Program-made: the position numbers and the translations under genes | Assembly (NCBI GenBank): GCA_001600815.1 | Contig: BCKZ01000017.1 | Location: 535,970-599,969 of the forward strand | From: Alloascoidea hylecoeti | Lineage: Eukaryota | Direction: 5' to 3' | Length of the DNA: 64,000 nucleotides | Shown here: piece by piece, positions 1 to 64,000 of the stretch | How positions within the stretch are numbered: the stretch's first letter is position 1 | Layout of the letters: each line of letters begins with the position of its first letter | Notes under the pieces: model-generated | What the model was told of the DNA's origin: nothing | The model's database searches: none | What the model saw: the letters and a program-made list of their open reading frames with translations, nothing else

Positions 1-3000
1 TGTTCATGTGCATATTCTAGATCCATAAGTTATGCTAGGAGTTTCGATATTTCTAAGGTTTTGCAACCTATTACCATAAACTGTGGATTCTGCAACCATT
101 TGTGGATTATTGCAGTTTTATAATTAGAGATTATATGATATTTAATACTATTTATAGCCAGAAAATATTTATATAATTGAAATGTTTCACTACATCTACA
201 GTGATTCTACACCAATTTAAATTTTTATATGGTGACCTTTTACTGTCCTGTGATAGTAGTTACAGTGGGTAAGAGTTTTTGACATCAGTCTGGTCCTCTG
301 GAGGTCTTTTCAGACTCTGGGTATTCCCAAAGCTACCTAGAGAGTGCAAAAATGGGAAGCAAATAAGTAAGGTTTTCAATGATCCAGCCCCACTTAATCA
401 ATTGAGTTTTCAGCACCCTTATACACTGTTTTAAACTATAATACATATTTGTATATGTTCCTGGTTAAATACTTGAATAATTATGTATAATCATAAATAA
501 ATAACATTAAGGTGCATTATTATTCGAGCTCAAGCGAGTTCTTGAGATGATGCTTTAAGCTTGCAATTGACTTTTATTACCATTTTTGTAGCTATATACG
601 GGGTTCTCCATCTTAAACAAGAAGTAAATTTTCTCATTTAAACTAAATTGTAGTTAACTTGAATCTATTCTAGAACTTTAATATGTGAATTCTTATTTGA
701 TAATCAAGGGTTTATTAAAATTTCAAAAGGTGAGGACGTTTCATTATATCAATGGAACATTACGTTCCATCACTTATAAATTAACTTATGTAAAAGCTTA
801 TATAGAGGATAATATTTATATGTAATGTAAGCCATATACATTCTTTCGCTGTGATGGGCTTTGTTCAGGCGAAATATATTTGTTATTTAATGTTTTTGAA
901 TACAAATTTTCATTTCCCTTGCAATTGTAGATTGATCTATCACCCCTTTTTGTGGGTGTGCTTGTGCTGAGTGCAGAACGTTCCGAGCCTCCAATGGACC
1001 TGAGTCCTGACCGAACAGCTCGACACTATAATCTATTTTAATTATGTGTGTTGTGGAAATAAACCGTTTTGATACAAGGAATCCTTTCTTCGTGCGTCTT
1101 AGCGGGTGAAAGCCAATTACTATTTAAACTTCATTGTAACCTTCAAAAGCATGGATTAAATGTAGATATTCCAGCGTGTTCCCTACTTGTTTTGAGTCAT
1201 TAAAGTATCTACGGTGAAGTTCGGTCACGCTCATAGGCGTACTCCTTTCAAAAAGCATAATGGTTGACGGACAACTCTTGCAGTTTTCCTCTTCGCATAT
1301 TTCATCAAGTTCGTCAATTATATATGGGTAATATCCGAGATTCAAATGTGAATTTTGAAGAATAAGATTGAAAGAAGTTCAACATGGGAAAATTCTGGGC
1401 TCTATTCCATTAGCAATTCTTTATCTACCATAAGTTCATTGTTTGCCACAACTCTCTTTGTTACTTTACGGGTAGCGTGACCTACTTTTTACATTTGAGG
1501 ATATATTATGAAGGAGATATCAGGACGGTAATAATTATATGGTCATGGTTCAAATCCTAGTAATCCTAGTATGCATTCTTTATGCATCTCTTGGAGAGGT
1601 TGTGGAACAACATTTAAAATGTTGTATGCTATATAAGATAATGATTGTGGATGCATATGACAATTCAAATGTTGTATATAGTATAATGACGTAAATTTAA
1701 GCTATCTAATACTCTCAACAGACCCCAGGGTCGAATTTTGGTTTTATATACGCGTGCGTATATCTTCATGGTAAAATGGTAAAATAAAAGAAGAGCGTTG
1801 CAGTTATACAGTAAGAATGTTTTATAATATATAATCCTTAAGCTTATTAATCATATAATGATCACGACACATATATTTATAAACTAGATCTTTAGAGTTA
1901 GTGTTAATATATATATGCTTGTAAGTGAATATTTGATTGGGGGGCTTCAATTGCAATTAAAATTTTGGATGATACTGTTGAGAAATGTTTGGTGAAGTTT
2001 TATATGAAGACCTTTCATTCTGTCTTTTATTCACAATATTCAATCTATACTTCCTTGACTTAATTGTTTCCTATTGACACAAAATGATCTAGTTTAAGTG
2101 TTTATTCTGTTCTTTCTATTGACAAGTAACAGTTTACAATGGAAGAATTGTATCAAATCTACAAGTATCTACTGGTAAAACACTCGATTCGATTAAAATT
2201 TAGAAACATGCTGCTGTTAATTTCAAAAGAGAAAAAACACTCAGTGCTGAAGAATCTATCAAGAACCTGACATTTCACGCTACCTGTTTTGAATCACTGA
2301 CGATGGCGTTTCACAGGCTCAACAGAAAGATCATCTACACACCAGCATTAAGTCCCTAACCGAAAAAGAGAACTTTATACAGGTGATGATCTATACAAGG
2401 CTTATTACAAGGAGTGAAAGGTTAGCTTCTTCTACTATCGTCTTAGGGGTTCGGGAAGACTGGGATTTAGCCGTCTGATAGGAGCATGGTGGTGAAGCCT
2501 GCGTATATGGATACGACTGCCAGAAGACAACTTGCTTGAACTCAAAAAAGAATACAAAAAGAACCCTCCAATGCTGAAGAATCAATAGACTAGTATCGAA
2601 AACGAGATGGTTTGGCGCGAATGGTTCAACCCCCGAAATATGCGCAGAGACCTATTCTAAATTTAGAGTTCACAATGAATGATCAACTAACTGTTCAATT
2701 ACCATCCTTAAACACCCAGATATCGTTAAAAATAAAATATAAGAATTAAGTAAGGATAGGAAAAGCAAGGTAAAAATGCTTCATGTAAATTTAGCAGATT
2801 AATGATGACAATGGAAAGAGGAAAGCTCACTGCATTTGAGTCATGACCAAAAACAGGGTAAAAAAGAGAAAGAAACTTTTCAAGTTTTGAATTGGAAACA
2901 AAAGAATTAATAAACATATGTTATAAGAATGTATCAGGATGAATAGTTTATCTATGCATATCTAATGAGTTCATTTTTTTTTTTGATGATGTTTGTGCTT

Positions 3001-6000
3001 ATTTTAGTAATCACTTTCTTTTTACCTTATCGTGAACAAGAACAATTCTATAATCTTTGTAACGTACGAATCAGCTGCAATATTTAATACCAATTGCAAA
3101 TGTGAACAGAACTTAGCCTTGACAATTTACCAACAGGAATACATGTATAAAATTGAACGTATACAGATAATACGGATATGCTTCTGTAAGTATGCAGAAT
3201 ATGTATAGAAATATATTTTTGAAATCTATTTAAAATGTTTTTATTGTTTGTCAAAATAAAGGTACAGTTTTTTCAATGAAAATATTCGTTCGGCCGCCTT
3301 TTTGATTGATAATTAAATTTACTCGAGAGGTAATCGAAATTGAGTGAATAATGAATTAATGTGGATTTTTTTGATTAATCAATTGTTAATAAATTTGGAG
3401 GTAGGTAGTTTAGAAGGTGAATAAATTTGAGGATATATTGCATGCTTAAGTTAAGAGTCGTGGAGCACTATCAGTTACATTAAGCTTAACAGCTCAAGAC
3501 ACAGATTCGATTAATATTGGTATTACAAGCATCCAGCTATAAGTATACATATCGCGTTAGTGATATAGTTATTTTCAGGAACTGATCATATCAACAAGTG
3601 TATTTCTCTAGCTTTAAATTTAAAGATGTTAGAATCTGGAGTGACATAAATTATACATATACACAACTACTATACAAATACGTACACTAAACCTTATATC
3701 ATCATCTGAATAGAGTGTGCTCCGTGTTGATAAACTTACTTAGTTATCTAAACGTCTAATAGAACAATTTAATTGATTTAAATATTCGTTGTATGCGTTA
3801 AGACATCATTAGAAAAATAATTAAGTTCTAATTTTGGAAACACTACACGTGCAATGTGGTAGGCATTTTCATTATATATGAAAAACACTGTGTATTACTA
3901 TTTAAGTAATAATATCGCTGAAGTAATAATTCAATCACAAACCTCATAAATGCATGAAGAATTGCCATATTAATTCATACGTATGTCAGTTCTAATATCG
4001 ATATCAATTAAACCTGAGTTGGGATATGATAAAGTAACATGCATTGTCATTTTATAAATAGCTAGTTGTATCGTTAGTATGTGGGTATCTATATCCGAGT
4101 GGATACTCTTATCCCTATAATTAGGTAAATATTAATGAAGCTATATCTAAATCTCTCTATAGCTAATGCAACTAATTAGGCGGTTTTGATAAAAATCAAG
4201 CTCTTTCAGGCGTAACTATTAAAATTAAAGCTTAATGAATTGGTTTGGGTCAGGTAAGTTGAAAGATTAAGTTTTTTCTCCACTATTCTATATAATTTAT
4301 AGTTTTCGTATATTGCATAATCCATCAAAAATAATGATTTTTTTTAGAGAGATGTTAATTTATCCTAGATTCATAAAAAGGTCTAAAAATATACATATTA
4401 ATTTTTTATGTATCATATACATAAATGAGAATTCTTTTTTTGACTTATGGCAAATTGGCAATACAACCAAAGAATATTCATGACTTGTGAAATCATATTG
4501 CAATTGTCTCAAATTAATTAATATTTTCATTTTTCATACTGCATAATTACATATCATGCAGGAACAGAGTTCAGAAAAGTATGTTTTAATCAGAAACAGA
4601 ATAATCATTTTCAATTTTCAATTTTATTTATTTTTATAAACTACTTGTACAAGATGATAAAATATCAATTAAATTTTGAAGGTGTGAAAATATCTCATTT
4701 TTTCCTTCTTATCATATGAAATTCTAATGCCTTGTCAAATAAGTAATTATTTAAACTTTATTAATTAAGCTTATTATGTATTCATCAAACTATAGCTAAA
4801 TAATCAAACCAAATATTAATCAAACTAAATCTTCATCAATTGCATGCTAAATATCCATCACACTAAAAATACTATACCGTAACTATTGTAAGTAATCTAT
4901 ACTAAGCGCTACGCTACTGGTACTAATATAATATAACTCCTAAAAGAAAAGTCAGTAGAGTTATTTCATTATAGATGAGCCCCCTGTTCCGAACTAATTA
5001 AGTTCTTATCTTTCTAACCAACCTGTATAATCAAAAAATCAAAGTTTAACTAGAATTAAAATCAGATTGATAAAGTATATCAAGAATTAAGTTATGTTTT
5101 CGTTTCTCGATCTTTATCCATACATTAATGAATCCTTATTTATTAATTAGCACTTATAAACTAATAAACTAAAAAATCTCGCGTATATCAACAAATCAAA
5201 ATTTATCGCTAAAAATTAAGAAAAATGTCGTTTATAACCTTGACCATTACATTACTTTTAATATACGCAATAAATTTCATCTCCGGAATTTTTATTTTTC
5301 CTTCTATCATCATCTTCAACATAAATACTATTTTCAGTTATTAAATAATTGAAGGATTAAAAAAGTCATTAGATTATTGAAACAGAAATCATGAGATCAA
5401 ATTAATCTTTTAAGTGCCGTTTTTTTTTTTATCAGTAATCTAACATTCTTTTCTAACTTACGAGAACCACTACACATTAGATCTTATATCACATGCAGCA
5501 AGAATACATAATTCACGATGAAATAACAACATTAATAATTATAATTTATAAATATTGATGTTATTATCAAACATCTAGTCATGGTGCCACATAGGCAATG
5601 TTGTATTAATTAATAGATCTAGAGAGTCGAGACAGTACTGTCTGTGATTATGAATATAAACCATGGAACTTGGAATTTATGTATATATCATGATTATATA
5701 AGTTGATACAACTATCAATCAATTTATCAAGCGCCGTTCATAAAATAGCAGTTTTTAAGAGGTTTTGGATTGTGGTTTTAACTGCGAATGAAGTTCAATG
5801 AAATATTGGAGCTTCATTTCTTATAGCTTCATATGCATTAGATAAATAAATTAAAAGAAGATAATATTTAATTATAATATTAAAGTTTAAGGCTTTACTT
5901 CGCTAAGTGGTTTCGGCTCGGTGTTTTAGTTGATGCCGTACGCATTTAATGGAGTGTTCCACTATAATGGAATTGATAACTGTTAATTATAAATATGTAT

Positions 6001-6493
6001 TTCAAGTGATTATTTTAATATATTAAAAGACAAATGTGTAGCTGGATAAAGACATACCTTGATGGTCGGGTAGAGTTACAAGTTAGTATAAAAAAAAGAG
6101 ATGATTTAGTTGTTTGGATACGGTGATCGTTGATTATTGATCTAAATCATCGTTATCACATTTAAAAAGTCGTTCCTTAGCACGATTAGAAAAATACATG
6201 TCGTACCTTTATTCCGTGATCCGTAATACGTAATATCAATGGGTTAGTTGCCTAGGTAAAATTATTTACCCGACTTTGATGATATATTCAAGACTAACCC
6301 TAATAACAAACTAAGCTTACAATTGTAATCGGGATCTCATCTCATGAAGTATGTATACTAACATCCAATGTTTTTGCGTTATTGACGGAACACTGATTGA
6401 TACCCTAGATGTGAGTCTTAAGAAATCTTAAGAACGGACGAGTGTCGCTAACACTGTCCAGTGATCATACATGGGAACAAACTATAATCCATT

Positions 6494-6616
6494 GAATATT
6501 GCACAGGACCGATATAAACCCTTGCAATTGGACGTTATAAATCTTACTATAATGGTTCGAACGAATATTGCACGGGACCGATATAAACCCTTGCAATCGG
6601 ACATTATAAATCTTAC
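6494..6616. repeat. Near-tandem direct repeat, 2 x 54 bp (6494-6547 and 6563-6616), 3 mismatches
   Basis: gaatattgcac[a/g]ggaccgatataaacccttgcaat[t/c]ggac[g/a]ttataaatcttac occurs twice with a 69-bp period. Confidence 0.95.
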
Positions 6617-8636
6617 GGTCGATCTAACTCCGATCTGTTATTGGTTATTTTGTGGTTAGTTTTTCTTCAATTAATAACTAGTTAATAAATTCTTTTTTGT
6701 TTTGATTTTGATATCCCCGATCCTTTAAAATTTACATGAGTTTATAAAACAATTTTTTAGTTGCAGAAGTTCGAAATTGAATTTCTGTATGATATTGTAA
6801 ACAATTGCAAAGAATTGTAAAGAATTGTAAAGAATTGACGTGTTTTAATATCGCTCAAAATTTACATATATATAGTATACCTACTCAAACTTCTATTCTT
6901 TTGAAATTGATTTTCCACCAATAGCTATTAAATTTAGTGTTGTGTACTTTAGATATAGCGCTAGTTATATAATTATATCTAGCTACAAGTTAGCTATAGC
7001 TAAGCTCAATAAATTATGCAATTGATCTTCAGTATTAATGAAATATAAATAAAAGATGTTTCCAATTGCAACATTCTTCCCCGACTTTTCAATTCCAAAT
7101 ACAGGTTGTGAAATATTGAAAAGTTCGGTAATACTAAACTGTTGTACTGCTGTTTGACGTTAAGACGTGTTCAGAATTATATTAGAAATTTGAATTTGAT
7201 ATATTGTAAATATACGGGAATTGCAATTGCACATTAAAATTTACGAAAAGTAGCGCGTTATACTAATGGATACTATAATTAGCTCCTTATAATTAGGATA
7301 AGCTTAAAGTATCTGCGTAAGAAAACCAGAAGTAGGACATTAATTTAGTTATAACTAGTTTCATATATATAACAGGGCTCAAGAAGTTAATCGAAAACTT
7401 AATTTAGCTCATCATGGGCTTAAATCGAAGATTATAATTAAAAGTCCGTATATCGAGACTAATGAGATCTCTTTAGCTTAAATCGGATCAAGGTTTCATC
7501 TCGATTATAATGGATACATGAATTAAACACGCTCTATTACTCATTCAACCTAATTATAAATTATTCCTTCTTTTTATATATTATTCATTTTCCATCCATT
7601 GATCCTCTTGGTCAGTTGATATTTTTCAAGCTAACTAGCTAATGGATATATTGTATGCGTGCAGCTTAAGTAATAATTATAAATAAATGCCAAAATTATA
7701 CAAAAGTGTTGGAAAACTACGTACCTGATTTGTTTACACAATTCATCGATCTACCGCTTATATAATTACAACCTTGTAATCATAAAAGGCATTAATTTCT
7801 GCCCACTTTGAAGGAGGTTCGTAGTTAATTATAGAAATCATATTTTTTTACCCCGGAGACTAAAATTGTTTAAACTAAACGCAAACTAAACGTAAACTCC
7901 TACAACAACAAAATAATTAATTATATAGAATATTATATGATTGGGAAAGGCTAATTCCCGACCATCCGAAAAGAACTAAACATAATATTGCAGCGTTACT
8001 AGCACAATATGGTACATAGGATAAAAACTGTTAAATAACACCAACATACGATAAGCAATAGCCTTAAATTGTTTGAGATGTGAAGGATGAAATTTAAGCT
8101 ATGGAAATTTATAATTTAATAAGAGGAAGGATAATAAGGAAATAATCCGGCATTAATTTGCTGTTGATGGATTTTATAACCTTCTTGTGGAATGCATATA
8201 TTATTATGCAATGCAAGAAGATGAGGAAGTGTGGATATGCAGCGGTGCATATATCTAACAGACAGCATGATTGATCTGTATACGGTTTAGGCTGTGGCAG
8301 GACAGGAAAGGCAATGGTTTCTCCTCAACACAGCTGGTGCAGAATAATAACATGAATATAAACAATGAAACAAATAAACGAAAACAGAGCATAAGCCGTA
8401 TTATAATTTATAATTATTTGTGATTTTTTATTAAATTTTATTAAATTATATTAGTTTTTATATTAATATGGAGGAAGGAGCATGTTTTGCACCTGCACTA
8501 AACCATAAAAAGTTGGAATGTAAAAACTGTGCGCAGCTGACGAACTCAAAAAATTAAGTATATATCTGCTCTCCAAGCCGCTCCAACACCTTTTCCCTTT
8601 TTTCTCTCTTTCTCGGTATATATATTTTGAGATGAG

Positions 8637-11480
8637 ATGGACTCTAAAATGTCTGGCACTCTTTTTCAGCCAGCTCAACCTGCTGGTGTACGGAGTTTCT
8701 CTCATGGCCCACATGTTCATTCTTTACAAAAAACAAAAACTAGAAGTATGCCTTCTTTAAATATCGCCCGAACAAAAGGTAATGTCTGTGTTTCTGTTAG
8801 AGTTCGCCCCGAAAATCCTTCAAAACCAGATAAAAAATCAAAAACTCCATGGCAAATAAATCGACAAGATAAATCTGTTTCTTCAAGAGATGCTGGGACT
8901 TTCCAGTTTGATAATGTTTTTGATGGATCAACCCAAAACTACCCTGTATACGCCAAAGTTGCAGCTCCGTTGGTACAAGGGTGTTTAGATGGTTTTAACG
9001 CAACCATTTTTGCTTATGGCATGACAGGTTCAGGTAAGACACATTCAATGTATGGGTCTCAAGATGATCCAGGTGTTATACCAATAGCTATACGGGATTT
9101 ATTTGATTCTATTTCAAAAAATACTGCAAAACGGAAATATATGGTTACTTTTTCTTATTTAGAATTATACAATGAACGTATAAATGATTTATTATCAACA
9201 AATAATAATCCTCATAATAATGAAGATTTGAAACTACGAGATGATCCAAAAACTGGTCAAATTAAAGCAATCGGTTTAACTGAATATAAAGTTAATAGTT
9301 CAAATGAAGTTATGGAATTAATATCAAGAGGTAATCAAAAAAGAAAAACAAGTGAAACTGATTTTAATTCTCGTAGTTCAAGAAGTCATGCAGTTGTTCA
9401 AATTCATATTACATCAAAACCAATTGAAAGACCAAGTTTATCAAATCCTGTTATATTGGAGCAATATAGTACTTTAAATATGTGTGATTTAGCTGGAAGT
9501 GAAAAAGCTGTTGCACAATCTGAAAGAAGAAAAGAAGGTAGTTATATTAACAAGAGTTTATTAACTCTTGGAACTGTTATTGCAAAATTAAGTGCTTTAT
9601 CAAATCCATCACCAACATCTGGTATTCATCATTATCCTCCTGAAAATTCTCCATATCGATATTCTTCATTTGCTTCATCAACGTCATCATTATCAACTGT
9701 TACTCCTCATATACCTTATAGAGATTCAAAATTAACTCGATTATTACAACCTGCTTTATCTGGTGGTTCATTAATTAGTATATTATGTACAATGCATATA
9801 TCAAGATCAGCAGTTTCTGAATCTTTAAATACTTTAAGATTTGCGGCAAGAGCAAAAAATATAACAGTAAATGTTAAAAAAAATGAAACAAAAATTTCAA
9901 CATCACCAGAAGATGCAAAATTGATTGAAAATTTATTACAAAAAATCGAAATTCAAAAACATGAAATTGAATTAATGAAAAGAAATATTCCATCATCAAC
10001 ATCACGTATAACTACAAGAACAAGAACAAGTAGTTCAACAACAATTCCATCAATTTCATCATCTAGAAAAACAAGTTCAACTTCTTCTGAATCATCGTTA
10101 ATGAGTGATGGAATAATACAATCAATGCTTAATAATCAACAACAACAGGAAAAACCAATAATTAATCAAGATGGGAATTTAGTTAAACAAATTTCTCAAT
10201 TACAATCACAAAATAAAATTATTAAAGTTCAATTAGATCAACAAATTAGATTAAATAGAGTTTCTGATTCAAATAAAGCAAATAATGAAAATGAAACTGT
10301 TTTACAATTAGAAATGTTAAAATCTCGTTTACAATTACAATTAAAAAAAGAACAAGAACAAGAACAACAAAAAGAAAATGGAAATGGTGGATCACAATTT
10401 GATTTTAAATATGCTTTTTCAACTGTTATTGATGCTTTAAAATGTATTAAAATACAGCATAATGAAATTAGAGAATATAAAAATTTTAATTCCCATTTAC
10501 AAACTCAATTAGAAGAATTAACAAAAATTGGTTTTAATTCATCATCAACATTTGATAATAATATGAATCAACAAGGTTTATCATCAATTAGAACTACATT
10601 TTTAACAGCCCCTCCTCCTCTATCTTCTCAAGCATGTCCTAGTTCAATGGGTTCTTCACCATCTACTCCTTCATCAATGGTATGGTCTTATCCTTCATCA
10701 AGATCAAATGGAAGTTCAGGTGGTTCACCAATTCCAATTACTGATGTTTTAAATTTAAATCAATCGTCATTAATTTCACCAGTTTCTATTGGTAATGAAA
10801 ATCCAAGACCTTTACAATTTGTATCACCAACGAGTTCAGAAAATACAACAACTATTAATTCAATTCTTTCAACTGGAAGTAATAGTACAGTAAGAGATAT
10901 TAATTATTCAAATAATTCGCCATTACCAAGTTCAACTAATTCAAATGTTAATAATATTGAAGGAACTTTTAAACAAATTTTAAAAGAAAGAGAAGAAGAA
11001 ATTATAGAATTAAAAGAAAATAATGATGATAAAGATCGTATGATAAGAGCATTAAAATCAATTAATAAAGTAAGAGATAATTTATCAAATTTTGCAAAAA
11101 AATCAGAATCATTATTCCCACAAATTGCAGCAAATGATAAATTAGATAAAATTCAAAGAACAAATAGTATATTATCACCATCATCAAGATTATCAACAAC
11201 TGCACCATTATCATTAGCATCAAGACCAAAAAATGTTTCATTTAATATTAATTCAAATTCACCAAAAAGAATTCAAAATATTAATTTAAATTATGAAGAA
11301 TCACCAAGTGCAAAATTAAAATATATAATGGATCAAGAAAATAATATAAATTCTAATGCTGGTTATTCAACATCTTATGAACAATTAAATAATAAATTAA
11401 ATGATATTTTACAACATTCTTCTTCTTCTTTACCTAATTCTCCAGTATCTATTAATATTACTCAAATAAGGGGTCCTTAA
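8637..11480 (+). CDS. KIP2: Kinesin motor protein, Kip2/Tea2-like
   Basis: 947-aa ORF with VSVRVRP, P-loop GMTGSGKT, NSRSSRSH, DLAGSE and HIPYRDSKLTRLLQPALSG, then a coiled-coil/Ser-rich tail. Confidence 0.88.
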   Translation: MDSKMSGTLFQPAQPAGVRSFSHGPHVHSLQKTKTRSMPSLNIARTKGNVCVSVRVRPENPSKPDKKSKTPWQINRQDKSVSSRDAGTFQFDNVFDGSTQNYPVYAKVAAPLVQGCLDGFNATIFAYGMTGSGKTHSMYGSQDDPGVIPIAIRDLFDSISKNTAKRKYMVTFSYLELYNERINDLLSTNNNPHNNEDLKLRDDPKTGQIKAIGLTEYKVNSSNEVMELISRGNQKRKTSETDFNSRSSRSHAVVQIHITSKPIERPSLSNPVILEQYSTLNMCDLAGSEKAVAQSERRKEGSYINKSLLTLGTVIAKLSALSNPSPTSGIHHYPPENSPYRYSSFASSTSSLSTVTPHIPYRDSKLTRLLQPALSGGSLISILCTMHISRSAVSESLNTLRFAARAKNITVNVKKNETKISTSPEDAKLIENLLQKIEIQKHEIELMKRNIPSSTSRITTRTRTSSSTTIPSISSSRKTSSTSSESSLMSDGIIQSMLNNQQQQEKPIINQDGNLVKQISQLQSQNKIIKVQLDQQIRLNRVSDSNKANNENETVLQLEMLKSRLQLQLKKEQEQEQQKENGNGGSQFDFKYAFSTVIDALKCIKIQHNEIREYKNFNSHLQTQLEELTKIGFNSSSTFDNNMNQQGLSSIRTTFLTAPPPLSSQACPSSMGSSPSTPSSMVWSYPSSRSNGSSGGSPIPITDVLNLNQSSLISPVSIGNENPRPLQFVSPTSSENTTTINSILSTGSNSTVRDINYSNNSPLPSSTNSNVNNIEGTFKQILKEREEEIIELKENNDDKDRMIRALKSINKVRDNLSNFAKKSESLFPQIAANDKLDKIQRTNSILSPSSRLSTTAPLSLASRPKNVSFNINSNSPKRIQNINLNYEESPSAKLKYIMDQENNINSNAGYSTSYEQLNNKLNDILQHSSSSLPNSPVSINITQIRGP

Positions 11481-12378
11481 TTATAAGTGATTCATTAAAT
11501 CAACAAAAACAAAAACAAAAACATTATACATTTTTTTTTATTTTTTTTTAGAAAACTTAATTTACTTTCATTCATTCATAATTCATTCATTTTTATGGGT
11601 ATAATATATTATACAAAATTTCAATTGCAAAAACAAAAACAAATTCTTTTTTCTATTTTATCTTTGATGATTATTTCTTTTTTTTTTTTTATGATTTTTT
11701 ATATAATCATTTTATCATTCATTATTCATTTGATTTTGTTTTATCATTTAAATTTGCAATTGAACAATATTTTTCATATTTTTTATTTTTTATTTTTTAT
11801 TTTTTATTTTTTATTTTTTTCTTTGTAATTATTACGAAAACTCAGTTATTATATTATATTTAGGTGGTAAGAAAGCTATAGATTAGCTAAGGTGATTTTA
11901 TTGCACTATACTTTTCAAAAAAAAAAAAAAAAAAAAAACATGTATGTGCAATGACGGTATATGGTTATTTATCATTTTTTAATATGCATATTAAATTAAA
12001 TTGACTATAGCTATTGTTATAAAGCTGGATAGATATAGCTTTATAAAAACAAAAAGCATGATTGTTTCATGGAATATGTACTATAATTATATAATAATGT
12101 CTTTTTTTATATTTCATATATAATATATATTAATACTTGGTTATATTAATACTTGTGGTAGGTGGTGGTGGTGGTGGATCATTTGGGACTTAAGTATTTA
12201 TGTATTTATAAAATCTTCAATATATTTTATATTATTATTCATAATTAGCTATAGTTTTAATTATAAGCCAATGATGTAAAAAAATGAAATTGGAATCAAT
12301 TATATAATGTGAATATGATGAAAATTTTCATAAAAAACCCTTGGTAGTAAATGTAAATAGTAATATACAATAAGTAAT

Positions 12379-13239
12379 TTAACTGTAAGTTTCAATTAAA
12401 GTATCTCTCAAATTTGTTGATATTGCTTCTGGTTGAGCATCTTGTAATCTAAAGATTGATTCAACAACACTTAATTCAGGAGCAGTTGTATCTGAACCAG
12501 TAACAGCAAGCCAATCATTGACAACCATACCAGCACCAACAACAGCAGAACCTCTATTGATAGTACCTGCAACGATTGGAACTTGCAATAATGATGATAA
12601 TTCTTCTTGATCAAGTACTGGAGTTTGAGGATGAACTAAACCACCTTGATTTGATAATGAGCAATAACTTCCAACTAAAACATTTCCTGCAATTGTTTGT
12701 CTGAAAACTTCAACGCCCAAAACATCAGCAATTAATTCTTCAGTTTCACGTTCAATATCTGGATGAACTAAAGCAACATAATCATTACAACATATAACAT
12801 TGCCTAAAGCAGATAATCGTTCTTCAACTCTTTGTATTTTAATTGCATCTGGAAGACTATTTCTTAAATGTTGTAATTCTTGATCTGTTGTTTGGGTTGG
12901 AACAAGTAATCCTCTTCTATTACCAGCACTTAATCGTCCTATTATTCTATTTCCTCCAATTGTGGCATGTGCAATTGGAATAACTTCTCCTAATTCTGCT
13001 TCAAAAGCACTATAGAAATTCTCTGAACCACCAACTGCAACCAAACAATATGAATTGGTTAATTTAGCAAAGACACCAACCCTATTAGAATAACTGTTAA
13101 TACCCTTTCATGAGACATAGTCAAATACTTCGAAAACCTACTCATTAGAATTTTCAAACTAATAAAAAAAATTAGTTAGTAAAGATCCAAAGATCATAAG
13201 ATCTCAAAATCAAATACATACCTGTGTTCTAGAAGCCAT
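12379..13239 (-). CDS. TIF6: Translation initiation factor eIF6; exons 13239-13222, 13158-13142, 13081-12379
   Basis: Splicing two GT-AG introns (63 and 60 nt; branch points TACTAAC, TATTAAC) gives [36 protein letters not shown]...RDTLIETYS. Confidence 0.96.
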
Positions 13240-13505
13240 AATTATAGATATTTAAAATCGTTTACTTCTTTTTATTTTGTTGTTTTTATCAAATGAATAA
13301 AATATACTAAAAAAAAGATATTTCTAGGAATTTATATAAAAAATGTAATCAAAATATTATCAAATCACAAAAAGAAAATTTTTATGACATTGATTAGTAA
13401 CTAAACATTATATCGATTATGTAACTTGATCATGTGCTGATATTTACGCTTGCATCCAAGAGTTTACTCATAAAACATCATTTTGTACTACTCGAATAAG
13501 AGAAA

Positions 13506-13523
13506 GTAAACATAAAGTAAACA
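13506..13523 (+). promoter_or_regulatory. Two forkhead-type GTAAACA motifs upstream of DAM1
   Basis: GTAAACA at 13506-13512 and 13517-13523; function inferred only. Confidence 0.35.
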
Positions 13524-13543
13524 ATTGATAATTTATATTTATT

Positions 13544-14308
13544 ATGTCTGCTAAAAAACCACTTTCAAGACCTTCAACACCACATCGATTATCTTCACAT
13601 GATCAGTCGATATTTGGACCATCTCCTGGAGGTCATTATCCAATTGATCCTGCCCATTTACCTTTAGATAATCATGTTTCTTTATTTAGAGAATTGAATG
13701 ATTCATTGGGTGATTTAGATTTGAATTTTCAAAATCTTCAACAAGTTCATGAAAGTTTAAGTAATTTTAATGAAAGTTTTTCATCTTTCATATATGGTTT
13801 AAAAATGAATGCTTGGTGTACTGAATTTGGTGAAGCTCCAACATCTGAGAATTTCCAAAGACAAGAAATTATGGGATCAATGCAAAATAGTCTTTCTGGT
13901 AATAATAATAATTTAAATAACAATATATTAAATCAACAACAATTTAATCCTACCAATAATATTAATAATGATCCAAGTCCTGTTAAACTTCAAAGTCGTG
14001 ATCGAAATTTAAATCGTGGTGGCTTATCTTTAAAACATGAATCTAGCATAAACCCAGATGATACATATATGACAAATGATGCTTCATTTGTTGTTCAACC
14101 ACAACCAAGACAACCTCAATCTTCAAATATAAGAGTACCATCATCTAGAATTCCTCGAGTAAATGCTCCACAACAAGGAAATACAGGAAATACATCAGGA
14201 AGGTCGAGAATTCCACAATCACGAATACCAGGAAGTAGATCAATTGAAGGAACATCTACAAGAACAGCTAGGAGTAATTCAATAAAAAATCGACCTCCTT
14301 TTAGATAA
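13544..14308 (+). CDS. DAM1: DASH complex subunit Dam1
   Basis: Dam1 core FRELNDSLGDLDLNFQNLQQVHESLSNFNESFSSFIYGLKMNAWCTEFGEAP, followed by a disordered tail with SRIP motifs. Confidence 0.9.
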   Translation: MSAKKPLSRPSTPHRLSSHDQSIFGPSPGGHYPIDPAHLPLDNHVSLFRELNDSLGDLDLNFQNLQQVHESLSNFNESFSSFIYGLKMNAWCTEFGEAPTSENFQRQEIMGSMQNSLSGNNNNLNNNILNQQQFNPTNNINNDPSPVKLQSRDRNLNRGGLSLKHESSINPDDTYMTNDASFVVQPQPRQPQSSNIRVPSSRIPRVNAPQQGNTGNTSGRSRIPQSRIPGSRSIEGTSTRTARSNSIKNRPPFR

Positions 14309-14382
14309 TTAGCTGTACAAATTTTACATTTTAAGAAAACATAGCTTTAATACATCATGATTGCTAAATAAATATGATATAA

Positions 14383-17300
14383 TTAACCAAAAGTAGAACT
14401 ACCACCTTTTGCTCCTCTTCGATAATTACTTAATCTCCAAGAATTTTGATCAGCAGCAAATTTATCAAATAAAGGCATAATTTTTTCTTGTCTCTTTTTC
14501 TTTGATAATTTAGTTTCATCTGCCACTTTATAAAAAGTAGGAGCTGTTTCAACTAACCATTTTGGATCAATACTTGAAACACAATGCATATATTCTTTTG
14601 AAGTGAAAACAAGTGTATGATAAATAACATATTCTGCTGATTTTCCAAATAATGCGCTTGATGGATGCATAAAAACTGGTGTTGATTCAGTTAATGTTTT
14701 AAAACCTTCTTGTGGATCTTTTTTAGATGCATGTTTAAAATAACCAGAACAAAATGTTTTTAGAATTATATCTGAATCATTACCACAACTAACGATTTTA
14801 TGGTGATATCTTCTCATAATATCAACTAATTGAGACCTAACTTCACTTGCCCTTTTCAATGAGCTATGTTGTATGAAATTTTTTTGACAATAAGTTATTG
14901 AACGTTCATTTTGTAACCATGAATTATAAACATTCAAATAAGTTAAATGATCACCAGTTGGATCATGAAATTTTGCCTTTTTTCGATCAGCTATTTCTTG
15001 TTGGTCTTTTGGTCGAAAAAATATTGTTTGAACTGAAAGCATTGCAACGATAGTTAATACTTCTTCAGAACATCCATATTGAACAGAACTAATTAATACT
15101 TTTGCTAATGTTGGATCCATTGGGAAATCAGCCATTTTTCTACCTAATCTTGTTAAATATCCTTCATCATCTAAAGCTGATAATGAATATAATTCTCCAA
15201 ATGCTGTTAATAAATTATTCATTGCTGGTTTATCCATGAAATCAAAGTTTAATATATCATTAATCCCCATTGCTTTTAATAATAAAATTGTATTACTAAG
15301 ATTTTGTCTTTTAATTTCAGGAACTGGAGCATCAAGCATTTCATTTTCAAATGCTGACCTTGTATATAATCGATAACATTTACCAGGACCTGTTCTACCA
15401 GCTCTACCTTTTCTTTGTTCAGCTTGAGCTTTTGAAATTGGTGTAATTATAAGTGAATCCATACCCAATGCATGATTATATGCAGAAACTTTAACAAATC
15501 CAGGATCAACAACATAATAAATACCATCTATTGTTAAAGAAGTTTCAGCAATATTTGTTGCTAAAACAACTTTTCTACTTCCTGATGGTGCAGGATCAAA
15601 AATTCTTGTTTGCATTTCAGAAGGTAAAGCAGAATAAACTGGTAATATAATTAATTCTGGAACACCAGGACCTAAAGCTTTCATTCTTTCACTTAATATT
15701 TCACAACTTGTTTCAATTTCTTCTTGACCAGTTAAAAAAACTAATATATCACCAGGACCTTCATTTAAATGAATTTGAATAACTGTAATTAATGCAGTAT
15801 CAAGATAATCAGGTTCAGGTTCTCTTGTATAATTAACATCAACTTTAAAACTTCTACCAGAAATTTCAATAATTGGACAATTATTAAAATAATTTGAAAA
15901 TTTTTCTGAAGCTAATGTAGCTGATGTAACAATTACTCTAAATTCAGGTCTTCTTTTAATAGTTTTTTTCAATAAAGCAAATAAAACATCAGTTGCAATT
16001 GTACGTTCATGAGCTTCATCTAATAAAATTACTGAATATTGATTTAAATCAGGATCTAATAAAATTTCTCTTTGTAGCATACCATCTGTTAAATATTTTA
16101 TTTTTGTTCGATTACTTGTAACATCTTCAAAACGAATTGTAAAACCAACTTCATCTCCTATTCGACATCCAACTTCTTCTGCAACTCTTTTTGAAACTGA
16201 CATTGCTGCTACTCTTCTTGGTTGTGTACAACCAATTCTACCATTTTTTGCAAATCCTTCTTCTGCTAAATATTGTGTAAGTTGTGTTGATTTACCTGAT
16301 CCTGTTTCACCAACAACAACTAAGATTGGATTTTCTCGAATAGCATTAATCAAAAGTTTTCTAAATTGGAAAACTGGTAATGATTCACGTTGTTCTTTTA
16401 TAGAAAGATTACTATGAATACCATAACTTTCATGTACATCTTTTCTAGATTTTAAAGGTCGTGAAATATTAGATTCATTAGATGATCTACCATTTGAATA
16501 TGCTAATGGATCATCACCAAATTTTCTTTCAAGTTTGGCAACTTCTTTTGCTTTAGCAGCATCTTCTTTTGCTTTTTGTTGTCTCTCTTCTCTTCTTTCT
16601 TTTGCTAATATAGCACCATTCATTGCTGCTCTATTAAGTGATCCATCAGGAGCTTTTACAACTCTTTCAGGAGTTATTTCTAAACTTTGTGCAGTTTGTC
16701 CTGCTAAAAATGGTGGTTCTTCTTCTCTAACTTCAATTTCAATATCAAGTTCTTGTTCTAAATTTTCAAATTGATCATTAAATGCTTCATTAACATCTTC
16801 TCTTAATTTAGGATCTTCTTTAACAACACCAGATGCAACTAATTGTTGAAATTCCCATTTATCCATTGAGTTTGCTCTTTGTCTCTTTTGTGTATATTTA
16901 ATAGAACTTTCTTCTTTTGAACCTAATGGTATTGCATTTGATCCATTAAGTGCAGGATGAGATATTGCAATATCATCTCCTGTTATTTGATCAACATCAT
17001 TCATTGATAAACTAATTTTATTATCATCTCCAATTTTAATGACTTTTACTTTAACATTTTGTCCCATTTCTACAACATCACTTGGATCTGATATCCGAAA
17101 ATCTTTTTTTATTTTTGAAATGTGAACTAATCCATCAACTTTACTTCTTACTTCTTTTAACCGTACAAATATACCAAAGTGTGTGATTCCAGTTACTTTC
17201 CCAGAATATATGTTCCCTATAATTGGTTCATCATCAAAGTCTTTTGAATATGTATCTGGGCTTGGACTTCGACGGTCTCTAGAATATCTATGATCTCTTC

Positions 17301-17892
17301 GTTCACGATTACGATTACGATCATCTCTATTTCTATCTCTTTCATACCTGGAGTCACGAGAACTTCGGTGACTATTATACGGTGATCTAGATCGATGTCT
17401 ATTTCGATAACCATCATCTGGTGATATGGGCCGATGCCCTTTTCGATGTTGTTTATCATCATAATTATCTCGATTATGCCGTCGTGAACTTGTTTTACGA
17501 TTCCTGTTTTCAAACGAGTTTGTTTCCTCATCATCATCACCATAAATATTAGAATCAAATCGGTTACCATCAGGTAATGATAAACCTTTAAAAACACTTT
17601 CCATTTCTTTTCGTTTTTGAATATCTTCTTCTTCTTCTTGTTCAATTTTAACATTTTGATATTTTGGATGTAATTTCATAATTAAGGTATCTATTTTCTT
17701 AATAAATGAGTCTGGAAATTCAGCTCCCATACCTTTTAATTGTTTTTTAAATTCTTCATAATTTTTTGATTTATCATGAATATCAAGTACAAATTGTGCT
17801 AATGTTTTGTCTGTAACTCCAGTATAGTTAGAAATTTCACTAGTAAGTTTTGATACTAATGCAATGATTTCCAGTTGTTCCAAATCATCCAT
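14383..17892 (-). CDS. PRP22: DEAH-box pre-mRNA splicing helicase Prp22/DHX8
   Basis: 1169 aa; RS/RD-rich region, S1 domain, GETGSGKST, TQPRRVAA, DEAHER, SAT, QRKGRAGR. Confidence 0.96.
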   Translation of the reverse strand: MDDLEQLEIIALVSKLTSEISNYTGVTDKTLAQFVLDIHDKSKNYEEFKKQLKGMGAEFPDSFIKKIDTLIMKLHPKYQNVKIEQEEEEDIQKRKEMESVFKGLSLPDGNRFDSNIYGDDDEETNSFENRNRKTSSRRHNRDNYDDKQHRKGHRPISPDDGYRNRHRSRSPYNSHRSSRDSRYERDRNRDDRNRNRERRDHRYSRDRRSPSPDTYSKDFDDEPIIGNIYSGKVTGITHFGIFVRLKEVRSKVDGLVHISKIKKDFRISDPSDVVEMGQNVKVKVIKIGDDNKISLSMNDVDQITGDDIAISHPALNGSNAIPLGSKEESSIKYTQKRQRANSMDKWEFQQLVASGVVKEDPKLREDVNEAFNDQFENLEQELDIEIEVREEEPPFLAGQTAQSLEITPERVVKAPDGSLNRAAMNGAILAKERREERQQKAKEDAAKAKEVAKLERKFGDDPLAYSNGRSSNESNISRPLKSRKDVHESYGIHSNLSIKEQRESLPVFQFRKLLINAIRENPILVVVGETGSGKSTQLTQYLAEEGFAKNGRIGCTQPRRVAAMSVSKRVAEEVGCRIGDEVGFTIRFEDVTSNRTKIKYLTDGMLQREILLDPDLNQYSVILLDEAHERTIATDVLFALLKKTIKRRPEFRVIVTSATLASEKFSNYFNNCPIIEISGRSFKVDVNYTREPEPDYLDTALITVIQIHLNEGPGDILVFLTGQEEIETSCEILSERMKALGPGVPELIILPVYSALPSEMQTRIFDPAPSGSRKVVLATNIAETSLTIDGIYYVVDPGFVKVSAYNHALGMDSLIITPISKAQAEQRKGRAGRTGPGKCYRLYTRSAFENEMLDAPVPEIKRQNLSNTILLLKAMGINDILNFDFMDKPAMNNLLTAFGELYSLSALDDEGYLTRLGRKMADFPMDPTLAKVLISSVQYGCSEEVLTIVAMLSVQTIFFRPKDQQEIADRKKAKFHDPTGDHLTYLNVYNSWLQNERSITYCQKNFIQHSSLKRASEVRSQLVDIMRRYHHKIVSCGNDSDIILKTFCSGYFKHASKKDPQEGFKTLTESTPVFMHPSSALFGKSAEYVIYHTLVFTSKEYMHCVSSIDPKWLVETAPTFYKVADETKLSKKKRQEKIMPLFDKFAADQNSWRLSNYRRGAKGGSSTFG

Positions 17893-18260
17893 TTTGTCGA
17901 TTCTAAAAGAAAGTGTTGAACTAGCAAATGTTTGTAGTTGTTTGTTTTTTTGATTTACGGTATTAAAAAATGTGCAGTTTTAATTTCGACATTAACATCC
18001 TTACATCTACGAAGAGAAGAGATAAATTAATGGTGATAGAGAACTTTTTATAAATATAATGCCAGTTTTCCAAGACCAATAATAATAGTAACAATTAAAT
18101 CAATCGAATGAATATGTTCTACATACTACTGATAAAAACTACAGAATATATATATTCATGAAACAATACAATAATATGGATAGCTAAACTTATAGTTTAA
18201 TGATCTTAATGGTAATTATTGCGATTCAATTTTTAGCTATAATTATTAATGAAATTACAT

Positions 18261-19051
18261 CTATTCAAAATCAACATCAATAATACCTTTTTTTGTGACA
18301 AATTTGACCTATAAAAACTAAAAGTTAGAAGTTCAATTCATTAATTCAAATAAACCGATGTACTTACATAAACACCTTTAAAATCAACTGGCATTCTTCT
18401 GTCTAGCTCAGCGACACATAATTTTAACACTTCAAGACCTTCTTCTAAAGACATTCCGTCTTTATAATGTCTATCTAGTAGAGATAGAGTATAGTAAGCT
18501 GCATATCCATGAGCAGCATAAGGAATAGAAGCATTGGTGCCTAAATAGTCGATCCAATTAAGGGAGGCCTTATCGGTTTTTATGTCATAACCACCTAACA
18601 ATAAATTAACTTGATATGGTTTCTAATTAAATGATAATTAATTAGTGATTGGAAAAACGTAGATTGTAAATCACAAAAACACACATACTCTGCTTCTTAA
18701 TGATTCTGCCAATTGATTTCTGACAAAACTTGCTACAGCATGAGGACTTAATTCATGAGCATTCCTTGTACCAAATAATTGAATATTAGCTTGAATATAT
18801 TCAGCAAATTGAACTATTAAATAATATAATAATGTTAATGATATTTCCCCTTTCTAATTCGCTTAATTTAAGTTTGTTTCCAAAAACATACCAGTATCAC
18901 CAGCTTCACCGGTAAATGCCATTAAAGAATGATCATTTAAAGCTCTTGTTTTATCATCTGTTGCTTTTAAAATACTAATTCCTCTAACTGCTGCTTTTGA
19001 AGTGGCAATTAAAGCACCGTCTTTAAGAGTAATTCCTAATAAAACATCCAT
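18261..19051 (-). CDS. PRE1: 20S proteasome beta-4 subunit; exons 19051-18892, 18813-18689, 18622-18368, 18308-18261
   Basis: Three GT-AG introns (78, 66, 59 nt) join MDVLLGI...[19 protein letters not shown]...[18 protein letters not shown]...[23 protein letters not shown]. Confidence 0.94.
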
Positions 19052-19154
19052 TTTCAATTTATTGTATTATCTTTTAAAATTCCCTTTGGTGCCTAATATG
19101 ATGTAATTGACTTGGTATTTCAATGAAAGAAACAACAATTCCAATTTCTTTTTT

Positions 19155-19164
19155 GATGGCAAAA
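19155..19164 (+). promoter_or_regulatory. PACE-like (Rpn4) element upstream of PRE1
   Basis: GATGGCAAAA, one mismatch from GGTGGCAAA, about 105 bp upstream of a proteasome gene. Confidence 0.45.
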
Positions 19165-19280
19165 CAGTGTTTCACGAAGAGATTCAAATGGAGTGTTAAA
19201 GTTAAAAAGTAGGGTAACTAATTATCTTATTAGGAGGCGTATCAGAAGTGTATGTTTTCAGAGTTATGCTCAAACACAAA

Positions 19281-19310
19281 CACGAAATCGGTAGGAACGC
19301 GAAAACGCGT
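19281..19310 (+). promoter_or_regulatory. G1/S elements (SCB CACGAAA; MCB ACGCGA and ACGCGT) upstream of PRI1
   Basis: CACGAAA 19281-19287, ACGCGA 19297-19302 and ACGCGT 19305-19310, just before a replication gene in CpG-poor DNA. Confidence 0.7.
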
Positions 19311-19347
19311 TTATTTATCTTATTATTTAATTCCTATTCTTTAACGA

Positions 19348-20790
19348 ATGCCTTTTTTACCAGAAATGCCAGATATTTCAGATGGAACTAGTTATATTCC
19401 CGCAAGCTCACCAGCAGCTGCATCTTCACCTCCCAATCCAAATCTTAGTTCACGAGATAATTTATATGAAGAAGAACAAAATATAACAAATCATGCAAAA
19501 TTATTATCATTACAAAGTGAAGGAGATTTTGAAATGATAAGTAATGTAAATTATTTATCAGAAATTGAAAAAATGAAATTATTTTATAATAAATTATTCC
19601 CATTTAGATATATTTTTCAGTGGATAAGTCAATCTCCTGCTCCAACACAATCATTTACAAATCGAGAAATTGCATATGAATTACCTGGTGGAATTTATAA
19701 ACGTTATAATTCATATAGGACACTTGAAGAATTTAAAAGAGATGTTGTTTTATTAACACCAAATCGATTTGAAATTGGTGCTGTTTATCCTGTTGCTCCA
19801 AAAGATAGGAAATTAGTTTCTAAAGCAGTAATGAAACCAATAGAAAAAGAACTTGTATTTGATATTGATTTAACAGATTATGATGATGTTAGAACATGTT
19901 GTTCAGGAACAAATATTTGTGAAAAATGTTGGGGTTTTATAACAGTTGCACAACAAATCATTGAAAATGCATTAAAAGAAGATTTTGGATTTTTAAATAT
20001 ATTTTGGGTATATTCGGGTAGAAGAGGTATTCATTGTTGGGTATGTGATAAAAGAGCAAGAGTTTTAACAGAATATCAAAGAAAATGTATAGTTGATTAT
20101 ATGGAAATTTTTAAAGGTAAAAATTCAGGAGTTAATGGTAAAAAAATTTCATTAAAAAGACCATTTCATCCATTAATATCAAGAAGTTTTGAAATATTAA
20201 AAAGAAATTTTAAAAAAATGATTTTAATTCAACAAGATCCATGGAGAGATGATAATGAAGCAGAAAAATTATTAAATATTTTACCTGATCAAATATTAAA
20301 TTTAAAATTAAGAGAAAAATGGAATTTAAAAAAAAATTCATCAAGTTTAGAAAAATGGAATGATATTGATGAATTAGCAAAATCTGGAGTTTCTAAAAAT
20401 TTAAATACATTACAATTAATTGAAGCTAAAAAAGATGTTATATTTGAATATATGTATCCAAGGTTAGATGTTGAAGTTTCTCGTCAATTAATACATCTTT
20501 TAAAATCACCTTTTTGTATACATCCTGGGACAGGAAGAGTTTGTGTTCCTATTGACCCAGAAGTTGATTTTGATCCTTTTTCAGTTCCTACTTTAGATGA
20601 ATTATTAGAAGAATTAGATAAATGGACAATTGAAAAAAGTAAAGATAAATCTGAATCAACACAAAGAATACATGATTATGAAAAGACATCTTTAAAACCA
20701 TATGTTGATTATTTTGGGAAATTTGTTTCTGGATTAAATAAAACAGAAATGAAAATGAAAAGGGAAAGAGATGATACATTTGACTTTTAA
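19348..20790 (+). CDS. PRI1: DNA primase small (catalytic) subunit
   Basis: EKELVFDIDLTDYDDVRTCCSG, YSGRRGIHCW and HLLKSPFCIHPGTG motifs. Confidence 0.96.
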   Translation: MPFLPEMPDISDGTSYIPASSPAAASSPPNPNLSSRDNLYEEEQNITNHAKLLSLQSEGDFEMISNVNYLSEIEKMKLFYNKLFPFRYIFQWISQSPAPTQSFTNREIAYELPGGIYKRYNSYRTLEEFKRDVVLLTPNRFEIGAVYPVAPKDRKLVSKAVMKPIEKELVFDIDLTDYDDVRTCCSGTNICEKCWGFITVAQQIIENALKEDFGFLNIFWVYSGRRGIHCWVCDKRARVLTEYQRKCIVDYMEIFKGKNSGVNGKKISLKRPFHPLISRSFEILKRNFKKMILIQQDPWRDDNEAEKLLNILPDQILNLKLREKWNLKKNSSSLEKWNDIDELAKSGVSKNLNTLQLIEAKKDVIFEYMYPRLDVEVSRQLIHLLKSPFCIHPGTGRVCVPIDPEVDFDPFSVPTLDELLEELDKWTIEKSKDKSESTQRIHDYEKTSLKPYVDYFGKFVSGLNKTEMKMKRERDDTFDF

Positions 20791-20861
20791 ACTTAAGTAT
20801 TATATATATTATAAATCAATTTACTATTTAATTTTTTTTTATGTATATTATATGCAAAATG

Positions 20862-23228
20862 CTAACAATAGCAAAGTTTATTAAGATCCATAATCATTCT
20901 TACAAGAACACTTTTTTCAACTTCTTCAATGAAAACTTTTAATGTTTGACTACCTTTTTTATTCCACCATAATAACATTTCAGTATCAGAATTATATTTC
21001 CATTTACCACCAGTTGAATCAACCATTAATAAAGCAGCAGGGAAATGATAATTTGGAAGAAATATTTCAGTTGGCGCTGGATTTTCATTATTATGTTTAA
21101 TATCATTTAAATTTAATACAGTTAATGTAAATGTATGATTTTTTAAATCAAATTCACATTTTGTGGTTATGCCATTAACTTTTATAGCATATGGTCTTAT
21201 TGTAGCATCTACTGCTCTTGTACCATTTGTTGGATCATCATCAAATTTCATTGTTTTATCATTTGTTGTTGATTCAATATTATTTATTATTATTTGATTT
21301 GATTTAGAACTGATATCTTTATCACCAAGGTTAACAGAAATCGAAACAGATCTTGTATCATCACCATTATAAGATATAGAATCTTGAGATTTATTTAATT
21401 GTAAAATTCTTGTGAAAGCTTTACTACTAAAAGATCCAAATGATGATGATTTACTATCAATACTTAATCTTCTTGCAATTGGTTTTAATATTCGTTTATT
21501 TATTGGTTCATCAGTCATATCATCAGGAGACCAAAAAGAAAAATCTTCATCATTCCATAAATCACCATGATCATGACAACTAAAAGAACTATAAGTCCAA
21601 TAAGTATGATTCATATTTGAACCTTCAAGTGCAAAACTAAGAGCATCAAGTGCTTTAATTTGTAAATAATAATCACCATTTTTATAAGCTAATTTTTTGT
21701 TCATATCAAATGGCATACCAGTTTCTGTCATTAAACATGGTATATTACCCATATGTTCTAAACCTTCTTTTTTAATTTCTTTAAATTGTGATCTTAAACA
21801 TTTTCGAATGTTTGTTTCTCCAATTACAATTCCACCTAATATTGAACATTGTTTTCTTAATATACCTAATGTATTAATATTAAATTTTGAACTCCAATTT
21901 TTCATCATTAATGATAATCCATCATAATAATGAGGACAATAAACACATCTATTATCTAAATATTTTTCTTTAAAATCGGGTGGAATTTCTAAAACAACCG
22001 GTTGACAAAATGCAAATGCAGTTTTTGATAAATTTCTAATTTTTTTGAAATGATTATTCCAATATTCAAGAAAGAAATGATTATGAAAATATTCAATATC
22101 AATTGTAATATTATTATCGAATGAAGTTTTAATTTTATGGAAATAATCTGGAATTAATACTTTATTTGTTGTTATATCCCAAACACCATGTTGAGCCCAA
22201 ATACAAGTACCTAATTTCCAACCTGGATCTCTAATCCAACCATATTTTTCACCATATTCTATTGAAGACCATGCTTTTTCACCTTGTGGATCAATAGTTT
22301 TTTTCCCGATTTTTCTAGGACCAAAATAACCAAATGCATAATCATCAAGTGTTTCTTTTAATCCCATTCCTAATTTCATTCCTTGAAAAGCAGTTGGACA
22401 TGTTCCTAATCTTAATTTTAAATCATGTGGTATTTTTGAAATATCTTGTAATCCAATCATACCAATTGATGGTTCATTTAATGATTCAAATCCAATAACT
22501 GTTGTATCCATAAGATCTCCTTCATCAATTATTCTTTGATATAAAACTAAACATGCATTTAAAAAATGAGATTGTAAGTAATCTTGTATATTAATACCAT
22601 CAATTATACATTTTGGTGCAAATTTTTTCCCACCAAAAAATAAAGTAAACATAACTTGACAAACCATTCTATTATAATTTGTTGCCCATAACATTTTTGG
22701 ATAACCTTTATCATTATAAAAATTATGAATACAAGCACCTTCAGTTTTATTAAAATTTTTTGGATTTAGACCAACTGATAAAAAAGTCCATAATGGTGCT
22801 CCACTACCACCACTAAATCTTGACCATGAATCTTGATGAGGATCCATAAATATATAAAAATTAAATTCTTTAGCAATTTTTAAAATTTTTACTGTAAATT
22901 CAATAAATTCAAAATCATATTTTTTTGGACCTTTATGTTCTATTGATTCCCATGTAAAAATATAGCGTAATGTATTATAGCCCCATTTTTTAATTCTATT
23001 AAAATGTATTGGTGCTTCTTCTATTGTAAATGGTCTGTTTAAAAATGAAACGTTATCTCCATCCCAATATTGATCTTCATTTTCTGAAGTGATAGATTTA
23101 TATGTTGGGATAAATGGTTGGGATGGATGTTTGCTGGTTGCATCTATATTTATTCCCTTTAGTGTTATGACTCTATGAGAGGAGTCTGTAAAGTTTCCCT
23201 TTTCATCTACTAATAATAACTCAGGCAT
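20862..23228 (-). CDS. EGH1: GH5 steryl-beta-glucosidase / endoglycoceramidase-related protein (Egh1/YIR007W-like)
   Basis: WESIEH, DPHQDSWSRFSGGSGAP, acid/base motif SLNEP, PHYYDG, nucleophile motif TETG and WNDEDFS. Confidence 0.85.
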   Translation of the reverse strand: MPELLLVDEKGNFTDSSHRVITLKGINIDATSKHPSQPFIPTYKSITSENEDQYWDGDNVSFLNRPFTIEEAPIHFNRIKKWGYNTLRYIFTWESIEHKGPKKYDFEFIEFTVKILKIAKEFNFYIFMDPHQDSWSRFSGGSGAPLWTFLSVGLNPKNFNKTEGACIHNFYNDKGYPKMLWATNYNRMVCQVMFTLFFGGKKFAPKCIIDGINIQDYLQSHFLNACLVLYQRIIDEGDLMDTTVIGFESLNEPSIGMIGLQDISKIPHDLKLRLGTCPTAFQGMKLGMGLKETLDDYAFGYFGPRKIGKKTIDPQGEKAWSSIEYGEKYGWIRDPGWKLGTCIWAQHGVWDITTNKVLIPDYFHKIKTSFDNNITIDIEYFHNHFFLEYWNNHFKKIRNLSKTAFAFCQPVVLEIPPDFKEKYLDNRCVYCPHYYDGLSLMMKNWSSKFNINTLGILRKQCSILGGIVIGETNIRKCLRSQFKEIKKEGLEHMGNIPCLMTETGMPFDMNKKLAYKNGDYYLQIKALDALSFALEGSNMNHTYWTYSSFSCHDHGDLWNDEDFSFWSPDDMTDEPINKRILKPIARRLSIDSKSSSFGSFSSKAFTRILQLNKSQDSISYNGDDTRSVSISVNLGDKDISSKSNQIIINNIESTTNDKTMKFDDDPTNGTRAVDATIRPYAIKVNGITTKCEFDLKNHTFTLTVLNLNDIKHNNENPAPTEIFLPNYHFPAALLMVDSTGGKWKYNSDTEMLLWWNKKGSQTLKVFIEEVEKSVLVRMIMDLNKLCYC

Positions 23229-23602
23229 TTTTTAATGATATATGATATTGTGAATGGAATAAATGAAAGGAACGAGATAAGTTGTAGAAAAGTCTCCTCC
23301 CCTCCCTCTATCATCTAACGTCAATCTTAAAGCCTAAACTTTAAATATTAGTAATAATTAGCACCCAACATTGCGATTGGCCTGGCTAAAATTTATATCA
23401 ATATTCTCGTATTAGACTACACAATTTTGTCATTTGATGTCAATATAATTTAATCATTAGATCTCATATTAAATATTCAATATTAATATTATAACGAGAT
23501 TCCGATAAATGATTCAGTATGTAAGGGTAGCTGTTCGTATAGTTTATCCGCACAGTTATGTAACTATTATGCAGAACAGCGTCATTTATTATCCAGGCAA
23601 GT

Positions 23603-23669
23603 CCGGGTAACTAGATTACTAATCAATTTCGTAAGAATACAAAAGATTTGAAATCAAAGTGAAAAATTT
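23603..23669 (+). promoter_or_regulatory. Reb1-like site and RRPE element upstream of SQT1
   Basis: CCGGGTAA 23603-23610 and TGAAAAATTT 23660-23669 before a ribosome-biogenesis gene. Confidence 0.55.
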
Positions 23670-23699
23670 ATACATTACTAATTATACACAATAACAAAA

Positions 23700-24977
23700 A
23701 TGTCTCTTGAAAAACAACAGGATGAATCTTTAAAAGAAGATGAAAATGAATTCATTGATGTAAATGAAGTTGCCGAAGTTGTACCTGATCAAGATAACGA
23801 AGATCTTGATGAATCAATGAGTGAAGGAGAAGAAGAAGTTGAAGGTGAAGGTTCAAATATTGAAATTCCTGAAGGACAAGATTTCCTTGAAATAAGCATG
23901 GCAAATAATTCATCAAGTTATTTTGATAAACATACAGATTCTATATTTATGGTTAAATCACATCCAACTTTACCAATAGTTGTTTCTGGTGGTGGAGATA
24001 ATATGGGATATATATGGACAACTAAATCAAATCCATCAAAGATTATAACTACTTTAACAAATCATACAGAATCAATTATAACTGGTGGTTTTACAAATGA
24101 TGGTGAATTTTTAATAACTGGTGATATGTCTGGTAAAGTTCGAGTTTGGCATTCATTAAGAAGAGGACAAATTTGGGAATTTTATGGTTCATTAGATGAA
24201 GTGGATGAAATTACTTGGATTACAATACATCCAAAACAGAATGTTTTTGCTTTTGGTGCTCAAGATGGTTCTGTTTGGGTTTATCAATTATCTCCTTCAT
24301 TAGATAGAATAATGACTGGTTTTGCTCATAGTCTTGAAACAACTGCTGGTATATTTGTGAATACAAACGATTTAGATAGTCTTACATTAATTACTTCTTC
24401 AGAAGATGGTACAATTGTTTCATGGAATGTTTATATGGGTACACAAAATTATAAATTAGGAAATTCTCAATTTAAAGGTAATACTCCATGGGTTACACTT
24501 TCTTTAAATGATGATGAAACAACAATTGCTGCTGGTTCAAGAGAAGGTAAATTATCAATTATAGCTACAAAAAATGGTCATGTTATTTCAAATATTAATA
24601 CTTATAAAAATGAAAATGATATTAATGATTGTAGTATTGAAGCATTATCATGGTGTGGATTACTACCAATATTAGCGATTGGTAATGTTAAAGGAGAAAT
24701 TACTTTATATGATACAGGATCGTGGAGAATTAGAAAATTAATTCAATGTGAAGGAGTTATAACAAAATTACAATTTTTAAAAAAATCAGTTATATTAATT
24801 TCAAGTGATACAAGTGGAGTTATTAAAAAATGGGATGTTAGAACTGGTGAAGAGAAATTTGTTGGTGTTGGACATAATGATGGAATATTAGATTTTACAA
24901 TTCAAGAAAATGGGAAAAGATTAATAACTGCTGGTGATGAAGGAGTTTCATTAGTTTTTAATGATGAAACTATTTAA
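23700..24977 (+). CDS. SQT1: WD40 60S assembly chaperone Sqt1/AAMP-like
   Basis: Acidic N-terminus, NNSSSYFDKHTDSIF, SGGGDN, WD repeats, C-terminal LITAGDEGVSLVF. Confidence 0.9.
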   Translation: MSLEKQQDESLKEDENEFIDVNEVAEVVPDQDNEDLDESMSEGEEEVEGEGSNIEIPEGQDFLEISMANNSSSYFDKHTDSIFMVKSHPTLPIVVSGGGDNMGYIWTTKSNPSKIITTLTNHTESIITGGFTNDGEFLITGDMSGKVRVWHSLRRGQIWEFYGSLDEVDEITWITIHPKQNVFAFGAQDGSVWVYQLSPSLDRIMTGFAHSLETTAGIFVNTNDLDSLTLITSSEDGTIVSWNVYMGTQNYKLGNSQFKGNTPWVTLSLNDDETTIAAGSREGKLSIIATKNGHVISNINTYKNENDINDCSIEALSWCGLLPILAIGNVKGEITLYDTGSWRIRKLIQCEGVITKLQFLKKSVILISSDTSGVIKKWDVRTGEEKFVGVGHNDGILDFTIQENGKRLITAGDEGVSLVFNDETI

Positions 24978-25008
24978 CTTTTATTAACATTTTTTATTTA
25001 ATAAATAT

Positions 25009-25929
25009 CTATTTTTTAGAATTAATTATAGCATTAATTTTCTTATCAACAATATTATTAATATATTTTGATAATGGTGAATCATCATTAATAATTTGTT
25101 TTGAAATTTGTAATTCAACTTGTTTTTCTAATAATTTACCCGTTAAATCAACTTCAACATTAACTAAATCACCAATTTTTTTCTTTGATATAATAACACG
25201 AGTTTGCGTATAAGCAATCATACTGATTGAAAAAGTTTTTTCAATTGAATTAACTTCTGTAACTGTTAATGATACACCATCTGTACAAATAAAACCTTTT
25301 TCAACAATATATCTATTATAATGATCATTTGTTAATTTAAATGTAAAATTTAATGCATTTCCTTCTGGTTTAATATCAACGATTTTTGCAGTTGTATCAA
25401 TATGTCCCTATAATATTTTATTTTTGTTAGTTTGAATTATTAATCATAAATTTTTAAATATTGAATAATTTACCTGAACCATATGTCCTCCAAATCTAAC
25501 ATCACCAGCAATTGCTCTTTCTAAATTAACAATATCATTTTTTTTTAAATCTCCTAAATTTGTTCTATTTAATGTTTCTGGACTTAATCCAACTTTAAAC
25601 CATTCTTTTCCATTAAATTCAGTAACAGTTAAACAAGTACCTATAGTATATCAATTAGTAATCATTTATAATTTATAATTGTAATTGTAGAGGAAGTGTA
25701 TTTACCATTAATTGCAATACTATCACCTAAATGGACATCATCTAGAATTGGACCAACGTCTGTTATTGTAATTGATGCTCCTTGACCTCCGGATTCTGAA
25801 TCATCTTTGCTTATATATTCAGAAACAGCTATAAAGAAATTGTTAGTTTTATTGATGATATAATTGAAATTGAAATTGGTATTGGAATTGATACTTACTT
25901 CCAATGTGTTCAACAATACCAGTAAACAT
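25009..25929 (-). CDS. RIB5: Riboflavin synthase; exons 25929-25899, 25828-25706, 25640-25474, 25407-25009
   Basis: Three introns (70, 65, 66 nt) join MFTGIVEHIG...GDSIAING-TCLTVTEF...VNLERA...RFGGHMVQ-GHIDTTA...KGFICTDGVSLTV...VNVEVDLTGK. Confidence 0.95.
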
Positions 25930-26231
25930 TTTAAAGAATAAGAATGAAGAAGAAAGGAGAAATAAAAGAATTTAAATTATCATTATTAATCGGATTATGT
26001 TTTAGAATTAATAAATGTTTCACCCAACCACCCTCAAAACCCAAAAGATCGTTGTGGAATTCAAATATAAACGTCTCTAGTGATTGAATAAATTCGTATA
26101 TTTTTCGCACATCTTTTATTTCACATATTAGACTGTTTTATCTTAATTTAACTCAGACAATCACGGAAGTTCACCGTTAATGAAGATAAAGATTGTTTAT
26201 AATAAATATTTATTAATACAGATATAATATA

Positions 26232-27372
26232 CTATCGTCTAATATACGAATATTTACCTAATAAATCAATAGTATGTCCATCTTCTATCCCATTATAACC
26301 CTCATTTTCATCATCATCATTTTCATCATTATTTATATCATCATCATTATCAATTTTTAAATCAGCAGATTGTATTAAATCATATAAAGCATACATTTGA
26401 TCACCTTTTTTATCTAATTCATTTAAAAAAGTATTTACATTTTTAATAATTTTTTTCCTTTTATGATTTTCAATTGATGGATCTTGATTATTATATTTTT
26501 TTAATAAATTTTGACAAATTTGTTTTAAATTTTCATGTTCTAATTTAATACCATTAAATAAAAATTTAATTGAATTTGATGATGATGTTGATGGACGAAT
26601 TGTTGATTCTTCAATATATTGAGAATCTTCTGAATCTGATGTTGGAATTGATATATTAAATTTTGTATATAAGCCTTTTTGTTTGGATTGTTTTTTGGTA
26701 TTATGTTGATTACATGAATGTGGATCAATTTGATTATCTAATAAATTTATTAAAGAGTGTGGATTTTTATTTTTATTTTTATTTGAATTATAATTTTTTG
26801 TTGATTTTGATTTCTTTTTCATTATTGATTTTGGTTTATGTTGTTTTTTAGAATTTGAAATAGGACCCCAAATATTAGTAAATTCAGTATCATATTCTTC
26901 ATCTTCTGATGATGATTCATCTTCTTGTTCATGATTTTTATAAGTATTTTGTGTATTTAATTCAGATAATTTAGATTCTAAATCTTTAATGTTTCTTTTA
27001 AGATTAATTTTCTTTTGTAATTTTAATAAATCATTTGTTAAAATCATTGTATCATTATTATCATTATTTGAAGGTTTATGATTAGGTTGATTAGGTTGAT
27101 TAGGTTGATTCTGTTGAATTTGTTTTAATTGGTTTAATTGTTGTCTTAATTGATTTAATTCATTCATTAAAGAATTTGTATTTCCATTTGTATCGGAATT
27201 TGTATTGTTTATATTTATATTTGATTCAGGTGATGGTTTATTATCAATTTCTTGTTTTATAGACGTATTTTGTTGTATATCTAAATTATTAATTTTTTGT
27301 TTTAATAATTCATTTTCTTTAAATAATTGTAATTTTTCAGATTCTAATAATTTCATTTTTGATAAAAACTCT

Positions 27373-27410
<38 letters not shown>

Positions 27411-28437
27411 TTTATTATTTCCTTTTTGTAATTGTAATTTTGAGTATTCATTTCTTGAAAAAATTAAAGAATTTTTGTATTTAATTATTTTTTTCTTTAA
27501 TTCATTTGATTGATTTTTTTCAATTTCTAATTTATTTATTAATTTATTAATATAATTTTTTGAATTAATTAATTGATTATTTAAATTTTCTAATTCATTA
27601 ATTGATCCATTATATTTATCTTTCATATCTTGTAAAGCAATTGTTAATAAATTATCTGTTTGTGATGATGGTACTGTTGATAATTTTTTATGAGTTGATG
27701 ATGCTTTTCTATATGATGGCATATCAACTGAAAATAATGATGTATAACCTGCTGGGAGTAATAATTCATCAGTTGCATCTTCTAATATGACGGAATGAGA
27801 TTTTCTAGCATAACCATTTTCAGAACCATTTTTGTATGTGTGTGTTTTAGTTTTGTTTATACTTTTATTTAAGTTTTTGTTTTTGTTTTTAGTTTCGATT
27901 TGTTTTTGTAATTGGAGTTGTTTTGCTTGTGTTACAGGATCATAATTTTTAGGAATATTTAAATCTCTAAAAAGAGAAGCTTCATCTGAAAACCCAGTAG
28001 ATGTTCGTTTGATTTGATTATCATTAGAATGTTTTTGATTATAAAAATTTGAATGAGAAGAAATTCGATTATCATTAACAGAAGTTTTATAAGATTCAAA
28101 TTCTGGAGATTTATTATGATGAAGATTATAAGGAATTGAAGAAAAACTATGAGAATTAAAAATTGAAATTGGAGAAGATTGATTTGATAAATGATTCTAC
28201 ATCATAACAGTTAGTAATTATATATGAAGATGAAAAATGAAAAAAACATACCGCTTGTGCTCTGACTTCTTCTATGGAAAAATCTGTATTTTCTTGAGGA
28301 GCAAATGAAAAGCCATCAAATTGATTATTAAGTTGGGATTGGGAAATATCCTTTGAGAATAAATTACTCATATTAAAATCACTTAAACTGTCAGAGTCAC
28401 TTTCTGATAAACTGTCTGAAATATCGAAATTATTCAT
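26232..28437 (-). CDS. Spindle-pole-body coiled-coil protein, Ppc89/Cep57-like; exons 28437-28252, 28196-26232
   Basis: A 55-nt GTATGT..TACTAAC..TAG intron joins ORF 28156-28437 in frame to the 496-aa ORF (no stop between 28196 and 27722). The C-terminal ESTIRPS...YNNQDPSIENHKRKK...KKGDQMYALYDLI resembles the Cep57 microtubule-binding domain. Confidence 0.7.
27375..27409. repeat. (AAT)n microsatellite encoding a poly-Asn tract
   Basis: Run of (att)n on + strand inside the Ppc89-like CDS. Confidence 0.9.
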
Positions 28438-28645
28438 TTTTGGCTTTTTGCAAATAAAAAGATGAGAATATTTGAAGAAGATGGATGAAAAAAGTAAACA
28501 TATTTATTTATTGGTTGTCATGACAATATAAGAACACCCAGACACCCCACTTTTTTTTATTTTTCACTCATTTTTTTTTTCGATTTGACAAATTTTCACT
28601 TTTGGTGTGTAAAAATAAAATAAAAAATTGTAAAGCATAAAAAAT

Positions 28646-30688
28646 ATGTCCACAGCCACGAATCCTCATCCTATTCAACAAAACTGGGAATTGAGAATGA
28701 AACGACCGGCTTCTCCTTTAGATACTGATTCTTCCAAAAAACGGAAATTGGAGGCTCCAGACACAGAAGTAGAAACATCAGTGAGTTCACATGTGGATGG
28801 TGCGAAAAAAGTACAAAACATTGCTGATGGAGATGTTTTTTCTGCCAAAGTGTATAGATCATATGTTAAGAATGCCTTGGATGCTTTGGATAAAAATGAT
28901 ACAAATCCATTGCAAGCTTTAACTTCTAAAATTACCACTCCTCAATCTAAATCAAATTTAACTAACACACATTTACAATTTATCTTACAAGCATTGACTG
29001 CTGATATAAGCAGACTAGACAATAGAAATTGTACGCCATTAATATCATCAATAATTCAATTAAAATGGTCAACAAAACCACAATCTTTTATTGATATTTA
29101 TATCCGTTTTATAATTGTTTTAGTAAGCGGTATACCAAAATGGTGGTCTGAAATTGCAAATAAGTTAATTTCTCAATTTATTAATAAAAATACTGAACCT
29201 CATCATTTAATATTAAAACAAATTAAAAAATTAATTCCAACAACAATAAGTATATTACCATCAATTTTTATAAAATATTTCCCACACATTAAAAGTTTTG
29301 ATAATAAATTAAATATTTTAAATTATATTGAAAATTTATTAAAAACAATGGAATATTTAGAAGAAATAAATTTTACAACTTGGTCTTTAATTTTTGAAAA
29401 ATCAATTCAATTAGATGTTGAATTACAAAATCAACTGGATGATTTAGATGATGATTTATTAGAATTATCTGATGATGAAGATGATGATAATAGTTCTAAA
29501 AAAGTTCGATTTGTCGATAAAAATGGTAATGAATTAGAAACAAATGAAGAAATTGAAAATGAAAATGATGAAGATGATATTAAAAGTGGTTATGAATCTG
29601 ATGAATCTGATTATTGTGATGAGATAATAGATTCAAAAGAAAAAGTTAATGAATTAGTTTCAAAATTAGATTCAATAATGGTTTTAATTTTTAAATATTT
29701 AGAAAAGAATTTTACAATTGACTCAATTAATAATGGTAATGGAATTATTATTTTCAATACTTTTTTAACAATTTTTAAAACTCATATTTTAAATACTCAT
29801 TATACAAAATCTATTCAATTTTTATTATTTAAAATTACTCAATTATCATCAGAATTAATTGACACCTTTTTAGTTTTATTAATTGATATTTCTTTTAATC
29901 AAAATGAAACAATTGAAAAAAAATTGAAATCAATGCAATATGTTGCTTCATTTATATCGAGATCTAAAAAAATAACAAAATTTCAAATTAGTTTTATAAT
30001 TAGTTATTTAAAATCATGGATGGAAAAATATGTTGATGAAAGAGAAGTTGAAATTTTTGATGTTAAAAATTCTTTAAATGGTATGGAAAGATTTAAAATG
30101 TTTTATGGAGTATTTCAAACAATTTTATATATTTTTTGTTATAGACATGAAATTTTAAAAAATGATGAAGATGATGATGAAAATTGTGGGAAATGGGATT
30201 GTGATTTAGATAAATTTTTTACAAGAATGATTAATTCAAATTTTAATCCACTGAAATATTGTGATGAAACAATTGTTTTAATATTTGCAAAAATTGCTCA
30301 AGTTGAAGGGATTGTTTATTGTTATTCGGTTATTGAAAAAAATAAACAAGAAAAATTAAATTGTGTTTTATTATCAAATCAATCAAATGAACAACAAAAT
30401 CAAAAACAATTAACAAAAAAACAAAATGACTCAAATTCAAAAATTATAAATATTAATATAAGTTTAAATTCAAATAATAATATTTCAAATGATGGTCATA
30501 TTTTTACGAAAAAACATGAATTTATTGATTTAGAAGCTTATTTTCCTTTTGATCCATTAGTTTTAAAAAAGACAAAATTAATTATTAAAGATGTTTATTT
30601 AGAATGGAGTGATGTTTCTGGTGAATATGATAGTGAAAGTGATTCTGATTTTGATGATGAATTTAATGAAAAAGGTGAAAGAATATAA
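28646..30688 (+). CDS. RRN3: RNA polymerase I initiation factor Rrn3
   Basis: IQLDVELQNQLDD acidic loop, HILNTHYTKSIQFLLF, YIFCYRH, FNPLKYC, LEAYFPFDPL. Confidence 0.94.
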   Translation: MSTATNPHPIQQNWELRMKRPASPLDTDSSKKRKLEAPDTEVETSVSSHVDGAKKVQNIADGDVFSAKVYRSYVKNALDALDKNDTNPLQALTSKITTPQSKSNLTNTHLQFILQALTADISRLDNRNCTPLISSIIQLKWSTKPQSFIDIYIRFIIVLVSGIPKWWSEIANKLISQFINKNTEPHHLILKQIKKLIPTTISILPSIFIKYFPHIKSFDNKLNILNYIENLLKTMEYLEEINFTTWSLIFEKSIQLDVELQNQLDDLDDDLLELSDDEDDDNSSKKVRFVDKNGNELETNEEIENENDEDDIKSGYESDESDYCDEIIDSKEKVNELVSKLDSIMVLIFKYLEKNFTIDSINNGNGIIIFNTFLTIFKTHILNTHYTKSIQFLLFKITQLSSELIDTFLVLLIDISFNQNETIEKKLKSMQYVASFISRSKKITKFQISFIISYLKSWMEKYVDEREVEIFDVKNSLNGMERFKMFYGVFQTILYIFCYRHEILKNDEDDDENCGKWDCDLDKFFTRMINSNFNPLKYCDETIVLIFAKIAQVEGIVYCYSVIEKNKQEKLNCVLLSNQSNEQQNQKQLTKKQNDSNSKIININISLNSNNNISNDGHIFTKKHEFIDLEAYFPFDPLVLKKTKLIIKDVYLEWSDVSGEYDSESDSDFDDEFNEKGERI

Positions 30689-30884
30689 ATTTTAGTTTAT
30701 TTGATTTAATATTTATAATTTTAATGATATTTTTGACAAATACATACACTTTATTTAGCCATTGTTTTATACTATAGTTTACGGTTTGTACCAAATATAT
30801 GACATAATTTGGCCCAAATTAGAGGAATATGTATGGTAGTTTTTGCACCATTTCAATTTCAATATTCCCTTTACTATTAAAATC

Positions 30885-31909
30885 ATGACGGGAACATCAA
30901 GTCTTACAGTTAATCTACATCCACTACCATTATTAAACATAACAGATGTCTGTACTCGAAATAAGTTAAATAATCAGAAAGGTCTGTTCATATTTATATT
31001 AATATGATTATTCTTGATGATGTTATTAACACAGGGGTATAGGATTGGGGATTATATTAGGAACACAAGATGCTAAAAATATAACAATTGTTAATTCTTT
31101 TGAAATTATGGTTGATAATGATTATAATGTTGATAAAGGTTATTTAACTGATAGGATTGAACAATGTACGTTTCCAAATGAAGATGTTATGAACTTTTGT
31201 TATCGGTTTCTAGTTGCTAACTTTTATTTTGATAGTTCGTATCATTTATCCAGAACAAGAACTTATTGGATGGTATGAAATCATTGATTCAGCAAATGAT
31301 TCTAAAATTATAAATGAAAATGATACTTTAAATATTTACAAACAATTGGAAGTTTTTAATGAATCATTATTTTTATTAATATTTGATTTAAATCAATTAA
31401 AAAATCAAAATAAATTACCAATTAAAATATATGAATTAAGAACTCAAAGTGAAAATCAAAAAAATTTTCAGAATTATAATGAAAATAAATTAATTTTTTT
31501 AGAATTAAAAATAAAAATTGATTCAAAAAAAGTTGAAAATATATCAATTAATGATATATTAAATTCAAAAAATTTAATTAAAAATAATGATGAAATTTTA
31601 AAATCTTTAAAAAATCAATTAAAAACAAATTTAAATTCACTATTTATATTAGATAAAAAAATTGAAATCATTTTAAATTATTTAAATGATATTGAATTAA
31701 AAAAAATTGATGGAAATTTTGAAATATTAAGAAATATTTCAAATTTATTAACAATTTTAAATAATGATGTTGGTGATGAAAAAGTTGTTAATGAAATGAT
31801 TGATAAACAATTAAATGCCCAAGCTTCAAGTATTTTGGCATTACTTATTGATGGGATTAAAGATTTGGAACAAATGCATATTATTAAAAATTATTTAATT
31901 CAATATTAA
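30885..31909 (+). CDS. CSN6: COP9 signalosome subunit 6 (MPN-minus); exons 30885-30981, 31043-31165, 31236-31909
   Basis: Spliced product: VNLHPLPLLNITDVCTR...GIILGTQDAKNITIVNSFEI...DKGYLTDRIEQFRIIYPEQELIGWY. The MPN fold lacks JAMM residues. Introns are 61 nt (GTCTGT donor) and 70 nt (GTACGT donor). Confidence 0.78.
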
Positions 31910-32014
31910 TGGTAAATTTATATATTTAAAGCATCAATAATTATACAAAAAATGGATAAATACCAGTAGTACCACTTACAAACAAACTTGCTAATCTTTT
32001 TTATATACTACTCC

Positions 32015-32140
32015 AAATGGGAATGTTATAACCAATCACTGAATACTCCACAAGACCTTAAACTGTTCCTAAAACAGTTCATAATATTCTGTAGATATTA
32101 GAGATTCTTTTAGACTATATAAAATGGCATTTTAAATGTA
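32015..32140 (-). repeat. Diverged dispersed repeat, copy 1 (inverted relative to 39010-39130)
   Basis: Reverse complement of 32040-32079 matches 39054-39093 at 31/40 positions, with further similarity on both flanks. Confidence 0.6.
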
Positions 32141-33339
32141 CTCATACAATTCTCAACACAAATTCTCTGAACATCTCGAAGACCGCATCAATGTGACCTA
32201 CTATAGTAACGTTACGGCTCCAGTAGCTGTATCCTAACACTAGATTTTGACACTTTTTAACGGATTGTTTACTTTTGTCATTGAATTAACAAGAGTAATA
32301 TTAGTATCAATACATAATGGTTCTATAGTTCTGGCATATCCACTATATAGAGAGGCTCATTAAGCTGTAACTAAGACATTTACAAGACCATCAATCTATA
32401 GTTATAATTAGCTGATTTTTGTGGTACAAACTAAACATTTATCAATTGACAACCCCACATAGCTGTCACTATTAGGGCTTGATACTATAGTCTATATTGT
32501 GTCCTTAATAACAATCATAACATTTAGCAAACTCCATCTATGGCATCTTACCTAGCTTGTTGTACACCTAAATCAATCATTGGCTTGATCAAAACTTCAC
32601 GCCCATATGGATAGCTTGTCCATAACGTAAGATTTTGATCCAGTGTCTGAAATGAAATGGAAACGTACATGTATCTGTATAAAAACTAATTGATAAGTGC
32701 AAATTCACATGTATTGTTCAGAATATCTAGATCTGTTTTTGAAACAAGGAAGTATTTCTTGGAGCTCAATTACTAGCGTTGACACAACTAAATTGAAAAT
32801 ACGTCGTATATATAGAGAGATTGATAAATAAAATTTGAAGTGGTTGGCCGATATTTTGGTAGGAGTAACCGCCTGATGGGAAGACTGCTCATATGTTTGA
32901 CTTACCCTGTAGGTTACAATTAATATTTGTTTGTGAATACTTAATGATATTTTTCAAAAATATAAGAAGATTCTTTACCCTTAATGTTTAAATTAGTCAT
33001 GATTATAAGAAAAGAATGTAAGATGTGTAAGAAAGCCGAAGTGAATATGCATATCAACAAAATCCGATATTTTCATTTCTAGATAGCTTTGTGTAATTTT
33101 ATTTAATTGGGTCTAAGATACGATTACGGTAACCTTTGATTTCCTGTCTTAATCAACATAATTCCCCTAAAGCTACCCTCACTTAGATGTATCGTTATTA
33201 ATCAAGCTTAGTGTTTAATTCAAGCCCCAATCCATCGACTCCATTTATATCTCTCTAGTTATTGGTAAAATAAAGTAATATTGTTAATTTCGATATAATA
33301 TGATATCAAACTTGTAAGCTTAATAAATGAAAATAGGTT

Positions 33340-33610
33340 GAACCATCGGAAACTTTGCTTAATACTATAACCAGCCTGAAATTTAACAAGCACAGATCTT
33401 TCTCCTGGGCACTTGAAAATGAAAAGTAAGCTCTTAGTTAAGTACGAGGTATTGGTATTTTAGAAGTATAGCAAAATATCATCACATGAGACAAATTATT
33501 TTTTCAATGGGAATTTACATCCAACGCAGTAAGATGATGGGAGAAAAAGGTCTGGGACGATCACTAATGATCTCGGAATTTGCATGTTCCTGCTACGGAC
33601 TTTTCTAGGT
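33340..33610 (+). mobile_element. Degenerate IS630-Tc1-mariner-type transposase relic
   Basis: Frameshifted pieces SHETNYFFNG (33482-33511) and EKGLGRSLMISEFACSCYG (33543-33599) resemble the HDESTFYAND...KKGxGRSIMVSDF motifs of fungal DDE transposases. Recognised by eye; stops present. Confidence 0.5.
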
Positions 33611-34377
33611 CTAAAATCATACAATGTTATCAATCTCCGTAGAAGGAAGCAGAAAACATTTTCTGTCCTGTTCTTAGTTATACTTTATTATCTATTTTTT
33701 TTAAATTAATTAAATCAGTGTTCAATTTATCTAATTTATCAATTTGTTTTGATTCTTCATGATACGCTTCAACTAACTAACCTTCAGGAGATCTAATTTC
33801 ACTTTTCCTAATTGTAGTGTTGATGTCCTTAACGGCAAAGACTGCTACTCTACCAGGGGGATGGAATTATCAATGATATCCTGATTCATTATGTCCCATT
33901 AATTCGAAAGATACATAAATATTAGCTTTTTCCCCTTCTTCGGAGTGGTGTAGAGTGTTAATAATCATAAATCCTGGCTTGTGATGAACTAATATGAGGA
34001 GATTCCACATGTGCTCGATTAGATTCGGGGCTGATGAACAAGGCCTTTATACCATTGTAACCAAATCAATTCGTCGTGATTTTAGCTTTATGGATAATGT
34101 TATTCTGCTTGAATAAGAGTGTATTTAAGTATTTGATGTGATGGTTCATTTTATTTACTCCTAGTATTCGATTAATTCAAATAATCACGCACGATTAAAT
34201 AGTATTTAATTTCACTATCAATTAATCAATTGATGTTTGGGTGTTTCGTATTTGTAATAGCCAGCCATATCAAATAATCTTCAAAATAACAATCTATAAA
34301 TCTCAAAGACACATCAAATCTTCAAATATATCCATATAAATTTCATATAAACTTCATCAAAATTTCCAAATAAAAAA

Positions 34378-35727
34378 ATGGAATACTATTCATCACTAAA
34401 TGCAAACTCTTTGGATGTTGATATTCCAACACTTTTTGAACTTATATCAGCTGAACAACTTAATAATTTACTCGCCCCATCTTTAAGATTTATATTGGTT
34501 CATTATGCTCAAAGATATCCTCGATATTTATTAAGATTAGCAAATAATTATGATGGATTATATTCAATATTAATGGGATTTATCGAATTTTTTCATTTAA
34601 AAAAATGGAATAGTAGTTTTACTGAGAAATTTTATGGATTAAAAAGAGTTCAAGTTGGTGAATTAAAAACTCCAAGGGCAAAAAAAATTGTACCTGAATT
34701 ACATGAAAAAGAAAGAAGATTAACAAATAATCAAATTATGGGAAGTTTAACATTTTTAATTGGTTTACCATATTTAAAAGAAAAATTAGATTTAAAATTT
34801 AATAAAATAAAATCAAAATTTTTAATTAAAAATATTGATATAGAAAGGAAAAGAATTCATTCATTAAAGAATTATAAAGAAATTATAAAATTTGAATCTG
34901 AAATTTTATTTATGAAGATATATCCAGTTTTAAAATTTTCAATTATTATTGTTAATTTATTTTTACAAATTTTTTATTTATTTGGTAAAACAAATTATCA
35001 TTCAATAATTGATTATTTATGTAATTTACGTTTTGCAAGATTAACAAATTATGATTATGCATTAGAACAAATATCAAAACAATCAAAATCCAAAATAATT
35101 ACACCATTAAGACCATTAGGTCCATCAGAACAAATTAATAAATTTTTAATTGAAAAGTTTTTAAATCCTTTAAAAAATTTATCATTTACAAGCTTAACTT
35201 ATGCTTTTCCTGTTGCTATTTTTGCATTAAAATTTTTAGAATGGTGGTATGCTAGTGATTTTGCAAATCAATTGGCTAAAAAAAATAGAAATTTATTAGA
35301 ATCTACTTTACCTATTCCAATTCAAGTTGATGTTAAACAATCAATAAATGATGAAAATGAAAATGAAAATGAAAATGAAAATGATAATGAAAAGAATTCA
35401 TTAAATTTAGAGTCAGAATTATTAAAAGTTAAACAAAATAAAAAGGAAAAAGATCATGCTCAAGAAAACTCACAAAAACATCAAAAAACATTTAATAGTG
35501 GACCTAATTCATCATTATGTCCCTTATGTCATAAAGAAGTTGAAAATCCAACTGCAATTGAAACAGGATTTGTATTTTGTTATCCTTGTATTCATAATTA
35601 TTTAAGAGATCAAGATCAATTAAAAGGGGGAAGATGTCCAATTACTGGTCAAAGACTTTTAGGATGTGAATGGAATGAAGTTGAAGAAGAATGGAATGTA
35701 GGAGGATTAAGAAGATTAATGATTTAG
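34378..35727 (+). CDS. PEX12: Peroxin Pex12, RING E3 component
   Basis: PTLFELISAEQL, SFTEKFYGLKR, LKFLEWWY and the C-terminal RING CPLC...TGFVFCYPCI...RCPITG...LRRLMI. Confidence 0.95.
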   Translation: MEYYSSLNANSLDVDIPTLFELISAEQLNNLLAPSLRFILVHYAQRYPRYLLRLANNYDGLYSILMGFIEFFHLKKWNSSFTEKFYGLKRVQVGELKTPRAKKIVPELHEKERRLTNNQIMGSLTFLIGLPYLKEKLDLKFNKIKSKFLIKNIDIERKRIHSLKNYKEIIKFESEILFMKIYPVLKFSIIIVNLFLQIFYLFGKTNYHSIIDYLCNLRFARLTNYDYALEQISKQSKSKIITPLRPLGPSEQINKFLIEKFLNPLKNLSFTSLTYAFPVAIFALKFLEWWYASDFANQLAKKNRNLLESTLPIPIQVDVKQSINDENENENENENDNEKNSLNLESELLKVKQNKKEKDHAQENSQKHQKTFNSGPNSSLCPLCHKEVENPTAIETGFVFCYPCIHNYLRDQDQLKGGRCPITGQRLLGCEWNEVEEEWNVGGLRRLMI

Positions 35728-35972
35728 ATCTACGATTGGATATTTACACTTGAATATTTACATTGATTCAAGAAATCTTTAATATATCCATTATAATTAT
35801 AATTTATAGAGAAGAGTGTTCAGCTAAAAAAAAAAGCCGATATATATAAAAAGTTCTTATTGTTAATTAAAAAAATATTGATCAATAAATAAAAAATATA
35901 ATAATACTATTAGTGTTAACATCAAATGAAAAAATAAAGAAAAAAATTTCATGCCCCTTCCTTATATAGGAT

Positions 35973-37454
35973 TTATTTTTCTATCAAAGCTGCTTTTTTA
36001 GCAGCAGCAATTTTTCTATTTTTTGCAAATAATAAACATAATGGTAAAACACAAGAATTAATAACAATCCAGGCAAATAAAATTCCAATATTTCTGCCAA
36101 TTATACTTTTTGTACCAAATAATATAGTTCTATTATAATGAACAGCTTGAAAAATTGGCATCATATAACCAAATTTAAAAACATGAGGCATTAATTCAAA
36201 TGGTGCAAAAGCAGTTGAAGAATTTAATAAAACCCATGTAATTAAACCAAATCCTAAAATTGGTGGGAATGATGAAAAAGCAATTATACAAAAATTTTCA
36301 GTTGCTCCACCTAATGCAGTCATTATAATCCAATTCATCATCCAAAATACAACAAATCCTCCTTTTCCATATTTATGTGTGAAATCAACTTGAAATGCTA
36401 ATGATACTAATGAATATGATAATGAAAGGAAAAAATATGATAAAAGATTTATAGCAATTCTATAACCAAGATATTGTATAAATGGTACTTTACCCATCAT
36501 TACCATTTGTATTTGTCCAAAGAAATTAAATTGAAAAAATGAAACAATAATTAAGAAAATTAATCCAACTTGAACTAAAACTTGCGTAACATCACCAGTA
36601 AAAGGTATAACATTAACATTTGTAATTGATATTGGATGAGTTAGTAATTGTGGAGCATTTGAACCAAGTTTAACAAAATCTGAAGAACTTAATTCTTGTG
36701 TTAAATTTGAAACAAATTCATTTGAAAAAGATTTACTAAAAGCATTATTTAATAATTCAATTCTAGGCATTATCATTGTTGCAAATATTGTTTCTTGTCT
36801 TGCTTGAGCATAAATAAATTGAATTAAATAATCAGAATTGAAAGATGTATTAACTTCATCTCTTGCTGAAATTAAAGATTTTGTTGCATTTGAATTAATT
36901 ACAATAATACCCCACACTTTTTCATTTTTAACTTCATGGTGTAAGGTTTCAATACTATAGTTAAAATTAGATTTATTATAAATCTGATATCCTAAGTTTG
37001 TTTTTGGACCAATGAATGAATTAACCGATTCAATTAATTTTGGACCAACGATTGGTGATGTTCCATTATACCCCTCATCCCAATCAAGAACCCAAATGTT
37101 TAAATTATGAACTCTTTCATTTCGTCTATAATTACTTCCCCAATAAATTGATAGCGTAGCAAGTACTAAAGTAAACATTAACAATACAACGGGGATAAAT
37201 TGTAAGAAAACTGATTTATGATGCTTACGTAGAGAAGAATCAAAAATATGAACTGCTCTTTGTACTGCAACACTTGCTTTTGTACTTATTCTGCTTAATC
37301 TTCCCAAACTTTGATTTGTAGATGTTTTGTTTAAACCACTATTATCTTCGATATCATTTTGGAATTCATGGATACTTCCACTTGAGGAAGAACTTTCTGG
37401 TTTTTGGTTGAGGTCAGATGTATTCCTCGGACCAGGACTATTAGTTGAAGACAT
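35973..37454 (-). CDS. Sng1/DUF3533-family membrane protein
   Basis: LSIYWGS after TM1, a large luminal loop, then several TM helices with AFQVDF...YGKGGFVVFWM. Confidence 0.8.
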   Translation of the reverse strand: MSSTNSPGPRNTSDLNQKPESSSSSGSIHEFQNDIEDNSGLNKTSTNQSLGRLSRISTKASVAVQRAVHIFDSSLRKHHKSVFLQFIPVVLLMFTLVLATLSIYWGSNYRRNERVHNLNIWVLDWDEGYNGTSPIVGPKLIESVNSFIGPKTNLGYQIYNKSNFNYSIETLHHEVKNEKVWGIIVINSNATKSLISARDEVNTSFNSDYLIQFIYAQARQETIFATMIMPRIELLNNAFSKSFSNEFVSNLTQELSSSDFVKLGSNAPQLLTHPISITNVNVIPFTGDVTQVLVQVGLIFLIIVSFFQFNFFGQIQMVMMGKVPFIQYLGYRIAINLLSYFFLSLSYSLVSLAFQVDFTHKYGKGGFVVFWMMNWIIMTALGGATENFCIIAFSSFPPILGFGLITWVLLNSSTAFAPFELMPHVFKFGYMMPIFQAVHYNRTILFGTKSIIGRNIGILFAWIVINSCVLPLCLLFAKNRKIAAAKKAALIEK

Positions 37455-39009
37455 TATTTATGACCAATGTGATATGTGTGATATGTGTGATATTTGCAAG
37501 GCTGACTTGGCGAGGCTTAATTAGTGAGGTTTAATTGGTGAGGCTGAATTTTCAGGACTGAAGGTTGATAATAATTATTTGTATTGGAAATGCCGTTATA
37601 TTTATATATTTTCAGAGGAAATTTACAATTAATAATATCGAGGTTATTAATTACAAATCAAATAAATTATACTGAAATAGTGGTGGAAGGAAATATCGGT
37701 TGCTTTTTGTGAAAGGATAATTACAAATCAAAAATAATTTTTACAGGTTTAATTAATAATTAAGGAAGTATCGGCTTTTATTTGATAATTCCGAACGCCC
37801 ATGTTTTTCTATTCTTTCAGCATAAAAACATTCAGTTCCATTAAAAATGACTATTTCAGAATGGAAAGCCGTTTTATATTTTCTTCTATTCAAAAGATTA
37901 CTATTATCTTACTAAGAAGTTCATTTTCAGTCTGTTACGACTGCTATCTATACAAATGCTGTTTAACGCTGTTCTCTGCTGCCAGCATTCTATCATTTCG
38001 GTTATGAGCCATGCGCCCGTGTATATTAGTAACTATACTGTATAAGTGTATATTAATAAATTTGACATTACCAGAGAAGATTTAATAGTATTTACTCAAA
38101 ATATTCGTTCTATGGCATGCACTATAATGTACTGTATCCCCTCAGTTACGTGAGTCGCTCTGGATTAGATGAACAAGACAAATCAAAGAGTAAGCAATAT
38201 TTTACAACTTTACATGAAGAGTTCATAAAATCTCTTTTCATTATGGGCCGCTCATGAGCATCATAGAAAATCTTCGAAACTACACATCGGCTCAGTTTTT
38301 ATCGAGTTGCCGATTTACAACGATTATTTACATTTATTATAATTATATCCTTGGAGTAAATCTTTAACAATATATTATCCTCCACCGAATTTGTCAAAAT
38401 TCACAATTGACATTATAATAATTATAAACATGTTATTTCGGTCACCACCTTTATTTATTCCATTCCACTGCAATAGAATTATATCGATATATGCGCGAAA
38501 TTCTAAGTCTTATCTATCTAGTTTTATAGCTATATAGGCAGGGGCAATTGAAAACTTGCGTAATCTATAATTAATAATACTTTTGGTTAAAAAAATCATT
38601 GAATTTACTGTCTGACCAAGATCTACATGAAACCGGCGCTTTTTTCTCGAGTACCGCCCCAAATATCCACCCTAAAAACATGAATATGAAATATTCCCAG
38701 CATGTTTCTTTTTTTCTTAAGCCGAAAACCCAAACAAACAGAACGGTATGTCTGAAGATAGACTGGAGTGATCTCATGATGTTTGGGATGGTGTTGTCTG
38801 AGTACGTAGGTGCTCTACAAAAGCCAAGCCAGACCTTAAAAATATTTATAACATAGGTAAGTCTGGACTTGTGTGTCTCATGATCTGGAGTGAAAATTGG
38901 AAAAGTAGTCGTGCTGCATTGTAAGGGTTGACTAGGGTTCTTGTTATATATGCCTCGTAGAGGTGACGGCCATTTATGATCTTAAGGACGCTTATAACAA
39001 CTAAATAAT

Positions 39010-39130
39010 AAACTTAAAATGAAATTCTATAATCTATAGACTCTCCAGATTAAAACTATTCTAAGAACAGTTTAAGGTTTTATATAGCACTCACTACTTA
39101 GTAGTAAATGGTTATAATATTGCAATTGTC
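39010..39130 (+). repeat. Diverged dispersed repeat, copy 2
   Basis: aactattctaagaacagtttaaggttttatatagcactca (39054-39093) aligns to the reverse complement of 32040-32079. Confidence 0.6.
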
Positions 39131-41506
39131 TTATGTAAACTGGTAACCCGAAAGTAAAAGGTCTATATTTGTAGTTAGTAATTACTAATATATCTAGTAT
39201 TATAATCGTAAGCAGCTACAACTGACAATTTCAATGTTGTATGATAAGTTTATCTTGAAAATAATGTTGATTGAAGAATATTTAATATTGATATTAATAC
39301 TACTAATTAAATGGTGGAATTTAAATAAAATAATTATTGGTTTCTTTATATATTTCATTAAATTGTTTCTTGATTATAAGTCGTCTTTTGATTCAAATAT
39401 TTTCTAGATTATTCTGGTGAACACAACATAAATATTGTTGCTTTTCGTCTGGATCTGCTCGAATTCTGTAGCAGTGGAGTGTCTGGAGGTAAATATTTGA
39501 GAGTATTTAAAAACGTACCTAAAGAGAAAAGTGTTAAATTTCAACATTTATATTTGGTGGGTGTTTGTTTGAAATATTTAAGTTTGGTTTTTAAGGTTTC
39601 AATAATCGGGTTATTAATGGAACTCCATAAATGTTTTATTTATACAACATATTTATTTGGTCTCATTATTTATCTATTTAGTATGGTAATGAGATGAGTT
39701 TAGAAAACTATATTCAGCAATTAGCTGAAACGATGTAAGAACTTGTTAAGTTCAGAGACGAACAATGAAAATTTTATCTTTCAATTTTTCATTCGAATTC
39801 CCAAAAACTTAAATTATAACTCTAAAATTAACTCAATATATACAGATATATAAATGTGATCATAATTATGAAAACTGTAGGAAAATTCCTGGGAAATTCA
39901 ACTCCTAGAAGAGATAAGAATGTGGAGTATACGAAACGATTTTTGGACACTCCAATTGTGATATTTTTGAAAGACTCAACACCATGCTACACATGATCAA
40001 AATGATTAACCCTCTCTATTCCCCTCTATTCTGAGTGCAGGTGCTTGTGGAATAAAACCGTTAAATGCATTTGTCACATTAAGCGCTTAATGATCGTGTT
40101 TTTCAATACCACAAAATAAAAAATATCCCGTGCAACACAACCCTATACAGTGCCGAAAAGTGCCTCACCTTCTAGATCTTCTTCATGTAAGTTAGTGCTC
40201 CTATCAGCAAGGCTGGTGATATTACGTTGTGGTTTGAAGAGGAGGGAATTGATGAAACGGACAGTGATCTGAAGTTCTGAACCTAATTGAGAAGGTGTGA
40301 GCGAAAGTGAGTTTCCATAATGATTATAATGAATAACAAAACACAATGCAATTGGCAGTGAGCACCTAACATATAATAATGGCCGTAGAGCTTGAAATAA
40401 TCGTATTAATATTTTTTTTTCATTTTAATGAATAATTCACCAAATACTTAATAATGATAATGTTTAATACTTGTTGTTAGGTCATTAAATACAATATCAC
40501 TTCCTTCTATAACCAGAAAAAGTAAATTAACAATGAGACACGATCTTTCATTGGAATATCGTATTTTAGGAATTTTCCGTTGCTCCTTAAATCTCGACGT
40601 TACAATGATAGTTCCTGGATTAAGGTTAGCTTAATTTTTCAACCTTATAGCTCATTAGCTCACCTTATATCTAATTCTTAGGTTAATAGCTTAACTATGA
40701 TGCTTGAACTGGAAGGACAATTCTATCTGAAAATTTGCAATTTTAAAGTAATTAAAAAAAGCCTCTATTTCGAATTTAAATATTTATAAATAATTAATAG
40801 TGTAACAATTATAAAGAAATAATTGTGTATCATGAGATCTCGACCATCGGCCGCGGCAAAGCGGCTCGGAATTTAACTTGTCAAGTAACCGTCTAAGATT
40901 GCGGTGCACGTCATAAAAGTCTCATACAATAATTAAAAAAGTTTTCATTAACCGATCTTCAAAAGTTTGACAAAATGCGATCTAGATCTAGAGCCAAAGT
41001 TAATACAAATCCAGAGCCAAAGTAAATGTTAAGTTCAGTTAGAAAACCTCTTTATAAATTTAAAAGTGGAAATTTCATTTAGTTTTAGAAATGTTTCTAA
41101 TACTGTTATCGTTAAGATTAGCAAAACCTTATCGCTTAAAGCCGGGTAATGAAAACGAGTTTGTGTTAAAATTCTTTCAAAATCTCTAATATTTTTAGGT
41201 TGAACAGTAAAATAAATTATTCAAAAAAAAAAAAAAAAAGACATACACAAAATTTTATATCTAGCATAACACTTTTCTCCTTATTTGCTTATTTGCTTTA
41301 TAAGAAAAATAAAAGTAATTATAAAAATAAGAATCATAAAAGTAATTACATTATCTCAAAATTAAAAAAGAGCAAGTGCTAGTAATAGTACTTTAATATT
41401 GATTTTCTTGAGTTAAAAGATATTTATATCTCTATGATCAACATTTTTTACAAATAAATATATTATTTCATTAAATAAAATTTTATCAATAAAAAACAAT
41501 AAAAAA

Positions 41507-42928
41507 ATGGGTTCATCACCAAACCTACATTTTAACGATTGGGAGGCGGAAGATGAAAAACTTCAAAGTATTGCTATGACAGGCCCTAATGGATTACTTA
41601 TAGACGTTAAGACAAATGACACCAGCATATCCAATAATTTTGAAAATTTATCAAAAAATTTATACCTTGATAGAAAAATCATTAATACCAATAAGGAAGA
41701 TCTAGAAGACGTTGATATTATGGAACATGGTACCGGTGTTACAAGTGATCAAGATGGATCAGATATTGGTTCACCGGCATTGAATTTGATTACGTCAAAT
41801 AACGGTACACCTATTGGTCATCGCCTTATACAAACAACTTCTACAATATCATTTTTATCATTATCACCTGGAAATTTAATTAATAGTAATTTAAGTGACG
41901 AGGTATCTTTCGAGGCCAATAATCAAAGTCCAAAATTTCAAAATTGTATCTCAACAACATCAAATCCTATTGGAATTGGAATCGGAATTGGTTCACCGAT
42001 AAACAGAAGAGGATTACAATCAAATTTGAATAATTTTATAGACAGTAATCCAATTCAAATAAATAATATCAATAATGATGATGTTAATGTCAATAGTTTC
42101 AAAAGAGCAAATGGTCTTTTTGGTTCAGCTTCTGGATTTCAATCCTCATTTTATCATAAGAGGCATCATCATTATCAAAACAGTAATAATAATATTAACG
42201 ATACAAGTTCTCCAATCACGCGACAATCAAAACTTTCATTTGCCAATACAATGACTGCACCTGTTAATATTAACGGTAATAGCAACGTTAATAAGGATGA
42301 TTCCATGGTTTGGACAAACAATAATGGAAATATGCATAATAATAATGTGACGGCTGGTGAGCCCAGATCACCTCATCTTGATCCAGTATCACTTGCTGGT
42401 TCACCTTCAGGATATGTTTTAAACCACTCAACTTTACCAAGCTCGTTGTCTGGTCCAAAAGGCTCATATTTCCTATTGAATAATGTTAACGGTGGTGTAA
42501 ATAATATTGTTGCTGGAGAGAGAAATTCAGCAATTGATATTCCGCTTCAACCGTTAAATTCGCCTCATTTGCAACCTGTGCAGACTCCCATGGAACAACC
42601 CATGACTCCATTGTCACTATCACGAACGACAAGTCAGTCAGTTGAAAGAAGTGGTGGTTTTGCCGAGAGAGTGAGCCTATTGCCAAACATGCAAAATCTG
42701 AGTCTAAGAAGTTCCAACGGGAATATGTACGTGTTAAGTCCTAAAGCGAACGGCAGACGGAGCAGTTTGGCCAATCAATTCCAGATTCCAGGCATGGAAG
42801 TTTTGGACGAGCAGGAAGGTGAGAATGGCGGTGAAATGGAGTATATGAACAGTAATATTGAACATGAAATTCAACAAGCGCTGGAAGATGAACTCGAGAT
42901 CGGTCAGTTGCAAAACACGCAGAATTAA
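41507..42928 (+). CDS. Hypothetical Asn/Ser-rich, probably disordered protein with many SP/TP sites
   Basis: 473-aa ORF with A-rich start context (aaaaaATG) and motifs SPHLDPVSLAGSP and SPHLQPVQTPMEQPMTPL; family not recognised. Confidence 0.75.
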   Translation: MGSSPNLHFNDWEAEDEKLQSIAMTGPNGLLIDVKTNDTSISNNFENLSKNLYLDRKIINTNKEDLEDVDIMEHGTGVTSDQDGSDIGSPALNLITSNNGTPIGHRLIQTTSTISFLSLSPGNLINSNLSDEVSFEANNQSPKFQNCISTTSNPIGIGIGIGSPINRRGLQSNLNNFIDSNPIQINNINNDDVNVNSFKRANGLFGSASGFQSSFYHKRHHHYQNSNNNINDTSSPITRQSKLSFANTMTAPVNINGNSNVNKDDSMVWTNNNGNMHNNNVTAGEPRSPHLDPVSLAGSPSGYVLNHSTLPSSLSGPKGSYFLLNNVNGGVNNIVAGERNSAIDIPLQPLNSPHLQPVQTPMEQPMTPLSLSRTTSQSVERSGGFAERVSLLPNMQNLSLRSSNGNMYVLSPKANGRRSSLANQFQIPGMEVLDEQEGENGGEMEYMNSNIEHEIQQALEDELEIGQLQNTQN

Positions 42929-42987
42929 AATTGGCTGCGGATATAATATAAATGAGTATAAGAATAAATATAAATTGCACACAAATA

Positions 42988-43034
42988 TGATAAAATTGAT
43001 AAAATTGATAAAATTGATAAAATTGATAAAATTG
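42988..43034. repeat. 9-bp tandem repeat (TGATAAAAT)x5
   Basis: Directly visible. Confidence 0.95.
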
Positions 43035-43407
43035 TTGCCTAGTAACTTATTGCTCTGTAATGTTTTTCACTTCCGTTTATAAAAATTATGTAGCAATATT
43101 TCCAAAACGCAATTTCTTAAATTTCAACGCAATTTTTCTAATTTTCAAACGCAATTTTCCCATTGTACTGTAAATCATTTCAATTCGCCAAGCATTGCGC
43201 TCTAATTATGCATCATTATCCGCATCTCTTTGGTGCGATGGGTATGCTTTTCTCCACAAATACCTTATATGCGTTAACAATATTAAAATGATAAACGTTA
43301 TAATTATTAATAAACATGCATTCATATAAAAACCGGGAATATCTTCCTTTTTCATTGTTTTTTTCACTTTTCAATCATCAATTATATATTATACACATAC
43401 AAACAAC

Positions 43408-44991
43408 ATGAGTATACAACTCTTACCATCGGAGATACTTCACAATGTTTTATCTTTTTCTCGACACAAAGACCTTCTTTCTGCAATGGCGGTTTCTTAC
43501 GAATGGTATGAAATATCTTTAAGGATATTATATCAAACAGTGGTCCCAAAATCATCTAAAGATCTGGAAATATTAAGTAGATTATACAGTACTAACAATC
43601 TAAAGTTTGGCGCTGTGGATTTTTCTCAGTTTAGAGGTAATTTACAGGATGATATGACACTACCTAAATCTTTTTTCAAATCTTCCAAATGGATTAAATT
43701 TAATAATAGTTTCAATGATTATTTAAATGAAGGCATTATAATTGATATTTTTTCAAATGCAATGTTAGAATCTATCGATTTTTATGGTATTTTTAATAAT
43801 AATTTGGAATGTGGATTAATATCTTCAACAAAACTTGAGATTTCAAGAAAAATAATAAATAATCTTAAAGGTATTGGATTAAATTCATGTCAATTATCAA
43901 ATGATATTATAGAAGAATTCTTAAAATTATTAAATAAAGTCGAAAAGTTGGATATTTCAACATCTGAAATTAATATTAAATCTTTGAATTTTTTGGAAAG
44001 TCCTTATCTATCACATTTAAATTTAGCTCATTGTGAACAACTATATATAACAAATGATGATGATTATGATGATGAAAATAAGATTATGTTGGATGAAGTT
44101 TTAACAAAATTTCAAAATTTGAAATGGCTTTCTTTAGAATCAAAAAATTCAATGTCTAATAATTTAATGAATAAAATTTTACATTTATCAAATTTAAAAA
44201 CATCATTAATTCATCTTAATATAAAAGGTCATTATTTAAATACAGAAAGTTTATATCAATTAACAAAATTTAAAAATTTAAAGTCATTAACTTTTGGTTT
44301 TAATAATAATCCTTCAGTTATTTCAATGAAATTTCTTAAAAATTTATTAAATAATTTTAATAATTTAAAATTTATTGATTTATCTGGGTTTTCAAGTTTA
44401 TCTGCTTTTGAATATCAAGGAACAGATTTTCTTAAATCAATACCAAAATCAATTGAGGTTATTGAAATTAATAGTTCAATTGCTGATGAATTAAGATTAG
44501 AAAGAATGATAACAATTGATTGGTATGTTGGAATGTGTGAAGGTAAAAGGAGAAGTTGGTTATTCCGATTAAATGATATTACATGTTCAGATTTGAATTT
44601 CAAATTAAATTTAAGATCTCGATCAATGGATAATTCAATTTATGAATCAAATCATAATGTTATTGCACCTAAAACTGGTAGTGTTCATAGTTTTAATCCA
44701 CATTCATTAAGAAAAAATATTGAAGTAAAACAAGAACATAATCCTCAGACAAGGTTTCATTCATCTATAATTTCAACACCAGAAACAGGAAGTGTTTTTA
44801 AAGATACATTTACAACAAGTAGAAGTCGTTTCGATAGATATGAGAATGCTTTAAATACAAAATGTTTTAGTACTTTGAAAATATCAAATGATTCAAAATT
44901 TAGATATTTAAAATATGGTTCTAAAAAATTAAATGTTGTTGATGATGATGTGGAGATGGGATCTTACAATTATGCTGCTTATAGAGTTTAA
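43408..44991 (+). CDS. F-box / leucine-rich-repeat protein (YLR352W-like)
   Basis: N-terminal LLPSEILHNVLSF F-box-like motif, LRRs (VEKLDIS, LSHLNLAHC, LKFIDLSG), and C-terminal GKRRSW...YLKYGSKK..YNY motifs. Confidence 0.72.
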   Translation: MSIQLLPSEILHNVLSFSRHKDLLSAMAVSYEWYEISLRILYQTVVPKSSKDLEILSRLYSTNNLKFGAVDFSQFRGNLQDDMTLPKSFFKSSKWIKFNNSFNDYLNEGIIIDIFSNAMLESIDFYGIFNNNLECGLISSTKLEISRKIINNLKGIGLNSCQLSNDIIEEFLKLLNKVEKLDISTSEINIKSLNFLESPYLSHLNLAHCEQLYITNDDDYDDENKIMLDEVLTKFQNLKWLSLESKNSMSNNLMNKILHLSNLKTSLIHLNIKGHYLNTESLYQLTKFKNLKSLTFGFNNNPSVISMKFLKNLLNNFNNLKFIDLSGFSSLSAFEYQGTDFLKSIPKSIEVIEINSSIADELRLERMITIDWYVGMCEGKRRSWLFRLNDITCSDLNFKLNLRSRSMDNSIYESNHNVIAPKTGSVHSFNPHSLRKNIEVKQEHNPQTRFHSSIISTPETGSVFKDTFTTSRSRFDRYENALNTKCFSTLKISNDSKFRYLKYGSKKLNVVDDDVEMGSYNYAAYRV

Positions 44992-45299
44992 TTATAAACA
45001 TTTGGTTTAATTTTAAGGGGGAATGTTCTGGTTTTTTAAATATTATGTTTTGAATGTGTTCTTTTTGGTTATTGTTTGTGTTTATGTTTGTGCTCTAATG
45101 AATCTAGCTTATAGAAAAGCTTTAAGTTGTTTGATTTATAAATATTATATATAATATTTTGAACTTATAATTAATATTAACTTAAGTTGTATCATAGTTG
45201 ATTAGAAAACTTATAATGTTTTATTAGTCTGGAACTTTTTATAGTAACATTCGTACAATGTGGGTAGATCTAGTGCCAGCTATTAATATCCTCCACATC

Positions 45300-45640
45300 A
45301 CCCACTTAGAGTCTTGTTAATCTCGGAGATTGTATCTTCTGATGCTTGAAGATCAAATGCAGTACCAGAGTCGAGTGCTTCCAAAAATATAGTGTCATTT
45401 GATTTCAGATGATAGGTATCAACACTGTTAATACGATTTGCGCTCCGTTGTTTTTCTTTTGAGCTTATCTATTTATGCCATGATGCTGATACTTCATTCC
45501 AAAATTTAAGGCTTCGGCGTTGAAAATATCTAGGTTGTGTTTTGACGTAATTGATTCCTTTCCATATTGTGGTTTCGTCAGCGGTTTGAAAAAAGTGTTT
45601 CCAATGATGGTACTTCGTTTCATTCAGGTGATCTTCAAAT
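45300..45640 (-). mobile_element. Possible degenerate non-LTR (LINE, Tad1-like) ORF2 fragment
   Basis: TKYHHWKHFFQTADETTIWKGINYVK resembles the endonuclease-RT linker of fungal LINEs. FWKHSTLVL follows in another frame; stops and frameshifts present. Confidence 0.4.
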
Positions 45641-46071
45641 TTCACTTTTTGACTTAAAAGATAAAAGGGAACAACAATTATCAAAAAGAAAACACAGACT
45701 CTCAAATTTATGTCTCGGTAGTCGAAAACTCAATAATTAATAGCTCAACCAAAAATGATGAACTATCTGAAACTTGTCTACTGTCACGATTTGTCACTTT
45801 TTCAGTTCAATCAATAACTTGTTAAGATTAAAGAATCCACTCTTGAAGACCAAAAACTTAATTATCTGATTTCTTTCCTAAAAATGTACTCTTCTAGCTA
45901 AAGATATGATCTTCCTATCAAATTTATGTAATCCATGAGTTTAGTAGTTTTCTCCCGGTTTGCGTTTCCCAAAACTGCCGCACGTGTTGTCCATATTCTA
46001 GCCAATTCATATTCCAAAAGTGGCTTAATACATACTAGTGTATGAAGTAGTCTGAATTAGTGGTTTAATTG

Positions 46072-46247
46072 TGGCCTAAATTAAGTGGAATAACATGCAA
46101 TTATCGGACATCTCCAAAAGTTCGGGCCGTAACTAATATTGGGCGCATTATCACCGGTATATGGCTGGTTAATATTCAGGGATGTAGTAGAAGTCCAACC
46201 CGGCCAAAAATTATTATAAAGCCATGGCCGAAATTAAGTGAAATAAC
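46072..46247. repeat. Imperfect 23-bp direct repeat pair (46072-46094, 46225-46247)
   Basis: tggcctaaattaagtggaataac vs tggccgaaattaagtgaaataac. Confidence 0.75.
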
Positions 46248-46896
46248 TATATGAAATTACCTGGAATTGGTTATTGACCATGATTCATGATTCACGATCT
46301 ACCTATATGAAATTATATTTGGTTACTTTGTAATAGTTTGTATAAATATCTAGAGTTTAATTAATAAAATAGATGATTAAATATAATTATGAAATCACTA
46401 ATGAGAAAACAACAAGATAAATCCGTAATTTTAAATTTCCATCATTTAGATTATACAACGTCACAATCACTATCACTATCACATCAATAATAGGTTTGAG
46501 AATTGAAAGATTTAGTTTAGTTTATATTTATTGCATAAGAAGACCTGATCATAGCAAGATATTTTGGTTGTCATTGTTTTAAAGCCAGTTATAATATTGA
46601 CTTAACTTCATAGCACTATCTAGCTATGGTATTATTAACATTAAACCCTTTGGAAATATAAATAATATTTTTACTAATATACCGGTATAAGACATAAGAC
46701 ATATAATTAAATCTATATATCTATAATTGTCTATTATTTATTACATTGGTATAATTGAATATTATCAATTGAATCCAAAAGACAGAGATTTTCAACATCA
46801 AAAACGAAAAACAATTTTTTTTATAAATAAGAATGCAAATTAAATTTAACATATTATAACAAAATATATCATGAATATAATACTTCGTTTGTTTTT

Positions 46897-48642
46897 TTAA
46901 CACCAGAAATGGTATGTTCTGATATACCATGGTTTTGATTTCAATAAAGCTTTTTCTTCAGCAATTTCTTGTTTTAAAAGTTCAAGATCAAATTCTCTTC
47001 TACCTGTATCAAGATCAACATCTGCTAATTTAACATATAATTGTTTTTCTCTTTTCCAGATTTTGAAAAAGATCCAGAATGCTAGAACAACTGGAGCAGC
47101 AAGATATGATTGGAAAAATGTAGATGGATCTGGTGATTCCCCAATTGGATATAAAGCTACCCAAAATTGTGCAATAAGAATAAGAACATTTAAAATGAAA
47201 CCAAACCATGAGCCAATAACACCAGGTTGTGCTGTGAATGCTAACTCATCGGTACCACGACCATGTGCTTTTAGGGCAGATCTAAAACGAATGTGACAGA
47301 GACATACAGAACCCCATGTAAAGACAGAAGATAAACCAGATAAAGCCAATAACCAATTGAATACATCAGACTGTTTATCGGAAGCAGAAACAAAACAAAG
47401 CAAACCAACAAACATTGTTAAGCCAACAGCGGCTAATGGTCTACCTTTTCTATCAATATAACTGAAAATAGAAGGAGCTTGCCCTTGTGTAGCAAGGGCA
47501 ACTAAAGTACGAGAACAACCAAAGACAGCAGAATTAGCAACGGAAATAACTGCGATCATTATAACAACATTCATAACAGATGGAAGACCACTGATACCTG
47601 CATTTCTGATAGCAATAACGAATGGTGAAGCTGAAGCATCATAAGAAGATGTACCACTTAGTAATTTTTCATCATCATAAGGAACTAATAAACCAATAAG
47701 AGTCAATGAAATAATATAGAATAAGGTAATCCTCCAGAAAACTTGTTTTGTAGCCTTCGGTAAGGATTTTCTTGGGTTTTCAGTTTCAGCAGAAGCTAAA
47801 CCAACAAGTTCTGTACCAGCGAAAGAAAAGGCAGCGGTTACAAATACGGAACAAACACCTTTAAATCCAGCGGCAAATGCACCTGGATGATGCCAGTATT
47901 TACCACCCATATAACCACCATTTGGACCGCCACCACAGATTAAGATAACACCTAAAAAGATAAATGCAACAATTGCAATAACTTTAATAGTTGAGAAGAT
48001 AAATTCTGCTTCACCATAACCCTTAACACCGAAAACATTAATAAATAAGATTAAGACGTAGAATATTGCAACAAAAGCTACAGGATTAATTGTAGTTGTC
48101 CAAAATTGAATTGTCATTGAAGCTGCAACTAATTCTAAGGGTAAAACCACCAACCATTGTAAAGCATAATTCCAACCCATTGCAAAACCCCAAGAAGGAG
48201 AAATAAATCGTGTTGAATAAACAGAGAAAGAACCAGCCATGGGGAAGGCAACAGCTAATTCACCCAATGCATGTACAGTTGAATAAATCATAATACCAAT
48301 TAAAAACCAAGCAATAAGTAAAGCAGCTGGACCACCAGTTGATAAAGCTTTGCCTGAACCAATGAATAAACCTGTACCAATAGCACCACCAATAGCGATC
48401 ATTTGAATGTGTCTATTTTTCAATTTTCTTGCTAATGGAGAGTTAGCAGTTGCAGCAAGAGCCTTTTCAGCATCAGTAAGATTTGGGTCTAACTCAGCCA
48501 TCTCAAAACGTTTGAAGGAGTCTTTAAAAGACTGCCATTGAGATATACTCTTTGCTTCTGTGTAGATCTCATCGACCTGTGTATCAGCAATGTTTGTGGC
48601 TGGGGCCTTTTTCTCCTCAGTGTCAGTTGAGTTTCTTGACAT
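46897..48642 (-). CDS. GAP1: Yeast amino acid transporter (YAT) family permease, Gap1-like
   Basis: LKNRHIQMIAIGGAIGTGLF, GVKGYGEAEF, AAFSFAGTEL and C-terminal FWC; the exact paralogue is uncertain. Confidence 0.75.
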   Translation of the reverse strand: MSRNSTDTEEKKAPATNIADTQVDEIYTEAKSISQWQSFKDSFKRFEMAELDPNLTDAEKALAATANSPLARKLKNRHIQMIAIGGAIGTGLFIGSGKALSTGGPAALLIAWFLIGIMIYSTVHALGELAVAFPMAGSFSVYSTRFISPSWGFAMGWNYALQWLVVLPLELVAASMTIQFWTTTINPVAFVAIFYVLILFINVFGVKGYGEAEFIFSTIKVIAIVAFIFLGVILICGGGPNGGYMGGKYWHHPGAFAAGFKGVCSVFVTAAFSFAGTELVGLASAETENPRKSLPKATKQVFWRITLFYIISLTLIGLLVPYDDEKLLSGTSSYDASASPFVIAIRNAGISGLPSVMNVVIMIAVISVANSAVFGCSRTLVALATQGQAPSIFSYIDRKGRPLAAVGLTMFVGLLCFVSASDKQSDVFNWLLALSGLSSVFTWGSVCLCHIRFRSALKAHGRGTDELAFTAQPGVIGSWFGFILNVLILIAQFWVALYPIGESPDPSTFFQSYLAAPVVLAFWIFFKIWKREKQLYVKLADVDLDTGRREFDLELLKQEIAEEKALLKSKPWYIRTYHFWC

Positions 48643-48862
48643 TTTGATACTGCACTAATTATTGAAGTTAAAATTGACAAAACTTGACGAAACTCTCAAT
48701 TAGCAAAATAACAAAAAGGGTTAAAGTGTCCTTTATATATGAAAGCGGGAAAGTAATAATTGCCAAGCTCGGAAAGATTTCTTGGTCAAAACTAAGCATA
48801 ATTAAATTAAATTTAAACTACATTGGCATATTTTACATTGGATATTAAGCAACTGTAAATGC

Positions 48863-48914
48863 CTTATCTTGTATAAAGTGGGTTATAAATTAATAATGTT
48901 TCATACAAGATAAG
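48863..48914. promoter_or_regulatory. Pair of GATAAG (nitrogen-regulation GATA) sites upstream of the permease
   Basis: CTTATC 48863-48868 and GATAAG 48909-48914; TATA-like ATATATAAAG on - strand at 48731-48740. Confidence 0.4.
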
Positions 48915-50847
48915 TAACATATTATAATAATTTAGGAACGGCAAATAATATTTCTCTAATATTAATCCTTTAAATGTAAATTTTTTGCAGAAGGAACCAA
49001 TCATAATTATGATGCAGTCAGCATTAATACAATAGATAATGCATTCATACATATATTTATGCCAACCAGAACTCCCGATCTACTGCAACAATTTTAAATG
49101 AATTTTGCATTTCTACTTATGGCTTGAATTTATTAATCTTTCATTGTTGCTTATTGGATAAAAGTTCAAAAAGTATTATCATGCTTATATTTTCGTAGAT
49201 AAAAATTAATGTACCAGCAGCTATGTGCCTAAAATTGGCCACCTTCCATGTCGATATCGATTATACATACTTCGATAATTATGTATGATTTTGAACATAA
49301 CCGATTAAAAATATGGATGTCTATGGCCTATAGCCTTATATAAGTTCAAGTTATATTCATAACATATAGCCAGGTGTAAGCTTAGTTTAATTATATAAAC
49401 ATCTATATACAATTTTAGATTTGATTTTATTAAAGCATATATACCGTTTTTTTCCTACAATTGGTAGTATTAATTATTATTACGTACTCGTATAGCTCAT
49501 TATATGATCATCTAGAAAGAACCAATAGTAATTAGGTATTAATGAGCCTTACATATGGTTGCCACTACGTTTCATTCGAATTCAGATATTGATATCTGAG
49601 GTTAAGTTAACCACAATTTAAAGATTAGTAAACATGATCATGGAATCGAAATATATCGCTAATGTTATAGGCTTCATGATGAATATCACATAAATATCCA
49701 CAACTAATTAGTTCAGAGCGTCAGACCATATTTGTATGATTTTAGGTTCTACATAGATAGCCGTCAATAGTTCTGTATAAGTGCGTGCAACACCTTTTCA
49801 ATCTATACATTATTATTGGAATGTTCTAAATGTTCGGCTAAAGCTTCTATATGTAAGTGTCGCATCAGATTCGGTAGCTAGGGTCCAACGGTGTTTCACT
49901 CGAAAACGCATAACGACCTTGAGCAATGCTGTTTATCCACCTCTTGGTATACTTTATTTGAAAATATCTCAAGGAATCAATCATTTTTGACATTTTGAAA
50001 TATAAAATGATTATGGATTCAAGCTGACATCCAAGTTCCTCTAATTAAGTACAACGAAAAGGATATTCAGATCTAGATATTTCAATGTTATGTCGTGTGA
50101 GATTAAAGATAATGACGCAAGTATTATTGAGACGCAATTAATTTTTGTGTATTCCCATATAAGTAACCGGCGGGTAAATCAAATCTAAATCATTTGGTTA
50201 TTGCAACGCATTAAATCAGACTTTAAGATATAGTTAGAATAGATGAAGTAGACATCGAACTGTATTGGATGCTCTACCAGTTCGGCGGGGGATTTGAATG
50301 CAGAGAATTATAATTATTTGTTTCGCCGATTTATTTTTCAATCTTGCTTAAAACAAGCTTAATCTTCAATCATATTTGATACACTAACTACAATCTTTTA
50401 ACTCCAAAATTGCCTTAGAAGCCAGATCGGGAATCATTCACTGAATTTCCAACTTCAGCAATTCAACTGACTAAAGATTTTGAGAAGGCCAATTTCGGTG
50501 GAATACAATCCGATGTCACGGTTTACTCAGTTCAACAACTTAAGCTATTTACTCCAGACATAGATACAAAGTTACAACCCCAAGATTCCACTCAATCATA
50601 GGCCCATTCACACACACTACATACGAAAAGATGTATCATCCATCGTATCATATTTCACCCTTGATATTACAATACAATTGAAATTAGAATATTTGCTCAT
50701 TCCCTATAATTATGAGTTTATGGTGTGTATTGAAAATTATTAGTCTAAAGTAATATTGTTCTTTTACTTTATTTTATCTGATCAATATGTTTCCTAAAGA
50801 TCTGTATGCTATGTTTTATCACACTCTATGCCATGTTTTATAAACGC

Positions 50848-50950
50848 CCTTTTTTCTTTTTGGGACACCACTCCAGAGAAATCCCCAAGAACCCTTCTCA
50901 TATGGGCTGGAATTTGGAAAGGTGGTTGTAATTTACTGTTTAGAATGATT
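50848..50950 (+). mobile_element. Possible Tc1-like transposase relic
   Basis: LLIWAGIWKGGCNLLFRM resembles the VMVWAAIWxGGRSxL motif of fungal Tc1-like transposases; very short. Confidence 0.3.
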
Positions 50951-51869
50951 GTAGAATCGTAATTCTAATACTTCATGCCTCGTAGCGTGGAACTCGTTCA
51001 TGGTGTTAAGGGTGCGCGCTAACACGAAATACTTCACCCAAAATGTCACTTTATAAAAGTGGAGATCCCAGAGAACGCATAACTTTAGGGTTGACCCGGC
51101 TGTATTTCAATCAGCTGCTCTCAGTGGTTTTATGGGGTCAATTTTCTCAATTGCTATAGAATAGAATACCATAATGGGGGGTAAACATCTTGTAGAATGG
51201 GCTATATTTCCTTTACTTATATGTCAGGAAACTTAGGATAGTCTTAGATAATTTGGCTCTCAATGTTAATAAACTCAACTTATAAGTTTTCTCAACACTA
51301 GCTCTAATCATTAAGGTAACCTTGAGACACTTTTAAATCCAAGCTTGAATTATAAGCTCAATCTATTAAAATATTAATTGCAATCGGAAAGTGTACAAAG
51401 TACAATAATTATTTTAAAGACTATTCTGGTTATACTCTCAAATTCATATATAGTAAAGGCTTTTAGATCTACAACAAGCATATGCCCGCTATAATTTAGA
51501 GTTTAATATAATAACTGTATATGCCCTGAACTAATAGAAGTAATTGAGAATGTCTATAATGTTATAAAACATATTCTTCCATTATAATTAATATTATGAT
51601 TAAAACGTCATATAATTACTAACTACATATAGTATTTATTCAAATCATATTAATTATAATCTATAATATACACTCTATTGCAATTGTTGTTTTATTAGTA
51701 TTGAGTTAATATTAATGTTCCACAGCGCCGGAACAACCCTTTTCCCAGAAAATCGTCTCGAAATATTCTCTGCAAAACTCAATTTTACCCCAAATTGGTC
51801 AATATCAAAAGCAAAAATGGCCCAGAAACCGAGAAAAGCTCAAAAATTAGAGGACACAACTCTAGACGC

Positions 51870-52160
51870 TCTTACAAAGATTGTTGCGCTATTCGTCAGC
51901 ATCTGTCTGATTTTCTTAAACGGGAATTAGGTTTAGATCTGTCGATAGAAAAGACAGCTATTATACCTGCGAAGGAAAAATACGCGAATTTTCTGGGTTT
52001 CAAAATAAGGATAACTCCTTACGAGAAACGATGCAAGATATCATGGAGTGAACACAACTACACTGAGAGCCCGCATAAGTAGAGTTGTTTCCTAAGATAT
52101 CAGCAATCAATTGAAGCAAAAGCTTACTGTTCTGGAGGAGACCAAAATCACACCGAATAT
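51870..52160 (+). pseudogene. Fragment of a mitochondrial-type group II intron RT/maturase (RT6-7 plus start of domain X); likely NUMT
   Basis: SYKDCCAIRQHLSDFLKRELGLDLSIEKTAIIPAKEKYANFLGFKIRITP, then frameshifted VNTTTLRARISRVVS*DISNQLKQK/AYCSGG. No YADD motif is visible upstream. Confidence 0.7.
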
Positions 52161-55100
52161 TCAAGAAATATCAAATTTTGGATGTGCTTCAGATAAAACA
52201 CATTATTTTGTATGATTGATTATTATATATATTGAGATGTTTTTTAAGAAGGATAGAAAATTGTAGAAGTTTAAAACAATTGGGTGATTGGCATCATACG
52301 ACTAACTTATGGCTCAATGGCTTTTAAAATCGATATCCCAATGAGAAATATAAGCGCGTAACGTCACTGGATACCTTCAGATTCTTTGCCTCGGATGATT
52401 ATAATGTGTAATACTGGTTATCGAAGAGTTTCATAAACAGAATATGAAATATTTGGCCGATTTTGTGTAAGAAAGAAACACGATTGAGTCCAATCAGTGA
52501 TACTATAGCTATATAGATGTTCCAGAGTCACAAAAAGCCCTCAATCCACTGAAACGTTTGAAGGGGAAATCTTCTATAATGTATGAAGGTAGGGGGATTA
52601 CTAAGTTTATACCCAGTCTCAACATTATGAATGATGTGAAGAAAATGGCATCTTCATGACGCATTCCAGCTCCCAAACGACACGAAATGCTTGTAAAATC
52701 TTTAAAAAAATATCACGATGGTTCTGTGACTTTCCTAATATGAACGCCTTTTATATATTTAACCAATAACTAAAATTTTTAAAATTTTAAAAATGTTTTA
52801 GTTTAAGGCTTCTAGTGGTTGTTACAAGAGAACTAAAGTGCTCACATGTTAGCTACAGGTATATACCCATCAATTTAATGACATCGCAAATGTTGTAATA
52901 ATCCAACCCAAAATATTCGCTAATAACTATGAGAGGTGACACAATGAATCTAGAAGCGCAAAAAGTGTTCGCTACACCAAATTGTGAATAAGATTTTTAA
53001 TGATAAGCTAGATGAGTCAATTAATTCATTTGCTTATGCTGAAATGGGTGATAAAGCACTGCTCAAATTGTAGTGGTAAATGTTTGATTCTATATTCTGT
53101 TGCGCTTTGGCACGACAACTTACATTCATTCAGCGGTTCTTATGGATATCGCACGCGGCTTAATTGTTGAGTAAAGCCTATTAATATTGTTTATTATTAA
53201 ATGAATCAAGTTTAAGTTAAAACATTCAACATTCCTACAATTACCACTAGTTTGTGATTTTATATGCATATATGAATGATTCACAAAATACACAACAACG
53301 GGCAAAGGGACTGTAGTATAATCTGTAGATACAGTATTTATGTTAGATAAATTTTGGATTAGACTATTAATATTATAATATTTATCAACATGAGAATTGA
53401 TTATGACATGATCATTCCACGTTCATGAAATATGGAACATGATCTGCAGTCGCAATATTAGTTTCTATTTAGTATGTAAGGTAGAAGATCCAAACGCGAC
53501 AAATGTGATTAAAAGATTTAACTTTCTTAATAATTAAAAAAGTTAGTATAATTACTATAGTGGAACTTCAGTTTTTCATATGATGTTTGCGGATATCATG
53601 CGATTATATATCATGCGTATATGCTGCGTATATTGATGTTCGGAGAATCGTGATAGTTTTATTTAAATTTTACACAACCAGTATTGATTGATATTACATG
53701 TATAACTTCTCGTAAGGTAAAATTATAATAATATTATTGAGCTTGTAAAAGTAAAATTAATAAACTAGAAAAACTGTGAAAACTAAGGAAAAGACATTTT
53801 ACAAGTTAACAGAAAAGATTGAAGATTGATCCAATCGAATTACATCTCAGACCCAACAAGTACTAGTCCCTTACTATAACGGTTTATTTCAGAAGTCTCA
53901 CAGTTCAGGCCAAATGAACGTTTAGCGCCACCGCACGCACCGCATTCGCCATAGTTAAGAAGCGTTTTCATATAATGATGTGCATCTGCATAAAGCTAAT
54001 AGATGTTACCTTATCCACATGCTTGCATGCACATGCACACTGAAATATTTCTTTATACCGTAATCAGTATACAGTTGCATGCATTTCAGGGAGACCCAAA
54101 ATTGTTTATTTTCAGTGACGCGGAGTAGGAACAAGATCTCACAAGTCTGGGAAGTTGGAACAGTGACACAGCCGAACCTCGTTACTTAATTAATTATATA
54201 ATATACGATTTTATAGGATTATAATATACCTTAATCCACTAGAGTAATTTAATTACATACAGCGAATAATTACATGGTTCGTAAACCACAATAAGCTTAT
54301 ATATTATATAATCACTATTAAGTATATGAAATATTTTGATCTGGGTAATTCATTATAATATAATTACGACAACAAGCAATCCTAAATAATACTAAGACAA
54401 TAATATAAAGATCAAATCGATACTGCGAGCTTAAACTAGGTCTCTTATAAACATAATCATAAAATTCAAAGCTGCCAATGACAACACCACAATTAGGGGA
54501 CAATTAATTAAAGCCATAGTAATTAGCAATTACAAAGATTTCATAGCCTTCAAGAGGTCTACATTTGCCCGTCACATTTATAAGAATAACGATCGCGAAT
54601 AAGCTCAATAACCAATACTAAATTATTGGAAATAATAAAAAATAGGCACTACAAAATAAACCAGATAAACAGTGTATTAACCACGAATATGAATATCATT
54701 ACTTTATAATTCGGGTGCAATAAATCTTAAATTATAATACCATTTTAAAAGGTTTACTATTTTCCACCAAAAACCAGATGTTAACGTTTATTATATATAA
54801 AACTGTCTTTTTCCCCATAATTTTCCACTCATGATTATACGGGCTAAAGGAAGTAGTTGTTATTATAGTACATGCCATTCAGCTCAACTTTAGTGTAGCC
54901 TATATCCATGAATTGCTGAATATTATCAACAGCAAAGTTTGAATACGGCGGTGAAAGCATAGCTGCAGAACAAGTGAAGTTCTAGACTATACATCTAAAT
55001 ATTACTGCAGAGATGTGAAACATGCATGAACTTACTACATTTTCAGTGTCAAGCTTCCAAACAAACTATCCATAGAATATATACTCCACACATAGTTGTG

Positions 55101-55790
55101 ATAAGTTATTAAATATCTAAATGTTTTATATCTAAGTTAAGGAATATGATTGAAACCTTTTTAAACAACTTCGAATTCAAACTCAATTGCAAATATTTTA
55201 TCATTGCAATAATAGTTTAAAGTTAACCTATTCAGTTGTTAATCTTATGACCTAATGTATAACCGGTAAAGGAAACAAATTAAACAAAGCAAGAGAGTCA
55301 AAATAATTATAATGTTTTATTTAAATATGGTCTTAGAAGGATTTAAAATACGAGTTGGGCATATGACAGATAAAAATTTTAGAACATATTATTTGGTTTC
55401 TTATATAATTAATGCATCTCGACCCTCACAGTAATCAACGACGTGTAAGAAATAAAGGAGAAACAGACAGGGTTAAGATTCTATCATATAGGATTTCCTT
55501 TATAAACGACTTATAATTATCATTCAATTAATTGTTGCTAGGAAGCGTAAACAAATGAACAAAAATATTCCATCCACTGACCGGCCTTTATTTACATTAA
55601 TATTAATATTGTTTATGTTTATCAAACTTTTCCTCTTTTTTAAATTTGTTCACCCTGAAATAAATTCATCTTCTTGATGTTTTGAAAAATTTTAAAGAGT
55701 ACTAAAACAAGAATTAGACGTCTGGATTTCTTAAGGTTCTATCCGTATTGTGATTCAGCTCTATCATCATACTTTAGCTTCTTTTACGTA

Positions 55791-57308
55791 ATGAATGTGG
55801 CAACGCCTAATAATGGCCATGGAGATAATACAGAACCTCCCGATATTGGATCAGCATTTCACATGGACTCAATTGCGGTTACTTCCCAGTCGCAAACGCA
55901 GATATCTTCAGATAAACAGTTAGACCAGTCAAGCTTACCTCTATCGCGATCTATACATCAAACAAGAAGTCAAACACACCAGATATTGTCATCTCAACAT
56001 ACTCCTCAATCAAATTCACCATCCCAAGCCCAACTCTCTATCACCCAGCCTCAGTCACCAACTAATTTTGGGTCAGATGTCATACTTCCTCAGTCACGAA
56101 GAGAGTCACATTCATCTTCTTCTTCCTCAAGAAAAGTTCTTTGGACCGACGAAAAAGACGCGCTTCTAGTCGAGTCATTAGTTCAAGAGATCACAAAGGG
56201 AAATAGACCAAACAATATTTATAAGAAACAAGCTTGGGTGAATATAACACAAGCAGCAAATAAAACTGGTAGACATGCTACAGATAAGCAAGTTAAGAAC
56301 AGATTTTCGGAAGTATGCATGATTTTAAGTTTTGATAATGCAACATTATAATTATTGTTGTTATAATATATGAATACATGGCGTACTAACATTTCAAACT
56401 AGTTAAAAAAACAATTCATGGCTTGGTTAAAGCTTGTAAAAAATCCTAATTTTCATTGGGACGATCAAGCGTGTCGGTTTAATGCTCCTTCTTCAACTTG
56501 GGAAGCCTATATTCCTGTAAGTATCAACAGTGCATAAGAGCGAGTGACTAAGTTAAGAGAGGACAGCTTTCAATTAACATAATATTTATAGAAAAACCCG
56601 GATGCTTCAAGGTTTAAATCAGGAACACACCCCTTAGTACCTCGACTAATTCCGGTCTTTGAGATTTATTTGGATTCTCCTCCTCCTCAGTTAGCAAGCA
56701 CACATAGGCCGAGTGATATTCCTGTTTCAGTAGTCGGTAACGTTAGCGATTTTAGTTTCGAGAAAATTATGGAGGATGAGTTTTCCATGGGATCTGGTAT
56801 CACGAACCCCGGCCGACATATCATTCCACAGCAGGTTTCACAGGTTAGCAAACGACCTCGCATTTCAGGTAGTGATTCAAGGCTGATTAGGACGAATACA
56901 AACACAAATGCAAATGCTATAACGTATGGATCTGAAGTATATGCAGAACCCCAAGCTCCCGTCAGATTGAACGCTGCAACAACTAGCACAACAACTCAAG
57001 CAGAAGGCTATGTTCGAAGATCTCAACCCCAATTACAAGGAGTATCTAATACACAACAACAACTTACTACCTCTCTCACAAGTAGTAGTAATTCTGACGA
57101 ACTTCTGATCGATTTCATTAGAACATTAGAACGATTGTATAATAAAGGACTGATTGATTGGGATATGCTTTACAATTTCTGCCTAATACGAACCGATATT
57201 AAGTACACATTATCAATTATAGCGAAAGGATTACGAGATGATTTGTTATCCAGATTCCTCAAAACATGGTATGCTAAGCACAGCACAGGGCCTCCAAGCA
57301 ATAGTTAA
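55791..57308 (+). CDS. Myb/SANT-like DNA-binding protein of PIF/Harbinger type (Myb_DNA-bind_3-like); exons 55791-56312, 56403-56516, 56592-57308; 450 aa
   Basis: Two introns (90 nt GTATGC..TACTAAC..TAG; 75 nt GTAAGT..TAG) join WTDEKDALLVESL...KKQAWVNI...KQVKNRFSE-LKKQFMAWLKLVKNPNFHWDD...WEAYIP-KNPDASRFK in one frame. Confidence 0.8.
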
Positions 57309-59213
57309 TGACAATAACATCAATATTGGTCGATGGTTAATTTTGGATTTACAATTGGTCCTTCAAGCTTTCAACAGATTTTAATCATTCTATTTTTGTA
57401 TCCTATTCTTGTAACTACTGATTTTTTATAATATAAGCAAGCAATTGAAACCAACATTTTCTTTATTGGACCACTTTTCCTTCTATGGCAAGGAGCATAT
57501 ATTGCGATCACAATTGAGACGCGAATTCGAAGAGTTTTGAATTAATAATCATAGGTGTGCATCCTCATATAGGCCTATAACATTCATCTTTTTTTTGTTG
57601 AAATATTTATATATTAAAATTGTTGTAATATCTTGACTGCTACCATTGTATACTATTGCAAACACATTACCATTATTATTAGCAACTGCTTGGGACTCCG
57701 GAGTGACTATTTTCAAAATATACGTATACGTATTAAGTAAGTAGCATTGATATTTGTTTGTCTAAATCGATTCCCAGAAGATCAACATTAAGGTTAACAA
57801 TAGAAAATTTTCAGATGTAGATTTACTAGAATCGCCATTTTAAGGCTATGCGACCAATTGCAGATCAGTTATATATTGTTACTTAATTATCCGGTCTGTA
57901 TTATTATTGTGGGTCTTTAGTCTAATACAATTGGTGATTATAAATCATAATGAAGTTGCACAACATTTGCAATACGCAGTTACATTTCTAAGCTCGAAAC
58001 TGCCACAAAGTCGATCAATGAGTCATCATTAAAAATTTTCAAAGATCACAATTTCTCAAATCTAACTGCAGCTGTATGTATATTGAAAATTTAACAGTGA
58101 TTTCGGACTACAACAATAAAAAGAAAAATTTTCAATTATGTCCAAAAGTGATTCATGCAATGTAAAATTATTCAGATAAGATTTAATGCTTATAATTATA
58201 ATTTAGTATCTAAATGTACGTACTACGTATGATGCATATATACCGGATCCTATTGTTTAAGTAGTTGGAACTTGGGGGTATTATTTTAAAACTTGTCTAT
58301 GTAATTATAATTAGCTAACTTATATACGGATAATTAATAATTACATGTAGAATCTGTTACATCTGTATTTATAGTGAATAGTTAATCGGTGATCATCGGC
58401 TCGAGTATAAACGATAATACTCTATGGATAATAGTTGAATATTGATATAGAATTTCAAAATTGCAGCCGATTATAATAATTATAAATACCAATACATTAC
58501 TTAAATTTTTTGTCGTAAACGTATAGTATACAAAATCATTTGAATTTTTAATTAGTAAATAGATCTGGTTTATAAATTATAATGCTGATGTTGGATCACA
58601 TTTTACGAGAACTTTTTAAATTTACGATGTGAATCCTTGTCAATTACCACTAAACACTTTAAATTCAAGATTAATATATTACAGCGGCGATACCGGCTTA
58701 TATATTTTAAAGTTGCATCGCTAGTAGGTCTGTATTTCAACTTTCAGGCATACTGCAATTTCGGGAGCGATTGATATTTTTGATAAATATACCGAATATT
58801 TTAAAAATTAACTACGGATAAATATACACTAGTAAACTAAAATATTTTAACAAAATATCTTTTATTGATGTTTAATTGTTTATAAAACTTAATTAATAAT
58901 GGGAGTGCTTTGTAATTATAAGATAAATTGTTAATTTCTCAGTGCTTAACCTGCATTTGGTAATCATATTGAATTTTATTTAACCAATATTCATAAAAAT
59001 AATTAGTTACCTAACAGATGAGACACGACAGACGTTATTATATATTTGCAATATCAGTATAATATTAGCTATCCCTTTAGATTATACAGCCATGTATAGG
59101 TTTAGGGAAGATATATGATAACAAATATTAATATTCAGTTGGAATAATAACTGTAAGTACTTTTTCAAAACTTATGTTAAGCGCACAGATTCATTTAATT
59201 TCAGCCATGTAAT

Positions 59214-59450
59214 ACACTAATGTTCAGTCATTCCGATTATTTATTATCAAACATCGTATACACTAAATATTCGCCCAAACGCTGCACTATTGTTGGACCA
59301 CGTGAGGCACTAATAAATCGGCTGACATTAATTCTAGGCCGTGTTGACGAATAAATGTCGGCCATTTGATTCACTAAAAAACTGCTCAAATGATACACTA
59401 ATGTTCGGCCATTCCTAATACAAGTTTTCGGGACCTTAATTATTGGCCTC
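59214..59450. repeat. Degenerate array of CACTAA..CGGCC-like motifs
   Basis: tacactaatgttcagtcattcc (about 59214) and tacactaatgttcggccattcc (about 59393), with weaker copies between. Confidence 0.55.
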
Positions 59451-60656
59451 ATGTGTGATTTTGTTTACTGGTATATCTCCTTCGTAAAGTCAGCTAATAT
59501 TTCTCTTATTTTATATTTAGCTTGGAGTTATATTGAAGATGATATATACATTATGTCTCCTTGAATCTTATACATTATTCATCAATCTGGCAGATACTTA
59601 TCGATATAAGTTAAAGGTCACCCTAATTAAATATGAAATGACTGCATAATTACACTTATGCTTAAGGCATCCAATTTTACTCGACATAATTGTTAGGATA
59701 TAGCGGTTGAGATATGGGACAATGGAGGATATGAACACTCTAGAGGAAAGAGAAACTATGGACACTAAGATAAACTAATTTATAAAAAAGAACCTTATAA
59801 CCGAGAACAATAATTTATATATTTCAATTGCAATTGCTGTTAAAGTTCAAAGTGCCTGTTCTCCCAATTGCGCCAAAAAGCCAATCGACTCTTTAGTGAA
59901 CTGTTCTAAGAGTGTAATATATATCCAACAATTGCAATTGTAAATCTTCAATATATATACAGCTCAATATTTTAAGTTCTAAGTAAATGTACCTGGATCA
60001 GGATCCTTCTTTCTTAAAGAGGTTCCGGAACAATTAATAACATAAGTTGGTGATCATGATTAACATTCATTAGTTATATGGATTCATGTTCATTTCATAA
60101 TTGTAACACTATAAATCGTTATAAAACTATTAATATAATACACAATAGAGTTTATGTTTAAATTCTCGATATAGTATTCATTTTCAGTAAATATAGATCT
60201 ATATTATGGAAGAATATAAATCTAAAAGCTTCTATTTCATTATACATCACGCTATAGTTAATAATCCCATATATATCCATTTTAATTACCTACAAAGAGC
60301 AAATTAAAACAATGGTCATGATCATGGAGTGGCATAAATCATGAGCAGCTAATATTAATATTAAAATGAACAAATATAGAATGCAAATCCATTTGTAATA
60401 ACTATGCATAGTAGTATAGCTATGACTTCAAATATAGGAAAAATAACGACAGATTTACTATGAATAATCCAGCCCTCACATAATAGATGTAACAGACTGA
60501 TCTTGATGTACTCAGCTCTTTTCCAAACTTCAATTGCAATGAATATAGACATATATCTAGATCTATAAATATCATAGCTGGTGTTATTATGCCAGTCATC
60601 CAATTATCCATGCTAATGTTCTATCTAATAACACACAATGCGGAATATTTTTTTTA

Positions 60657-60668
60657 CCCCGGAAAAAT
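60657..60668 (-). promoter_or_regulatory. Mig1/CreA glucose-repression site upstream of GAL1
   Basis: Minus strand reads ATTTTT-CCGGGG (AT box plus SYGGGG), about 250 bp before the ATG. Confidence 0.6.
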
Positions 60669-60911
60669 TGGTTTGTAGAGGTAGATTCGTAAATGTCGAC
60701 TGAAATAAAAAGACCCGCAGTTGCCGTATTCTACTACATGCATATTGTTCATTCGATCTAAATTATAAACTTGGCAGTAGGAAATTAGCAATGATGTGAT
60801 ATTCATCTCTCACTCTAACATGATGTTATAAAAGCACGGGAATATCGAGTATAAACTCTTTTGTATTATACTTTCAAATAATTCAATACTTTATAAATTT
60901 ACTGAACAATA

Positions 60912-62483
60912 ATGTCTTTAATCCCAAGTGAAGAAAAGATATCGGATATTTACACTGCTCCTGCCCCGCAATCAAAGCGATACCAAGCACTTTTAACTAA
61001 ATTTAAGGAAACATTTGGTCTTGATGCTGAATTTGTGACAAGAAGTCCTGGAAGGGTTAATATAATTGGTGAACACATTGATTATTGTTATTATTCAGTT
61101 TTGCCGATGGCAATAGAGAGCGATGTTGTTATGGCTGTCAGTATCAGGGATGATAATAAGGTTATCTTACACAATATATCACCTTTATTTGCACCCGTTG
61201 AGTTTGAGTTACCTACTGCACCAGGTAAATTGGTGGATATTGATCCTACTGTATCTCTTTGGGCAAATTATTTCAAATGTGGTCATTTGGTGGCTAATCA
61301 GTTTTTATGGAAGAACAGAGAAAAATATAACTTTTCTACTCCAGTTGGTATGAATATCTTTGTTGATGGTAATGTTCCTACTGGGGGTGGTTTATCATCC
61401 TCAGCCGCATTTATTTGTGCATCATCACTCGCAACGTTAAAAGCTAATAAAGTTACAAAAGTTACTAAAGAAGATTTAACTGCTATGGCTGTTGTTTCCG
61501 AAAGACATGTTGGTGTAAATACAGGTGGTATGGATCAAAGTGCTTCTGTTTGGGGAGAAAAACACCATGTTTTATATGTTCAATTTAAACCTCAACTAGC
61601 TACCAAAACATTTGCTATACCAGAAACAACACCAAAACCGGTTTTTCTTGTAGCTAACACATTATTTGTTTCAAATAAATATGAAACTGCTGCTACAAAT
61701 TATAATTTAAGAGTTGTAGAAGTGACATTAGCTGCTCAGATGCTAGCTAAAAAGTTAGGTGTCACAATAATTAATGATGGAAATTTGGGGTATGGTACTT
61801 TAAGAGGGTTTTCAGATGCTTATTTCCAAAAAGTAGAGAACTCTGCACCTTGGGTGGATAATGAAGATATAGAAGAAGGTGAAAGAAGATTAGCTCAACT
61901 TGAAACGCTCGTGGAAGAGCAACTTGATAAAAAGGATGGTTATACTACAGAAGAGGTTGCCAACGAATTGGGAATCTCTGTCATTGAATTGAAAAAACAT
62001 TATATGACTAAATTTCCAGTGAGATATAAGAAGTTGAATATCTATAAACGTGCTAAGCATGTTTATTCTGAGTCTAGACGTGTTTTACAATTTCTGGAGA
62101 TATTAAAGAATGCAACCAACAAACTTTCTTCTGCTGAATCTTTATCTTTATTAGCAAAGTTAGGTGATTTAATGAACGAATCTCAAGTATCTTGTGATAC
62201 TTTATTTAATAATTCATGCTCTGAAATTGATGAAATTTGTAGGATTGCTCGTTCTAATGGTTCATTTGGTTCTCGTTTAACAGGTGCAGGATGGGGCGGC
62301 TGTACTGTTCATTTGCTTCCAGAGAATAAAGTTGAAAATGTTAGAACCGCTCTAATTAATGATTTTTATAAGAAGAAATATCCAGGTATTACAGATAATG
62401 AATTACAAGAAGCATTAGTTGTTTCAGAACCAGCTGTTGGAAGCGCTATTTATGTTGGAGGTATTGACGGCCTACTAAAATAA
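60912..62483 (+). CDS. GAL1: Galactokinase
   Basis: SPGRVNIIGEHIDY, PTGGGLSSSAA, GGMDQ and GSRLTGAGWGGC GHMP-kinase motifs. Confidence 0.96.
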   Translation: MSLIPSEEKISDIYTAPAPQSKRYQALLTKFKETFGLDAEFVTRSPGRVNIIGEHIDYCYYSVLPMAIESDVVMAVSIRDDNKVILHNISPLFAPVEFELPTAPGKLVDIDPTVSLWANYFKCGHLVANQFLWKNREKYNFSTPVGMNIFVDGNVPTGGGLSSSAAFICASSLATLKANKVTKVTKEDLTAMAVVSERHVGVNTGGMDQSASVWGEKHHVLYVQFKPQLATKTFAIPETTPKPVFLVANTLFVSNKYETAATNYNLRVVEVTLAAQMLAKKLGVTIINDGNLGYGTLRGFSDAYFQKVENSAPWVDNEDIEEGERRLAQLETLVEEQLDKKDGYTTEEVANELGISVIELKKHYMTKFPVRYKKLNIYKRAKHVYSESRRVLQFLEILKNATNKLSSAESLSLLAKLGDLMNESQVSCDTLFNNSCSEIDEICRIARSNGSFGSRLTGAGWGGCTVHLLPENKVENVRTALINDFYKKKYPGITDNELQEALVVSEPAVGSAIYVGGIDGLLK

Positions 62484-63051
62484 AACAGATACACTTTCAA
62501 TGTTTTTGCAATGAACAGCTCTATTTATAGCTATATATATATATAAAATGAACCGTACAGGTACTATGATCAGCCATCTATTTACTTTTTAATCATACGT
62601 TTTATGGCATGAATAATCAAAATTATGTCTGATATCTAAGTGATCTTAAGTGTGATATCAATTGAGTCGGAACTTAAGCTTAAGCTAAATATATGTTGGT
62701 AGTATTATGATAAATCAATGCTAATAGTCATTATTTATACATTGATTATTTGAACCACAATAATTAATAATAATTTCATCGTTCATTTTATAAACCGGTA
62801 TAAATTAATGACTACCGGTACCCGTAAGGAGAATTATTATTTATTCCTGTGATTATTAGAACTTCTCTTAAAATTTCAATTCATGTTCTAGAACTTATGG
62901 AAAGTAAAATTTGTATTAAAAAATGGAAACTCTGAAAGATCGAAAAGAATAATTATAAAGATAGCGATGACTTTCCGAAGCAATATAAATTTTATAATAG
63001 CCGAATGTTAAACAGAAACATAATTACCTATATCATAATTTTCGAATTCCA

Positions 63052-63063
63052 CCCCGGCCCCAC
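63052..63063 (-). promoter_or_regulatory. Tandem Mig1/CreA-type cores upstream of GAL7
   Basis: CCCCGG followed by CCCCAC on +, i.e. two SYGGGG cores on -. Confidence 0.4.
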
Positions 63064-63584
63064 TCAGTTTAAATTTCCTTTTGGTGACTCTTCTCTATGT
63101 TAACTTTTGTGTAAATTTAAATAATCATATGCACTATGATCTTATGGATCATGAACCTAATAACCTCGATCTTGTGATATCATAGTTCTATTAGTGCCTA
63201 ACAATCATGGATCTTAGTAGATCCGTTTCATAATTCTCCCGAAGAACAAGAGACAAGTATGAATATGATGGGGTTGAAATTGTTCCGACACCGAAAAAGT
63301 GATTAGTTTGCGGAAAAAAGGTATTATTGTGTATAAATATGTGTGAAATATTGATCCGTGAAACATCGGGCTTTTATTGTGATTGGCCCGCATATGCATC
63401 GAATTAAAATTTTACACCACCAAAGCTTAAGATCAAGACATCCGAGCCCAAAAGCAATAGTGTACCATATCATTGTTGTAAATATTGCATGTGATCGGAG
63501 CTATAAAATGCTAATATTAATGCCCGACACTTTCTTAGTCAATATTTCAAACTAAAGATACAACTGGTACAATTTATTTTATAA

Positions 63585-64000
63585 ATGTCAACAGAACCAT
63601 TTGATTTCAGTGATCATTCCCATAGACGTTATAATCCTCTTACTGACTCTTGGGTAAGTCATTTGTTCACCCTTTTCGAAAAGATACATATTAATAAGAT
63701 AATCAGGTTCTAGTATCCCCCCATAGGGCCAAACGACCATGGTTAGGGCAAAAAGAATCACAGTCTAATAATGTAATCCCCTCGTATGATCCTAAATGTT
63801 TTCTGTGTCCAACAAACAAAAGATCGAGCGGTGCGGTAAATCCCGATTACAATACAACATATATATTTCCAAATGATTTTATGGCGATGAAAGAAGTACA
63901 ACCCTTATACCTTGAACCAGTAATCAATGATAACTCGACTGAAATTGATATATTGTCTAATAGACTATTGAAAACTAGTGGTGTTAGAGGGAAATGTGGT
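63585..64000 (+). CDS. GAL7: Galactose-1-phosphate uridylyltransferase, 5' part; exon 1 63585-63653, intron 63654-63706, exon 2 from 63707 to the window end
   Basis: [38 protein letters not shown]...YDPKCFLCPTNKR...NPDY..TYIFPNDF; absent from the ORF track. Confidence 0.95.

Follow-up and report, generated by a model that had tools for sequence, protein, structure and literature searches.

A spliced, single-copy Myb_DNA-bind_3 gene in a budding yeast and its possible late arrival from a PIF/Harbinger-like element or as a LIMYB-like gene

Within a 64-kb window (the whole stretch of DNA that was analyzed) lies a gene for a Myb/SANT-like protein, hereafter the Myb gene. It codes for protein, is present in one copy and is resident in the genome of a deep-branching, very AT-rich budding yeast. 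Our preferred account of its origin, to which we assign a probability of roughly 0.45, is that it is either what survives of a PIF/Harbinger-like element, namely its DNA-binding gene, or a LIMYB-like gene that arrived horizontally; on either route, the gene would have reached this lineage fairly late, any transposase partner would have been lost, and the Myb gene would have been kept as a solo gene. Late arrival is favored because the GC3 of the gene (0.30) is the highest among 15 long genes compared and because the named matches that were looked up are all angiosperm proteins. We infer a possible transposon origin for the gene and, by analogy with known systems, a role as a nuclear adaptor from which the host may benefit; on this view the protein would bind specific nuclear DNA sequences through the Myb unit and recruit a protein partner through a C-terminal helical bundle (residues 378-447).

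Gene structure and splicing

The Myb gene comprises three exons on the plus strand between positions 55791 and 57308. Exon 1 (55791-56312; 174 aa), whose start is the earliest ATG in frame behind a stop codon, encodes the N-terminal region and the initial two thirds of the Myb/SANT-like domain and is followed by a phase-0 intron of 90 nt (intron 1, 56313-56402, plus strand), which contains in-frame stops and runs from GTATGC through a perfect TACTAAC branch site (56384-56390) to TAG. Exon 2 (56403-56516, plus strand; 38 aa) encodes the last third of the Myb/SANT-like domain. The second intron (56517-56591, plus strand; 75 nt, again phase 0) extends from GTAAGT through either ACTAAG (56547-56552) or AATTAAC to TAG, and exon 3 (56592-57308, plus strand; 238 aa followed by TAA) encodes an extension of the Myb unit that is typical of the family, a predicted disordered linker and the C-terminal helical bundle. 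Splicing yields a product of 450 aa, and exon coordinates, open frames and splice signals all agree with the three-exon, 450-aa frame put forward in an earlier reading of this DNA made from its letters (the sequence-only reading). Translation of the whole locus without splicing runs through six stops; the exons themselves are open and each intron has a length divisible by three, so all six are intronic.

To judge by their motifs, the splice signals of both introns are of the same type as those of host introns in the same window, which include one in a riboflavin-synthase-like gene (GTAAAT..AACTAAC..TAG) and two in a proteasome-subunit gene (GTATGT..CATTAAC..TAG and GTATGT..CACTAAT..TAG). The frame of the Myb gene is, moreover, open far beyond chance for DNA of 29-33% GC. 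Given the base composition of the region, 0.077 of random codons are expected to be stops, and the chance of an open frame is 9e-7 for 174 codons and 5e-9 for 238 codons; the longest other stop-free piece between 48650 and 60910 measures 125 aa. An intact frame of this kind could simply mean that the gene is a young relic that has not yet decayed.

The Myb/SANT-like domain and the rest of the protein

By its profile matches, the product of the Myb gene is a clear member of PF12776 (Myb_DNA-bind_3), a family that we take, from Pfam's description, to be tied to transposon proteins (PIF/Harbinger). Residues 118-173 of exon 1 correspond to profile positions 2-59 (E 1.2e-9, 39.4 bits) and residues 1-36 of exon 2 to positions 61-96 (E 9e-7, 30.2 bits), with the two exons scored separately and both above the gathering score of 23.6 bits. 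Since the match resumes at position 61 after ending at 59, the junction between exons 1 and 2 is seamless in the profile. The sequence-only reading had described a complete, Trp-spaced Myb/SANT-like domain and had proposed a search with the Myb_DNA-bind_3 model; coverage of positions 2-96 over the two exons bears out the description, and the scores of 39.4 and 30.2 bits against a gathering score of 23.6 give the proposed search a positive outcome. In the translation, the tryptophan and other aromatic core residues appear at regular spacing in the segments LWTDEKD, KKQAWVN, FMAWLK, FHWD and STWEAY.

Alignments with plant proteins carry the unit past both introns. The protein as spliced by script is colinear in phmmer alignments with plant units from residue ~105 to ~235, a span that takes in both junctions; in one example, yeast residues 105-235 align with residues 30-161 of a plant protein. 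These alignments include some 25 residues encoded by exon 3 and run as far as residue ~222-236 of the product, and at the junction left by intron 2 the plant units align without a gap. On the strength of the Pfam match and of colinearity with 51 plant units, we place the Myb_DNA-bind_3 unit at 56142-56660 (plus strand; residues ~118-235), split by both introns.

The flanking regions of the protein differ in character. Serine, threonine, glutamine and asparagine together make up 50% of residues 1-115, as anticipated from the Ser/Gln-rich N-terminus of the sequence-only reading, and we take this part to be disordered. Residues 236-377 are predicted to form a disordered linker, in which a pattern search found the NLS-like motif KRPR (56850-56861, plus strand; residues 299-302), a candidate for a working NLS. 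Beyond the linker, the helical C-terminal segment that had been claimed reappears in an AF2 model, built without an alignment, as a predicted bundle of four to five helices (57087-57296, plus strand; residues 378-447, or 166-235 of exon 3) with pLDDT values of 80-93 there and below 50 elsewhere.

Exon 3 matched no family in a Pfam search, and the C-terminal bundle gave no informative fold match when compared by VIA-align with 48,161 chains (best Z 6.4). An RXLR effector, which supplied that best score, and then TOG/HEAT-like helices were rejected as the fold of the bundle, a score of this size being common for helical models. A PDB sequence search returned no match for exon 1 and only two for exon 3, at E 0.55-0.74. 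Also rejected was a resemblance, suspected by eye, of the yeast C-terminus to the C-terminal tail of plant LIMYB proteins: a tail ending ...R..WL...L is present by pattern search in 35 of the 56 phmmer matches described below, and an HMM of these 35 tails, run against exon 3, reaches a score of only -1.3 bits (single-target E 0.12), which marks the tail as absent from the yeast protein.

Sequence relatives, composition and copy number

An exhaustive phmmer search with exon 1 as query over 1.84 billion cluster representatives (cut-off E <= 1e-3) returned 59 matches. These consist of the window's own ORF, two that we judged spurious from their alignments, in which long repetitive proteins are paired with the Ser-rich N-terminus, and 56 others at 22-39% identity. 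Ten of the 56 were looked up, the remaining 46 not: eight are angiosperm proteins (from Phaseolus, Papaver, Magnolia, Acacia, Pterospermum, Sarcandra, Aristolochia and Nelumbo), two of these eight being LIMYB-like by name, and two are unnamed. Among the ten, none is named as a fungal protein and none as a TE-encoded ORF1, the names being plant host-gene annotations. PF12776 is dominated by plants, so plant top matches are expected whatever the origin of the gene.

Other collections gave a similar picture. In a protein atlas, the Myb part met only PF12776 clusters labeled Streptophyta (score 0.91), and exon 3 found no usable match there. No orthologue of exon 3 emerged from 1773 candidates among longer proteins, and 268 candidates of similar length contained only the window's own 212-aa ORF; JGI metagenome contigs yielded no confirmed match for exon 1 (169 pattern matches) or exon 3 (595 pattern matches). 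By sequence similarity, then, the Myb gene appears to be without an orthologue in any of the protein or metagenome searches, and exon 3 without any relative. Missing orthologues are weak evidence in this instance, because no close relative of the host yeast is annotated: the best named relatives of the window's GAL1 (from Pachysolen, Nadsonia, Lipomyces and Babjeviella) are just 53-55% identical to it. When 52 units (51 from plants and the yeast unit) were ranked by median score, the yeast unit came fifth lowest, a rank weakened by the fact that the set had been picked by similarity to the yeast protein; it offers only a hint that the yeast unit may be at least as close to the plant units as a few of these are to one another.

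The base composition of the Myb gene sets it apart within the window. Its GC3 (0.30) and GC4 (0.26) are both the highest among the 15 long genes compared; for 14 long ORFs the mean GC3 is 0.12 (sd 0.066), which places the Myb gene at z = 2.8, and the housekeeping genes have a GC3 of 0.04-0.13 and a GC4 of 0.04-0.14. Given the strong AT pressure, this suggests that the Myb gene has been resident for less time than the core genes. Raised GC3 is common to an ORF at 41507-42928 that matches no family (GC3 0.28, GC4 0.24), the GAL7 fragment (0.29 and 0.34), GAL1 (0.21 and 0.15) and the permease gene (0.21 and 0.11), and may thus have a cause other than recent arrival.

The 64-kb window contains no second copy of the Myb gene. 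Four sequencing runs contain this stretch of DNA, with no RNA run listed among them, and three of the four are possible sources of the window. The remaining, independent run comes from a different study of the organism; over 53992-56046 and 56099-59865 its contigs match the window without a difference, and its depth, at 6.6-7.4 over the bins that cover the gene, equals that of the single covering contigs and is the same as in the flanks. In a second run, too, depth over the gene equals that of the one contig that covers it, and two metatranscriptome runs from the study behind this second run share almost no sequence words with the stretch. It follows that no extra contig of at least 80% likeness lies on the Myb gene. 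Together, these observations, which supply the copy-number check that the sequence-only reading had called for, point to a single-copy gene, a conclusion drawn from the absence of extra contigs, since the depth is not a copy number. Because contig breaks differ between these two runs, contig ends do not mark repeat borders. The identity of the contigs also means that there is no polymorphism over the Myb gene between the window and the independent isolate. Contigs from the runs of two other organisms include short pieces of the permease gene (one also of GAL1) at less than 90% likeness; they leave the Myb gene uncovered, which is no evidence of its absence.

Genomic surroundings, known systems and origin

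The window is otherwise populated by ordinary yeast genes, which encode a kinesin, Dam1, a DEAH helicase, primase, a GH5 enzyme, a WD40 protein, RRN3 and Pex2/12; further genes correspond to DUF3533, an F-box protein, an amino-acid permease, eIF6, a proteasome subunit, Lum_binding and MitMem_reg. GAL1 (60912-62483, plus strand) starts 3,603 nt downstream of the stop codon of the Myb gene, on the same strand, and a fragment of GAL7 starts at ~63698. The Myb gene is hence the nearest gene upstream of the GAL pair, at the 3.6 kb that had been reported.

Domain searches found no sign of a mobile-element partner. Transposase, RT and integrase domains were absent from 78 stop-to-stop pieces of at least 40 aa between 48650 and 60910 (94 pieces were listed, and the 16 left out overlap the Myb gene itself), from 101 further pieces of at least 50 aa that lie elsewhere in the window and not in its long ORFs, and from the window's 15 long ORFs. 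The absence of a DDE transposase, as claimed in the sequence-only reading, accordingly extends through the 64 kb. Within the 12 kb that surround the Myb gene, no other recognizable gene and no mobile-element remnant was found. That reading had also spoken of decayed, element-like neighbors, and for these no confirmation emerged, none of the 78 flanking pieces matching a transposase or other mobile-element family. Its claim that TIRs are lacking fared better: a search of 48650-60910 returned 20 inverted pairs of up to 32 nt and 70-94% complementarity, all of them AT-rich chance matches (for example, the AATATTAATATT palindrome), and no credible TIRs flanking the Myb gene stood above the AT-rich background. 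TIR and LTR searches of 48650-60910 and 50300-54300 gave short AT-rich matches only, and no tRNA was found in the window and no Rfam family in 48600-61000. The sole hint of decayed elements is that, for parts of the region at 50.5-54.2 kb, a diverged second copy exists at another place in the genome.

Likened by layout, the yeast protein resembles the ORF1/Myb proteins of PIF/Harbinger elements and their domesticated descendants ALP2 and HDP2 (Arabidopsis), NAIF1/MSANTD (vertebrates) and DPM (insects), all of which pair a Trp-spaced Myb/SANT-like domain with a separate C-terminal region. In rice Ping, according to PMC7282668, the C-terminal region of the Myb protein binds the nuclease. Unlike in the Harbinger systems, no transposase partner, domesticated or active, was found within 64 kb for the yeast gene. 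An active PIF/Harbinger element has an adjacent DDE ORF (DDE_Tnp_4-type), TIRs with a 3-bp TSD, and multiple copies, whereas the yeast locus, as seen in the window and the contigs, has none of the three. ALP2 itself was called domesticated on the grounds of low copy number, lack of an adjacent nuclease gene, and synteny in relatives (PMC7282668); two of these three features are found in the yeast gene, which is single-copy by contigs and has no nuclease gene adjacent to it.

The best matches by sequence are the plant LIMYB-like proteins, whose ~130-aa unit is colinear with that of the yeast protein at 27-34% identity, including the extension past the Pfam model. Most of these plant proteins have two to six tandem units and the conserved C-terminal tail, whereas the yeast protein has a single unit, and their host kingdom differs from that of the yeast gene. 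LIMYB is a downstream component of a plant signaling module, as described in PMC12075613 and its preprint (10.1101/2023.06.13.544461).

Among budding yeasts, the nearest parallels are Kat1 (hAT) and alpha3 (MULE) of Kluyveromyces lactis, which PMC5499181 presents as domesticated transposase genes. Like the Myb gene, these are single host genes in Saccharomycotina; they are transposon-derived, an origin that we infer for the Myb gene. Kat1 and alpha3 are, however, catalytic transposases of other superfamilies, with roles in mating-type switching, whereas the Myb gene looks to be of the DNA-binding, accessory type. Class II elements (DNA transposons) are described in PMC4316626 as especially scarce in budding yeasts. 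The literature searched contains no description of a Harbinger-type or PF12776-type gene in Saccharomycotina; Repbase similarities reported for Dekkera centromeres measure only 40-90 bp (PMC4999066), and PMC13469147 makes no mention of Harbinger, PIF or Myb.

The sequence-only reading had concluded that the Myb gene is a domesticated DNA-binding factor. What stands of this proposal is an intact, spliced PF12776 gene, single-copy by contigs, with no transposase in 64 kb and no TIRs. A solo, single-copy gene without a transposase in reach is as expected of a domesticated gene, and domestication is to this extent partly supported, although a young relic would look alike. The implied age of the gene stands less well: high synonymous-site GC, together with absence from every other yeast protein set searched, points to a recent arrival at least as well as to an old domesticated regulator. 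Should the Myb gene prove to be expressed and under selection, it would bring to yeasts a class of DNA-binding factor new to them, derived from a transposon or acquired horizontally, and would offer an easily tractable model in which one gene carries one domain and one helical partner module.

Several other explanations bear on the same evidence. That the gene is the leftover of a dead element, namely the ORF1 of a PIF/Harbinger copy now extinct, the transposase gene and ends of which were lost to decay or deletion, and that its frame is open from recency and has no host use, strikes us as doubtful rather than improbable. Such an origin agrees with the failure to find the gene in any other yeast protein set searched or in JGI metagenome contigs, with a GC3 that has not drifted to the host level, and with a position within a 12-kb stretch that has no other recognizable gene and parts of which occur a second time, in diverged form, at another place in the genome. 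All parts of the gene are nonetheless intact, from the 450 codons to the branch sites and the splice sites at either end of each intron, and the presumed partner and ends are unrecognizable, with 0/78 flanking pieces matching mobile elements and no TIRs; that neighbors should have decayed to invisibility while the Myb gene stayed perfect, at ~0.077 stops per random codon, argues for selection. If the gene is only a young relic, it would still record a past entry of PIF/Harbinger-like or cross-kingdom DNA, rarely seen in such a lineage. Quite unlikely, in our view, is an old, vertically inherited PF12776 host gene that was never transposon-borne and has been lost or left unannotated in most budding yeasts. 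The host-type introns and single copy would suit such a gene, and the lack of close annotated relatives (53-55% for GAL1) makes missing orthologues weak evidence against it; it is countered by GC3 and GC4 values that are the highest of 15 long genes compared, by the want of any match named as fungal from 1.84 billion representatives (ten looked up, eight of them angiosperm and two unnamed), and by the yeast unit being as near to plant units as some of these are to each other, a hint only, from a similarity-picked set.

Plants could also have been the direct source. Direct passage of a LIMYB-like host gene from a plant to a yeast that lives in association with plants, without the aid of a transposon, would account for the angiosperm source of all eight named proteins among the ten looked up and for the Streptophyta PF12776 clusters that are its neighbors in the protein atlas; apart from runs of the organism itself, this stretch of DNA is also found in a run labeled wood decay metagenome, which is possibly the window's own source. 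We consider this route decidedly improbable, however, since identity is only 22-39% across the matches, the plant C-terminal tail motif is absent, the introns are yeast-type, and plant matches would head the list in so plant-rich a family in any case. Improbable as well is a broader version, in which a plant-type PF12776 gene, either LIMYB-like or a plant-like Harbinger ORF, crossed into the yeast, whose habitat may be decaying wood, acquired or kept yeast-type introns, and now serves as a solo nuclear DNA-binding adaptor beside a compositionally unusual GAL cluster; if true, budding yeasts would have their first case of Harbinger-type or LIMYB-type co-option. As for function, it is very improbable that the Myb gene serves specifically to regulate the neighboring GAL1-GAL7 cluster, as the known GAL regulators of yeasts belong to families other than PF12776. 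The argument for such a role is one of position only, the Myb gene being the nearest gene upstream at 3,603 nt and on the same strand; the GAL7 fragment and GAL1 are likewise raised in GC3.

A diverged second copy of parts of the gene-free sequence

Three long stretches of the window (1-8636, 37455-41506 and 48643-55790; 4-8.6 kb each, with a GC content of ~0.26-0.35) hold no open reading frame of 150 aa or more, and stop-to-stop pieces of at least 40-50 aa taken from them gave no meaningful Pfam match. Three ORF-poor stretches of this size are unusual in a compact yeast genome. Inspection of contigs from the same organism revealed that, in the last of these stretches, position 50988 is joined to position 52530, with 34 other letters replacing the intervening 1,541 nt. 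In X4, a sequencing run from another study of Alloascoidea hylecoeti, depth was also roughly doubled in several bins of 50489-54177. Together, the contig joint and the raised X4 depth indicate that parts of this gene-free region exist as a diverged second copy elsewhere in the genome. A search of 50489-54177 for LTRs, TIRs and protein domains found none of these.

A high-depth segment upstream of GAL1

A ~90-nt segment (59838-59931) lies ~1 kb upstream of GAL1. Both in X4 and in X3, a run that may be the source of the window, its summed contig depth reaches ~2000, as compared to ~9 in the flanks. Many contigs end within it, their loose ends differing from one another. An inverted-pair search showed that the segment is bracketed by inverted copies of CAATTGCAATTG, located at 59822-59839 and 59926-59943. 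ARAGORN called no tRNA in the segment, none of the Rfam families searched matched it, and no second copy was found across the window. A short dispersed repeat or MITE is one candidate identity for the segment, and a piece of organellar DNA is another.

Base composition and ancestry of the GAL genes and their neighbors

Synonymous-site GC varies along the window. GC4 is 0.04-0.14 in core genes and reaches 0.26 in the Myb gene (55791-57308) and 0.34 in the GAL7 fragment, the latter value being drawn from only 41 sites; GAL1 (60912-62483), at 0.15, lies slightly over the core-gene range. A GC4 of 0.24 was obtained for an Asn/Ser-rich ORF of 473 aa on the plus strand (41507-42928), which also has an atypically high GC3 (0.28) and matched no family in a Pfam search relaxed to E <=1. 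The history of the GAL genes (60912-64000) and their neighbors may differ from that of core genes. The best matches to GAL1 come from Pachysolen, Nadsonia, Lipomyces and Babjeviella, with named galactokinases showing at most 55% identity to it; the protein library searched includes no annotated species closely related to A. hylecoeti.

Introns of host genes

Two host genes on the minus strand, one encoding a proteasome subunit (18344-19066) and the other a Lum_binding/riboflavin-synthase-like protein (25012-25650), are interrupted by introns of ~60-70 nt, in which GTATGT or GTAAAT is followed by a branch site resembling nCTAAC and then by TAG. The presence of such short introns inside both genes indicates that mid-gene introns are normal in A. 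hylecoeti.
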